Positions 1-37,559 of a DNA stretch of 37,559 bases are shown one piece after another. How positions within the stretch are numbered: position 1 is the stretch's first letter; the number at the start of each line of letters is the position of its first letter. The stretch is taken from IMG/VR virus record IMGVR_UViG_3300029790_000030, positions 1 to 37,559 of that record, one strand, 5' to 3'. The translations under genes and the position numbers were made by a program. The DNA comes from a virus. The notes under the pieces are model-generated. The model worked only from the letters and a program-made list of their open reading frames with translations. It had not been told where the DNA came from and did no database searches.

Positions 1-63
1 CTTAATGATAAAATCTGCCTTGTAAGCGGACGGTCGTCAGTTCAAATCTGACAAGCGGCTCCA
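1..63 (+). tRNA. tRNA 3' portion (D-loop onward), anticodon TGT (Thr-UGU likely); 5' end lies outside the window
   Basis: Folded by eye. Anticodon stem tctgc (14-18) pairs with gcgga (26-30). The 7-nt loop cttgtaa has T at position 33 and A at 37, with anticodon TGT at 21-23. Variable loop is 5 nt. T-stem gtcag (36-40) pairs with ctgac (48-52) around T-loop ttcaaat. Acceptor 3' strand aagcggc, discriminator t, CCA at 61-63. No complementary 5' acceptor strand is present, consistent with truncation by the window edge. Confidence 0.5.
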
Positions 64-95
64 TCATAACCCGCTCAAGGTCAATCCTTGAGCGG
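1..95 (+). repeat. Left copy of direct repeat (putative attL core), identical to 37465-37559
   Basis: Read directly: bases 1-95 equal 37465-37559 base for base. Both copies touch the window edges, so the true repeat may be longer. Confidence 0.85.
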
Positions 96-104
96 GTTGC
101 TTTT
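69..104 (+). terminator. Rho-independent terminator of the tRNA gene
   Basis: Stem acccgctcaagg (69-80) and ccttgagcgggt (86-97) around a 5-nt loop, followed by tgctttta. Confidence 0.55.
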
Positions 105-262
105 ATGAGGCGTGCGCCATTACTCGTTCCCATGAATTTCCGGCGTGCCGCTTTTGAACATTCATCATCCATTCATATCTCCGGCGGAATGCGGCAGCCG
201 CAGGAAGCAAAGCGGGACGCAACATCTGGCAAGAGGCCATTCCACCCACAGGCATCCCCGTC

Positions 263-301
263 AACTTCCGGCAGCGAAGGGCCATTCCCGGAGCGGGAAG
301 A
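263..301. repeat. About 1.6 imperfect tandem copies of a 20-bp unit (gccattcccggcagcgaagg); a single perfect copy lies at 3276-3295
   Basis: The 11-mer gccattcccgg and the 12-mer cggcagcgaagg each occur in both places by direct reading. Confidence 0.4.
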
Positions 302-397
302 AGGTTCCGTTGGCGATAACGCCGCCTCAGCAAGCCGTTTCCCCCCTTGAATACGCCTCCATTGCCATTTCGACCAAGGGAACCATGATTCAAGCCA

Positions 398-979
398 ATG
401 GATACTACAGAAAAAAAGATGGCCGCGGCTATCCTCCGGTTTGAAGACAGCCGCGTTACCGGGCCGGATTCCCTGCGCGTTTCTCGCCTTCCTGCCGCCG
501 ACAAGGGCGGCAAGTGGGAGATTTGCGGCATTTGCGACGGTATTGAACCGACCGTGTTTAACAGATTGAAGGCCCTGCTGGATGCCGGAAGACGTGAAGA
601 GGCCTGGGAAGGTTGTCTCCAGTATGTCCTGGATAATACCGCCGCCGTGCGTTCCTGGCTGGGTTCCGACGCTTATCCTGGCGTTGAATTCATCCTGCGG
701 GATCATTATTTCAATTCCGGGAGCAGGAATACCGGGAAGATTTTGCAGCGCGCGCTGAATATTCACGGCGCCGGGCTTGTGGTGGACGGGATTGTCGGCC
801 CCAGGACCAGGCAGGAGTTGCAGGACCAGCTGGCCGCCACGGGTGAAGCGGTGTTCCTTATCGCTCTGCAGGAGAAGCGTCAGGCGTTTTACCGCTCGTG
901 CAAGCAGTTTTCCGTGTTCGGGAAGGGCTGGCTGAACCGCTGTGACGATGCGTTCAGCGTGGCGCAGGAGCTTGTTTAG
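398..979 (+). CDS. Putative endolysin: GH108-like lysozyme N-terminus plus PG_binding_3-like peptidoglycan-binding C-terminus
   Basis: 193 aa. N-terminus ILRFEDSR...DKGGKWEICGI resembles a degenerate GH108 ILxxEGG...GG.T.yGI motif. C-terminus LVVDGIVGPRTRQEL...FGKGWLNRCDD matches the D-G-x-x-G-P-x-T peptidoglycan-binding pattern with a GW..R tail. Confidence 0.5.
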   Translation: MDTTEKKMAAAILRFEDSRVTGPDSLRVSRLPAADKGGKWEICGICDGIEPTVFNRLKALLDAGRREEAWEGCLQYVLDNTAAVRSWLGSDAYPGVEFILRDHYFNSGSRNTGKILQRALNIHGAGLVVDGIVGPRTRQELQDQLAATGEAVFLIALQEKRQAFYRSCKQFSVFGKGWLNRCDDAFSVAQELV

Positions 980-1000
980 TTGTTTTCATCATTAGTTGTT

Positions 1001-1291
1001 ATGAGTTCAAATCCATTAAAAGCTGTCGGAGGGGCCCTGGCAAATATCGCCACGTTCGGGGGATATGGAGCCAATAAGGCGGCCAAGAAGCAGGCAAGCG
1101 CCGCCAACGCTATGGCTGATGCCATGGCGAATGCCCCGGAGCAGAAGGTTATTACTACGGAAACCAAGGATGTTTCCCAAGCGGAGGATGCGGTGAATTC
1201 GTCTGCCCGCCGCCGCTTGAAGCTTAGTAATACGACGAACCGGAGCAATCCTCTTTCTTCCCTGGCTGGCCTGAGGAAGACGCTGGGTTGA
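1001..1291 (+). CDS. Hypothetical small Ala/Gly-rich protein (possible virion protein)
   Basis: ORF 980-1291; ATG at 1001 (MSSNPLKAVGG...) is the more plausible start. No transmembrane segment, so not an obvious holin. Confidence 0.35.
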   Translation: MSSNPLKAVGGALANIATFGGYGANKAAKKQASAANAMADAMANAPEQKVITTETKDVSQAEDAVNSSARRRLKLSNTTNRSNPLSSLAGLRKTLG

Positions 1292-1309
1292 TTTTTACAC
1301 AGGAGATTC

Positions 1310-2977
1310 ATGGAAAATGTTAAAGATTTATTGAGGACGGCAGACGCCCTGTTCACGGAGATGAATAAGAATTCCGGGGATTGGGATGAATTGCGCCGGC
1401 GCATCATGCCGAGGATGGAGGGGAAGGCCCGCCAGCAGGAACAGGCTAATGAGATGACGGCTACGTCCAGTTTTTCTCCGGTGGCGCATAAGTCCCTTTT
1501 GAATTTGGCGTCCGCTCATCTTCTTTTTATTACTCCCATGGATCAGAAGTGGTTTTCCCTGCGGCCGCAGGATGAAAGGGATGATTACACCGATGAGGAT
1601 GACTGGTACAGCAAAGCGACGGAGGCCGTCTACCGTGCGCTGGCGGATTCCAATTTCTATGCGGCGGCCCACGAGGTTTACCTGGACCGTTGCCTGACGG
1701 GTACAGGCTGCATGTTTGCAGATGTTTCCCGTGACGGGTCCCTGGTGTTCAAACACGTTCCTACCGGGACTTATGCGATTGCCGAGGGAGCCCACGGGGA
1801 GGTGAATACGCTGGTGCGGACGTTGAAGTTTACTGCCCAGCAGGCCGTGGAGATGTTTAAGCTGGGTAATCTGCCTGTCAAGATTCAGGAGGCGTATAAG
1901 AATGCGGAGAGGCGATATACCGAGATGTTCGAGTTTGTTCATCTTGTACTGCCCAACAGCCGGGCGCAGTTCGGTTCCGACATGGTAAGGCCTGGCCGCC
2001 GCAAGTGGTTGGACGTGTATATTGCCAGGGAGGCGGAGAAGATTGTTTTCCATGGCGGCTTTTACGAGTTTCCTTTTCTGGTGACGCGCTTTTTGAAGGG
2101 CGGCGTTTCTTCTTACGGAGAGGCTCCGGGGAAGGCTGTGCTGCCGGAGATCAAGGCTACCCTGCTGATGGATCGGGTGATGGATGTGGCCGGCAGCCGG
2201 GCGGCCATTCCCAGCGTTATCGTGTCGGCTAAGATGGCAAAGGAGGTTGATTTGCGGGCCGGAGGCAAGACGGTTGTTCCGGATGAGCTTATTGGTTCAC
2301 AGTTGCCGAGGGAATGGGCGAACGTGGGGGATGTGAGGTTTATGCTGGAGCGGCAAGATAAGAAGGAGAAGTTGATCAGGGAGGCGTTTTTCAATGATAT
2401 TCTCCAGGTGGTTTCAAGCGTGGACCGCGAGATGACGGCTACGGAGGTGAATGCCCGCGAGTCGGAACGCATTATTTGCTTTTTTTCTTCTTTTATTCAG
2501 TTTTCGCAGGATTTTCAGACGATGATGAATCGCATTGTCTGCCTGATGTTCCGCAATACGCAGGGGGCCGTGCTTCCGGGCGACGCGCCCGATGAGTTTT
2601 TTGTCCGTTCCGCCGATGGGGGGAAGTTTGAGTTGCGGACTCCCCGCACCCGTTATCTGGGCAAGATTGCCCAGGCATTTGACCGTTTGCAGAGGTACGG
2701 CCTTGAGGGGGTGTTGAATGGGTTGGCGAAGTATATCCAGGTTTCGGGCGATACCCGCATTGCCAAGCGCATGAAGGCATGGGAGGTATTGCGGTTTATG
2801 TGGGACAGTTCCGGCGCCCCGTCCAAGTGCATTGTGTCCGCGTCCGAGAATAGCAAGATGGTTGAGGAGGAGAAGGCGCAGGAGGATCAGATGCGTCAGG
2901 CCGCCCTTGCGGAGCAATTGGCCAGAGCCGGCAGGGATAGCGCCGCGGCGTCCGCACAGTTTAATACGGATTCATGA
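1310..2977 (+). CDS. Portal (head-tail connector) protein, T7 gp8-like
   Basis: 555 aa. By-eye similarity to T7 gp8 in the central region (REMTATEVNARESERII...MMNRIVCLMF against T7 gERVTAEEIRYVASELE...LPLVRVLL) and in the Q/A/M-rich C-terminal tail. Stop overlaps the next ATG (ATGA). Confidence 0.6.
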   Translation: MENVKDLLRTADALFTEMNKNSGDWDELRRRIMPRMEGKARQQEQANEMTATSSFSPVAHKSLLNLASAHLLFITPMDQKWFSLRPQDERDDYTDEDDWYSKATEAVYRALADSNFYAAAHEVYLDRCLTGTGCMFADVSRDGSLVFKHVPTGTYAIAEGAHGEVNTLVRTLKFTAQQAVEMFKLGNLPVKIQEAYKNAERRYTEMFEFVHLVLPNSRAQFGSDMVRPGRRKWLDVYIAREAEKIVFHGGFYEFPFLVTRFLKGGVSSYGEAPGKAVLPEIKATLLMDRVMDVAGSRAAIPSVIVSAKMAKEVDLRAGGKTVVPDELIGSQLPREWANVGDVRFMLERQDKKEKLIREAFFNDILQVVSSVDREMTATEVNARESERIICFFSSFIQFSQDFQTMMNRIVCLMFRNTQGAVLPGDAPDEFFVRSADGGKFELRTPRTRYLGKIAQAFDRLQRYGLEGVLNGLAKYIQVSGDTRIAKRMKAWEVLRFMWDSSGAPSKCIVSASENSKMVEEEKAQEDQMRQAALAEQLARAGRDSAAASAQFNTDS

Positions 2978-3234
2978 TGAATATGTTTGAAGATAAGCCG
3001 ACACCGGAACAGGTTGAGTTTCTCAAGAGGCTCAACCGGAGACGAGCCGCGCTGAAGGAGGCTTTTACTCCGGAGGTGCTGGATATTTTAGAGAAGGAGT
3101 TCCAGACGAATTTGCCCTGCTTTCAAGGGAAGGCTGGTTCCTACGACCCCCTTGACGCGATGCGCCGAGACGCCCAAAGGGAAATGCTCCTGTGGGTGAA
3201 ATACGAGATCGAACAATATAACCCTGATTTATGA
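2974..3234 (+). CDS. Hypothetical protein (86 aa), translationally coupled between portal and scaffold genes
   Basis: ATGA overlaps on both sides; no recognisable motif. Confidence 0.4.
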   Translation: MMNMFEDKPTPEQVEFLKRLNRRRAALKEAFTPEVLDILEKEFQTNLPCFQGKAGSYDPLDAMRRDAQREMLLWVKYEIEQYNPDL

Positions 3235-3974
3235 TATACAATAGATTATTCCACAATAGGTTCCTGAGGGAAGAGGCCATTCCCGGCAGCGAAGGTGAAG
3301 GCCCCGGCGGCGGAGCGCCGCCCCCGGCAAGTCCCGTGGACAGTCCGCCTCCCGCAGCTCCTCCAGTCCCGCCCAATCCCTACGATTTTTCAGGGGGTGC
3401 GGAACAGCCCGATCCGGATCCCGGCAGTACTCCCCCGCTTTCTCCGCAGGAGGAGACCGAGTATGAGATTGATTTTGGGGAAGGGTTTGTGGAGAATGAT
3501 GCCCTGCGAGATATGTTGAAGGGACATGCCAGGGCGGCAGGGCTGCCGGCCGATGCCGCCGGGAAGTTTCTTTCCGAGGTGGCCGCCAGCATCCGCGCGG
3601 ACGAGGAGGCTGCTTTTAAGGAGGCTGACGAGGCGTTGAAGGACGAATGGGGAGCGGAGTATGAGACGAATGTTTCTGCCGCCAAGGCGTTTGCCCGGAA
3701 GCTTTCCGTGGAGTCCGGCGTTTCTATGGAGAAGATGGCTGTGTTTGCGAGTCCGGACGGGTTCCGCGTTCTGCACGCCATTTCCCGGCTGACAGGCGAG
3801 GGAGGCTTGAAGGGCGGCGGCCAGATTCCGGCGAAGACGGATCCTGCCGACGAGGCTCAAGCTATTTTGTCCGACCCCAATCACCGTTATTATAAGGCGA
3901 TCGCCGATCCTTCGCATCCACAGTGGCGGGAGGCTACCGATTATTATAATAAGCTGGTGGGGATTTCCGGTTAG
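3231..3974 (+). CDS. Scaffolding protein, T7 gp9-like
   Basis: Acidic, Pro-rich N-terminus and helical body. C-terminus ...IPAKTDPADEAQAILSDPNHRYYKAIADPSHPQWREATDYYNKLV resembles the T7 gp9 C-terminus ...IPAKPQATKREGFADRSEMIKAMSDPRYRTDANYRRQVEQKV. The true start may be downstream of 3231. Confidence 0.55.
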   Translation: MIYNRLFHNRFLREEAIPGSEGEGPGGGAPPPASPVDSPPPAAPPVPPNPYDFSGGAEQPDPDPGSTPPLSPQEETEYEIDFGEGFVENDALRDMLKGHARAAGLPADAAGKFLSEVAASIRADEEAAFKEADEALKDEWGAEYETNVSAAKAFARKLSVESGVSMEKMAVFASPDGFRVLHAISRLTGEGGLKGGGQIPAKTDPADEAQAILSDPNHRYYKAIADPSHPQWREATDYYNKLVGISG

Positions 3975-4002
3975 TTTTTTTTGCGTTGACTATTGGTTCG
4001 GA

Positions 4003-4039
4003 GGGGTGTCCTGCTGTGCGGGGCACCCTTTCTTTTTTT
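4003..4039 (+). terminator. Hairpin plus T-run after the scaffold gene
   Basis: gggtgtcc...gggcaccc imperfect stem (4003-4028) followed by tttcttttttt (4029-4039). Confidence 0.45.
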
Positions 4040-4040
4040 C

Positions 4041-4068
4041 ATTTGTTCAAGTTACGGTTGTATTCATC
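4041..4068 (+). promoter_or_regulatory. 28-bp conserved element (atttgttcaagttacggttgtattcatc); second copy at 32831-32858 with 26/28 identity
   Basis: Both copies end 17-28 nt upstream of the start codon of a tail-tube gene (gp11-like and gp12-like), suggesting a shared late promoter or leader. Confidence 0.5.
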
Positions 4069-4085
4069 AGGCCTGGGGATGTGGC

Positions 4086-4655
4086 ATGATGCCTCAAATG
4101 GATAAGGTGACCGTTTTTAACCAGGCTCTGGCCCAGTTTGGGGACCGGGAGTATGTGAAGGGTTCCCCAGCCGGTCGCACCGTTGATTTGTGGTGGCCTA
4201 CCGTGTTGCGGGAAGCGCTGTTGTTCGGGGCATGGACCTGGGCAACCAAACGTGTTGAGATGGATCGCTCCGTTATGAAGCATCCGATTCCGGATGATTG
4301 CCTGCGCGTGCTGTATGTGGGGGCGGATTTGTTCCGCATTGAGGGGCGTGATTTGGTGGTTGAGCGTTACGGGAAACGCGCCGCCGGGACCGATAAGCTG
4401 GTGGTGGATTATCTTTCCGACGAGGTGGCCCGTTCCGAAGTGCTGCCGGATCACAGTCCGTTTTTTATCAAGGGCGTTGTGTTTCTTCTGGCTGGCAGGT
4501 GCGCTTTGAAGCTGGCTTCTTCTCCCCAGCTTGCGGCCGCTTTGGAGGCACAGGGGGAGGCGTTTTTAAGCAAGGCCCTTTATTGGGACACCTGCCAGCA
4601 TTCTTCCAACGACCAGGATCCTTTAACAGAGATTTTAAGCAGTTCCATTTTCTGA
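4086..4655 (+). CDS. Tail tubular protein A, T7 gp11-like
   Basis: ORF 3993-4655; ATG at 4086 (MMPQMDK...) fits the downstream placement of the motif. By-eye matches to T7 gp11: NQALAQFG against NDILASIG, GAWTWA against RGWTFN, and SPFFIKGVVFLLAGRCAL against PECFRYWIVTKASRQF. Confidence 0.55.
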   Translation: MMPQMDKVTVFNQALAQFGDREYVKGSPAGRTVDLWWPTVLREALLFGAWTWATKRVEMDRSVMKHPIPDDCLRVLYVGADLFRIEGRDLVVERYGKRAAGTDKLVVDYLSDEVARSEVLPDHSPFFIKGVVFLLAGRCALKLASSPQLAAALEAQGEAFLSKALYWDTCQHSSNDQDPLTEILSSSIF

Positions 4656-4659
4656 TGTT

Positions 4660-5355
4660 ATGAGTTCCGATTTCGGGGGTTCCCAGCAGTATAAGTATCA
4701 GGGGCAGGCGGCTTTGAGCAACGGGCGCGCCACGCAGGCGGCTTATGAGAAGAAGGCCCGCGCCCTGGAGGCGGAGGCGGTTTCCGATTCCCACCTGGCC
4801 GCCCGCAATATGAAGCGGATGCGCCAGAATCAGAATGCCGCCATGGGGTCTGCACGGGCACAGCGCGGCGGATCCGGTTTTACTTCCGAGGGGTCCGGCA
4901 GCCAGGCGGAGGTGGCGGTGGCGGATGTGTGGGAGAGCGCCATTGGGGACGCGGCCCTTTCCAACGCTGTTTCCGATGCCAATAAGCGGTTTGCCGCGGA
5001 GTCCGCCCGATACCAGGGGGATCTGGCCATGATGGCGGCACGCAGCGAGGCGGACCAGTATAAGATGCTTTCACAGAATGCCCTTGGTTCTGCCATGATC
5101 CAGACGGCCCTGACGGCGGCGGGGGGTGTCATGGGGGCGGCAGGAATGTCCGGTGGCGGGTTGCTGGGGGGTGTTACCGAGAGCGGGCAGACGTGGGGTT
5201 CCGCCTCTGGAGGAACCCAGGGGGCTTTTTCCGGGATGATGAATGCTTATTCCCTTTCCGGTTCCCTGGGGGGGATGGTGCCGGGGAGCATGCAGTCTTC
5301 CAACAGGTTGAGGGATTCCCTGCTGGCTAATTTCATGGGTTTTGGAAAGAGATGA
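4660..5355 (+). CDS. Gly/Ala-rich internal virion protein, possibly T7 gp14-like
   Basis: 231 aa. The helical N-terminus (AYEKKARALEAEAV...NMKRMRQNQNAA) resembles the gp14 composition, followed by a long Gly-rich tail. Stop overlaps the next ATG. Confidence 0.35.
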   Translation: MSSDFGGSQQYKYQGQAALSNGRATQAAYEKKARALEAEAVSDSHLAARNMKRMRQNQNAAMGSARAQRGGSGFTSEGSGSQAEVAVADVWESAIGDAALSNAVSDANKRFAAESARYQGDLAMMAARSEADQYKMLSQNALGSAMIQTALTAAGGVMGAAGMSGGGLLGGVTESGQTWGSASGGTQGAFSGMMNAYSLSGSLGGMVPGSMQSSNRLRDSLLANFMGFGKR

Positions 5356-5693
5356 GCGTTTCTCCCATGCAGCAGGCTTTTTTTCTGATGGAAGCCCAGC
5401 GCCCCGGCTGGTTCCGGGAGACCGTTTCCCTGGCGGATGCGGGAGGAGGGATCGTGTGGTGCTGCCCTTCGTTGTTTTTTGCGGGGGTGCCGGATCCGGA
5501 GTCTCCCAGGACGTTGATTGTTCTTTTTGCCCACGGCCGCATGGAGGCTGTCAGGGAGTTGGCTTGTCTGGTGCAGGGGCGTTTTGACCGGGCAAGGTGG
5601 CAACGCTGCATCCGCGGACGCGAGGACTGGAAGGAGATTTCCATCACCAGGTTTTTAAGTTTCAACCGTTTCAAGATGAAAGAAGATGAGTGA
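5352..5693 (+). CDS. Hypothetical protein (113 aa), gp13-equivalent position
   Basis: Coupled on both sides by overlaps; no motif. Confidence 0.3.
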   Translation: MSVSPMQQAFFLMEAQRPGWFRETVSLADAGGGIVWCCPSLFFAGVPDPESPRTLIVLFAHGRMEAVRELACLVQGRFDRARWQRCIRGREDWKEISITRFLSFNRFKMKEDE

Positions 5694-7644
5694 TTTACAG
5701 CAACCCATGTACGGAGGAACCCGGATGAATGCGGCTTCCTCCACCCCTGCCCCGGTCCAGATGCCGGATGTTTCTTCCAAGCCCGTTCAGAGGGCGCTGC
5801 AGAATGCCCAGGAGTTTGTGTCTGATGTTGCCCACCAGTACCAGCGCATGAAGGATTTCGGCGAGCAGACGCGGCTGGAAGGCCGGATGAATGATTTGGC
5901 CAGCGAGTTTGAGCAGGAGATGACCCGGAGATTAGGGTTTGCCCGCGGTCATGAGCTGTCTTTTTACGATCGTGACGGGAGGCTGAAAGAGAGCGCCCTG
6001 AATACGTTTGTACGGAATTACGAAGGGAAGTTCCGCGAGTTGAAGGGGAGTTTTGTTTCCCAGGAGGAGGCCTCCAGATTCGGAGCCAGGCAGCAGGATG
6101 TGATGCGCCGACTCCAGGGGAGGGCTTCCGAGCTGGTTCTTAAGGGACAGATTCAGGAGTCCAGACAGGCTTTTGAGGAAGGGTTGAAGGGGGATTTGCT
6201 GCGGAGGGATTACCAGGGAGCCACCCGTAGGCGCATTCAGGCTTACGAGGCCGGCATTATTTCTGAGAATGGAATGAACAACGGTATTCTGGAAGATACA
6301 CGGAACGGCCTTTTGGACGAATACGAGCAAGATATGCTGATTAACCCCAGTGTTGCTTTTACGAAGCTTGGGGACGGCTATTTTGATGCTCTGGGCGCAG
6401 GAGATGTTTTAAAGCTGAAGGAGAAGACCAGAAGGTTTTTACGTTCCGCGAACCGCTCCGAGAGTGAAGATGGAGCGCCCGGTTACAGAAAGGGTTCTCT
6501 TTGGCCGAAAGCTTCCCTCCGTTACGGAGCCACGGAGCAGGAGTACGACTGGGTGGAGCATTATAACCGGACCGGCAGTTACGGGAAATACGCCCCTTCC
6601 ATTAAGTTTGCCTTCCGGGAGGATTTACGGAATCTGCCCCCCGCCAATTCCGGCGAAGAAAGAACAAGGTACGTCAATGACATGTTGAAGAAGTGGGGGC
6701 AGTATGGACAGGTTCTTGGAGATGAAAGGAAGTTGCGCCTGTTTGTGGAAGACCGGATTGACGCCATGGGGAGCCCCAATACGAACCGGAATAATATAGA
6801 GGCCGTTTTGAAGGCCATGCCGGATCATGTATATATCCCTTATTTTTCTTACCAGGTAGCTAATGCTTACAAGAGTGGTGACCAGGAGCAGATTAAGAAG
6901 GAAGAGAATACGCGGGATGAGGTGGAAGCAGATATTTTGTATAAGACGGAACTTTCCATGACAGAGTGGAGACAGGCTCATCCTAATGCCACACTTGCCC
7001 AAGATCTTGCGCAGATCCATCAATTTACCGCTTTTCATGCCGGGAACAGGTTTGCCTATCGGCCTATTACCGAAGAAGACAAAAAAAGATCTGACGAGAG
7101 CCGCATGAAGAAGGCGCTGGAGTCCATGCCTTTGTATTCTTTTGAGCAACAGGAAGAGTTGAACGTGTCTCCAGAAGAGAGGGAGGCCCAGCAGAAGAAG
7201 GCGGCACAATATATTAAGGGCCAAAGACCTTATTTGCCTTCCCCTCTTGAGAACCACCCTGTTTCTTTTGTCCGGCATGGTACGTCCGGAGCGTATGTTT
7301 CCAAGCAGGCTTATGAGGCTATCAAGGCTAAGTTTGGGAATAGGCCTTTTGCTCGCATTTCTCTGGGACGCAACGGAGCTTTTCTAAAGGTTCCCGTGGT
7401 CGGGGTTTATGAGGGGACCCCGCGGGGCGTTGAGGTTTCAGGACCGCTTTATGAACGCATGGCGTTAAGGTTTCCCGGTGAACAGGCCAGCGGGAATGTC
7501 AGCATTTACGACGGGAAGGATGAACCGGAAGCGCCGGAAGATGGATACGGACCAGGCCTGCTGCCTCCTTTGCCGGGTGGGGACGATACTTACACGCAGG
7601 TGAACGATATTGGCGATTCCGCTCTTCTGCCTCTTAATCAATAG
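5686..7644 (+). CDS. Large helical internal virion/ejection protein, T7 gp15 position
   Basis: 652 aa, highly charged and helical. Sits immediately upstream of the giant gp16-position gene. Confidence 0.4.
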   Translation: MSDLQQPMYGGTRMNAASSTPAPVQMPDVSSKPVQRALQNAQEFVSDVAHQYQRMKDFGEQTRLEGRMNDLASEFEQEMTRRLGFARGHELSFYDRDGRLKESALNTFVRNYEGKFRELKGSFVSQEEASRFGARQQDVMRRLQGRASELVLKGQIQESRQAFEEGLKGDLLRRDYQGATRRRIQAYEAGIISENGMNNGILEDTRNGLLDEYEQDMLINPSVAFTKLGDGYFDALGAGDVLKLKEKTRRFLRSANRSESEDGAPGYRKGSLWPKASLRYGATEQEYDWVEHYNRTGSYGKYAPSIKFAFREDLRNLPPANSGEERTRYVNDMLKKWGQYGQVLGDERKLRLFVEDRIDAMGSPNTNRNNIEAVLKAMPDHVYIPYFSYQVANAYKSGDQEQIKKEENTRDEVEADILYKTELSMTEWRQAHPNATLAQDLAQIHQFTAFHAGNRFAYRPITEEDKKRSDESRMKKALESMPLYSFEQQEELNVSPEEREAQQKKAAQYIKGQRPYLPSPLENHPVSFVRHGTSGAYVSKQAYEAIKAKFGNRPFARISLGRNGAFLKVPVVGVYEGTPRGVEVSGPLYERMALRFPGEQASGNVSIYDGKDEPEAPEDGYGPGLLPPLPGGDDTYTQVNDIGDSALLPLNQ

Positions 7645-7661
7645 TTTTAGCACAATAATAT

Positions 7662-10600
7662 ATGTTTGCACAGGATGTTTTTGAAAGGTTGGGGCTGTCC
7701 CAAGATACGGATTTATTGAACGATCTCCAGAAAGAGGCGTTGTTAGAGCCAACGGAAGCGGCGCAGAGTCCCTATATGGATGACCCGGCATATGCCGGTT
7801 TTGAGACTTTGCGCGGTTTGTTTGGTTCCAACCATGGAGATAATCCCTCCATGTATTGGCTGGCACAGGGAGAAGAGATGCCTGAATTTGCCACCGTGGC
7901 GGACGCACAGGCTGCCGTCTGGAAGGATTTCCAGAAAAAGGCCCGTGCTTATCAGGCAGAGCAGGAGCGACAGCAACAGGCACGGGAGGCATTGGCTGCT
8001 ACGATTGATCCCTTCATTGACCGGTACGTGCGCGGGGACGCTGTGGTTCCCTCCCCTGAACAAGTAATGATGATGCAGGAGGCAGGCATTTCTTGGGAGA
8101 GTGTCAGACGAGCCCGAAGAGGGATGGAACTTGTCCGGGAATATGACGCGCAGGGCACCCTGTACGACGACAGGATCATCAATAATCTGGCGGAACAGGT
8201 GGGAGATGATGAGTTGGCACGGCGCATTGTGCTGAATATGTTTTATAATGACGCCAGGAAGTACGCCAAGGATAAGCACGGTGACGAGTGGACCGGGATT
8301 GACTGGATAGATAAGGCAGCCCAGGGGGTAACGGGGATGGTACGCACCGGGGGCGTGAAGGGATGGCGGACAGGTCAGAAGGCCTGGCGGAATTTACAGG
8401 TAATGGGAGAGGTGGATGCCGTTACGAATGCAGCTAAGCGTCTGCCGGAGTTGATTGCTTCCGGAATGGATGTGGATGAAGCACGCGCTCAGATTGAGAA
8501 GGATGCCACTTTTCTTGAGATACGACGCCGCTGGGCTGCCGATCTGGTTCAAACCATGGAAGCCGGGGAGAAGGAATATTTGGAAGGTGAGGACCGCCAT
8601 TTGGTTGGCCGCATTGGTTCGCAGCTTGGTTCCATTATCGGAGATACGGCTCCCTGGTTCATTCCTGCCATTGGTCCTGCTATCGGAGCTTCCTCCGCCA
8701 TGCAATCCCGCAGGGATGAGGGGGTGAGCATTGGGTTAACTATGGAGGAAACAGAGAAGAGGGCCATGATGTTCGGCCAGGCAGATGCTCTGGAAGAGAT
8801 GATTGCTTTTTCCCCCATCGGGCGGTTGACGCCCGGATATAAGTGGTTGAAGAAGGCGCTTGGCGGTGGGAAGGCCGCCGGGAAGCTGGCCCCGTGGCGG
8901 GCTCGATGGATGGCGAGTCCGAAGGCCCAGTACGCTATTCAAGGGCTTTCCGGCGCTGCGGAAGAGGCCATTCTTGAGCCTACAGCCGGGTATTTGATGC
9001 GTACTGTACAGAGCATGAATCTGACGGACGAACGCGGAAAACAGACTTTCCGTCAGTATTTGGACGATATGGGGCAGATGATGCACGGAGAACAGGGGCT
9101 TGCCCTGCTGGCTTTTACGTTTGGGATGTCCGGCTTTAATTATCCTCAAATCAAAAAGGCGGCCCAGGAGTTTGGTCTTTCTCTGCAACATTACAAGGAA
9201 CTGGGAGGCACGGCCCAGGGGTATCTGGAGGCCAGGGAGGAAAAGACCGCCGAAGGTTTTTTGAATAAGGCCCTTGCCAATTTGCATGATTCCTGGATGG
9301 AGGATCCGCAGGCTTCCATGGAGCGGGCGAGCGCGGCTGCCGGAGAACGCCTTTCCGGGGAGCGCATTGAGTCTTTGCGGGAGCTGGACGCGTGGCGGGC
9401 TGCCGAGGATGCCGGCATGGTGCCGCGGGTGGAGCCGGCGGAACAGGAGGGGATGTTCCGTGTGTATGCTCCGGCGCGCAGCCCGAAAGCGCCGCGGGAG
9501 GATGCTTCCGTCTCCAGAGAGGGGCAGGAAGAGAACGCCCCTTCTTACACGCTGATGGACGGCGAGCAGCTGACGGCTTATTTACAGGCGTTTGTGAGCG
9601 AGCAGGTGGAGAGTGACATCCTCTACACGCAGCATTTGCTGGCCGGGGATGTGACCGTGGGCCAGGCTCTTGCCCAGGGGCGTTTTGACGCGGCGGAGGT
9701 GATTACGCGCACGGTGACGGATGAACAGACAGGGGCCGAACGGGTGGTGATTGCCCCGGAGACGCTGGGGCAGATGAAGGCCCGCGCGGATATGGCGATG
9801 GCCGCTATCCGCGCCCTGGAGGCGGAGGGGGTGAGTTATGAGGATGCCGCCGCCCGCATGGATGCCTCGTTGAGCGAGCATCTTCCGCTGGGAACTCTTG
9901 TGAAGACATGGGAGGAAGCCCAGGAACGCATCAGGACGGAACAGGCCCGGAACCCGGAGTTCAAGGCTCCGGCCATGGATGCCCCGTTTTCCAACGCTTA
10001 TGTGACGAAGGTCCGCCGGGGAGATACGTTCCGCCGGGTGTTGAGGTATGCCCGCGGGAATGCGACGGTGGAGGATTTGATGGAGGAAACGATGGAACAG
10101 GCTGTCATCTCCTGGCAGGCGGAGCAGGGTTTGACCTGGGGCGAGTTCGGCGCGATGCTCCAGGAGGCGCAGAAGTCCATCAATGAGTTGTTCCCGGAGG
10201 CGCGGGGGGAGGAGATGCAGTTTATTCACCTGGACGCCGGGAAGCCGGTGACGGGGCATGATGCGATTGAGGCTTTTTCCAAGATCGGGCGTTCCCGCTG
10301 GCTGGCGGACGCGGTGAATCATCCTTCCCTGCCCTCCTGGCTGCGGAAGCTGTTGAATCATCTGGTGAAGTTCCTGGGGGCTTTCAAGGCGCGCGTGGAG
10401 CTGGGCGAGATGGTGCGCCAGGCGGAGGAACAGGGCGTGTTTACCCTGCCGGTTAGGCAGGCTCTGGCGGTGATGCTGGATGCGGGGAATGCCCTGTACC
10501 GGGACCAGCAGGGGGATTTGATTGTCCTGACTATGGAACGGGCCAAGGCGCAGGCGGACCTGGATGCCGCCCTGGGCCGCGGTGTCGCCACGGAACAGGA

Positions 10601-13600
10601 GACGCTGGAAGAGCAGCTTGCCGAACGCAATGCCGCTGATGAACCGGGGCCCGTGGACCGGGCGGAAGAAGAGGCCGACGACGCGAACGCCCAGCAGGCG
10701 CGGCGCGAACGCACGGAGGCGGAGGTAGAGATGCTGGGGGAACGGGATGATGACGGCGTGTTTAACGGAGGGGTGAGCATTCGTATTGAGGACGGGGTAC
10801 GCCAGGGTTTTATTGACAAGGACCGGCTGACGCTTTGCCCGGATGTTCCCCAGTTCAAGCAGGGAGCCGATGAAAAGACGGGGGTGGTGAACCGGATTGT
10901 GGGGGCCTGGCAGCGCAACGCCGCGCCGATTTCCGTGTGGCGCCGGACTGATGGTTCCCTGCAGGTGATTTCCGGCAGGCACCGCCTGGACGCCTGCACG
11001 GATGCGGATATTAACTGCACCGTGTACGAAGAGGGGGATCGGTTCAATCTGGACTGGGCCCGGAGGCACGACGTGGAGAACAATATCCGGGACGGCCAGG
11101 CGAGCGCGTTTGAGATTGCCCGCTACGTTCGGGATTCCTCCCTGTCCATGGCGGAGGCCGTGGAGCGCGGGATTGCCAGGAAGGGAGCCTCCCTGAAAGG
11201 GGTGGAGCTGGGTCTTTATGCCAGCCAGGAGCTTTTGGATGCGCTGGGCAACGGGCTGGTTTCCCCGGATGACGCCTACCGCGTGGCCCTGGCGTTCCGC
11301 AATGATGCCGAAGTGCAGCGTTCCGGGCTGGCCGTGCTGCTGGACGGCGGGAGCTGGCAGGAGGCTTATAATACCATGGCGGCCAAGGCGAACCTGGAAG
11401 CGATTGCCCGCCAGAATGCGGCCAACGGCATGGATATGGGCATGGACCTGTTCGGGAATACGGATAATGAAGAGCTTTACAAGCGCATCGGGAAGTACGC
11501 GGCGGAGAAGTACCGCGAGCTAGGCAAGGAGCTGACGGCGATTAACGGCGCTTCCCGGAATCCGAAGGTGGCCCGGAAGTACGGCGTGAATGTGAATGAC
11601 GCGGCGGCGGTGCAGCAGGTGGTGAAGCGGTTGCAGGAGGAACGTTCCCGCTGGAAGAATTTTGCCGTGCATCCCGATTTGCTTAAGGAGGCCAATAACG
11701 CCGTGATGGTGGAGATGGGGTTGAAGACGCAGGCACAGGTGGGTCAGGAGAATGGCGTGCTTCCTTTGGAGGCACCAGAACAGGAGGCGGATTCCGACGA
11801 TTCGGGGATGTTGCTGCTTTCCCAAGATGTGAACCGGATGCTGGAGGATTTTATAAAACGGGAGGAGGTTCATTTTTCCCTGGCCGGAGAGAATGAAGCA
11901 TTGCTGGCTCCCAATGGAGAGCCATCCCATCTGACGCCGCAACAGTACCGACAGGTAAGGACGCCAGAGTTTAAGCGGTGGTTTGGGGATTGGGAGAAGG
12001 TAGCCCGGTTCAAGGCAGCCGTGGAGAAGATTATGTCTATGGATCCGGTGGCAGCCATTTCCGGCCAAGAGTTCCAGAAGGACGGCATCCCCCTGACCGA
12101 AAAGGTGACGAAGTTCTGGAAGGAGCGTTTTAACGGAGTAGCCATTTCTCCCGAACTTGGAGAGGTGAGGCTTGATCTTGAAGGCGTGAAGTCTTCCATT
12201 GGACACGGCATCGGTTCATTGAAGTCCGCGGCTTTTGCCTGCGTAGAAGACGTGATCCGGAACGGCGTTGTGTTTGACCGTCAGAAGAATTGGAAAGAAC
12301 GCGGTTACGATACAGCGGTGATTGCCGCTCCCGTCACGATTAAGGGCGTGGAGTATGTTTGCGAGGTTGTTGTTGAGCAACGTACCAACAGACAGGGATT
12401 TTACCTGCATGAGGTGGAGATAAAGAAGAAGCTCGAAGACGTGTTCAAGACCTCCACTGAAGGAGGCACGCCCCAAGCTTCCAGAAGTATATTAGCCCTG
12501 CGAGCCGAAGATGTCAAGAGGGAGGAAGAGGGCATGTCCAAGGTGGTGGACGAGAACGGAGAGCCACTGGTGGTGTATCATGGCTCCCCGCATGTTTTTA
12601 CCGTGTTTGACGTGGAGCGTTCCGGAGAGAATTTTAACCGGAGCCGGGAGGATGGAGGGTTGTTGTTTTTTTCTTCCCTGCCGGAGACGGCGGAAGATGT
12701 GCTTCATGATTTAGAGGGCCGTTTTCCGGGGACCGGGTTGGAGAGTGCGCGGCTGTACGCGTGTTTTATGAGGTTGAGGCATCCGTTTACGCTGGATCTT
12801 GGCGATGCTTCACAGCGCCCGTTTTCCGGTGAGGGTGTGCCGGAGAGCGTGAAGGGTTCCCCGATGGCGTGGTATTTGTTTCCTCACGAGTTGAGGAGAG
12901 GGTTTGATGAGGGGAATGCTCATGGCGCAGGTTATGACGGTATTGTTTTGAAGGGCAGGAATGCTTATGACGGGAGTCCGGAGGTGTGGGGGATGGCTAC
13001 GGATTCCCGGCAGGTGAAGAGCGCTGCCGATAACCGCGGGACGTTTGATTCAGAGAATCCGGATATTACGTTTTCTATTATTGGGGAGAAGGCAGAATCC
13101 TTCATGGAGTACCACAATAACGGACTTTCCTACACGGATCCGGCGGACGGGAAGCGGAAGGCGATTATTGATTCCCGCGGGGTGCGGTTGAGGAAGGAGC
13201 ACGTCAGCGTGAGCGAAGGGGGGCATGTGAATGTTTCCCTGGCCGCGGCCCTGGATTTCCCGGAGTTGTTCCGGGCTTACCCGGAGCTGCGGAAGCTGAG
13301 GGTGGATTTTTACCGGGACAGCAGGAGCGGCACGGGAGGGTTTACCGATCCGCAGGAGCATTATATTGCCGTGAATGTGGCACGGGGCGGGAAGAACGCG
13401 GATGCCGGCATGGTGCTGGATACGATTCTGCACGAGGTACAGCATGTGATTCAGGGGTATGAGGGGTTTGCCCAGGGGGCCGGTCGCATGAGCCGGGATC
13501 AGGCGCTTGCTTATCTGGGCGAGAGCATGATCCAGCTGGCGGGCCGGGACGACGCCTGGGCGAAGGAGGCCCTGCCGCGCCTGGAACGGATGAGGCAGGA

Positions 13601-16600
13601 ACTGGAGGCCGGGACGTTGCAGCCGGCGTTTGTGTATGTTTTTTCCCACGGGGAGCAGGAGGCGCGGCTTGCCGGGAGGTTTGAGAAGAATAGCGAGGGC
13701 GTGGTGATGAGCGGCCTGAACGGGTTCCGCCTGCTGGACGCTCCGCCGTTTTCGATTCCGCTGACGGGGGATATTACGGAGCTTGGCGGCATTACGTTCG
13801 GGGGCGGGAGGTTTGGCCGGATGGCCGACAGGGTTTTGGCTCCGAACGGGGATTGGCTTTACGATGAGATGGTGTTCAGGATGCGGGCCGCCGCGCAGCG
13901 GTCCGTGAGTAAGCTGAATCTGTTTGAGACCGGGGACCGGGAGCTCGGCCTTGAGCTGCTGGCGGAGGCGCAGGAGCTGATTTCCACGGTGGAGCGGTTT
14001 CTTCCCCATACGTACGGGTTCGGGCTGGAACCGTATAAGATTTGGCTGAATGTGTTTTCCCTGCTTTACGGGAATAGCGGGAAGATGGCGCCGGATGAGG
14101 CGCTTTCCAGCGCGTTGAGCGCGATTCCCATGGAGAAGTGGCCGGAGATTATGGCGGGAAGTGTGATGAAGCATTTCTGGGGGTATGTAAAACAGCATGA
14201 GACGCTGGGGCCCATGTGGGAGGGTAAGATGAAGGAGTTTGAGGAAGAGGCGAAATTTGCCGAAGCCGGGGAGAAGGCCGCGGAATTGGATAAGCGCCGG
14301 TGGGAGTTTTTTATAGCGAATGGCGCGGAGTTCCTGGAGAAGTACGGGCAGGTGAAGGTGTACCGCCTGATTAGCAAGTTCATGGCCCGCGTGGTGGAAC
14401 AGATTGACCGTTACCGGAAGGACCGGACGCTGGGGCGCATCCGCCGCGTGGCGGCGTCCGTAGCTCCGCGGACGAATCCGAAGGGGAAGCCGCTGCGCGG
14501 GAAGATGGACGCGGAGAGTTACCGGAGGCTGGAGAGGTGCCTGCGCCTGCTGGAGATGACCGAGAGCCAGTACGATGAGTTTTTCCAGAAGAATTTTCCG
14601 GAGGATGCCGAAGAGGGGAAGAGGTGGGAGGATCTGGCCCCGGATGCGCTGGTGCTGGTGACGCTGCCCGACGCGGAAGGGAGGCTGGAAGAGGTGGCCG
14701 TAACGCAGCGGGAGTTGGAGGTTTACGCCTGTTATGAACGGATGGACGTGAATACTGCGGAGAAGTGCGGCGCGGCCCTTGGAGAATTGATTGCCACGTC
14801 CCGCCATGCCTGGGAGAACGCAGCGGAGAAGAAGAAGATGGAGGTTGCCGCCATGGCCGCCCCACTGCTGCAGGCCACCGGGGATTTGGATGATAGCAGG
14901 ATGGCGACGTTCCGCCGGAAGGCGAGGCTGCGGGCTTTGCCGAAGAAGCCCCTTTCCCTGTTTGATTATCTGATGAATTTTAATCAGTATATGCAGGCGC
15001 TTTCTTCCGTGGAGCCGTTTGCCGGGATTGCCCGCCAGTTTGAGGAACGGGCGGCGCGGTTTAATGTGCAGCGGCAGGCGAGCGAGAAGGAGATGCTGCG
15101 TTTTGTGCACAATACCGTAGCGGAGATTGCGGGGTCCGCGGACCGGTATGATATTGCCGAGTGGATTTATGAGGGGCGCATGAAGGAGGATACGGGGATT
15201 TCCGTTGTGGAGCGGGAACCGGATTGGAACAGGAAGGCCAACGCCCTGTACCGGGAACGCCTTCTTCATTTGCTGCGCCGGAAGGTGAAGTCCCACGGGC
15301 TGGAAGCGGTGCAGCTTTATTTGAGGGAGTTTAAGCTTTCCGAGGATTTGAAGAAGGAGGTGAACGCCCTGTTCGGGCACCGCCGCAAGGAGATTTCCGC
15401 CAAGCAGGCGAAGAAGGCATTGGAGCACATGGAGCGCGTGTTTACGCAGAAGGAGTGGGAGCGGTACGGGGACCAGAAGGTTTTTGTGAGGGAGCGGGCG
15501 GAGATGCTGCGTTCCAGGACGAAGTATGCCAAGGAGGGGTATCAGCCGAAGAGTTTCCGGCTGGATGGCCTGTCCCGGATGGAGGCGGCGTATCTGGTGC
15601 TGTTGTCCGAGCAGGCGGATTATACCGAGGCCCTGGCGGAACGCGGGTTTGACGCGGAGGTGATGGACCGGCTGCGCGGGTTTGCCGGGGATGAGGTGAT
15701 GCGGTTTGCGTATGCTTTACGGGAGAAGCTGAATGAGCGAAGCGGACAGGTGCAGGAGATGACCGAGAGGCGCTACGGCACGCCGTTTCCGCTGACGGAG
15801 AATTATTTCCGGGCGTTTCTCGATGTGACGATGGAGGCGATTGATAAGTCGATTGCCGATGCGGCGTCTTACGGGGAAGCGGCCACGGGCGGGAAGTTCG
15901 GGTTGATTCACGCCCGCCGGAAGCATCAGGCTCACCTGGATTTGGAGATGGATGTTTGCACGGCGTTTATGGCGGCCATGACCGAGCAGGATCTTTACCT
16001 GTACGGCTCCGAGATCAGCCGTGATTTGCGGGCTTTGCTGAATTTCAAGGGCGAGGACGGCGAGGCGGGCCGGAGCCTGGAGGTGCTGCTGGGGCGGGAT
16101 GCCGTGGGCAAGCTGATGGCCTGGGCGGATGCGTTTGACCGCGCCGGGGCGGAGAGTATTCGCGGGCACCTGGATATGAACCGCCTGATGAACCGGCTTT
16201 CCGGCGCGGCGGCGCGAGTGCTGCTGGCCGGGCGCGTGGGGACGCTGACCAAGCAGGCGACGACGGTGATTAACGCGATGTATGCTTCCGACGAGATTGG
16301 CCTTGCCGAGTGGCTGGGGGCCGTCCGCCGGTATCACGCCGGGAAGCTGGTGAAGCCTGTACGCGAGATAGAGGCCCTGCCGGAGCTGGACAGCCGCGAC
16401 AAGACGCGGTTCAGCGCCACGCTGGCTGCCATGGGGGCCGACGAGGCCGGGCGCCGGGTGTCCCGCCTGGAACGCTGGAACCGGGAGGGGATGGATTTGC
16501 TGGAACGGGTGGATATGAAGGGGAATGCGATTTCCGCGGCTATTTTGTACGATGCGGTTTACCGGAAGATGAAGCGTGAGACGCCGGACGCTGCGGAGGC

Positions 16601-17324
16601 CGAGCTTGACGCGGCCGCCATGGCGGAGGTGCGGCGCTCCCTGTCCCGCAAGGGTCAGCCGATGACGCAGTTGCAGAAGTCCCTGGCCGCGCAGCACCGG
16701 ACCTGGATGCAGGCGGGGATGTTGTTCCTGGGCGGCGAGTCGATCAATACGATGGGCAATGTGTTTTCCCTGGCCCGCAGCGGGCAATGGGGGAAGGCCG
16801 GGTTGATGTGGGTTTCTCACGGGGTGGTGCTGGCCCTTCTGAATGGGCTGCTTAATTTCATGACCGATGACGAGAAGCGCCGCCGGAAGCGGGAGTGGTG
16901 GCACGCCCTGTTTGATGTGGCGATGGGGCCCGTGATGGGGATCCCTGTCGTGAGCGGGCTGGCTGGCGAGGGGGTGAGGCAGCTTGCGAAACTGTGCGGG
17001 TATCACGCTTTTATGCCGGGGAATAATTTGCTGGTGCCTTTTTCCAATGCGGCGGATATCGGGAAGGCGTTTTCCAACGCCTGGAAGGTGTTTGACGGCA
17101 AGGAACGGCCCTGGGAGGATGACGCCCTTTCTTTCCACGAGCTTTTACGTACTGCGGCGGCGGGGACGGTGGCGTTTTCTCCGCGGACGACCAAGGGGGG
17201 CGCCGCTGCGGTAGGGGCTGCCCTGACGATGGCAGCGTTGCTGAATGTGACGGAGTTTGCCCTTAAAACAGTCCGCAGCGTTCAGGAGAACGGATCGGAT
17301 TGGGATAAGTGGGTTGGAAGATGA
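7662..17324 (+). CDS. Giant (3220 aa) polyvalent internal virion/ejection protein, T7 gp16 position
   Basis: Single uninterrupted ORF. Embedded ParB-like nuclease motif PISVWRRTDGSLQVISGRHRLDA (about nt 10900-11000). HExxH metallopeptidase motif DTILHEVQHVIQG (nt 13431-13445). YHGS segment resembling H-Y-E class ADP-ribosyltransferases (nt 12576-12587). Hydrophobic, Gly-rich C-terminal region (nt about 16700-17000). Confidence 0.7.
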   Translation: MFAQDVFERLGLSQDTDLLNDLQKEALLEPTEAAQSPYMDDPAYAGFETLRGLFGSNHGDNPSMYWLAQGEEMPEFATVADAQAAVWKDFQKKARAYQAEQERQQQAREALAATIDPFIDRYVRGDAVVPSPEQVMMMQEAGISWESVRRARRGMELVREYDAQGTLYDDRIINNLAEQVGDDELARRIVLNMFYNDARKYAKDKHGDEWTGIDWIDKAAQGVTGMVRTGGVKGWRTGQKAWRNLQVMGEVDAVTNAAKRLPELIASGMDVDEARAQIEKDATFLEIRRRWAADLVQTMEAGEKEYLEGEDRHLVGRIGSQLGSIIGDTAPWFIPAIGPAIGASSAMQSRRDEGVSIGLTMEETEKRAMMFGQADALEEMIAFSPIGRLTPGYKWLKKALGGGKAAGKLAPWRARWMASPKAQYAIQGLSGAAEEAILEPTAGYLMRTVQSMNLTDERGKQTFRQYLDDMGQMMHGEQGLALLAFTFGMSGFNYPQIKKAAQEFGLSLQHYKELGGTAQGYLEAREEKTAEGFLNKALANLHDSWMEDPQASMERASAAAGERLSGERIESLRELDAWRAAEDAGMVPRVEPAEQEGMFRVYAPARSPKAPREDASVSREGQEENAPSYTLMDGEQLTAYLQAFVSEQVESDILYTQHLLAGDVTVGQALAQGRFDAAEVITRTVTDEQTGAERVVIAPETLGQMKARADMAMAAIRALEAEGVSYEDAAARMDASLSEHLPLGTLVKTWEEAQERIRTEQARNPEFKAPAMDAPFSNAYVTKVRRGDTFRRVLRYARGNATVEDLMEETMEQAVISWQAEQGLTWGEFGAMLQEAQKSINELFPEARGEEMQFIHLDAGKPVTGHDAIEAFSKIGRSRWLADAVNHPSLPSWLRKLLNHLVKFLGAFKARVELGEMVRQAEEQGVFTLPVRQALAVMLDAGNALYRDQQGDLIVLTMERAKAQADLDAALGRGVATEQETLEEQLAERNAADEPGPVDRAEEEADDANAQQARRERTEAEVEMLGERDDDGVFNGGVSIRIEDGVRQGFIDKDRLTLCPDVPQFKQGADEKTGVVNRIVGAWQRNAAPISVWRRTDGSLQVISGRHRLDACTDADINCTVYEEGDRFNLDWARRHDVENNIRDGQASAFEIARYVRDSSLSMAEAVERGIARKGASLKGVELGLYASQELLDALGNGLVSPDDAYRVALAFRNDAEVQRSGLAVLLDGGSWQEAYNTMAAKANLEAIARQNAANGMDMGMDLFGNTDNEELYKRIGKYAAEKYRELGKELTAINGASRNPKVARKYGVNVNDAAAVQQVVKRLQEERSRWKNFAVHPDLLKEANNAVMVEMGLKTQAQVGQENGVLPLEAPEQEADSDDSGMLLLSQDVNRMLEDFIKREEVHFSLAGENEALLAPNGEPSHLTPQQYRQVRTPEFKRWFGDWEKVARFKAAVEKIMSMDPVAAISGQEFQKDGIPLTEKVTKFWKERFNGVAISPELGEVRLDLEGVKSSIGHGIGSLKSAAFACVEDVIRNGVVFDRQKNWKERGYDTAVIAAPVTIKGVEYVCEVVVEQRTNRQGFYLHEVEIKKKLEDVFKTSTEGGTPQASRSILALRAEDVKREEEGMSKVVDENGEPLVVYHGSPHVFTVFDVERSGENFNRSREDGGLLFFSSLPETAEDVLHDLEGRFPGTGLESARLYACFMRLRHPFTLDLGDASQRPFSGEGVPESVKGSPMAWYLFPHELRRGFDEGNAHGAGYDGIVLKGRNAYDGSPEVWGMATDSRQVKSAADNRGTFDSENPDITFSIIGEKAESFMEYHNNGLSYTDPADGKRKAIIDSRGVRLRKEHVSVSEGGHVNVSLAAALDFPELFRAYPELRKLRVDFYRDSRSGTGGFTDPQEHYIAVNVARGGKNADAGMVLDTILHEVQHVIQGYEGFAQGAGRMSRDQALAYLGESMIQLAGRDDAWAKEALPRLERMRQELEAGTLQPAFVYVFSHGEQEARLAGRFEKNSEGVVMSGLNGFRLLDAPPFSIPLTGDITELGGITFGGGRFGRMADRVLAPNGDWLYDEMVFRMRAAAQRSVSKLNLFETGDRELGLELLAEAQELISTVERFLPHTYGFGLEPYKIWLNVFSLLYGNSGKMAPDEALSSALSAIPMEKWPEIMAGSVMKHFWGYVKQHETLGPMWEGKMKEFEEEAKFAEAGEKAAELDKRRWEFFIANGAEFLEKYGQVKVYRLISKFMARVVEQIDRYRKDRTLGRIRRVAASVAPRTNPKGKPLRGKMDAESYRRLERCLRLLEMTESQYDEFFQKNFPEDAEEGKRWEDLAPDALVLVTLPDAEGRLEEVAVTQRELEVYACYERMDVNTAEKCGAALGELIATSRHAWENAAEKKKMEVAAMAAPLLQATGDLDDSRMATFRRKARLRALPKKPLSLFDYLMNFNQYMQALSSVEPFAGIARQFEERAARFNVQRQASEKEMLRFVHNTVAEIAGSADRYDIAEWIYEGRMKEDTGISVVEREPDWNRKANALYRERLLHLLRRKVKSHGLEAVQLYLREFKLSEDLKKEVNALFGHRRKEISAKQAKKALEHMERVFTQKEWERYGDQKVFVRERAEMLRSRTKYAKEGYQPKSFRLDGLSRMEAAYLVLLSEQADYTEALAERGFDAEVMDRLRGFAGDEVMRFAYALREKLNERSGQVQEMTERRYGTPFPLTENYFRAFLDVTMEAIDKSIADAASYGEAATGGKFGLIHARRKHQAHLDLEMDVCTAFMAAMTEQDLYLYGSEISRDLRALLNFKGEDGEAGRSLEVLLGRDAVGKLMAWADAFDRAGAESIRGHLDMNRLMNRLSGAAARVLLAGRVGTLTKQATTVINAMYASDEIGLAEWLGAVRRYHAGKLVKPVREIEALPELDSRDKTRFSATLAAMGADEAGRRVSRLERWNREGMDLLERVDMKGNAISAAILYDAVYRKMKRETPDAAEAELDAAAMAEVRRSLSRKGQPMTQLQKSLAAQHRTWMQAGMLFLGGESINTMGNVFSLARSGQWGKAGLMWVSHGVVLALLNGLLNFMTDDEKRRRKREWWHALFDVAMGPVMGIPVVSGLAGEGVRQLAKLCGYHAFMPGNNLLVPFSNAADIGKAFSNAWKVFDGKERPWEDDALSFHELLRTAAAGTVAFSPRTTKGGAAAVGAALTMAALLNVTEFALKTVRSVQENGSDWDKWVGR

Positions 17325-17466
17325 ATCCGGTGAAGACGGTAGCGGATGTGATGGATTAAAGGCACATTCACTTGTGTCATCACATTAACATATCATAATG
17401 AATGTTTTATAAAAAATAATATGTTTTTTAGTTGCAGAAATAAAAGAATGATGTTCTAATCTTCTT

Positions 17467-17521
17467 GACGTCGGAGGTTTGTCCTTCCCGGACAAGCGTC
17501 TGCCTTATGGTAAGGCCGACG
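17467..17521. terminator. Nested inverted repeats between convergent genes (bidirectional terminator candidate)
   Basis: GACGTCGG (17467-17474) pairs with CCGACGTC (17514-17521), enclosing TTGTCC...GGACAA. A T-run (tatttttat) follows on the + strand. Confidence 0.35.
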
Positions 17522-17528
17522 TCTATTT

Positions 17529-18356
17529 TTATACCCTTTTTCTGGGGGGATAAGAAATCCGCGTAACTCCAGATGATGTCTGTTTACGCACGCCTGAATG
17601 TTGTTTTTTAACAGGTCCCCCAATCCAGCGCAGGGTGTTATGAATTATACCGGAGTTGTCTTTCCACGAATAAAAGCAGTCTTCCAGTTGGGAGTAGAGT
17701 GGCATGATTGGAGAGAATTCCGCAACTCGCAATCCAATGATGGTAGTGACAATGTCTGCTATTTGAATACCTATGTTTTTAGCTTGAGATATGGCAAACA
17801 TAGGTATTTCAAGAATAGAGGATCTCATCTGACTACCAGGAGCGCTTTTGACAAGGAAATTGGTAATGGCAGCTGCATTCCTGCCGTTCGTTCCATCATC
17901 CCGGTTATCAATAATGATGATGGCTTTTCTCCCATAATGTTCCCGTTTCATATAGATATTGATACGTTCACAGAGACTTTTGAATGTAGCATCAAGAACA
18001 CCAGTGTCCTTGCAAGAAAAACTTTGCATGGCTTGGTCAAAACAGACACACCCAAATACCGTAATTTTACTTTTTTTCAAAAATTTGAGAATGGATTCAA
18101 TGAGTTTGATGTTAGTTGAGCCTTCGGGGCGCATCTCGTGTTGTTTGAAGGAGTACCGGGATAAGAGATCTTTTCCCTTCAGTTCAGAGTTGTCCGCGTA
18201 GTCTTTTCCAAGATGTTGAAGTTTTAATTTATAAATGGCATTGGCAATTTTTGTGTAGTCTCCAATAGGGATAGCTACTCCACACATAGCTCCAAATTTA
18301 TGTTTTTCTCCCCCTCTATCCAGTTCTCTAAATGTTTCATCCAAGAAAATCAACAT
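17529..18356 (-). CDS. DUF3800-family protein
   Basis: Begins MLIFLDETF (the DUF3800 N-terminal yIDESG-like hallmark) and carries the later IGIQIADIVTTIIG motif (QiADl-like). AT-rich gene in the cargo island. Confidence 0.55.
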   Translation of the reverse strand: MLIFLDETFRELDRGGEKHKFGAMCGVAIPIGDYTKIANAIYKLKLQHLGKDYADNSELKGKDLLSRYSFKQHEMRPEGSTNIKLIESILKFLKKSKITVFGCVCFDQAMQSFSCKDTGVLDATFKSLCERINIYMKREHYGRKAIIIIDNRDDGTNGRNAAAITNFLVKSAPGSQMRSSILEIPMFAISQAKNIGIQIADIVTTIIGLRVAEFSPIMPLYSQLEDCFYSWKDNSGIIHNTLRWIGGPVKKQHSGVRKQTSSGVTRISYPPRKRV

Positions 18357-18654
18357 ACCAATTATTTATGTGTTTTATATACCTAAAGTCCCGACTTCCT
18401 AAAGGGGCGTCACATTCCTTTGCAAGGCGGCGACAACGGATGAAAAACTAAATGAAAAAGGGTACAACCTCAAGGAAATATTGCACAACTATTTTTGGGA
18501 TATACTATATATTGTGGCATTATCCTTGATTTCAAGGAATATTTTTATTGTCTTGCGTGATTTTTCTGTCTAGTACTTGGCTTCATGTTCGTCCGACTGG
18601 TTGTCAAATACTTGAGGACTTGAGTTTTTGAGGATATAGGAATACCTTGGAGAA

Positions 18655-19401
18655 ATGAAAGGTTTACTGATTGCCATTTGCGTTTTCCTGGGGCTGGCAT
18701 TGTTGCCGATGCCCTACGGCTATTATATGTTCCTGCGGTTGGCTGTGTGTGCTTACGCCATATTTGTGTTTACCCAAGAGCAGAAGAAAGGGGTGTGTTT
18801 CGGGAGCGTATCCGCTGCCGCTATTGCTCTGCTTTACAATCCCGTCTTCCGGGTGCATTTGGAGAAGGAGGTCTGGATGTGGGTGAATATAATAACCATA
18901 TTATTATTCATCATTGTCTCGTTGCCATGGAGAGAGTTTGCAGAGACAAGAAGAGAACGAACAAGGAAACTTAAAGAGGAAGCAGAGAAAAGGAATGAGG
19001 AAAAATTTTATGGAGTGTATTATAAATATTTTAAAAGTAATTTGCTTCTTCCGAATTACTGTGTAAGATGTAAAGAAACTATAGACATATCTACAAGCAA
19101 AGATTTATTATGTCCTTCTTGTTATCAAAAAGTTCAAGAATTTATAGAGCAAGAAGAGAATGAATTTACGAAGACGGGAAATCTTCCCATGAAATTGAAT
19201 TTCAAATGTAAACATTGTGGAGCGAAAGAAAGAACAAGATCGTTTACATTTGGATTTTGCAAACCATGTTATTGGTCTCTTTGCGAACTTGAGTCAATCG
19301 CGAAGAAAGATTTAAAAGGCTATGAGCGATATAAAAAAAACATGCTGGCTATAAAAAAAGCAAGAACGAATAAAGAAAAAATCTATTGGCGTCCAGCATG
19401 A
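18655..19401 (+). CDS. Membrane protein with C-terminal double zinc-ribbon (four CxxC pairs)
   Basis: Three predicted N-terminal TM helices, a charged linker, then CVRC...CPSC and CKHC...CKPC. Confidence 0.45.
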   Translation: MKGLLIAICVFLGLALLPMPYGYYMFLRLAVCAYAIFVFTQEQKKGVCFGSVSAAAIALLYNPVFRVHLEKEVWMWVNIITILLFIIVSLPWREFAETRRERTRKLKEEAEKRNEEKFYGVYYKYFKSNLLLPNYCVRCKETIDISTSKDLLCPSCYQKVQEFIEQEENEFTKTGNLPMKLNFKCKHCGAKERTRSFTFGFCKPCYWSLCELESIAKKDLKGYERYKKNMLAIKKARTNKEKIYWRPA

Positions 19402-19565
19402 AAATAATACTAACAGGAAACTCTACCAATTAGGTTAGCCATTCAGGAAAATTTTATATAACAGATAGTTTTTTTTATTTTTATTATTTTATATTTTATT
19501 ATAACGATTATTACTGCACTATATCTGACAATAACTGTTATAAAATAATTACTACAAAAGACGGT

Positions 19566-20042
19566 TTACAAAACCGCATAAATACAACCCGCAATTGTTA
19601 TAATAGGAGCAAACCAAACTAGTAGACCGCCAGCCAGATATGATGCTCTGTGACTAAATGTTCCATATAAAGCAATCCCTAATGATGTATCATAACATCC
19701 ATACATTTGTTTAGTTGTTTGATAGATACCGTTTGAAATAGATAGAGCATAAGTCATGATTAGTAACATAATCGGAATAAGTTCTAGACCTGAATAAAAG
19801 TATATCGCTGCAACATAAAACGAACTGATATAAAGAAGTATACTAATACTTGCTATGAACACTTGAAGACCGGGAGCCTTTTGTCCAAATACATACGCAT
19901 TGATAAGTTCCGGTATAGAGAGTATGAGATTCGCTATAGGCAACACAGCCAAGAGAATGAAGATGATAGCAGGTACATAGAGGCCGATGCAGAATGCCCA
20001 GATAAGTCCAACGAGTGAAATAGGGAGAAGAATAAGGATCAT
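19566..20042 (-). CDS. Polytopic membrane protein (about 5 TM), downstream partner of the YHYH gene
   Basis: 158 aa, almost entirely hydrophobic. Starts 24 nt after the stop of 20067-20351 on the same strand. Confidence 0.45.
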   Translation of the reverse strand: MILILLPISLVGLIWAFCIGLYVPAIIFILLAVLPIANLILSIPELINAYVFGQKAPGLQVFIASISILLYISSFYVAAIYFYSGLELIPIMLLIMTYALSISNGIYQTTKQMYGCYDTSLGIALYGTFSHRASYLAGGLLVWFAPIITIAGCIYAVL

Positions 20043-20066
20043 AGTTTTAAATTGCGCTGATTTTGT

Positions 20067-20351
20067 TTATTTTGCCCCGCCACAAATCTTGCAGTTCACA
20101 CCGCTGGGCGTATCGCTGGCTCGCCCTTTGCAAGCCCGGTAGTACCGGCAGTTTTTGTTATGGGTCTTGCCCGTTGAGCTGATCCAGTACGTTTTTTCTT
20201 CCGCTGCTGTTTTGGCCGCTGGTTTCCGGTGGTAATGATATTCCCCCGTTTTACGGTTGTAGTGACCACCGTTGGCGTCCAAGCCGCCAGGGTGCGCCTC
20301 CGAGAATGAAGTGAGGGAAATAACAGCTAAAATGAGAGAGAATAGTTTCAT
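20067..20351 (-). CDS. Secreted YHYH-motif protein
   Basis: Signal-peptide-like N-terminus MKLFSLILAVISLTSFSEA, a GGHYNRKTGEYHYH motif, and a Cys-rich C-terminus. Confidence 0.5.
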   Translation of the reverse strand: MKLFSLILAVISLTSFSEAHPGGLDANGGHYNRKTGEYHYHRKPAAKTAAEEKTYWISSTGKTHNKNCRYYRACKGRASDTPSGVNCKICGGAK

Positions 20352-20702
20352 GCAAATTCATAATACCATGAAATAAAGAGAGTTGTAAATAATTTGCTTA
20401 ACTCTTTCAAAGGCATTACGAAAGGATTATTTCCAACATTTATTTACATGTTTCACCTGCAGTTTATCGTTGTTTGCTAGAAGGGGCCGCGTGGAGGAAG
20501 GTATTACATTAACAAGAACGGGAATAAGACGTATATCAAAAGAAAATAAAAGCCCCCTGGCCCGGAGGCCAAGGGGCGAAGCATTCTAACGTAAAGAGGC
20601 TAAATAATAGCCTCTCTTCTCAGAATAAGCAACTCCTAAATCATTGTTTCAGTATCATTATGTGAAAATGCGTACTGGAATTGTTATTGAGGGAGTGTGT
20701 CC

Positions 20703-20736
20703 AACAAAAAGGAGCTGCCCCGATAGAGGCAGCTCC
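20703..20736 (-). terminator. Intrinsic terminator downstream of hicA on the minus strand
   Basis: Perfect 9-bp stem GGAGCTGCC/GGCAGCTCC (20711-20736). On the minus strand it is followed by TTTTTGTTGG, the reverse complement of 20701-20710. Confidence 0.55.
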
Positions 20737-20753
20737 TGAATAGAGTCAGGCTG

Positions 20754-20960
20754 TTAATCTTCCCAGGTTCCACCTGCAGCTTCAATAGCATCCCGTACTT
20801 CCCTGATCAGGTAAGGAGGTGCATTGTCTGGATCGTGGCCCGGGATAGTCACCGTCTGTCCATGAGGATGATCGTATACACGATGGGAACCTCGTCCTTG
20901 TCCTTGCTGCAGAATGAATCCGGCATCTCGTAACCGTCTGATTAGATCTCGTATTCGCAT
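20754..20960 (-). CDS. hicA: HicA-family mRNA-interferase toxin domain protein; no HicB partner found
   Basis: MRIRDLIRRLRDAGFILQQGQGRGSHRVYDHPHGQTVTIPGHDPDNAPPYLIREVRDAIEAAGG matches the HicA consensus (GSH...hp.g..vtiP.H....g.l..I). The ORF-track start at 20999 is a TTG; ATG at 20960 is preferred. Confidence 0.6.
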   Translation of the reverse strand: MRIRDLIRRLRDAGFILQQGQGRGSHRVYDHPHGQTVTIPGHDPDNAPPYLIREVRDAIEAAGGTWED

Positions 20961-21076
20961 AAGTGATGTTGAAGATACGAGAAGAGAGGAGAGTTTCAAT
21001 GGACGCTGTCCGAATGGAAAAATCAGCCTTTTTAATAGTCTAGATTGCTCGAAAGAAATGATTACCCTTTATTTAT

Positions 21077-22042
21077 TCAAATTATTTTACCAGGAAGGAT
21101 AATAAGACCGTTATCCACTATTTTTTTAGGAAGGAGCTTTCTATATGGAAAGCTTCCCATAGGAGTATCATGAAATACTTCATTTTCTATTTTGAAGTAA
21201 TTAGGAGATATATAAGAATTTACTATTTTTATTTCTGGTTTTTCAATATTTTCTAGTTGTAATTGTTTGTACCATTCTTGAACGTAGTGAACATTATGCG
21301 GAAACCTGACTCCAAGGACAATTCCAGATAGATATTGCAATATTTCTGAAAAAAATATATTCCCTTCATCATCTGTTGATGATGCATATTTTATTAAACA
21401 TAATAGGCGCATTTCTTTTTCAAAAAACCAAGATTTATCCTTTGTTATCATTAAATCTTCTATGACTTTTGGATTAAAAAGAGGGAATACATCAGAAAAA
21501 ACAACCCTATTTCTCTTATATAAAACATTATATAAGCAATTATGCAAAAAATCTTCATGTAATTTTTCTATTCTCCAATGATTGTAATTTGGCTCGTTGT
21601 GCGGTGTTACAGGTAATGAGAAAACCAGACACACTCCTTTATGCTTATCTGCGTAATGTCCCCACATCGCAGCAGATGATACGGATCTTGAAAAACAAAT
21701 TACTTGATGAGAGGAATGTTTAGTATAATCGTTATATGTTTTTCTGGCTGGTAAAAATTCAAAAATATCATTTGTTCTATAAGGATTTGTTCCTTTTATT
21801 CGCCATTCTCTGAGTATTTTTTTCGCAATTTCCCAAGACTGATAAATATAAAGGTCAACAACTTTGGGATTCATAAATTGCAATAAAGTTTCTTCATGTT
21901 CTCTAGAAGGAGCTTCCCCGTCTTCCACCCATTTATCTACATCCTTCTCTGAAAGACAAAAATTATGGGCTATCCACTTTTTATCTCTATTTGAGAATTT
22001 TAACCATTCTTTTATTTTTTCAGAATATGCAGAATTAACCAT
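21077..22042 (-). CDS. DUF2971-like protein
   Basis: 321 aa, AT-rich. Core VICFSRSVSSAAMWGHYADKHKGVCLVFSL resembles the DUF2971 hallmark as I recall it (c.S.s....MWs.YAd.hkGvci.F). Lies 77 bp upstream of hicA and 114 bp downstream of the repressor on the same strand. Confidence 0.45.
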   Translation of the reverse strand: MVNSAYSEKIKEWLKFSNRDKKWIAHNFCLSEKDVDKWVEDGEAPSREHEETLLQFMNPKVVDLYIYQSWEIAKKILREWRIKGTNPYRTNDIFEFLPARKTYNDYTKHSSHQVICFSRSVSSAAMWGHYADKHKGVCLVFSLPVTPHNEPNYNHWRIEKLHEDFLHNCLYNVLYKRNRVVFSDVFPLFNPKVIEDLMITKDKSWFFEKEMRLLCLIKYASSTDDEGNIFFSEILQYLSGIVLGVRFPHNVHYVQEWYKQLQLENIEKPEIKIVNSYISPNYFKIENEVFHDTPMGSFPYRKLLPKKIVDNGLIILPGKII

Positions 22043-22156
22043 GACTGTTTTTGAAAAAATTAAATAATAAAAACCATTCTTTTTAGCCGATATTTTATTG
22101 ATGAATACAAGTACAATATCAATATACTTTATATGTTATTGTTCAATTTTTTTGAA

Positions 22157-22969
22157 TCAAGCTTTCTCCCACCTGTCCAGCGTTTCCACATAGATGCCGG
22201 AGATTTTGCCGCCGTCCATGGGTTCGATGTCTCCGAAGTTGGGGTTGATGGGATGGAGGGTGTATTCCATTTTGCCGGTTTCCGGGTTTTTCCTGCGAAC
22301 CAGTTTTTTGAGCGTCACGCCGCGTTCATCATGGTATTGAACAATGGTTCCGGGTTTGGGGATGGGGGGGATGGTGTATTTTTTCATGATGACCACGGAG
22401 CCGTCCGGGATGGAGGGTTCCATAGAGTGACCGTTGACGCGCAGCAGGTATTCCCCTTTTTCCAGTTCACGGTATAGCCGGATGTCCTGCGGAATGGTGT
22501 CTCCATCCGCCAGGTTGCCGGCGGCAATGTTGCCGATGATTCGTCCCTGAGCCTCCAAAGGAGGGGTTGTGAATGTTTCTACCGGGGTAAACTGCTGGCT
22601 GGGAGCTTCTGCTTTCCTTTTCTGATGTGCCTTGGCTGTGACTTGAAGGATATGGGAAACCATATCCTCTATAGTTTTTTTTGCTTCATCCGCCATGGCG
22701 CGAAGTTGCTTTTCAAAGTCTGGCGGAAGCTCAAACTCAATTTCTTCCTCTCCTGACATCAGCTTTTCAATGAGTTCCATTTTTTGAGGAACGATCGGCT
22801 TTCCGGCAGAAAGCCAGTTATCCACCGTTCGCTTACTGACCAATGTTTTTTCAGCTAACCACGCACGGTCTTTCCCTATCTCTTTGAGCCACGTTTTGAT
22901 GTCTTCAGCATTGAGCATGTCAGCATTATGCACCAGAAGTGCATCAAGCGCAATAGAAATATTTACCAT
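22157..22969 (-). CDS. CI/LexA-type prophage repressor (HTH plus S24 peptidase)
   Basis: N-terminal HTH AWLAEKTLVSKRTVDNWLSAGKPI. C-terminal S24 signature VNGHSMEPSIPDGSVVIMKK with a downstream Lys (VTLKKL). The long ORF extension to 23224 is probably spurious; an alternative ATG lies at 22918. Confidence 0.65.
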   Translation of the reverse strand: MVNISIALDALLVHNADMLNAEDIKTWLKEIGKDRAWLAEKTLVSKRTVDNWLSAGKPIVPQKMELIEKLMSGEEEIEFELPPDFEKQLRAMADEAKKTIEDMVSHILQVTAKAHQKRKAEAPSQQFTPVETFTTPPLEAQGRIIGNIAAGNLADGDTIPQDIRLYRELEKGEYLLRVNGHSMEPSIPDGSVVIMKKYTIPPIPKPGTIVQYHDERGVTLKKLVRRKNPETGKMEYTLHPINPNFGDIEPMDGGKISGIYVETLDRWEKA

Positions 22970-23020
22970 TGATGCACCAGAAACGAAAAATAATGTTGAC
23001 TTAATTTCGTTCTGGGTGCA
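22930..23020. promoter_or_regulatory. Operator-like repeats in the cI/cro divergent region
   Basis: TGCACCAGAA occurs at 22930-22939 and 22973-22982. TGCACCAGAAACGAA (22973-22987) faces its near-perfect inverted copy TTCGTTCTGGGTGCA (23006-23020). The 17-bp spacer holds TTGACT, and TTGACA lies at 23025-23030. Confidence 0.5.
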
Positions 23021-23054
23021 TTTTGACAATATCAACAGCACGCAAGACGCGAAT

Positions 23055-23240
23055 ATGATCATCAACCTGAAAAAAGAAACGCAAGAAGTGCGGGAGTGGT
23101 TCCGGGAGGCGCAGGCCGCTACAGGCTTGAGCGGCCGGGCTCTCGTTATCGGCGCCATCATGGATTTCCGCCAGAAGGCAAAAGACCGTAGTCCACAGCC
23201 TCGGAAGAAGAACTCCGAACCCAAGAAGCCGGCAGCATGA
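23055..23240 (+). CDS. Small Cro-like DNA-binding regulator, divergent from the repressor
   Basis: 61 aa from the ATG at 23055 (MIINLKKETQEVREWFREAQAATGLSGRALVIGAIMDF...). Classic cI/cro layout. The long ORF 22884-23240 is probably an over-extension. Confidence 0.35.
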   Translation: MIINLKKETQEVREWFREAQAATGLSGRALVIGAIMDFRQKAKDRSPQPRKKNSEPKKPAA

Positions 23241-23773
23241 AAATAGAAGATTTAGTCGTCCGGATAGAGTTTCTTAATAGCAAATTGGGAGAGTCTAAAG
23301 ATACGCCATGTATTGGGGTGAATGCGGATGGTGCCAACATCGACCAGGAATCCTTTGTTTACGAGACAGCGGACGCTTTTGTCCGCAGGGTCGAGTTCAA
23401 GCTCGGCGCTCTGGGATTGAACAAAGGAAAGAAGCCTTTCCTTCTCGTCTTTGGGGAGACTTTGGAAGATACGTTCGTTCCTTTTCTCTGCGGCATGGTT
23501 GGAAGAAAGCTGGAGAAGATTGCCGCCAAGCTTCCCCATGATGCGCACCAGAATAATGGAAATACTAAACAGGAAGATGATATATGCGACGTGGTTGTAC
23601 TGGTTTGTCCACTCGGAGATGCCAAGTGGTATCAGAAGTTTCTCTGGGGTGATGAGGTAAATCCCGCTGGCACAAGCAAGTACGCAGTCCGTGTGTTTGA
23701 TGGCGAGCGTTTTAAGGAGCTCCGCGAGTGGTCCAAGCGTGGCGATTTCCATGGCCAGGACTTTACCCGATAA
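23237..23773 (+). CDS. Hypothetical protein (178 aa)
   Basis: ATGA overlap with the upstream small gene; protein-like composition. Preferred over antisense ORF 23252-23752. Confidence 0.4.
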   Translation: MKIEDLVVRIEFLNSKLGESKDTPCIGVNADGANIDQESFVYETADAFVRRVEFKLGALGLNKGKKPFLLVFGETLEDTFVPFLCGMVGRKLEKIAAKLPHDAHQNNGNTKQEDDICDVVVLVCPLGDAKWYQKFLWGDEVNPAGTSKYAVRVFDGERFKELREWSKRGDFHGQDFTR

Positions 23774-23796
23774 CCATAATTATTTCAAACCTAACA

Positions 23797-24054
23797 ATGA
23801 TGATGAATACGAATACTGAATTACCGAAGAATGCAAAGCTGCTTACCGTGGAGGAAGCGAAGGAGCTAGTGAATAATAATTACCGCTATTATGTTAATGG
23901 TGATGGTCTGGTAAAAATACAATATTCCATCTCTCCGCAACCTCTACATGGAACGGAGTTTCTTGTAGTTGGAAGTGAAGAAGGCAAATGCCTGATTACC
24001 CAAAGAAAGGAATTCGAAGATGCGATAGAATTGCGGACAACTTGCGATCAATAA
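23797..24054 (+). CDS. Hypothetical small protein
   Basis: Internal ATG of ORF 23728-24054 (MMMNTNTELPKNAKLLTVEEAK...). Confidence 0.3.
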   Translation: MMMNTNTELPKNAKLLTVEEAKELVNNNYRYYVNGDGLVKIQYSISPQPLHGTEFLVVGSEEGKCLITQRKEFEDAIELRTTCDQ

Positions 24055-24318
24055 TTTCGGCCTGAGATTTACTTGCTGTTTTTTTCTTTAATTCATCAAC
24101 ATCTTTTTTCAGTTGAATGATTTTTCCATTTATATCTATAAGGGACTCTTTGACAAATTGCTGAAATTGATATTCTTCCATATTCATAGCGGACTAATAA
24201 TAATAAAATAAGACTATTTCACAATCATAAATGCTGCCAGGGGAATACGAAATCCATATTCATAGCACTCTATCCCTCAAAGCGAAAGCAGGTAGCACCA
24301 ATTTCCAACAAATAACTA

Positions 24319-24468
24319 ATGATGAACTGGACTGAATTTATTGTTGTGACGCTGCTTAACCTGGCAGGCTACCTGTCCGCGCTGATGCTTGGTATCAGCC
24401 TGGGAGAGAAACACATCATACGCCAGGTGAACAGAACCCTGGAACAGATGAGAAAGGAGCGGGCATGA
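24319..24468 (+). CDS. Small single-TM protein (49 aa), tentative
   Basis: MMNWTEFIVVTLLNLAGYLSALMLGISLGEK...; stop overlaps the next ATG (ATGA). Confidence 0.25.
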   Translation: MMNWTEFIVVTLLNLAGYLSALMLGISLGEKHIIRQVNRTLEQMRKERA

Positions 24469-24632
24469 TTATCGAATACGACTTTGAAGACCGGTGCATC
24501 CGGGTGAATGGCGAATACGTCGCCATCCGGGAAGCGGAGGGCCTCAAGGACGAGCTGGAATTAGCGATTGACCAGTGGGAAGTGGATCACGCCGAGCAGT
24601 GCGATAACCCCGACGGACACTACGACGACTGA
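24465..24632 (+). CDS. Small acidic protein (55 aa), tentative
   Basis: MIIEYDFEDRCIRVNGEYVAIREAEGLKDELELAIDQWEVDHAEQCDNPDGHYDD. Confidence 0.25.
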   Translation: MIIEYDFEDRCIRVNGEYVAIREAEGLKDELELAIDQWEVDHAEQCDNPDGHYDD

Positions 24633-24808
24633 ATTATGGAAGAAGACCTGATCGAAGAATTGAAGCTGCTCGGCTGGCACGAGCTTTAACTAATCGCCCG
24701 GCCCAGGTGGGGCCTAAAAACCAAAATACACAAATCGGTAGATAAGAATAATACGGTCTGGCAGGCGCGGGGCATACCCGTCCGGGCGGCCATTTTAATT
24801 AACCGAAC

Positions 24809-25228
24809 ATGAGCACGAATGAAAAAACGTTGAAGAGTCTGGCGGAGGCCCTGGAAACCATAGCCAGGGTGCTTAAGGAGGCTGCTTCTTCTCCTGTTCC
24901 TTCCTCCCCGGAGGCGGCGAGCGTGGGATTATTGCCTGATTCCGACGAGGCGCAGGCGATTGCCGCCTTCCGCGGCAAGGTAGTTGTCACTTTGGATGAC
25001 GTAAGGTTCATGACGGGCTGGGGAAGAGAGCGCATTCTTGCCCTTGTCCAGGACGGCTGCATTCAGGCGTTGCCCGGAACAGGAAGCGCCGGATGCCCCT
25101 ATGAGTTCCCTGCCCTGTCTGTATGGCGCTATATCCACCAGCAGGATCATGCACAGAAGCCTCAAGTGAATGGAGTGGATATGAATATTCTTCCCCCGCG
25201 CAGAAGAAGAAAGGGGGTTGCGGCATGA
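24809..25228 (+). CDS. Hypothetical protein, possible Xis/AlpA-like HTH
   Basis: VVVTLDDVRFMTGWGRERILALVQDG resembles excisionase/MerR-type HTH segments; otherwise no motif. Confidence 0.3.
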   Translation: MSTNEKTLKSLAEALETIARVLKEAASSPVPSSPEAASVGLLPDSDEAQAIAAFRGKVVVTLDDVRFMTGWGRERILALVQDGCIQALPGTGSAGCPYEFPALSVWRYIHQQDHAQKPQVNGVDMNILPPRRRRKGVAA

Positions 25229-25431
25229 ATACCTTTTTCAAGTTTTTGGGGGCCTGCTCCTTTGGTTTTTCCGCTGCGTGCCTGTTCTGGCTGGCGGTGG
25301 AGCTGGATAACGCCGAGCTGCAGGCGGGCAAGAGCCCGCATTCCGGGTTTTGCCCGGAGTCTCCCACTCCCATGAAAGCTTTTGACGGTTTGGAAAAACC
25401 GTCCCGCCCTCACGGTATGAGGAAACAATGA
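25228..25431 (+). CDS. Small membrane protein (68 aa), tentative
   Basis: ATGA overlap with the upstream stop; MNTFFKFLGACSFGFSAACLFWLAVEL... has one TM. Confidence 0.3.
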   Translation, partial: NTFFKFLGACSFGFSAACLFWLAVELDNAELQAGKSPHSGFCPESPTPMKAFDGLEKPSRPHGMRKQ

Positions 25432-25507
25432 GTTGGCCGGGGTCAGTTGGCCCTGACTCCCGGCCTGTTACAAATGCAACCTACAAAATTACAATAAGTA
25501 ACGAGTT

Positions 25508-26608
25508 ATGAATACACCAAGTGAAGCCACACGGCAAGAGAAAGTAATGGATCCCTCCAAGTCCACCGAGCTGGCTGTCAGCCTGGACAATCTGGCCCTG
25601 GAAGCCCAGCAGGCATTGAGCTGCAAGGGCAGCTTTGAAAAGGCCATCAACATGGGCATTGCCATGAACCGGCTGCGCGACGCCCTGACTCCCCCCATCA
25701 TGGAATCCATCATGAAGCTGAAAGGCTCCCAGCTCGGCTTCCGCACGGACGAGTGCGCAGCGACACAATACAAAGAAGGAGTGACCTATGGTGTGGATGC
25801 GGTCAGGGAATGCCTGATTGTGGCCACCTGCATGGGCCTTTCTCCGGTAGGTAATCAGTGGAATATCCTTGCCGGGCGCACGTATGTGACCAAGGAAGGC
25901 ATGACCTACCTGCTGAAGAACCTGGAAGGCCTGACCAATTTGAAGATGGTTTACCATCCCGCCGAAATCAAAGAGTCTTCCACTTCCGGCATCAGCAAGA
26001 GCGGGAAGGAGTACCAGAAGATTGAGCGGGAAGGTTTGGTGAGGGTCGATATGAGCTGGGAGTTCAAAGGAGTCCCGGATTCCGAAACTCTTGAGTTCTG
26101 TATCCGTGTAAATAACGGCATGAGCCAGGATGCCATTATTGGCAAGGCCGAGCGGAAGGCCAAGGCATGGCTTTATTCCCACCTGACCGACACGATTATT
26201 TCCGACGGCGAAGTGGAAGACGGACGGGAAATGCGGAATGCTACTCCGGAAGCCGGAACGCAGAAGCCGAAGGCCGGCAATCCTCTTGCGGGCGCCGCTG
26301 TACCTCCGCCAGTGGCGGCGGCAGCCAGGCAGGAAGAAAAGCCCCTTGAACCGGAAGTGGTTTCTTCGCCCACTCCTACTGATGATTTGAAGCTGGAGCC
26401 GGAATCTGCCGTGAGCGTGGCAGACCTGGAAAAACTGCTGCGTGACCACGGCGTGACGATGCCCCAGGTAGTGAATTTCTGCCGGGGCCGGCAGATTTAT
26501 TACGTGCAGGGAGCCAGCCGGGAAGAGACGTTCCCGCCCAAGACGCTGGAGTGGCTGGTGGCGAATTTCAACCAAGTAGTCGCCTGGGTGGGAGCCTCCG
26601 GGAAGTAA
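25508..26608 (+). CDS. RecT/Red-beta family single-strand annealing protein
   Basis: AVRECLIVATCMGLSPVGNQWNILAGRTYV...TKEGMTYLLKNLEGL parallels RecT SIVAAVLQAAQLGLEPGLLGQAYLLPF...GYRGMIDLARRSGQ. Located just before the exonuclease gene. Confidence 0.55.
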   Translation: MNTPSEATRQEKVMDPSKSTELAVSLDNLALEAQQALSCKGSFEKAINMGIAMNRLRDALTPPIMESIMKLKGSQLGFRTDECAATQYKEGVTYGVDAVRECLIVATCMGLSPVGNQWNILAGRTYVTKEGMTYLLKNLEGLTNLKMVYHPAEIKESSTSGISKSGKEYQKIEREGLVRVDMSWEFKGVPDSETLEFCIRVNNGMSQDAIIGKAERKAKAWLYSHLTDTIISDGEVEDGREMRNATPEAGTQKPKAGNPLAGAAVPPPVAAAARQEEKPLEPEVVSSPTPTDDLKLEPESAVSVADLEKLLRDHGVTMPQVVNFCRGRQIYYVQGASREETFPPKTLEWLVANFNQVVAWVGASGK

Positions 26609-26636
26609 GCATGCAGGATAGCAAGGATCTTTAGCT

Positions 26637-27581
26637 ATGAATGTTTTAGATTTATCGGGCTTTGCGACTTTCGGCGAGGCTTGTGGCCGGGTGGATAATC
26701 CGCAGGCGTACCACGATTCCAAGAAGGGGATTCCTCACTGTGTCTCCAAGTCCATGCTGACGGATTTCGCCCGGAATCCCTATAAATGGAAGTATCGGCA
26801 GGATGAAGGGATTGAGAAGGTTTCCCAGGGGTTCCGGTTTGGTTCCCTGGTGGATTGTCTGGCACTGACGCCGGATCAGTTCCAGAGTCAGTATCTCGTG
26901 GAAGAGTGGCTGCCGGGGGTGAATAAGAACGGCTCCGTGTCCAAGACGAAGCAGGACGACGGGCAAGCTGCCCGCTGGGCGGCGTTTGCCGACCGTGGGG
27001 GAGCCGTGCTGACGCCGGAAGAGTACGCAGAAGCGCAGAAGGCCGTGGGGATTTTCAATAATTACCTGCGAACCGAACATGGGCTGGTGCTGGGGGATTC
27101 GTTTGATTCCCAGGTGGCGATGTATAAGACGCTGCTCATTGAGTACGCACCGGACAAGCCTCCGGTTCCGATTACGATTACGGGGATGATTGATATCCTG
27201 CCTCACGATGAAGAGATGCCGATTATTGATATGAAGACGACTTCCACGCCCGTGGAGGATTCCGGTCTGATTGACCGGGATATGGCCCGCTACGGGTACG
27301 GCTGGCAGGCTGCCTTGTATTGCGATCTGTATGAAGCGATTTTCGGGATACGCCGGAATTTCATGTTTGTGTTCATGGAGTCGGCAGCTCCTTACTGCAT
27401 TTCCGAGGTGCGGATGGATCAGGAGGCCCTGGAGCATTACCGGGGGCAGTATATGGCCGCCCTGCGCCAGTACGCCGAGTGCGTGGCGACGGGGATTTAT
27501 CCGGGGGCTGTGGCCTTGCCGCGGTATTTCCGCATTCCGCGCTGGGAACTTAAAAAGGGATGGGAAGGAGGTGCGGCATGA
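26637..27581 (+). CDS. YqaJ/lambda-Exo-like PD-(D/E)xK recombination exonuclease
   Basis: GMIDILPHDEEMPIIDMKTTS carries the D...E.K catalytic triad arrangement typical of YqaJ-type nucleases. Confidence 0.6.
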   Translation: MNVLDLSGFATFGEACGRVDNPQAYHDSKKGIPHCVSKSMLTDFARNPYKWKYRQDEGIEKVSQGFRFGSLVDCLALTPDQFQSQYLVEEWLPGVNKNGSVSKTKQDDGQAARWAAFADRGGAVLTPEEYAEAQKAVGIFNNYLRTEHGLVLGDSFDSQVAMYKTLLIEYAPDKPPVPITITGMIDILPHDEEMPIIDMKTTSTPVEDSGLIDRDMARYGYGWQAALYCDLYEAIFGIRRNFMFVFMESAAPYCISEVRMDQEALEHYRGQYMAALRQYAECVATGIYPGAVALPRYFRIPRWELKKGWEGGAA

Positions 27582-27976
27582 TGACCACGCTGACCATTAC
27601 CTTGCCCCACACGCCGCGCTGCCTGTCTCCTAATGCCAAGGCCCCTCTCACGCAGAGGGGGGCCATTGTAGCCGGGTACAAAAAGACGGCTGCCAAGAGC
27701 CGCGCCCGGAATATAGCCTGGGGCAGGACTTGTGAAGCCCTGAATGGACGGAGGATGCAACCGACGCATTACCGGGTGGTCTGGTTTTTCAAGGGGCCGA
27801 AGCCGGACGCGGATAATTGCCTGGCGCGCTGCAAGGCGTATCTGGACGGGGCTTGCAAAGCCTTGGGCATTGACGACAGGACGCTGGATTGTGCCGGGAT
27901 TGACCGCGTGCATGATCTGGATAGGGCCGGACAGGTGGAAATCGTGTTTGAAAGGAGGGACGATGAAAACGCCTAA
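27578..27976 (+). CDS. rusA: RusA-family Holliday junction resolvase
   Basis: KGPKPDADNCLARCKAYLDGACKALGIDDRTLDCAG matches the RusA Asp-rich catalytic region. ATG overlaps the exonuclease stop. Confidence 0.55.
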   Translation: MMTTLTITLPHTPRCLSPNAKAPLTQRGAIVAGYKKTAAKSRARNIAWGRTCEALNGRRMQPTHYRVVWFFKGPKPDADNCLARCKAYLDGACKALGIDDRTLDCAGIDRVHDLDRAGQVEIVFERRDDENA

Positions 27977-28337
27977 ATGCCCGCTGTGCGGCACACCTTT
28001 GAAAGCCATACGAGGATATGATGTCCGAGGAATAACAACCGATTGGGTTGCTGGTTGCTACAACTGCTTCTTCCAGAGTTCCCATTTTTGGAAAACCAAG
28101 AAGGCATGTATTGAAGATATGGATAGGCTTGTTTCTTTGTTTCCTCCCATCATGAGGGTTTGGCCGGGGGACAAGTTGCAAGTAGAGGATGGAAGCATTT
28201 GTGAAGTGATAAACGTTAATAAAAATCTAGCAATGATGGACGTGAGGAGAGGTGAAGGAAGACCAGTATTCACGATTGCAGATACTCATGTCCTTAGATG
28301 GCCCTGGGAGATTGAGCAGAAAGGAGGCCAGCAATGA
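27963..28337 (+). CDS. Zinc-finger protein (CPLCG...CYNC), hypothetical
   Basis: Internal ATG of ORF 27744-28337, starting just before the RusA stop. Confidence 0.35.
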   Translation: MKTPKCPLCGTPLKAIRGYDVRGITTDWVAGCYNCFFQSSHFWKTKKACIEDMDRLVSLFPPIMRVWPGDKLQVEDGSICEVINVNKNLAMMDVRRGEGRPVFTIADTHVLRWPWEIEQKGGQQ

Positions 28338-28753
28338 TTAACATCCTCCTATCCGTCAGGCGGCCTTTCTCCGAGAAAATTTTGTCCGGGGAAAAGAAAT
28401 GGGAACTGCGTAAAAATGCGCCACGCCTCAACAAAGGCGGCTCCGTCACACTGTGGCTCTATGAATCCGGCCAGTACGGGACACGGGGCATCATCGGCAA
28501 GTGCCGTTTAGTTGCCACTGCTGGACTTCGACCATATCCCCCAAAGGGAATTTTAGAATGGACCATGAAGCAAGCTTGCGTGACGGAAGAGCACCTGCGG
28601 AATTACCTGCCTTGCTATGTCTGGGGCATCCAAGACCCCGTGAGGATTTCCACAGTGCCGCTCTCTGACATCGGCATGACCCGCCCGCCGCAGTCTTGGC
28701 AGTACCTTACTGACGAGCAAGCAGACATCTTAGAAAGGAGGGGGAGTGAATGA
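28334..28753 (+). CDS. ASCH-domain protein
   Basis: MINILLSVRRPFSEKILSGEKKWELRK matches the ASCH N-terminal consensus (SI+P.YA..Il.G.K..E.R+). Confidence 0.55.
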   Translation: MINILLSVRRPFSEKILSGEKKWELRKNAPRLNKGGSVTLWLYESGQYGTRGIIGKCRLVATAGLRPYPPKGILEWTMKQACVTEEHLRNYLPCYVWGIQDPVRISTVPLSDIGMTRPPQSWQYLTDEQADILERRGSE

Positions 28754-29525
28754 GCTACATCTTTTCGCGGGCGCTGGTGGAGGAATACTTGGAAGCGAGC
28801 TGCTCGGATTCCGCACCGTCTGCGCCGTCGAGCTCGAACCCTGGTCCGCAAGCGTACTGCTCGCCCGACAGAATGACGGACTACTCCCGACTTTCCCGGT
28901 TTGGGATGACGTACGCACCTTTGACGGACGACCGTGGCGCGGCCTTGTTGACGTGGTATCTGGAGGCTTCCCGTGCCAGGACATTTCAGCCGCAGGAAAA
29001 GGTGCCGGCATTGACGGCGCCCGCTCCGGCCTCTGGCGGGAAATGCGCCGAATTATCAATGAAGTACGACCGGAATTCGCATTCCTGGAAAACTCACCTC
29101 TGCTTGTGGGAAGAGGACTTGCCAGAATCCTCGGTGACCTTGCCCGCATCGGGTATGATGCTGCATGGTGTGTGCTGGGAGCTGACGCCGTTGGATTACC
29201 CCATCGCCGCGCCAGATTATGGCTTCTTGCCCACGCCGCGGGCCTGCATAGGCACGCACGGCATAGCTTGGAGCCGCGCGGAACAAGGCAATCACAAATG
29301 CAACCTGGAAGATTACCTGGCATATCTCTATGTCAGGAGTGGAGGGAAGCGCGTCAGGGGGATGTGCGTGTCGGCGTCTTTCGTCGCCCTGATGATGGGG
29401 TGGCCCCAGAAGTGGACGAGCTTAAAGCCCTTGGCAACGGGCAAGTTCCTGCAGTGGCGGCAACTGCATTCCGGGTTTTACTCGAACGATTCACGAACTA
29501 CAACCCCCAACTGACGCTTTTTTGA
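28746..29525 (+). CDS. Compact DNA (cytosine-5) methyltransferase
   Basis: Motif I LFAGAGG, motif IV GFPCQDIS, motif VI FLENSP, motif VIII GLPHRRARLWLL, motif X LGNGQVPAVAATAF. The +1 frame (28750-29514) is also open along the whole gene; see finding. Confidence 0.6.
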   Translation: MNELHLFAGAGGGILGSELLGFRTVCAVELEPWSASVLLARQNDGLLPTFPVWDDVRTFDGRPWRGLVDVVSGGFPCQDISAAGKGAGIDGARSGLWREMRRIINEVRPEFAFLENSPLLVGRGLARILGDLARIGYDAAWCVLGADAVGLPHRRARLWLLAHAAGLHRHARHSLEPRGTRQSQMQPGRLPGISLCQEWREARQGDVRVGVFRRPDDGVAPEVDELKALGNGQVPAVAATAFRVLLERFTNYNPQLTLF

Positions 29526-29526
29526 T

Positions 29527-30279
29527 ATGCCTACACGATTGATCAGAGATGCTATTTTGACATCAGGGCGCGTCGCCTCTCTTTCGTGGGAGGCCGAGGT
29601 GTTCTACCGACGCCTGATGTCTGTGGCAGACGATTACGGCCTTTATGACGCCAGGACGCCCATTCTCCGTTCTGCGCTGTATCCTCTCCAACTCGACAAG
29701 ATGAGCGAGTGCAATATTCAACGCTGCCTCTCCGCGTGTGAGGCAGCGGGGCTTATTCTGCTTTATTCTCACAATGAGAAGCCATACTTGATGATTCTGG
29801 GGTTCGACCAGCAGGGGAAGTCCATGCCCAAATGGCCGCTTCCGAACGGTTACGAAGTGCTGAAAGTTTCTGACAAGAAATACGAATTGCGGAAACTCGT
29901 AACAGGTCGTAACGATTCGCCTCAACCCGTTACTTATGCGAATGCGTATTCGGAGACGGAGACGAAGACGGATGCGAATGCGAAGAAATTACCTGTAAGC
30001 CGAGGCATAGAGCAGTTCCCGTGGAACGCGGAGGATGTGCGGCTTTTCATGGCGGCCCAGCTTATGGCTCCCAAGGGAGACGAGTTGAAACGGTGCGCAG
30101 AGTCGTTTTTTGATGATTTCAGCGCCCGTGGATGGCGGGACAGCAAGGGGATTCCTCTTGCCGATTGGAAGCCGGCAGCCCGGAAGTATGCCCGTTCCTG
30201 GGTCACGAATAATGCGCAGCGGGGACATCAAGGTTCGTCTGGGCGGAATGACGCCAACGCGGGAAGGAGGTACGAATGA
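29527..30279 (+). CDS. Putative replication initiator/replisome organiser
   Basis: 250 aa located immediately upstream of, and overlapping, the DnaC-like loader gene. No decisive motif. Confidence 0.35.
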   Translation: MPTRLIRDAILTSGRVASLSWEAEVFYRRLMSVADDYGLYDARTPILRSALYPLQLDKMSECNIQRCLSACEAAGLILLYSHNEKPYLMILGFDQQGKSMPKWPLPNGYEVLKVSDKKYELRKLVTGRNDSPQPVTYANAYSETETKTDANAKKLPVSRGIEQFPWNAEDVRLFMAAQLMAPKGDELKRCAESFFDDFSARGWRDSKGIPLADWKPAARKYARSWVTNNAQRGHQGSSGRNDANAGRRYE

Positions 30280-30902
30280 TGGATGATATTCAACGTTTGG
30301 CCGGGCAGGTTTCCGTGATGCCTTCCCAGGACGGGATTGTCCGCAGTTACAAGCCGGTACGGTACGATATGGGCGGGTTTGACGAGTCCGTTCACCCGGA
30401 GGTGCAGGCCATGCACCAGGAAGTGCAGTGGTTTATTAACGATATCGTTAATAAGGTTCGTCCGCGCCGCTGGCTGTCCCTGCTGGGGGCTTCCGGGGTG
30501 GGCAAGACGCATCTGGCGGAGGCTGCCAGGGATGCGCTGACTAAATCACGCCCCACGTTGCCCATTCAGCTTTGGAAGTGGCAGAAGGTGGTTTCCATGC
30601 TTCGTTCCGGGGATTGGGCGTTTATTGAATATTTGGTTAAAGAGGTGTACGTGCTGATTCTGGATGATATTGGCGCGGAGAATACTTCCCCCGCTATTCT
30701 TTCCGCCCTGAACCGTGTTGTCGATGGGCGGCTGGGGAAATGGACGATGCTCACGTCTAACCTGCTGCCGGACAATATCAGGGAGACCTTGGACGCCCGG
30801 ATTGCCTCACGACTCTACCGCGGCAATAACGTGGTGTGCCGGGTCAAGGATGCGCCGGATTATTGTTTTGAACGGTATATGAGAAGGGAGGAAGGGAGAT
30901 GA
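30276..30902 (+). CDS. DnaC/IstB-like AAA+ helicase loader
   Basis: Walker A GASGVGKTHLA and Walker B VLILDDIG. Confidence 0.65.
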   Translation: MMDDIQRLAGQVSVMPSQDGIVRSYKPVRYDMGGFDESVHPEVQAMHQEVQWFINDIVNKVRPRRWLSLLGASGVGKTHLAEAARDALTKSRPTLPIQLWKWQKVVSMLRSGDWAFIEYLVKEVYVLILDDIGAENTSPAILSALNRVVDGRLGKWTMLTSNLLPDNIRETLDARIASRLYRGNNVVCRVKDAPDYCFERYMRREEGR

Positions 30903-31207
30903 AACAGTCAGAGTTAAAATTGATGTCCATCATGTCCGCAGCATTTTCACGGCTGAAAATGTCTCCGGTTCAGATCGCTATTCTTTCCTGTATCGGTCTT
31001 AATCCCGGCATTCGGTTCGGAGAAATTGCCAACCGCGTATCTGTGTCTTCCAGCCGTTTGTGCTTTCATCTGAATACCCTTTGCGGTGCAGGAGACGTTT
31101 CTACCTCCCAATATGGAGGCAGATTCAAAAAAGGTTATTTCCTCACGGCACAAGGGCGTAAACGCTTGGAAGACGCTATCACACGAACGATGAAAGATCA
31201 TGCCTAA
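30899..31207 (+). CDS. Winged-helix transcriptional regulator
   Basis: PVQIAILSCIGLNPGIRFGEIANRVSVSSSRLCFHLNTL has an HTH/wing pattern. Confidence 0.4.
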   Translation: MKQSELKLMSIMSAAFSRLKMSPVQIAILSCIGLNPGIRFGEIANRVSVSSSRLCFHLNTLCGAGDVSTSQYGGRFKKGYFLTAQGRKRLEDAITRTMKDHA

Positions 31208-31796
31208 GAGAGATAAAACATCTATTGCCACAGAGAAGAAGAAGGAGTTTGCGAGGCTCTTGGTTGAGTCAAAATTGTCCAAGGCGGACGCTTATCGTAA
31301 GGCCTACAATCGCAAGGATATGAGTAATGACGCAGCCAGCAAGGCGGCATCCCGTTTGTCCAAGGATGGCGAAGTTTTGCGAATGATTGACGAATTGAAT
31401 GCCCAGTTGGACAGATCAGCGATTGCCACCAAGCAGGAATGCCTTGAATTTCTTACTGCTGTGTTGCGTACACCAATTGGAGAAGTGGGCGAAGATTCTC
31501 CTTTATGCCAGGAGGTTGCCTACACGGATTCAGGGATGCGCAAGAAGATGCCCGGCAAGATTGAGGCGGTGAGGGAACTTTCCAAGCTGGCCGGTTACAA
31601 TGAACCGGAACCGGTGGATGTACCAGGGCTTTCAAAGATTGCCGCAGTACTTGCCGGAACGAAACAGGAGCATCTTGTACATCCTGATAATGGCAAAGCC
31701 GCTCCAATTGAGTTTGATAGTGAGGAGGAAGCATCGGAAGACAAGGAACGCCGCCCAGGGTTACTAGACGGCGTGGGAAATGAACCGTTGGTTTAA
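31200..31796 (+). CDS. Terminase small subunit (Terminase_2-like)
   Basis: EKKKEFARLLVESKLSKADAYRKAYNRKDMSNDAASKAASRLSKDGEVLRMIDEL resembles the terS N-terminal HTH consensus. Confidence 0.5.
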   Translation: MPKRDKTSIATEKKKEFARLLVESKLSKADAYRKAYNRKDMSNDAASKAASRLSKDGEVLRMIDELNAQLDRSAIATKQECLEFLTAVLRTPIGEVGEDSPLCQEVAYTDSGMRKKMPGKIEAVRELSKLAGYNEPEPVDVPGLSKIAAVLAGTKQEHLVHPDNGKAAPIEFDSEEEASEDKERRPGLLDGVGNEPLV

Positions 31797-32767
31797 AGTT
31801 CTATTTCACACGATTCCAGACTTGGGTTGCCCTTTAACTTCATTTCGTTTTGAATAAATTGAATTTTATCTTCTGATATTTTTTCAATTTGCTCGTTTTT
31901 TTCAAACAATCCTTTATCTAAAAGATATTCTACTACTTTATTATAATTTAACAATCTACCTAAAGAATGCAATATTTGCCAATCTTCACCTAAAAAACTG
32001 TATTTTAGTATCTCCAAGTGTTCCATTTTTTGTTCAATATTTAAATTTTTGTTTTTAATTATAAATAATATAAGATTATATAAAGAATCAACCCAAGGTC
32101 TTATCATATTGACTTGCAAGATAAGAATATCAAAATTCAAAAAACCATTATTTTTAATAGTTGCATATACTTCACGCGACATATCCAGTGTATACACAAA
32201 GAATTTTTCCCTCTTTTTCCTTTCAATATCAGAAATAACCGATTCTATATGTAATTCCACCCTACTTAAATTAACATATAACATATTAATTGCATCTCTT
32301 CCGCTATCTCCGTAAATTTGGATTTCATCTTGAAGTCTTCTGATAATAGGAATCTGGTTGTAGAAAAAACTCTCAAACTGTTGAATTTTCATCAACTTAT
32401 TTTGAAGTTCAAATTCATTAGCCTGTCTTTCCTGCTCCCTGCATTGAGCCTTCAATTCCCTGCGTTGCAAACTCAATTCTCTTCTTTGAAGTTGAAGTTC
32501 TAAACGCTGCTGATGAAGAGCATAAATGAAACAAATGAAAGCGAATCCGGAAAACAAGGCATTTAAACCTCCGTACATATCACCACTGATTCCGAAACGA
32601 GAGGTTTCTGGAAAATTGATTCCTTCAAACAACCTGTCCGCTATACTAAGACTTCCCCATGTGATGAAGGGCCATGCAATGAAAAGTACGGAGACAATGA
32701 TGAGCAAGCCATACATACAATTCCGCTTTGAAGGTTTCTTTTTCGGAGAAGATTCTTGATCTGCCAT
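31793..32767 (-). CDS. AT-rich moron: two-TM membrane protein with long coiled coil
   Basis: 324 aa, antisense to the flanking late genes. Two N-terminal hydrophobic helices, then QQRLELQLQRRELSLQRRELKAQCREQERQ heptad-like repeats. Composition is strongly AT-biased relative to its neighbours. Confidence 0.5.
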   Translation of the reverse strand: MADQESSPKKKPSKRNCMYGLLIIVSVLFIAWPFITWGSLSIADRLFEGINFPETSRFGISGDMYGGLNALFSGFAFICFIYALHQQRLELQLQRRELSLQRRELKAQCREQERQANEFELQNKLMKIQQFESFFYNQIPIIRRLQDEIQIYGDSGRDAINMLYVNLSRVELHIESVISDIERKKREKFFVYTLDMSREVYATIKNNGFLNFDILILQVNMIRPWVDSLYNLILFIIKNKNLNIEQKMEHLEILKYSFLGEDWQILHSLGRLLNYNKVVEYLLDKGLFEKNEQIEKISEDKIQFIQNEMKLKGNPSLESCEIEL

Positions 32768-32830
32768 AGAGGAAAATATAATCCCTTCATATCCCGATTG
32801 TCAAAGTATTTCACCAATCTAACCATACAG

Positions 32831-32858
32831 ATTTAGTCAAGTTACGGTTGTATTCATC
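32831..32858 (+). promoter_or_regulatory. Second copy of the 28-bp element (atttagtcaagttacggttgtattcatc)
   Basis: 26/28 identical to 4041-4068; ends 28 nt upstream of the gp12-like ATG. Confidence 0.5.
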
Positions 32859-32886
32859 CTTCGTTACTTTGTTGTAATGATGGTAC

Positions 32887-35712
32887 ATGATTCGATGCGC
32901 TTTCAACGGAGGCGAGCTTTCTCCTACTTCCGCCGTCCGGGCAGACTTGGATAATTTTCACCGCGGGGCTTCCAGGATTGAGAATCTGGACCTGGGCCAG
33001 ATGGGCGGCGTTTCCCGGCGCCGCGGGTTCCGGCGCGTGGCTGCCGCTTTAGAGGGTTCCGTGATTTTGCCTTATGTTTATTCCACCAATGACCGTTTTC
33101 TTGTGGAGGTGTCCCCTTCCCTGCTGCGCGTGTTGTCCGCCGAGGGGGATGTGGTTGCCTCCCTGCCTTCCGTGTGGAGCCAGGACGATGTTTCCGCTTT
33201 GCGCCACAAACAGGTGAACAGCATGTTGTTTCTGGCCTGCCCCACGCATGAGCTGATGGTGCTGAAACGGGATGACGAGGGCATGTTTTCCCTGGCTCCC
33301 TATGAGTTTAAGGCCCGCCCCTGGCGGTATGAGGAGTTCCGGGATTTTCCGGTGCGCCTGACGTTGGATGAGGGGTGTTACAGGGTGTCTTTCGGGGAGC
33401 ATGCGTCCGATGCGGATGCGGCGGTTAACGAGGGGGATGTGATGCGCGTCCAGGTGACGGTGCCCCAGCAGACCGGGTTCAGCACGGGGGCCGTGATTCG
33501 CCAGGGCTGGGTGGTTGCCGGGGCGTTTACGGCGGCTTCCTCCTATGCCGCGGGCAGGAAGTTGTGTATTAATGAGGGGAGCTATTGGTCCTGGTGGACG
33601 TGCGACAGGGATTTTAACGGGGCGGCGGATTTTGTGGACGGCCTGACGTCTCCGGCGGATTATCCGGAGCATTTTCATAAGGGTGTGATTTGCCATTCCA
33701 ATACGATTACCTGCAAGGGGACCTGGACGTTTTATTGTTATAAGGAGTGGTACGGCACGTATGCCGTGGAGCGGCGTTTCCCGAATGAGGATTGGCAGCT
33801 GCTTGGTACGTCCAATTCCCCGGTGGGGGCTGCTTCCAATTTGCAGCTGACCGGGGACGAGGCGGGGGAGGAGTGTTATTTGCGCCTGATGTTATATGAG
33901 TCCCAGCTTTCCAATGGTTCCGATCCCAGCCAGGGGTTTCCGGCTGATTCCTGCGGGAATAAGCTGGTGGTGGATGCTTATAAGAAGGATGTGGTGCTGC
34001 GGCTGCATTCCCTGTCTACCAGCGACGTGCGCAAGTTGACGCTGCCTTTGGGGAGTGATTTTTGCGATTTTTTCGAGAAGAAGGGGCTTCCGGTTTTTTC
34101 CGCATTGTTGGTTGAAGGAGCCAAGGTGGACGGCGGGTTTGAGGTGTCCAGGGAGGGACGGACGCTGACGGTGAAGCCCGATGGGTTGACGACGGATGAT
34201 GTCGGCGCCGGGAGCATGGTGCGCTTGGAATGGGAGCAGGCAGAGGTGAGTTTGGACCGGTTTGCGGAGGGGTCGATTGAGATGTATCGTTTTTTTCTTC
34301 CGGCGGGTACAGTCGTGTCGATGCAGGGGTTTGTCTGCGTTTATGCCGGGCAGACGATTCAGCTGAATTCAACGTTGAATGTGTGTTCTTTTTGCGAGGG
34401 CAACGGTGGTTCTTATTCGTTGATGCCTGTGTTTTCCACGATGGAGAAGGCATCTTTTACAGTGCCGGAGGACGGAGTTTATGTGGTGAGGATGGAGACC
34501 TGGCCCGGAGGGTCCGTCAGCCAACGGGCCAGAGCGCAACTGGAGGCGCCTGCCTGCACGGCGTGGATGGAGGCAGAGGCTGCCGAGGTGACGGCTTCCG
34601 CGGAGTATTCTCTTTGGGATAATATTTCCGCGGTTCCGGAGGGGGTTCCCCCGTCCGGGGAGTCGTTGATGTGGAGTTTCGCGGCGTTCCGGGGGGTGTA
34701 CGGGTTTCCTTCCCTGGTGGATGTGTTTCAGCAGCGCCTGGTGTTGGCCGCTACGCAGGCCCAGCCGCAGACGGTGTGGTTGAGCAAGACGGATGACCTC
34801 AACAGTTTCGAGGTGGGGAAGCAGGATGATTCCGCGCTGGCTTTGACGTTGAGCACCACAACGCAAAACAGGATTTGCTGGCTGATGGCGCAGAGTTCCC
34901 GGCTGCTGCTGGGGACGGCGGACGCGGAGTGGGCGGTGTCCGGCGGCCAGGGGGTGATGACTTACTCCAATGCGCGGGCGGACAGCCACGGGTTTGTGGG
35001 GTCTTCCGATGTACCAGCCCTGATGGCGACCGATAAGGTGCTGTATGTGGAGAGGGGCGGCGGACGGGTGTATCAGTACGGGTATGATTATGAGAGCGAC
35101 GGGTTCGTGTCCCGCGATTTGACGGTGTTTGCCGATCATGTGCTGGCCGACGGCGGCGGGTGCCGGGGTGTTGCTTTTGTGCGCAAGCCGGAGCCGCGGG
35201 CGGTGTTTGTGCGCCGGGACGGGGTGCTGGCGCTGATGACTTATAATAGCATGCACCAGGTGCATGCCTGGCACCGGTACACGACAGATGGGGTGTTCGA
35301 AGGGGTAGCCGTTTTGCCCAATGGGGATCAGGCGGATTTGCTGTTTGCCCTGGTGTCGCGGGAGGATGGACGGTTTATTGAGGTGCTGGCGCCGGGTAAT
35401 GAGTTTCAGGATCCGGGAGGCAGGGATTTTGTGTCTGTGCTGGAGACTAACGCCCTGATTTCTCTTGAAGCTGCTGGACGCCGCCAGCATAGCGGCGGAG
35501 TGATGTTTTTCTTTGGCTCTGATGCACTGGTGGATGGTGTTGAGGTAAGCATTGACGGAACCCGTTGGGATGTACTGGACCGTTCCCCGTCTTCGTTTTT
35601 AACAAGGGGATGGCATTCTCTAGTTGCTGATGGATGCTGGAATTACGATTCCATGGTGGGCATCCGCGTTTCCGGCAACCGCGATTTCAATTTATTAGCT
35701 ATTCAGGCATAA
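32887..35712 (+). CDS. Tail tubular protein B / nozzle, T7 gp12-like (941 aa)
   Basis: N-terminus AFNGGELSPTSAVRADLDNFHRGASRIENLDLGQMGGVSRRRGF parallels T7 gp12 NLKGGISQQPDILRYPDQGSRQVNGWSSETEGLQKRPP. The 941 aa may include an added C-terminal receptor-binding region. Confidence 0.5.
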   Translation: MIRCAFNGGELSPTSAVRADLDNFHRGASRIENLDLGQMGGVSRRRGFRRVAAALEGSVILPYVYSTNDRFLVEVSPSLLRVLSAEGDVVASLPSVWSQDDVSALRHKQVNSMLFLACPTHELMVLKRDDEGMFSLAPYEFKARPWRYEEFRDFPVRLTLDEGCYRVSFGEHASDADAAVNEGDVMRVQVTVPQQTGFSTGAVIRQGWVVAGAFTAASSYAAGRKLCINEGSYWSWWTCDRDFNGAADFVDGLTSPADYPEHFHKGVICHSNTITCKGTWTFYCYKEWYGTYAVERRFPNEDWQLLGTSNSPVGAASNLQLTGDEAGEECYLRLMLYESQLSNGSDPSQGFPADSCGNKLVVDAYKKDVVLRLHSLSTSDVRKLTLPLGSDFCDFFEKKGLPVFSALLVEGAKVDGGFEVSREGRTLTVKPDGLTTDDVGAGSMVRLEWEQAEVSLDRFAEGSIEMYRFFLPAGTVVSMQGFVCVYAGQTIQLNSTLNVCSFCEGNGGSYSLMPVFSTMEKASFTVPEDGVYVVRMETWPGGSVSQRARAQLEAPACTAWMEAEAAEVTASAEYSLWDNISAVPEGVPPSGESLMWSFAAFRGVYGFPSLVDVFQQRLVLAATQAQPQTVWLSKTDDLNSFEVGKQDDSALALTLSTTTQNRICWLMAQSSRLLLGTADAEWAVSGGQGVMTYSNARADSHGFVGSSDVPALMATDKVLYVERGGGRVYQYGYDYESDGFVSRDLTVFADHVLADGGGCRGVAFVRKPEPRAVFVRRDGVLALMTYNSMHQVHAWHRYTTDGVFEGVAVLPNGDQADLLFALVSREDGRFIEVLAPGNEFQDPGGRDFVSVLETNALISLEAAGRRQHSGGVMFFFGSDALVDGVEVSIDGTRWDVLDRSPSSFLTRGWHSLVADGCWNYDSMVGIRVSGNRDFNLLAIQA

Positions 35713-37343
35713 TGGATAATAATATAGAGATTCTGAAAGAACAGCTTTCCGACCGCGTGTGGAGGTTAAATCACTTGTACTGGATTATCAATAAAGAGGG
35801 CAAGATGCAAAGGTTCCAGTTGAATTGGGCCCAGCGGCGGCTTCATGAGCAGTTATGGTACAGGAATGACATTCTGAAAGCGCGCCAGCTGGGCATTTCC
35901 ACGTATGTAGCCATGCTGATGCTGGATATGAGCCTGTTCCGGCCCAATTTCCATTGCGGTATCATTGATAAAACTTTGGTGGATGGAACAGGCAAGATTG
36001 GCAAAATTGAGTTGGCTTACAGGAGTTTGGACTATGTACCGGATGATCCCACGGAAGAAGACCTTGCCCTGGCCGAGTTAGGACGCCTCATCAAAGGGGA
36101 GATTCAAGCCAGGCCTTCCAAAACGACGGTGTCTTTTTCCAATGGGAGTAAAATTACAGCCGGCACATCTCTCCGCGGCGGCACATTTCAGTTTTTGCAT
36201 GTCTCGGAACTTGGATACGTCGCGGCCCATGCCCCTCTGAGGGCCCGCGAGATTGTGACAGGGGCCATGAACGCCGTTTCCAAAGACGGCGTGATTGTCC
36301 GGGAATCCACCCATGAGGGAGGAAAGTTTGGCCTCAATTACGAGATGACCAAGGCGTCCATGGAGATGGTCGGCAAACCTCTTTCTTCCCTGGATTGGAA
36401 GTTTTTTTTCTTTCCCTGGTGGAAGAATCCGGAGTATTTCCTTGAAGCTGATGATGAGCATGGATGCAGTTTCCCGGAGGATTTACAGAAGTATTTCGAG
36501 GATTTGAGGTTAAGGTGCGGCATTTCCCTGAATGATGCCCAGAAGCGTTGGTACGCCTCCCAACACAAGACATTTGGAGGATTGGTCCGTCAGGAATATC
36601 CTTCCACACCGGAAGAGGCGTTTCAGGCATTGGTGGAGGGATCCATTTATGGTTCTTACATGGACGCATTACGTTCCAAGGGCCGACTATGCGCCGAGTT
36701 TGAAAAGGATGATCTGGCTCCCTATTATGTGTCCTGGGATATTGGCATGGCTGATTATATGGTTCTCTGGCTCTGGCAGGTGAGGGGAGACGGCAAGTTT
36801 TACGTGATGGATTGCTTGCAGGCCAATGAAAAGCCCTTGGAGTGGTATATCAATTTCATCCGCACGAAGTGGGAAGTGATGTTTGGCCCCATTTACAAAC
36901 ATCTGGTTCCCCACGACGCAGGGAGGAGAGATCCCCACGGGATTACCTTTGACGTGTATTTGAGGCGAGCAGGGTTCAATGTGTCCGTAGTGCCGCGCAT
37001 TTCCGATGTGTGGAATGGTATTTTTGCGGTACGGCGCCTCCTGAATCATTGCATTTTTCATGAACGATGCTCCCGGCCCCTGAAAATTGACGGAGTGGAA
37101 TATATGTCTGGCGTAAATGCCCTGGAGAATTATCAGAAGGCCCCGGCAGGAGCACATGGTGTTGAACGGGATACCCCCCTGCATAATAGGTGTTCTCACG
37201 CCGCGGACGCATTCAGGACATTTGCGGAAGCTTATGAAAATGGCCTTGTTGGAGCAGTTGGAGCTGTTGCCATGCCTGCCCAAGCGGTAGAATCACGCCA
37301 GACACGAGGACTTGCCATAGGCGCGGATGCGCTCTTTTTCTAA
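35712..37343 (+). CDS. Terminase large subunit
   Basis: ATG at 35712 overlaps the upstream stop (TAATG). Walker-A-like ILKARQLGISTY typical of T7-type terminases, and nuclease-domain VSWDIGMADYMVLWLWQ. The ORF-track start at 35634 is probably an over-extension. Confidence 0.65.
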   Translation: MDNNIEILKEQLSDRVWRLNHLYWIINKEGKMQRFQLNWAQRRLHEQLWYRNDILKARQLGISTYVAMLMLDMSLFRPNFHCGIIDKTLVDGTGKIGKIELAYRSLDYVPDDPTEEDLALAELGRLIKGEIQARPSKTTVSFSNGSKITAGTSLRGGTFQFLHVSELGYVAAHAPLRAREIVTGAMNAVSKDGVIVRESTHEGGKFGLNYEMTKASMEMVGKPLSSLDWKFFFFPWWKNPEYFLEADDEHGCSFPEDLQKYFEDLRLRCGISLNDAQKRWYASQHKTFGGLVRQEYPSTPEEAFQALVEGSIYGSYMDALRSKGRLCAEFEKDDLAPYYVSWDIGMADYMVLWLWQVRGDGKFYVMDCLQANEKPLEWYINFIRTKWEVMFGPIYKHLVPHDAGRRDPHGITFDVYLRRAGFNVSVVPRISDVWNGIFAVRRLLNHCIFHERCSRPLKIDGVEYMSGVNALENYQKAPAGAHGVERDTPLHNRCSHAADAFRTFAEAYENGLVGAVGAVAMPAQAVESRQTRGLAIGADALFF

Positions 37344-37464
37344 ACTCCACTAAAAAGCCACACGTCAGCCACACGCCACAAGCATTAAATAGATATAATT
37401 TAGATGTACAACCAATTTCAAAAATATTGAAATTACAATGATATGGTAAAATACTTTAGTTTGC

Positions 37465-37527
37465 CTTAATGATAAAATCTGCCTTGTAAGCGGACGGTCG
37501 TCAGTTCAAATCTGACAAGCGGCTCCA
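37465..37527 (+). tRNA. tRNA 3' fragment (duplicate of 1-63)
   Basis: Same fold as the left copy, but no acceptor or D-stem complement upstream. Confidence 0.4.
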
Positions 37528-37559
37528 TCATAACCCGCTCAAGGTCAATCCTTGAGCGG
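37465..37559 (+). repeat. Right copy of direct repeat (putative attR core)
   Basis: Identical to 1-95. Upstream flank aatactttagtttgc does not complete a tRNA, so this copy is probably the displaced 3' fragment. Confidence 0.85.

Follow-up and report, generated by a model that had tools for sequence, protein, structure and literature searches.

In phage T7, the genes of the head and tail are arranged in the order portal (gp8), scaffold (gp9), capsid (gp10), adaptor (gp11) and nozzle (gp12), with the terminator T-phi between the capsid and adaptor genes. The single-subunit RNA polymerases of T7-like phages use promoters of about 23 bp, which are highly conserved. Activator-dependent late promoters are found in temperate phages and include those governed by P2 Ogr and 186 B, by Mu C, and by proteins of the RinA/ArpU type in phages of Gram-positive bacteria. 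It is also a recognized pitfall of assembly that repeats shared by prophage and host give rise to false circular or incomplete viral genomes.

Here, we analyzed a whole stretch of 37,559 nt, hereafter the window. Partial megablast matches to the Akkermansia phages Chambord and Chantilly identify it as Akkermansia phage DNA. Its structural module resembles that of T7, with a PF12236 portal, a gp11-like adaptor, a gp12-like nozzle, and large internal/ejection proteins encoded downstream. The strong terminator before the adaptor gene likewise recalls T-phi, but it follows the scaffold gene rather than the capsid gene. Unlike T7, the prophage is temperate and has lambdoid-style repressor and replication genes, its capsid and fibre genes lie beside attP and the integrase gene, and its nozzle gene precedes terL. 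Moreover, no phage RNA polymerase was found: PHROGs and Pfam searches of the window and the left-arm ORFs gave no match to a single-subunit RNA polymerase, the 3220-aa protein being only partly assignable. The T7 order from portal through scaffold, capsid and adaptor to nozzle was not encountered in the full-length genomes, and the capsid gene follows the scaffold gene in the relatives L129 and L100.

Taken as a whole, we consider it probable that the window is the circular form of a tRNA-Thr prophage from which a 5.4-kb arm is missing, and that a motif repeated in it controls late genes, most likely as a factor-dependent promoter. Such a prophage amounts to a set of T7-like structural genes reorganized into separately insulated cassettes.

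The scaffold–adaptor junction and the location of the capsid gene

The gap at 3975-4085 is flanked on the left by a scaffold-like gene, whose stop codon ends at 3974, and on the right by the tube A/adaptor gene, whose ATG begins at 4086. The elements in and around it, and those of the right-hand late unit, are as follows:

3231-3974, + strand: scaffold-like gene, 247 aa (phrog_3742, E 2e-14; weak 'protease' PHROGs), ending an endolysin–portal–scaffold unit
4000-4039, + strand: intrinsic terminator closing the scaffold unit (stem 4000-4032, 15 pairs of which 9 are G-C, 3-nt loop, T-run to about 4039)
4041-4068, + strand: motif copy A, 28 bp, core TTCAAGTTACGGTTGTAT at 4046-4063, 22 nt 5' of the tube A ATG
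4086-4655, + strand: tube A/adaptor (gp11-like) gene (phrog_394, E 2e-12), opening a unit that extends through the 3220-aa protein
32831-32858, + strand: motif copy B, 28 bp, core GTCAAGTTACGGTTGTAT at 32836-32853, 33 nt 5' of the nozzle ATG
32887-35712, + strand: nozzle/tube B (gp12-like) gene (phrog_376, E 2e-92; PDB 8ck1 'Tail Nozzle', E 2e-49), translationally coupled to terL
35712-37343, + strand: terminase large subunit gene, terL (phrog_2), the final phage gene before attR

The scaffold-like protein has a Pro-rich, disordered N-terminus and a helical C-terminus, and its homolog in L129 is encoded directly 5' of the capsid gene. The portal is of the gp8 type by its matches to PF12236 (E 1.6e-75) and phrog_332. 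The hairpin at 4000-4032 is G+C-rich and is followed by a T-run, as in intrinsic terminators, and the terminator is kept in all loci of the scaffold/tube A site. A sequence-only reading of this DNA had described the gap as a terminator plus a 28-bp element between the scaffold and tube A genes; our scan located both, and the PHROGs, Pfam and PDB matches uphold its identification of the portal, tube A, tube B and terL genes, as well as the assignment of terS. It had also regarded the gap as the expected site of a capsid gene, which proved mistaken. The scaffold–terminator–motif–tube A junction is identical in full-length genomes (L267, position 12737), where the capsid gene lies elsewhere. The stretch 3975-4085 is therefore not a deletion scar in the window, and the interval from scaffold to tube A is not the home of the capsid gene in this lineage.

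The position of the capsid gene is given by L267. This host contig of 196 kb contains the exact portal gene of the window and, starting from the endolysin ATG, is 99.976% identical to window 398-12977. Its gene order is topoisomerase IV, tRNA-Thr, att core, integrase, capsid, terminator, a 688-aa protein, ORFs of 134, 105 and 75 aa, and endolysin. The integrase belongs to PF00589 and the capsid to PF19821 (63.8 bits; cut-off 25); the capsid of the lineage is assigned to PF19821 and phrog_3437. The 688-aa protein is Ala-rich, with coiled-coil segments and a beta-rich C-terminus, and by these features is a probable fibre. The integrase–capsid–fibre arm, which spans 5.4 kb from tRNA-Thr to the endolysin gene, is present in all 24 of the 24 longest contigs with the exact portal. 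The true right end is seen in L259, a 212-kb host contig that consists of window 25709-37559 followed by window 1-789 and then by ParB and other host genes, that is, terL, attR, host flank and a relic. Host genes come after terL in host contigs of 200-550 kb.

The prophage would accordingly read, on the left, tRNA-Thr/attL, integrase, motif, capsid, terminator, motif, 688-aa protein, three small ORFs and endolysin. Its middle part would continue from the endolysin through portal, scaffold, terminator and motif to the unit running from tube A through the 3220-aa, presumably injected, protein, and its right part would hold the lysogeny and replication genes, terS, motif, nozzle, terL and attR. 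The window-family loci agree in showing nozzle, terL, att, integrase, capsid, a protein of about 680 aa, small ORFs, endolysin and portal. The distant Akkermansia relative L129, whose terL product is 44% identical, carries scaffold (phrog_3742), major head (phrog_3437, E 2e-50), adaptor and nozzle genes. A tblastn search with its capsid retrieved a 28%-identical homolog (E 3e-32) in the window-family loci and none in the window. In L100, the capsid gene comes after scaffold, a terminator and a different repeated element, and the nozzle gene already precedes terL, an arrangement which indicates that the capsid cassette moved within the lineage.

That the window contains no ORF for a capsid or a T7 gp17-like fibre, as stated in the sequence-only reading, was confirmed by family searches and tblastn. 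Among its roughly 40 ORFs there was no PHROGs or Pfam match to capsid, fibre or integrase families, the 3220-aa protein and the nozzle, compared with PDB sequences, gave no capsid match, and tblastn of the family's own integrase, capsid and fibre-like proteins against the window gave no match for any arm protein. It is scarcely conceivable that a capsid protein is nevertheless encoded in the window and has diverged past recognition. Several window ORFs do lack a family match, but in genomes that share 99.98% identity with the window, the gene for the lineage's PF19821/phrog_3437 capsid is found beyond its limits, and tblastn matches this capsid nowhere inside it. Moreover, the late ORFs are ejection-protein-like (Gly/Ala-rich, 231 aa; charged and helical, 652 aa), and a 366-aa ORF is RecT-like in sequence and position, its counterparts matching the RecT Pfam family.

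Thus, of the earlier interpretation, the view of the motif survives, whereas the explanations for the missing capsid give way to its location in the 5.4-kb arm. Capsid and fibre had been supposed to be too diverged to recognize or to be supplied in trans; they are absent from the window and encoded by the prophage itself in that arm. The suggestion of a defective or helper-dependent element would apply only if the 37.5-kb circle were real, which is a minority reading. Whether the circle is an artefact or real, genes for capsid, fibre and integrase belong to the phage itself. Nor does the window resemble a PICI or P4-like satellite: it lacks an integrase, yet carries portal, scaffold, adaptor, nozzle, ejection and terminase genes.

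The motif heading the late units

The exact 22-mer TCAAGTTACGGTTGTATTCATC occurs at 4047 and 32837 only, both on the + strand, when the whole window is searched with up to 3 mismatches. Two copies were thus observed against none expected, 100 shuffles giving 0 matches. The recurrence of the 28-bp element at 32831-32858 with 26/28 identity, noted previously, was reproduced. The motif has the form TTG-TTCAAGT-NNN-GGTTGTAT. A third, weak match (AACAATTGCGGGTTGTAT, 19582-19599, − strand, 3 mismatches) lies within the 3' end of a minus-strand ORF and is probably due to chance.

In full genomes, TTCAAGT-N3-GGTTGTAT heads four late units, which begin with the capsid gene, the 688-aa fibre-like gene, tube A and the nozzle gene, respectively. 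The capsid site carries a tandem half copy (1.5 copies in all). Every copy is on the coding strand, 22-33 nt 5' of the first ATG of its unit. From site to site, the leader that separates motif from ATG differs in RBS spacing and shows no sequence relationship. At two of the four sites, those of tube A and the 688-aa gene, a terminator stands immediately 5' of the motif; at the latter it is the following element:

5929-5956 of L267, plus a T-run: terminator after the capsid gene, 5' of the motif at the 688-aa site

Before the nozzle gene, CAAGTTACGGTTGTAT is kept in 45 of 45 loci, all retrieved via terL or other genes and never via the motif. Across the 16 flank haplotypes at this site, the 16-nt core is the sole long invariant block, while the flanks show substitutions, indels or full replacement by different cargo genes. 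An invariant core amid such flanks argues for selection on the sequence itself. In the relative L094, a leader of the 688-aa type is joined to the nozzle gene exactly at the motif, indicating recombination between motif copies. We also considered the two window copies as att-like borders of a mobile segment of 28.8 or 8.7 kb and rejected this, given that full genomes hold four copies, all before late genes. Our literature search found no account of this phage or motif.

The motif is a conserved late-gene control element standing before each structural-gene block, and judged from its sequence and placement it is most likely a factor-dependent late promoter. The previous proposal of a late promoter or leader shared by two tail-tube genes is thereby supported and widened to four late units. 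Akkermansia host promoters have a canonical -35/TATAAT structure (PMC4782308). No sigma-70 -35/-10 pair at a spacing of 16-18 nt was found at either window motif by scanning or at the four sites by manual inspection, and sigma-70, extended -10, ECF, sigma-54 and Bacteroidetes-type geometries, compared by eye and by scan, were all rejected as not fitting the motif. The cargo gene beside motif B has a TTGACA-18-TATATT promoter, unlike the motif. The poor sigma-70 fit implies a phage factor. Since the motif lies very near the RBS, it must contain the -10 equivalent, so that the start is expected just downstream; and since it directly follows terminators at two sites, a new transcript start is needed there. 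We infer that transcription initiates at the motif. Each late unit would be insulated by a terminator and then restarted at the motif, with transcripts beginning just 3' of it and including the RBS. Host sigma-70 RNA polymerase alone would be unable to use the motif, and a phage factor would switch the promoter on.

The motif shares features with both classes of late promoter mentioned above. Like the T7-like promoters, which are of similar length, it is an unbroken and nearly invariant block that recurs in front of late genes. As with activator-dependent promoters, a short element with a poor sigma-70 fit precedes each late operon and a DNA-binding gene lies 5' of the terminase gene; but the motif sequence is unrelated, and the block is close to the start codon, where it must hold the -10 equivalent rather than serve as an upstream activator site. 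The DNA-binding gene is:

30899-31207, + strand: winged-helix protein, 102 aa, just 5' of terS (PF13412 HTH_24, 22.5 bits, cut-off 21.9; MarR-like matches)

This is the sole small DNA-binding protein encoded in the classic position immediately 5' of terS, and from its gene position and the marginal HTH match it is a candidate late activator. A tblastn search at E 1e-5 found no match to it in motif-less relatives.

The motif might instead work in RNA, as a shared 5' leader controlling translation or stability of the late mRNAs, and the placement of all copies on the coding strand 22-33 nt 5' of start codons would suit such a role. We regard this as quite unlikely, because folding of the four leaders revealed no common structure and no significant folding energy (z -1.0 to +0.9), Rfam contains no family matching them, RBS spacing and leader sequence vary from site to site, and the two copies directly behind terminators need a new transcript start. 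A motif that plays no part in expression, and chiefly marks recombination or cassette boundaries left by late-gene shuffling, is very unlikely. The leader swap in L094 falls precisely at the motif, the capsid gene is preceded by the tandem 1.5-copy arrangement, and the gene order departs from that of relatives retaining scaffold–capsid–tube A–nozzle, all of which speak for such a relic; yet a strictly invariant core amid replaced flanks in 16 haplotypes, and a uniform orientation and position relative to start codons, are at odds with it. With a factor-dependent promoter as the preferred reading, the four late control sites, unlike the host promoter consensus, provide a clean and testable set in a common gut prophage.

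L100 contains an element of different sequence, GCACrTTGAAAA(A)TGnGnGTGTAy, in two copies (5390-5445 and 20470-20533), situated 5' of its capsid gene, after the terminator, and of another gene. The layout is like that of the motif.

Closure of the circle across a host relic

The ends of the window and the sequence next to them comprise the following:

1-95, + strand: left overlap copy; 1-16 phage-specific, 17-63 the 3' part of tRNA-Thr(TGT), then the tRNA terminator hairpin
96-397, + strand: host chromosomal flank, not phage DNA; normally follows tRNA-Thr and is absent from full-length prophage arms
398-979, + strand: hybrid endolysin gene, with host-relic alleles at 401/404/414 and phage alleles at 700/703/708/761/763
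37465-37559, + strand: right overlap copy, an exact repeat of 1-95, holding the att core

The exact 95-nt repeat at the window ends gives a circle of 37.46 kb. We considered this repeat as attL and attR of a complete prophage and rejected the idea: 1-16 is phage-specific at both ends, and because host junctions match the window from position 17 only, the repeat is a circular overlap across att. In L267, tRNA-Thr is located at 3551-3625, and 3579-3666 is identical (100%) to window 17-104, the att core. The att core is thus the 3' end of a tRNA gene, and the PF00589 integrase gene adjoins it in L267, outside the window, as in tRNA-integrating temperate phages. Window 1-397 corresponds to attR plus host flank. 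The 5' half of tRNA-Thr was detected at 111 host loci, and the flank 96-397 follows tRNA-Thr in about 70 of them, Mb-size Akkermansia contigs included. Among near-identical phages (L257-L266, L075, L084, L099), two integration modules were observed, one for tRNA-Thr and the other for a site beside an ABC-transporter operon; divergence sets in exactly at window positions 16-18, inside the 95-nt att repeat, and the integrases are about 71-78% identical.

The host DNA beside attR contains an endolysin paralog that is full-length (193 aa) but diverged at its C-terminus. A phage-gene fragment in reversed orientation comes next, and this locus is a prophage relic. Over the first ~390 nt, the relic and phage endolysin genes are nearly identical (98%) and in direct orientation. 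Similarity to the window ends at 789, inside the paralog, in about 45 flank-bearing host loci with enough downstream sequence. The relic alleles at 401/404/414 and the phage alleles from 700 onward mark the window's endolysin gene as a hybrid, with the crossover in the 285-nt identical stretch 415-699. The circle was consequently closed via these 285 bp, in silico or by recombination, with a loss of 5.4 kb; the arm is absent because closure took place across attR, the host flank and the relic endolysin. The window would follow a path from terL through attR, the host flank and the 5' part of the relic endolysin into the 3' part of the phage endolysin, skipping the arm. The outcome is comparable to lambda dgal and dbio in that host DNA beside attR is included and phage genes of the other end are lost, but the join is illegitimate in lambda and homologous here, via the endolysin paralog. 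The reversed fragment beside the relic derives from a phage membrane-protein gene; together with the intact paralog it occurs in many Akkermansia host contigs, such as L203, L209, L234 and L259, at about +400 to +1700 from tRNA-Thr, in at least two haplotypes.

We think that the circle is probably an artefact of assembly or of boundary calling. A 285-nt exact repeat is beyond the resolution of short-read graphs, and a de Bruijn-graph cycle through it would be a likelier route than a RecA-type loop-out. Dozens of contigs begin or end inside the endolysin gene, as for an unresolved repeat, and the MEGAHIT contig L144 (k=111) terminates exactly at 414+k. The MEGAHIT contig L143 was examined as a second end of this SNP-plus-k kind and rejected, as it represents another relic haplotype instead. 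L071 was left out because it is probably a chimeric scaffold, to judge from its divergent tail. For the exact portal there are records in 447 blocks, and 63 of these include contigs of 50 kb or longer; the exact hybrid endolysin protein is on record solely in contigs of 13 kb or less. The same endolysin repeat forms the borders of several database contigs of this prophage (about 36-38 kb), and the ends of one of 38.2 kb appear to overlap within the endolysin gene. The endolysin–portal–scaffold unit of the circle is without the motif and lies behind the tRNA terminator, a further sign that the circle is not the functional genome.

Less likely, the 37.46-kb circle is a real molecule, looped out from endolysin to attR by homologous recombination between the prophage and relic endolysin genes. 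It would be a replicon with repressor and replication genes, without integrase, capsid and fibre, and would spread only with a full-length helper. The direct repeats of ~390 nt at 98% identity are correctly oriented for such an event, and junction contigs running from host flank through endolysin to portal (L070, L136, L235) come from several samples and assemblers, SPAdes included. Independent hybrids of relic (H2) and phage type are present in L235 (72.8 kb) and L249. Their crossover falls near 766-789, in a region of merely short identity between the two copies, which suits real recombination, in some strains, better than a k-mer artefact. The 95-nt end overlap is located at att and not in the endolysin gene, and a simple graph-cycle artefact does not predict this. 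Against a real circle stand the restriction of its hybrid endolysin to short contigs, the full arm in each of the 24 longest portal-bearing contigs, the frequent contig breaks inside the endolysin gene, and the motif-less first unit behind the tRNA terminator. A broader proposal is possible but doubtful: a novel late promoter served by an undescribed Verrucomicrobia phage factor, whose copies also act as crossover points that moved terminator-insulated capsid, fibre and nozzle cassettes out of the T7-like order, the capsid-less 37.5-kb circle possibly being a real, recurrent, helper-dependent recombinant. In either case, a complete-looking circular contig without capsid, fibre and integrase is a false or aberrant circle formed via a host relic paralog, and to read such contigs as a 'capsid-less phage' or a 'satellite' would be wrong.

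The endolysin gene (398-991) shows about 93% DNA identity with its counterpart in Akkermansia phage Chantilly, a phage otherwise unrelated in gene content and order. This likeness points to a shared lysis module and a further source of assembly repeats.

Cargo and accessory genes

The stretch between terS and motif B (31793-32830) is a slot for variable cargo: among relatives it is either empty or filled by one of at least five different inserts, and the motif is fixed throughout. In the window it is occupied by:

31793-32767, − strand: cargo gene of low GC (36%), 324 aa, with its own sigma-70-like promoter at 32804-32775, directly 5' of motif B

The 3220-aa 'polyvalent' protein (7662-17324) is encoded at the position of T7 gp16. 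It contains an ART-PolyVal domain (ADP-ribosyltransferase, E 1e-13) and LPD3, and about 2,600 of its residues are without assignment. Between the late genes and the S24-peptidase repressor lies a low-GC island (17300-22100, 31-46%) encoding DUF3800, DUF6804 plus a zinc-ribbon, and DUF2971, mostly on the minus strand; these are likely cargo or defence genes. In L100, which is a more distant relative, the genes between terL and portal (11538-15261) specify a 751-aa protein and a reverse transcriptase (phrog_1423, E 2e-47), and this locus may be a diversity-generating retroelement.

Follow-up and report, generated by a model that had tools for sequence, protein, structure and literature searches.

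Phage-type polyvalent proteins were defined as a class in 2017 by Iyer, Burroughs, Anand, de Souza & Aravind (J Bacteriol; PMC5512222), who predicted that those encoded beside virion genes travel in the particle and are delivered into the host, citing P1 DdrB, T4 Alt and the N4 virion RNA polymerase as precedents, and who tied DdrB-like proteins carrying ParB and MPTase domains both to the dar operon of P1 and to incorporation into the head. The virion RNA polymerase of the Schitoviridae coliphage N4 is gp50 (PMC13434306, PMC11445570). It comprises an N-terminal domain with membrane helices, the cargo, an HExxH-containing domain C1 and a helical domain C2 of ~1100 aa and ~110 kDa without structural homologues; it is ejected together with gp51 and gp52, and has been treated as the gp16-equivalent component at the inner membrane (PMC13434306). 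The gene order of N4 ends with gp52 (150 aa), gp51 (644 aa) and gp50 (3500 aa).

The giant protein analysed here is encoded by a temperate, short-tailed phage of Akkermansia muciniphila. The window, by which we mean the whole stretch of 37,559 nt that was analysed, is a repeat-collapsed circle of 37.46 kb; the real prophage is ~42.6 kb and contains capsid, integrase, probable fibre and other genes that are absent from the window. The 95-bp terminal repeat proved to be the 3' part of a tRNA-Thr gene plus a terminator, and hence the att site, which ruled out a T7-like direct terminal repeat. An identity with Moulinsart, Chambord or Chantilly (strain YL44) was likewise ruled out, as size and sequence disagree. 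The prophage turns up very often in public assemblies, and our search of the literature found no publication on this phage.

The giant gene (7662..17324, plus strand) runs for 9.66 kb from an ATG to a TGA and encodes 3220 aa with no internal stop codon, where the chance of 3220 stop-free codons, calculated from the base composition of the ORF itself, is ~1e-54. Copies at 98-100% identity (3211-3222 aa) fall into more than 120 protein clusters, and the contigs that encode them reach 2.88 Mb; the ORF is unbroken in independent Akkermansia assemblies numbering in the hundreds, and IMG/VR contains diverged variants, 3099-3593 aa long, that likewise lack stops. The uninterrupted ORF proposed in a preliminary description of this DNA was thus confirmed, and a frameshift or stop that resequencing might reveal to split it is excluded, because both the near-identical copies and the diverged variants are stop-free. 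The gene is real, is selected and encodes one conserved polypeptide of 3220 aa, for which the name 'ADP-ribosyltransferase-containing protein' is already in use at NCBI; some gene callers place the start 9 codons downstream, giving 3211 aa. It occupies 26% of the window and ~23% of the ~42.6-kb prophage genome. Among Akkermansia variants the divergence forms a mosaic that is concentrated at aa 1000-1600.

Three long ORFs on the minus strand within the giant gene (9582..11069, 13050..15428 and 15717..17138) are shadows of the coding sequence and not genes, as had been supposed. All three lie in the antisense frame that shares the sense codon register, and since no more than 13 of the 3221 codons of the giant gene are TTA, CTA or TCA, this in-register frame is almost free of stops. 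Their translations are rich in L, R, P, G and H, and no gene caller annotates any of them.

The giant gene is the last of a late structural operon, downstream of the portal (T7-type, PF12236), the adaptor and candidate core genes. The conserved part of this operon starts with a tail adaptor resembling T7 gp11 (3993..4655, plus strand; phrog_394, 3e-12), the true start of which is probably near 4086 (189 aa in another annotation) and of which group-2 Akkermansia phages have a 40%-identical homologue at the equivalent position. It is followed, on the same strand, by a Gly-rich 231-aa protein (4660..5355) with a hydrophobic segment at aa 145-169, which has no family match, is 40-48% conserved in group-2 phages and is a candidate ejection or internal protein; by a 113-aa protein (5352..5693) with a hydrophobic segment at aa 25-43, a counterpart of N4 gp52 by position and size only; and by a 652-aa protein (5686..7644), the positional counterpart of N4 gp51 and of T7 gp15 (747 aa). 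For the 652-aa protein no match was obtained in Pfam, PHROGs, NCBIfam, PDB or 50,697 phage genomes, and no membrane helix was predicted from hydropathy; its group-2 counterpart (870 aa, 25-30% identity) lies immediately 5' of the group-2 giant gene. The suggestion that it is the missing capsid protein was rejected, as the real capsid gene (PF19821) lies outside the window. The order adaptor, 231-aa protein, 113-aa protein, 652-aa protein, giant protein is thus kept in a second Akkermansia phage group in which the giant protein is only 26% identical. The preliminary description had placed the giant gene in a translationally coupled chain behind 'gp14/gp15-like' genes. The packing is indeed tight, with junctions at 4655/4660 and overlaps at 5355/5352 and 5693/5686, but the last junction, before 7662, is a gap of 17 nt, close but not overlapping. 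The upstream genes agree with gp14 and gp15 in position and size but not in sequence: no similarity of the T7 proteins to window genes was found by BLASTP (gp15) or with family HMMs (gp14-16).

Downstream, the late operon is closed by a GC-rich hairpin and T-run (17467..17530; GACGTCGG...CCGACGTC then TATTTTT) that adjoins a converging DUF3800 gene. This gene belongs to a low-GC accessory/lysogeny island directly after the giant gene, which also includes DUF2971, SieB and a repressor. The nearness of this island, together with the membrane helices of the giant protein, would suit a cytoplasmic or membrane protein that is made from the prophage or early in infection and never enters the virion, acting for example in superinfection exclusion or as a toxin. 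We consider this very unlikely: the giant gene points the same way as the portal, adaptor and core genes and is closely packed with them, the terminator and the converging gene lie between it and the island, its GC content and codon pattern are like those of the structural genes and unlike those of the island, and its synteny is kept in the second phage group.

The protein itself can be divided into two conserved modules separated by a set of smaller domains. The N-module (aa ~300-1350; 8559..11711, plus strand, as are all features of the protein given below) was delimited by phmmer mapping against 150 representatives, with invariant columns taken from the family alignment. Hydropathy revealed a Gly/Pro-rich hydrophobic segment in it at aa 325-347 (nt 8634-8702). 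An alpha/beta domain of unknown function at aa ~680-840 (9699..10181) was modelled by AF2 with pLDDT 75-95, and a Foldseek search of BFVD matched it to pieces of uncultured-phage proteins named 'Large polyvalent protein associated domain'. Near the end of the module, at aa ~1040-1260 (10779..11441), the confidently modelled fold points to a ParB/sulfiredoxin (ParB/Srx) domain with following helices: the model has the alpha+beta fold of that superfamily, and the conserved active-site arginine motif GxxR is represented by GRHR (G1105-R1106-H1107-R1108; nt 10974-10985), invariant in 12 to 15 relatives. The domain gave no match to the Pfam ParB_N or DdrB-type ParB profiles, and ParB_N matched one of 12 relatives with an E-value of 0.032.

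The cassette of smaller domains covers aa ~1350-1800. A linker or leader motif at aa 1393-1447 (11838..12002; ..TPEFKRWFGDWE; phrog_30335 match) precedes its domains and is found again before the cassette in relatives. An LPD3 domain at aa 1479-1578 (12096..12395; Pfam PF18798, E 5.8e-8, 33.4 bits against a cut-off of 27) is followed by an ADP-ribosyltransferase domain (ART-PolyVal) at aa 1630-1795 (12549..13046), which matched Pfam PF18760 over the full profile (E 1.4e-13, 52.2 bits against a cut-off of 31.2). In the catalytic triad H...Y...D of the Tox-ART-HYD2 clade, to which ART-PolyVal belongs, both the His (in VVYHGS) and the Asp (in GYDGI) have been retained, and the middle aromatic residue of strand 2 is Phe (LFFSS) rather than Tyr, both here and in the nearest relatives, so that ADP-ribosyltransferase activity is not certain. 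Beyond the ART lies a putative zincin-like metallopeptidase core at aa ~1860-1960 (13239..13541), with HEVQH at aa 1924-1928 (nt 13431-13445) inside the family-conserved consensus TLLHExQHxIQxxEGF and with weak matches to DUF6782 and phrog_13543. The several enzyme-like modules that had been noticed earlier were recovered, although to different depths: ART-PolyVal and LPD3 exceed the Pfam gathering scores, whereas MPTase and ParB fall short of the Pfam thresholds and have the support of motif or fold only.

The remainder of the protein is the C-module (aa 2021-3220; 13722..17321), delimited by phmmer and almost wholly alpha-helical in AF2 secondary structure, with an invariant motif YGxPFPxxENYFRA at aa 2705-2718 (nt 15774-15815). 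The AF2 model of this module, built from 13 sequences, had a pLDDT of 58, and a Foldseek search of PDB folds with this low-confidence model gave no match at E<=1e-3. PDB sequence searches with the whole protein or with the profile of either module returned nothing meaningful, an NCBIfam search of the giant protein and seven neighbours gave no hits, and neither module is represented in Pfam, PHROGs, NCBIfam or PDB sequences. A cluster of 3-4 hydrophobic, Gly-rich helices, located by Kyte-Doolittle analysis at aa 3020-3201 (16719..17264), ends the protein in the way that the preliminary description had noted; peaks of 1.6 lie at aa 3046-3064, 3082-3100 and 3183-3201 with a weaker one at 3020-3038, and the cluster is retained in the family consensus. 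Conservation, helicity and hydrophobic helices are the features that suggest the role proposed for the C-module below.

When the C-module was used in a phmmer search of 1.84 billion representatives, at least 282 clusters were found, and the module was always at the extreme C-terminus of proteins of 2000-6081 aa. The clusters with a traceable source were nearly all from Akkermansia, and a genome scan with the family alignment agreed with this in that the family appears to be nearly confined to Akkermansia phages. The backbone is collinear throughout the family, with the N-module, the HExxH core and the ~1200-aa helical C-module with its 3-4 terminal hydrophobic helices. The effector cassette between the modules is variable: relatives hold ART-PolyVal, LPD3, MuF_C or PBECR5, of which the last two are other domains of the polyvalent catalogue occupying the same slot, and the protein of the window holds LPD3 and ADP-ribosyltransferase. 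The N-module (~1050 aa) and the C-module (~1200 aa) together make up two thirds of the protein.

These domain data bear on the idea that the protein is structural only, a true gp16 analogue within the ejectosome or internal core, in which degenerate relics of enzymes serve as spacers or fold units for threading through the tail. Its terminal position in the core-gene block, its length and helicity with hydrophobic helices, the Phe where the H-Y-D clade has Tyr and the sub-threshold ParB domain would all be compatible with this. However, relatives at 22-45% identity keep, with little or no variation, the His and Asp of the ART, the GRHR motif of ParB and the HExxH, which argues for retained chemistry, and active exchange of the cassette for PBECR5 or MuF_C is hard to explain for spacers. 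We therefore judge a purely structural role to be unlikely. An equally small likelihood can be given to the reverse arrangement, in which the protein is cargo that travels in the head alongside the DNA and protects it on entry, in the manner of P1 Dar, against restriction or other defences, and remains outside a channel formed by the 231-, 113- and 652-aa proteins. The head-incorporated DdrB-like proteins of the P1 dar operon (PMC5512222) provide a precedent, and the three smaller proteins encoded upstream might be enough to build an ejectosome of three parts like that of T7; against this, gp16 and gp50, which take part in the inner-membrane complex, are matched both in the conserved hydrophobic helices at the C-terminus and in the strictly terminal gene position.

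We favour, with moderate confidence, a function in which the giant protein is a packaged, injected and membrane-anchored multi-enzyme effector, the counterpart of N4 gp50 without its RNA polymerase and the positional counterpart of T7 gp16. Virion packaging and ejection are what we infer from the genomic context and the comparisons given here. A few copies would be packaged in the capsid above the portal with two or three of the small upstream proteins, and on infection the packaged proteins would pass out through the tail one after another, in the order of their genes. A transient ejectosome would take its outer-membrane and periplasmic parts from the small proteins; the giant protein would exit next, as a string of loosely connected domains, and would anchor in the cytoplasmic membrane by its C-terminal hydrophobic helices and possibly also by aa 325-347, so that its enzyme domains come to lie in the cytoplasm at the point where the DNA enters. 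There the ART would modify host proteins with NAD+, the ParB/Srx domain would bind or nick incoming or host DNA in an NTP-dependent manner, and the zincin domain may cleave the giant polypeptide into working pieces or regulate it.

A more specific proposal, which we put forward as a tentative possibility, is that N-module, HExxH core and C-module together constitute a previously undescribed injection chassis specific to Akkermansia phages: an equivalent of the N4 gp50 scaffold lacking the RNA polymerase, whose C-terminal helices form the inner-membrane part of the ejectosome and whose hot-swappable cassette (ART, LPD3, PBECR, MuF-C and others) is carried into the cell. If this were so, the cargo-on-ejection-protein design of the Schitoviridae would be a general solution among small temperate podophages, and the varying cassettes would be the trace of an arms race in a gut commensal of medical importance. 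A. muciniphila is widely studied and a probiotic candidate, and its phages have hardly been characterised. Injection of the protein, if it occurs, would be the first act of the phage on the cell and would bring together ADP-ribosylation, a DNA/NTP module of ParB type and a protease; differences in the cassette from strain to strain would then directly reflect the conflict between phage and host in the gut.

Set against the systems described at the outset, the protein is a phage-type polyvalent protein, as had been proposed: a giant single polypeptide with an ART of the H-Y-D clade, a ParB/Srx fold, a zincin HExxH motif and an LPD, encoded beside late and virion genes and with a cassette that is shuffled among relatives. 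Comparison with the polyvalent catalogue gave two of its Pfam families above threshold, and two more, as seen above, in relatives. The difference is that the N- and C-modules have no counterpart among the catalogued LPDs or the families of Pfam and PHROGs. The Dar proteins of P1 (DdrB, with ParB and MPTase, and DarB) are, as described in the literature, alike in joining a ParB-type domain to a zincin peptidase, in being packaged in the head and in protecting incoming DNA, but the Pfam model of the DdrB-type ParB finds no match here. Giant proteins also occur in short-tailed phages of ~36-37 kb, namely Vibrio phages 1.183.O (2706 aa), D478 and 1.211.A/B and Shewanella phage X14 (2740 aa). All of these giants share a ParB-like module of ~400 aa with the giant protein of the window (E 2e-75 to 3e-78 for 1.183.O and X14), and in 1.183.O and X14 the giant gene follows a run of small genes and precedes the tailspike; both of these proteins were tested for the C-module of the Akkermansia family and are without it. 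The X14 protein is annotated 'DNA methylase subunit', and annotation suggests methylase-type effectors in the giants of X14 and 1.211.A/B.

With T7 the agreement is one of position and expected function. The portal, adaptor and nozzle are T7-type, the giant gene is the last and largest of those after the tail adaptor, which corresponds in position only to the T7 order 11-12-13-14-15-16, and the product is expected to reach the cytoplasmic membrane, as gp16 does. In these respects the gp16 slot assigned to it earlier holds, but homology does not: BLASTP against gp16 gave a best E-value of 0.51, and the N- and C-module HMMs scored -1.8 and -2.3 bits. Nor did the low-confidence model of the C-module (pLDDT 58) match solved fragments of gp16 in the Foldseek search of PDB. 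The protein is 2.4 times longer than gp16, bears effector domains and lacks a lytic transglycosylase, no SLT or lysozyme family having been found in Pfam scans of the whole protein and of segments, and the nozzle gene (gp12-like; PDB 8ck1_A, 2e-49) stands elsewhere, between TerS and TerL. The earlier picture of enzyme modules grafted onto a T7-like ejection protein scaffold is accordingly not supported in that wording.

The best analogue in architecture and position is the gp52-gp51-gp50 ejection operon of N4 minus the RNA polymerase. The two giants are of one size class (3220 and 3500 aa) and share an order of parts, with a helical N-terminal region, cargo, HExxH (aa 1924 here) and a helical C-terminal domain of ~1100-1200 aa, and both are encoded last, after genes for proteins of ~113-150 and ~644-652 aa and downstream of portal and tail genes. 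The giant family was compared by hhalign with one N4 sequence and then with an 8-member alignment of Schitoviridae C-terminal domains; the HExxH core was the only region to align to C1 of gp50 (score 34.5, E 0.019, probability 2.4%; reversed control 18.8), and so homology is weakly suggested at the HExxH only. Neither hhalign nor family HMMs detected similarity of the family to C2 or the N-terminal region of gp50, and no window protein resembled gp51 by BLASTP or gp50-53 by family HMMs. In the giant protein the RNA polymerase, no family of which appeared in Pfam scans, is replaced by ParB/Srx, LPD3 and ART, and the hydrophobic helices are C-terminal whereas those of N4 are in the N-terminal domain; the Akkermansia phage also differs from N4 in being temperate, in its size of ~42.6 kb and in its T7-type portal. 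The giant protein thus adds no new class and is of a kind already described, although unstudied in A. muciniphila; as a counterpart of N4 gp50 in a small, temperate and genetically simpler phage, it should be useful for studying how megadalton-scale multi-domain proteins cross a podovirus tail.

The preliminary description had proposed that one uninterrupted gene of 9.66 kb runs through this region, and this was confirmed: positions 7662-17324 on the plus strand begin with ATG, hold 3220 codons and end in a single TGA. From the base composition of the ORF itself, a stop-free run of 3220 codons has a chance of about 1e-54. Among 5.8 billion proteins searched by word index, more than 120 clusters matched the giant protein at 98-100% identity (3211-3222 aa), from NCBI, ENA, JGI and Logan assemblies and on contigs of ~10 kb to 2.88 Mb; the sources that gave a name used either 'hypothetical protein' or 'ADP-ribosyltransferase-containing protein [Akkermansia muciniphila]'. 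Diverged IMG/VR variants, with an overall amino acid identity of 64-87%, were also stop-free (3099-3593 aa), and the intact state of the gene in both sets rules out a sequencing error. The giant protein is therefore real and conserved and, as described below, modular. The three long antisense ORFs within the gene, taken earlier to be artefacts, do exist but are shadows of the sense gene, judging by codon usage, composition and their absence from the gene calls; no gene caller ever annotated them. All three share one frame, in register with the sense codons, and because only 13 of the 3221 codons of the sense gene are TTA, CTA or TCA, that frame is nearly without stops (gaps of 476, 646 and 889 codons). 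Their translations are rich in Leu, Arg, Pro, Gly and His, with a GC1 of 0.77-0.81.

The suggestion that the protein combines several enzyme-like modules was borne out by Pfam, fold and motif evidence for ADP-ribosyltransferase (ART), ParB/sulfiredoxin (ParB/Srx), zincin and LPD3 modules. Two Pfam families exceeded their gathering thresholds: ART-PolyVal at aa 1630-1795 (window 12549-13046; 52.2 bits, threshold 31.2) and LPD3 at aa 1479-1578 (33.4 bits, threshold 27). Segment-wise Pfam scans added only a weak metallopeptidase match (DUF6782) at HEVQH, aa 1924-1928. A PHROGs search gave two further fragments, both from giant uncharacterised families, and there was no match to NCBIfam or to PDB sequences. 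The ParB/Srx-fold domain, in which GRHR (aa 1105-1108) is invariant, matched KorB (7.9), pNOB8 ParB-N (7.7), sulfiredoxin (6.7), Spo0J (6.2; 23% identity) and ParB (6.1). Against predicted viral structures, Foldseek returned first fragments of large uncultured-phage proteins, three of them among the matches named 'Large polyvalent protein associated domain-containing protein', and then phage ParB/Spo0J proteins. The ART domain keeps the His of VVYHGS and the Asp of GYDGI, and its strand-2 position is Phe (LFFSS), the position held by Tyr in the H-Y-D clade; 'AVSFAD' occurs in the ART domain of other family members. Judged by these residues it is a candidate enzyme, which may be active or have an altered chemistry. 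The C-terminal 1200 aa were predicted to be almost wholly helical in a low-confidence model (pLDDT 58) that matched no solved fold, and the protein ends, as had been noted, in a hydrophobic segment, comprising three strong hydrophobic helices and one weaker. With ART-PolyVal, LPD3, ParB/Srx and zincin modules in one chain, its classification as a polyvalent protein is near certain.

An exhaustive phmmer search of 1.84 billion cluster representatives with the C-module (aa 2021-3220) yielded 282 proteins at E<=1e-3, of which 91 reached E<=1e-30; almost every one is 2000-6081 aa long, and the match invariably lies at the extreme C-terminus. Mapping the whole protein onto representatives of this set revealed a collinear backbone: an N-module (aa ~300-1350) that contains the ParB-like part, a variable middle (aa ~1350-1800), the HExxH core and the C-module, which carries the invariant motif YGxPFPxxENYFRA. 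The variable middle of 15 full-length members holds ART-PolyVal (6), LPD3 (3), MuF_C (2) or PBECR5 (2), all of which belong to the polyvalent-protein catalogue of Iyer et al. 2017 (PMC5512222). Between Akkermansia variants of the gene divergence is mosaic: aa 1-600 are nearly identical, most replacements fall in the highly divergent ParB-like and LPD3 region (aa ~1000-1600; window 10660-12460), and the C-module (window 14260-17321) is either identical or exchanged wholesale. This pattern suggests recombination hot spots and diversifying exchange. A scan that sampled each GTDB species by a single genome located 25 loci of relatives, 24 of them in Akkermansia MAGs (human, sheep, roe deer and rabbit), although it relied on one motif that distant members in other taxa could escape. 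The ParB-like module (~400 aa) also occurs, without the C-module, in giant proteins of Shewanella phage X14 (2740 aa; L002 1-8223) and Vibrio phage 1.183.O (2706 aa; L003 13398-21518). These are cultured marine phages of ~36-37 kb, in which the ~2700-aa proteins are annotated 'DNA methylase subunit' or 'coil containing protein', names that understate their nature; the gene directly precedes the tailspike gene (in the Vibrio phage a 732-aa protein whose function is assumed).

The structural genes of the window are of the T7/N4 short-tailed type, with a portal (1310-2977; PF12236, 1.6e-75), a gp11-like adaptor (3993-4655; phrog_394) and a gp12-like nozzle (32887-35712, plus strand; phrog_376; PDB 8ck1_A 'Tail Nozzle', 2e-49), together with TerS, TerL, an endolysin, an S24 repressor and a replication/recombination module. 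The nozzle gene is far removed from the adaptor and lies between TerS and TerL, which is unusual for a T7-type tail, and is preceded by a low-GC (36%) gene for 324 aa of unassigned function (31793-32767, minus strand; phrog_8999). Between endolysin and portal, a 103-aa ORF (980-1291; called as 96 aa in other assemblies) has a hydrophobic N-terminus, an Ala/Lys-rich middle and no family match; it could encode a holin, a spanin or a small virion protein. The adaptor opens a tightly packed block that continues with proteins of 231, 113 and 652 aa, of which the first is Gly-rich and the first two have one hydrophobic segment each, and is closed by the giant gene, followed by a hairpin terminator and a converging gene. 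Directly 3' of the giant gene lies a low-GC (31-47%) accessory island (17325-25400) with DUF3800 (17529-18356, minus), DUF6804 plus a double zinc ribbon (18655-19401), a multi-pass membrane protein (19566-20042, minus), a HicA-like small ORF (20754-20999, minus), DUF2971 (21077-22042, minus), the S24 repressor (22157-23224, minus) and a SieB-like gene (23252-23752, minus), which are likely moron, defence and exclusion genes.

In a second group of Akkermansia phages the giant protein (3458 aa, with ART-PolyVal) is 26% identical and the order is nozzle-TerL-adaptor-231-126-870-giant (L060 467-20194; also L026-L028, L034, L041 and L043-L065). Because the stretch from adaptor to giant gene is kept there despite the portal region lying elsewhere, it is a functional unit. 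The replication module of this group is 99% identical to that of the window, and some members (L034, L051, L052 and L060) share with the window a recombination module (366-aa protein plus exonuclease) at 91-100% identity, which points to strong mosaicism between Akkermansia phages with very different structural proteins. Megablast found only short pieces shared between the window and Akkermansia phages, and the window is none of the phages in a collection of 50,697 genomes.

No capsid protein, integrase or fibre gene was found inside the window. Its 95-bp identical terminal repeat (1-95 = 37465-37559) is an att site with the 3' part of tRNA-Thr(UGU) and its terminator; in longer contigs window 17-104 corresponds to the 3' 88 bp of the tRNA gene plus terminator. 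In these contigs the left end reads host topoisomerase IV gene, complete tRNA-Thr(UGU), integrase (PF00589), capsid protein (PF19821), genes for 688, 134, 105 and 75 aa, endolysin and portal. On the right, the att sequence (attR) comes after TerL, then window 105-397 and, outside attR, a further endolysin copy with 94-99% identity to window 398-789 (99% in locus L007); beyond these are host genes including chromosomal ParB and BatA. The two ends therefore show that the 37,464-bp 'circle' spans the DNA from one endolysin copy to the other and arose either through collapse in the assembly or through recombination. The window is thus not a faithful phage genome: integrase, capsid and probable fibre genes are missing from it, and the prophage itself measures about 42.6 kb, in agreement with contigs of 40.8-43.9 kb. 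None of these points bears on the giant gene. In nucleotide sequence the 688-, 134-, 105- and 75-aa genes (L066 6020-9029, upstream of window 398) share 80-91% identity with a stretch of Chantilly (L001 14864-17506), an unrelated Akkermansia phage, and the endolysin shares 93%; this looks like a cassette for lysis and probably for receptor binding that different phage types of one host have in common and exchange.

The giant protein thus unites ART, ParB/Srx, zincin and LPD3 modules with hydrophobic helices at its C-terminus, and its gene is the last in the block of core genes of a temperate phage with a short tail. From the polyvalent-protein framework, the precedents of P1 DdrB, T4 Alt and N4 gp50, and this position, we propose that it would be packed in the phage head, ejected after the small upstream proteins and anchored in the membrane, where it would deliver the ART and ParB module to the cytoplasm at the site of DNA entry, possibly with self-processing by the zincin domain. 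We consider this composite mechanism moderately probable; delivery with the virion is likely and a channel role uncertain. Rival readings are a purely structural core protein and a Dar-like cargo that protects DNA and stays outside the channel. A prophage protein with no role in the virion is the least likely rival, because orientation, packing, composition and conserved synteny oppose it.

The polyvalent class is already known, and the NCBI name of the giant protein already derives from its ART domain. Outside the ParB, LPD3 and ART pieces, the N- and C-modules belong to no Pfam, PHROG or NCBIfam family and, with aa 1-3000 as query, matched none of the 50,697 phage genomes. Relative to the libraries searched, what is new is these large conserved modules, the near-restriction of the family to Akkermansia and an N4-like architecture without the polymerase.

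The gene had been placed in the slot of T7 gp16, behind genes like gp14 and gp15. The order of the block does resemble that of T7 genes 11-16, but neither its proteins nor the giant protein have sequence similarity to gp14, gp15 or gp16, and the giant protein has no transglycosylase domain. Family HMMs likewise scored below zero on N4 gp50. When a profile of 62 family members was set against one of eight Schitoviridae C-terminal domains, only a strand and the HExxH helix aligned (score 34.5, E 0.019, probability 2.4%; reversed-column control 18.8), so that homology to gp50 is not established. The resemblance to N4 is nevertheless closer than that to T7. N4 has the order endolysin-...-portal-...-gp52 (150 aa)-gp51 (644 aa)-gp50 (3500 aa), and gp50, which follows gp52 and gp51 out of the virion as 'beads on a string', consists of a helical N-terminal domain with membrane-spanning helices, an RNA polymerase cargo, an HExxH domain (C1) and a mostly helical C2 of ~110 kDa without structural homologue (PMC13434306). 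In the Akkermansia protein the parts follow one another in this same order and are of nearly equal size to those of gp50, with ParB, LPD3 and ART where gp50 has its polymerase.

Follow-up and report, generated by a model that had tools for sequence, protein, structure and literature searches.

A low-GC DUF2971 defence-family gene and a HicB-less hicA unit as probably independent cassettes downstream of the repressor in an Akkermansia muciniphila phage

Organization of the locus

The window, by which we mean the whole stretch of 37,559 nucleotides that was analysed (IMG/VR record IMGVR_UViG_3300029790_000030), comes from a phage of about 53% GC whose host is Akkermansia muciniphila. Its repressor and its relatives suggest that the phage is temperate and that the genes described here would be expressed in the lysogen; no integrase was detected in the window, either by tblastn with the integrases of relatives or among the Pfam matches of the scanned ORFs. 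The immunity region and the genes downstream of the repressor comprise the following features.

22884-23240, plus strand: divergent ORF in the cro position (ORF list; a 74-aa homologue lies at the equivalent place in locus L027)
22157-22969, minus strand: cI/LexA-type repressor, 270 aa, with an Xre-type HTH and an S24 self-cleaving peptidase domain
21038-22156, minus strand: low-GC cargo cassette, consisting of an AT-rich leader (22043-22156) and the DUF2971 gene
21077-22042, minus strand: gene for an HTH-DUF2971 protein of 321 aa, assigned to the Aristaios/PDC-S31 family, predicted DarT-like ADP-ribosyltransferase
21872-22042, minus strand: N-terminal Xre/cI-type HTH, an extra domain (residues 1-57 of the DUF2971 protein)
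21349-21355, minus strand: T7 homopolymer inside the DUF2971 gene (alignment with relatives)
20961-21038, minus strand: conserved 78-nt block 5' of hicA (alignment of 18 loci with differing cargo)
20754-20960, minus strand: hicA, 68 aa, homologue of HicA-family mRNA-interferase toxins, without HicB (Pfam, phrog_353)
20067-20351, minus strand: secreted YHYH-like small protein (weak Pfam YHYH match, E 3e-4)

The tandem arrangement of three minus-strand genes described in the first-pass annotation, with their domains, the gaps between them and the terminator behind them, was confirmed in full by the ORF list, Pfam and a terminator scan. The DUF2971 gene follows cI after a gap of 114 bp and is itself followed by hicA after 77 bp if a TTG start is assumed for the latter, or after 116 bp if the start is ATG, and no minus-strand terminator-like site occurs between cI and hicA (22157 to 20999). 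An Rfam scan of 19900-23400 at E values up to 1 returned no match. The YHYH-like protein, which is 96-98% identical in relatives, is encoded by the conserved gene that follows in the lysogeny arm.

The repressor matches Pfam Peptidase_S24 (E 3.9e-10) and phrog_4 ('transcriptional repressor', E 7e-14), has an alternative start at 22918, and shares 64-72% identity with its counterparts in Akkermansia phage Chambord and relatives. Its Ala-Gly dipeptide at residues 150-151, GHSMEP at 180 and LKKL at 220 fit what is expected of a self-cleaving repressor of the LexA/cI type. The true start of the divergent ORF is probably internal to the listed frame; this ORF has no Pfam match, and from its position it would mark the immunity switch region. 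A comparison of the cI-cro region, the cI-DUF2971 gap and the hicA leader for shared operator motifs yielded one common 10-mer only, TTGATATTGT, which is within chance for AT-rich DNA.

A variable defence slot behind the repressor

Coming from cI, homology to Chambord breaks off at 22159, and coming from hicA it breaks off at 21037, thus bracketing the cargo cassette, the composition of which also sets it apart from its flanks: the GC fraction is 0.193 in the gap upstream of the DUF2971 gene and 0.306 in the gene itself (0.19 and 0.31 for leader and gene, against about 0.50 in the flanks), compared with 0.499 in cI and 0.507 in hicA. As judged from the sequence, the DUF2971 cassette was probably acquired horizontally, its low GC content standing against about 53% for the phage.

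Across 44 hicA-anchored loci of related Akkermansia phages, the interval between cI and hicA ranges from 1.2 to 3.5 kb and holds at least 10 different cargo sets, among them a C5-methyltransferase with NsnA/PD-T4-2_A (E 5e-65), a P4 cII-like gene with 'beta'/PD-Lambda-2_C and capP, the A and B components of PDC-M30 (E 1e-76 to 1e-104), and a second PDC-S31 type. The earlier comparison of this position with that of lambda rexAB is borne out by these varied known or candidate defence genes, which occupy the slot 3' of the cI/LexA-type repressor in related phages; in the window the cargo lies on the same strand directly after cI, across the terminator-free 114-bp gap. The slot is a repressor-adjacent defence hotspot, the content of which may be co-expressed with the repressor in the lysogen.

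The DUF2971 protein

Assignment of the cargo protein to DUF2971 (PF11185) passes the Pfam check with 32.3 bits against a cut-off of 22 (E 2.6e-7), and the protein also matches PADLOC family PDC-S31 (E 6.6e-15). Aristaios, a single-gene DUF2971 antiphage system of Lactococcus for which an abortive-infection phenotype has been demonstrated experimentally (PMC11381338), corresponds to this PADLOC candidate. The common Pfam family and the PADLOC match place the window protein in the Aristaios family, the two being too distant for direct comparison, and the defence role first proposed for the slot gene agrees with its membership of a defence family. DUF2971 proteins have been predicted to be ADP-ribosyltransferases resembling DarT and AbiGi, with a conserved Tyr and an ExE motif (PMC12522546); the core of the window protein is likewise modelled as a DarT-like ADP-ribosyltransferase, and it retains the invariant motif II Tyr and motif III Glu-x-Glu of the family. 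Its N-terminal HTH is missing from most family members.

The T7 tract within the gene is a T6 tract in relatives L002-L005, where the protein is consequently truncated to 262 aa. The frameshifted allele (P0002) comprises 46 member sequences and is present on 4 contigs from 4 samples, and the intact allele (P0001) has 73 members. No conserved partner gene accompanies DUF2971, the neighbours of which vary across every unrelated context examined. No Lactococcus record, such as the Aristaios plasmid, was among the PLSDB matches, which contained distant DUF2971 genes only.

Distribution of DUF2971 and hicA

The first-pass annotation had raised the prospect of a new two-gene system, in which cI, DUF2971 and HicA form one defence operon and the DUF2971 protein acts as infection sensor, as HicA antitoxin in place of HicB, or as both. 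Consistent with such an operon are the tandem same-strand genes with no terminator between them, the extra HTH on the DUF2971 protein, which resembles the HTHs of many antitoxins, and the finding that every phage locus with this particular HTH-DUF2971 gene (about 7) also carries hicA. These loci are about 95% identical and count as a single lineage, however (the window, L002-L005, L027 and L032), and adjacency of the two genes is confined to it. A homologue 67% identical to the window protein has neither hicA nor cI nearby, and seven further DUF2971 contexts likewise show no hicA, although in three of those from more distant genes the DUF2971 gene lies at a contig end with little downstream sequence visible. 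The second DUF2971 type found in the slot is accompanied by hicA in L023 but not in L083, L130 or L131. Counting all types, DUF2971 is present in 3 of the 22 cI-anchored loci with hicA versus 3 of the 30 without.

Conversely, hicA occurs with all of the other cargo types, preceded by its own conserved upstream block; Chambord itself has a hicA that is 91% identical and no DUF2971 gene. In the four related loci where DUF2971 is frameshifted, hicA is intact; with DUF2971 as the antidote, such a combination would be lethal. The two genes also differ in GC content (31% and 51%), which points to different histories, and DUF2971 acts alone in Lactococcus (PMC11381338). A single operon is already largely refuted by this distribution and must be regarded as very improbable, and neither the proposed DUF2971-HicA pairing nor an antitoxin or sensor role for this single-gene family finds support in the other genomes. 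Rather than partners, DUF2971 and HicA would be separate cassettes.

The hicA gene and its upstream block

The hicA ORF extends over 20754-20999 if translation starts at TTG, but homologues favour the ATG at 20960, which gives a protein of 68 aa. The HicA call made at first reading passes the Pfam check (HicA_toxin, PF07927, E 3.4e-13, 49.9 bits against a cut-off of 27), and is accompanied by a match to phrog_353 ('toxin'). Residues G24, H26 and R27 are invariant across 15 homologues, with H26 lying in the GSH motif; a catalytic role of the HicA histidine has been described (PMC11594946). With a median dN/dS of 0.25 over 18 alleles, HicA is by sequence criteria intact and under purifying selection and, because of this, most likely still cuts RNA. 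A scan of genome contigs with a HicA alignment produced patterns too degenerate to confirm any locus, while a scan with a single HicA sequence recovered two matches, in an A. muciniphila MAG and, distantly, in Gemmatimonadota.

The 78-nt block precedes hicA in every cargo type, and in many loci a divergently oriented ORF separates the cargo from hicA. The block is probably the gene's own predicted promoter and leader; it contains a sigma-70-like TTGAAA-16-TATCTT at 20999-20972, which is a consensus match only, the promoter scan as a whole being not above chance (14 found versus 11.5 expected). The gene is present in 22 of 52 cI-anchored loci (ca. 42%) and missing from the other 30.

The earlier statement that HicA has no HicB partner in the window holds. 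No HicB-type Pfam family was matched by any of the 42 window ORFs scanned, including those of fewer than 60 aa around hicA, and tblastn with the HicB of an Akkermansia phage found nothing in the window. An intact RNase toxin without an antidote is hard to square with stable lysogeny, and to this extent the present account is incomplete.

Terminators and the conserved element downstream of hicA

The sequence 3' of hicA is composed of three further features.

20703-20737, minus strand: intrinsic terminator T1, directly after hicA; 12-bp stem with 8 G-C pairs, T-tail
20578-20702, minus strand: conserved non-coding element of about 125 nt between T1 and T2 (RNAalifold structure, pair counts, z = -5.4)
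20543-20577, minus strand: intrinsic terminator T2; 11-bp stem with 9 G-C pairs

The T1 stem, which spans 20710-20737 and is followed by a T-rich tail, is retained at every hicA locus and includes one compensatory pair. T2, in which L026 and L040 show a compensatory GC to AU change, matches Chambord 4309-4348, just 3' of the stop codon of a small Xre-type gene of 109 aa, here called P109. This gene is allelic to the non-coding element, occupying the identical position and being followed by the same T2, which is thus common to both allele types. In the 67 loci compared, hicA is followed by the element in 46, by P109 in 17 and by neither in 1, the remaining 3 being cut by the contig end.

The spacer 3' of hicA had been described as structured, and it indeed combines a strong fold (-50.6 kcal/mol for 20545-20660, z = -5.4) with a conserved non-coding element that accompanies hicA. 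The suggestion that a small or RNA partner of HicA resides there fares less uniformly: a conserved structured element is present, but no minus-strand ORF of at least 30 aa exists in 20352-20683, and direct reading of the sequence reveals open frames of 2-10 codons only inside the element. As for its nature, the element could be an RNA that partners HicA or a scar left by a deletion.

Were it the former, the hicA cassette would be a toxin-antidote unit with the antidote encoded between T1 and T2, as a structured RNA of ca. 95-125 nt in the window and as P109 elsewhere, and the hairpin would sequester HicA, which has a fold like that of a double-stranded-RNA-binding domain, or prevent its expression in some other way. 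Such a unit accords with the occurrence of element or P109 at exactly the same place in all but one of the uncut loci, and with an element core that is 86-100% conserved although the HicA proteins of those loci differ by up to 45%. Within the element a 21-bp imperfect hairpin (20578-20636) has five variable pairs, all of which shift only among G-C, G-U and A-U, leaving 13 changed cells paired and 1 broken; this pattern fits an RNA read from the hicA strand, and the fold z-score of -5.4 also favours the antidote unit. In addition, a -10-like TAATGATACT of the element aligns with TATGATAAT of P109, and a terminator between hicA and hicB is known from a plasmid hicAB operon (PMC11878559).

Set against these points, pair counts across the loci reveal no two-sided covariation in the hairpin, and the element has no match to an Rfam family. 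The element and the P109 cassette also have their 3' end sequence in common, and L083 and L130 have a truncated P109 start and, behind it, a degenerate element in which the hairpin is broken; the element would thus appear to have arisen from the P109 cassette by deletion. It has, moreover, outlived the decay of hicA in L074, L086 and L121. An antisense pairing between one hairpin arm and the hicA leader was considered and rejected: the 11-nt perfect match in the window is lost elsewhere, with 3 mismatches in L031. We therefore regard an antidote unit of this kind as unlikely; it would be compatible with the explanation preferred below for the DUF2971 gene.

P109 was likewise rejected as a lost HicB-type antitoxin. 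Its model comprises an Xre HTH and two helices rather than a HicB fold, its Pfam matches are weak HTH matches only, homologues of it (72-77% identical) occur in other Akkermansia prophages with no adjoining hicA, and it is missing from most hicA loci. These observations also weigh against P109 as the protein form of the antidote, and the specific proposal of an interchangeable downstream module in place of HicB, a structured RNA here and a small Xre-type protein in sister phages, appears quite improbable. A separate comparison aligned the N-terminal 95 residues of the DUF2971 protein with full-length P109 (BLASTP E 2e-4). Only about 50 aa of HTH are common to the two, since the remaining aligned residues belong to the DUF2971 core, also present in HTH-less homologues, and the homology is thus limited to the HTH.

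HicA could also be harmless for reasons external to its cassette, through a HicB supplied in trans by another prophage or the host chromosome, through low expression, or through repression in the lysogen with use in the lytic cycle or on superinfection, the element then being a neutral scar. In some relatives there is indeed a canonical pair 1-2.5 kb away, with a hicA of 85 aa and a hicB of 145 aa (HicB_lk and HTH_3), A. muciniphila chromosomes contain a further prophage-borne pair of HicA with an HTH_3/MqsA-like protein, and the scar-like features of the element noted above would be expected. HicB is found, however, in the flanks of only 4 of the 44 hicA loci; the HicA of the canonical pair shares only about 50% identity with the window HicA, which makes cross-neutralisation uncertain; and the strict either/or linkage of hicA to element or P109 is left unexplained. 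This explanation, too, appears unlikely.

Two probably independent cassettes

The repressor-downstream accessory arm is probably best described as two independent cassettes that have become neighbours by modular shuffling and are not partners. The first (21038-22156) would be an acquired single-gene defence encoding a DUF2971 ADP-ribosyltransferase fused to an Xre-type HTH. In the lysogen, this gene may depend on transcripts that read through from cI, on initiation in its own AT-rich leader, or on both; upon infection by another phage, the enzyme would be activated and would ADP-ribosylate nucleic acid (or protein), aborting the infection, while the HTH might autoregulate the gene or tether the enzyme to DNA. 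The second cassette (20543-21038) would be a self-contained hicA unit, consisting of the upstream block, hicA, T1 and the non-coding element that ends in T2, and present in roughly two-fifths of related phages regardless of the content of the hotspot.

Comparison with known systems

Aristaios, located on Lactococcus plasmid pUCCL641_199 (PMC11381338), and the window protein are both single DUF2971 proteins of about 320 aa with a predicted ADP-ribosyltransferase fold, carried on a mobile element with no conserved partner. The window protein differs in its extra N-terminal Xre-type HTH, and its gene in residing in a prophage immunity arm and a Verrucomicrobial host. Unlike in DarTG, the DarG macrodomain antitoxin is missing, no macrodomain being among the Pfam matches of the window ORFs. 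With lambda rexAB and with prophage or P2/P4-type hotspots, the slot shares same-strand defence cargo after the repressor, conserved borders and swapped content; the cargo itself is unrelated to RexAB, its co-transcription with cI is presumed here, and on the right the slot is bounded by a hicA cassette found in only about 42% of related loci.

The hicA unit resembles type II HicAB systems in its HicA_toxin domain with conserved catalytic His, in being prophage-borne like several hicAB loci, and in the terminator after hicA, as in the hicAB operon of an IncI2 plasmid (PMC11878559). In contrast to these systems it has no HicB, the position of which is taken by a non-coding structured element or by an Xre-type protein without the HicB fold. 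Compared with type I and III RNA antitoxins, the element is structured and conserved, yet lacks two-sided covariation, and the stretch complementary to the hicA leader is not kept across loci.

These results identify a repressor-adjacent defence hotspot in temperate phages of A. muciniphila, a gut bacterium of medical interest, together with the cargo that this phage carries there, and remove a tempting but false two-gene system. The fusion of an Aristaios-type ADP-ribosyltransferase to a repressor-like HTH could shed light on the control or targeting of such single-gene enzymes. A HicB-less HicA with an element or an Xre gene downstream would, if functional, extend the ways in which HicA toxins are controlled; if the element were an RNA antidote, this would be the first RNA-controlled HicA system (type III-like or decoy), with protein and RNA antidotes as alleles at one locus.

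The cI-DUF2971-hicA locus

The window is a phage genome, with terminase, adaptor, tail, endolysin, exonuclease and replication genes; its nearest records are Akkermansia phages, and a sister prophage is carried by an A. muciniphila MAG. The three tandem minus-strand genes reported in the first-pass annotation were recovered with their gaps, domains and terminator, as follows (genes from the ORF list).

22157-22969, minus: cI-like repressor gene
21077-22042, minus: DUF2971 gene, 321 aa
20754-20999, minus: hicA, from TTG
20710-20737: terminator T1, a 12-bp stem, then a T-rich tail
20578-20702: non-coding element, 125 nt, between T1 and T2
20543-20577: second terminator, T2, downstream of the element

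Homologues favour an ATG at 20960 as the hicA start, giving a 68-aa protein. The cI and DUF2971 genes are 114 bp apart, the DUF2971 gene lies 77 bp from the hicA TTG (116 bp from the ATG), and no terminator-like site was found between the three genes. The Pfam matches all exceed the curated cut-offs (HicA_toxin, E 3.4e-13; DUF2971, E 2.6e-7; Peptidase_S24, E 3.9e-10), and the Ala-Gly, Ser and Lys features of self-cleaving repressors are present in the cI-like protein.

A repressor-adjacent slot with exchangeable cargo

Loci bearing hicA were gathered from IMG/VR, Logan/ENA assemblies, Akkermansia phage Chambord (ON453894) and one MAG. Across 44 loci, 1.2-3.5 kb separates the cI stop from hicA, and this interval is occupied by at least 10 unrelated cargo sets, representatives of which were searched with the PADLOC models.

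Table. Cargo sets with PADLOC matches.
Chambord type: C5-MTase, NsnA/PD-T4-2_A and a PD-T4-2_B-like gene
P4 cII-like gene, 'beta'/PD-Lambda-2_C and capP
PDC-M30 A and B
A second PDC-S31 type, 27% identical

Other cargo encodes SecB-like, NYN, ClpP-like or HTH-M78 domains. Homology between the window and Chambord is lost precisely at two points, the cI stop (22159) and 21037, and these break-points delimit a 1.1-kb low-GC insert; the GC content is 31% in the DUF2971 gene, 19% in its leader and about 50% in cI and hicA. The earlier analogy with the lambda rexAB position is therefore apt, as the break-points bound an insert in a slot where defence cargo, including several PADLOC matches, is swapped within one and the same interval.

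A second variable slot lies between T2 and the YHYH gene (20352-20542), which in the closest relative (L027, 8515-9263) holds two lipoprotein-like genes of 118 and 127 aa, absent from the window. In the lysogeny arm (17529-19401), further accessory genes stand, in both the window and L027, where relatives have the integrase arm: one on the minus strand for a DUF3800 protein (17529-18356), and one on the plus strand for a DUF6804 membrane protein bearing zinc-ribbon motifs (18655-19401). Searches of the window for an integrase were negative; relatives have one beyond the YHYH gene. The two ends of the window carry an exact 95-bp direct repeat (1-95 and 37465-37559), which may represent att sites or a circular-assembly overlap and includes a stretch resembling the 3' portion of a tRNA gene (..GGTCGTCAGTTCAAATCTGACAAGCGGCTCCA); ARAGORN found no complete tRNA. 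A second low-GC (32%) ORF, of 324 aa (31793-32767, minus), interrupts a run of plus-strand genes, with the small terminase on one side and a tail gene on the other; phrog_8999 (unknown function) is its sole match, Pfam and PADLOC giving none, and it is probably another acquired accessory gene. A quarter of the genome is taken up by a single 3220-aa ORF (7662-17324, plus), whose product is presumably of the tail or tape-measure type.

The DUF2971 protein is a putative single-gene defence protein

PADLOC assigns the DUF2971 protein to the single-gene defence candidate PDC-S31 (E 6.6e-15). Aristaios, a 316-aa DUF2971 protein, is a single-gene antiphage system from a lactococcal plasmid (PMC11381338), and DUF2971 is a predicted DarT/AbiGi-like ART that has an ExE motif and a Tyr conserved without exception (PMC12522546). 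An exhaustive phmmer search returned 1862 relatives; in an alignment of 51 of these, Y130 and E208/E210 are among the invariant positions, all of which the window protein retains. Membership of this family points to the defence role that had been proposed. The window protein shares the DUF2971 domain with Aristaios/PDC-S31 but has an HTH of its own, about 31% identical to that of the phage's cI; since most family members lack this HTH, the protein represents a known single-gene defence family in an HTH-fused form.

The gene contains two homopolymers, T7 (21349-21355) and A7 (21121-21127). In four independent samples (L002-L005), a T7 to T6 frameshift cuts the protein to 262 aa, and two of these also have A6 instead of A7; the truncated form has a cluster of 46 member sequences versus 73 for the intact form. 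These alleles may switch the defence gene on and off, or they may mark its decay. In all four samples hicA is intact, which is incompatible with DUF2971 acting as the HicA antidote.

hicA is probably a separate, HicB-less unit

The proposal that DUF2971 and HicA form one system is not supported. The 78-nt block preceding the hicA ATG is the same with every type of cargo. Chambord carries an intact, 91%-identical hicA (68 aa, complement(4779..4985)) and no DUF2971 gene; this hicA is unannotated in GenBank, where an opposite-strand 'hypothetical protein' CDS (4656..4958) lies over it. In many loci, moreover, a small divergent ORF separates the cargo from the 78-nt block, so hicA cannot rely on simple read-through from cI. 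A small divergent ORF of this sort (MKQVIRLGRVFGAAGGIASG..., Gly/Ala-rich and hydrophobic) begins some 12 nt away from the block in many relatives (L013, 3756-3962; also L034, L040 and others) and is absent from the window.

In a cI-anchored survey, hicA was present in 22 of 52 loci and absent from 30, and DUF2971 genes occurred in 3/22 and 3/30 of these, respectively. Adjacency was not kept in the other contexts compared: a 67%-identical HTH-DUF2971 homologue lies in an unrelated low-GC context with neither cI nor hicA, and three more distant homologues and three DUF2971 genes on plasmids likewise had no visible hicA neighbour, although three of these six lie at a contig end with little downstream sequence. 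Judged from sequence, hicA is not a partner of DUF2971.

HicA retains the GSH motif, with a His invariant among 15 homologues, the equivalent of which the HicA proteins studied so far need in order to be toxic (PMC11594946), and its median dN/dS is 0.25 (18 distinct alleles). Two allelic forms, of 68 and 72 aa, have identical N- and C-terminal segments; their differences are confined to the central third that surrounds the catalytic His, a pattern that looks like mosaic recombination or diversifying change. As first described, HicA is an orphan: no HicB is encoded in the window, and a canonical hicA-hicB pair lies nearby in only 4 of the 44 loci. P109, a 109-aa Xre-type protein encoded downstream of hicA in 13/44 loci, was ruled out as HicB on its predicted structure (an Xre-type HTH with two added helices instead of a HicB fold); its homologues also occur without hicA.

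The element between T1 and T2

Table. Content of the T1-T2 interval in 67 hicA loci (not de-replicated).
Non-coding element: 46/67
P109 ORF, identical position and T2: 17/67
Interval cut by contig end: 3/67
Neither element nor P109: 1/67

The spacer is structured, as had been suggested, and its element recurs in most hicA loci: a 21-bp imperfect hairpin abuts T2, all five of the hairpin's variable pairs stay within G-C, G-U and A-U, and the window element is much more stably folded than its shuffles (z = -5.4). A separate, independent pattern search located the element in 26 IMG/VR loci, with hicA directly upstream in 20; six lack a hicA match, two of them on contigs with a decayed hicA-like remnant. 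Pseudogenised divergent remnants (ending ..KAIKKSDGTWEY*, with several stops upstream) occur in L074, L086 and L121 (about 11.3-11.8 kb), where T1, element and T2 are still intact behind them.

The hairpin, its pair changes and the folding score would suit a functional RNA. However, the hairpin shows no two-sided covariation, the element has no Rfam match, and its 11-nt complementarity to the hicA leader in the window is not kept in other loci. Moreover, the element is similar to the ends of the P109 cassette, and in L083 and L130 a truncated P109 start is followed by a degenerate element with a broken hairpin. The element may be an RNA partner of HicA, the second of the alternatives raised in the first-pass annotation, which we consider unlikely, or it may be a deletion scar.

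Most probably, two independent cassettes sit in the repressor-adjacent hotspot, one a putative HTH-fused ADP-ribosyltransferase of the Aristaios/PDC-S31 type and the other a HicB-less hicA unit.
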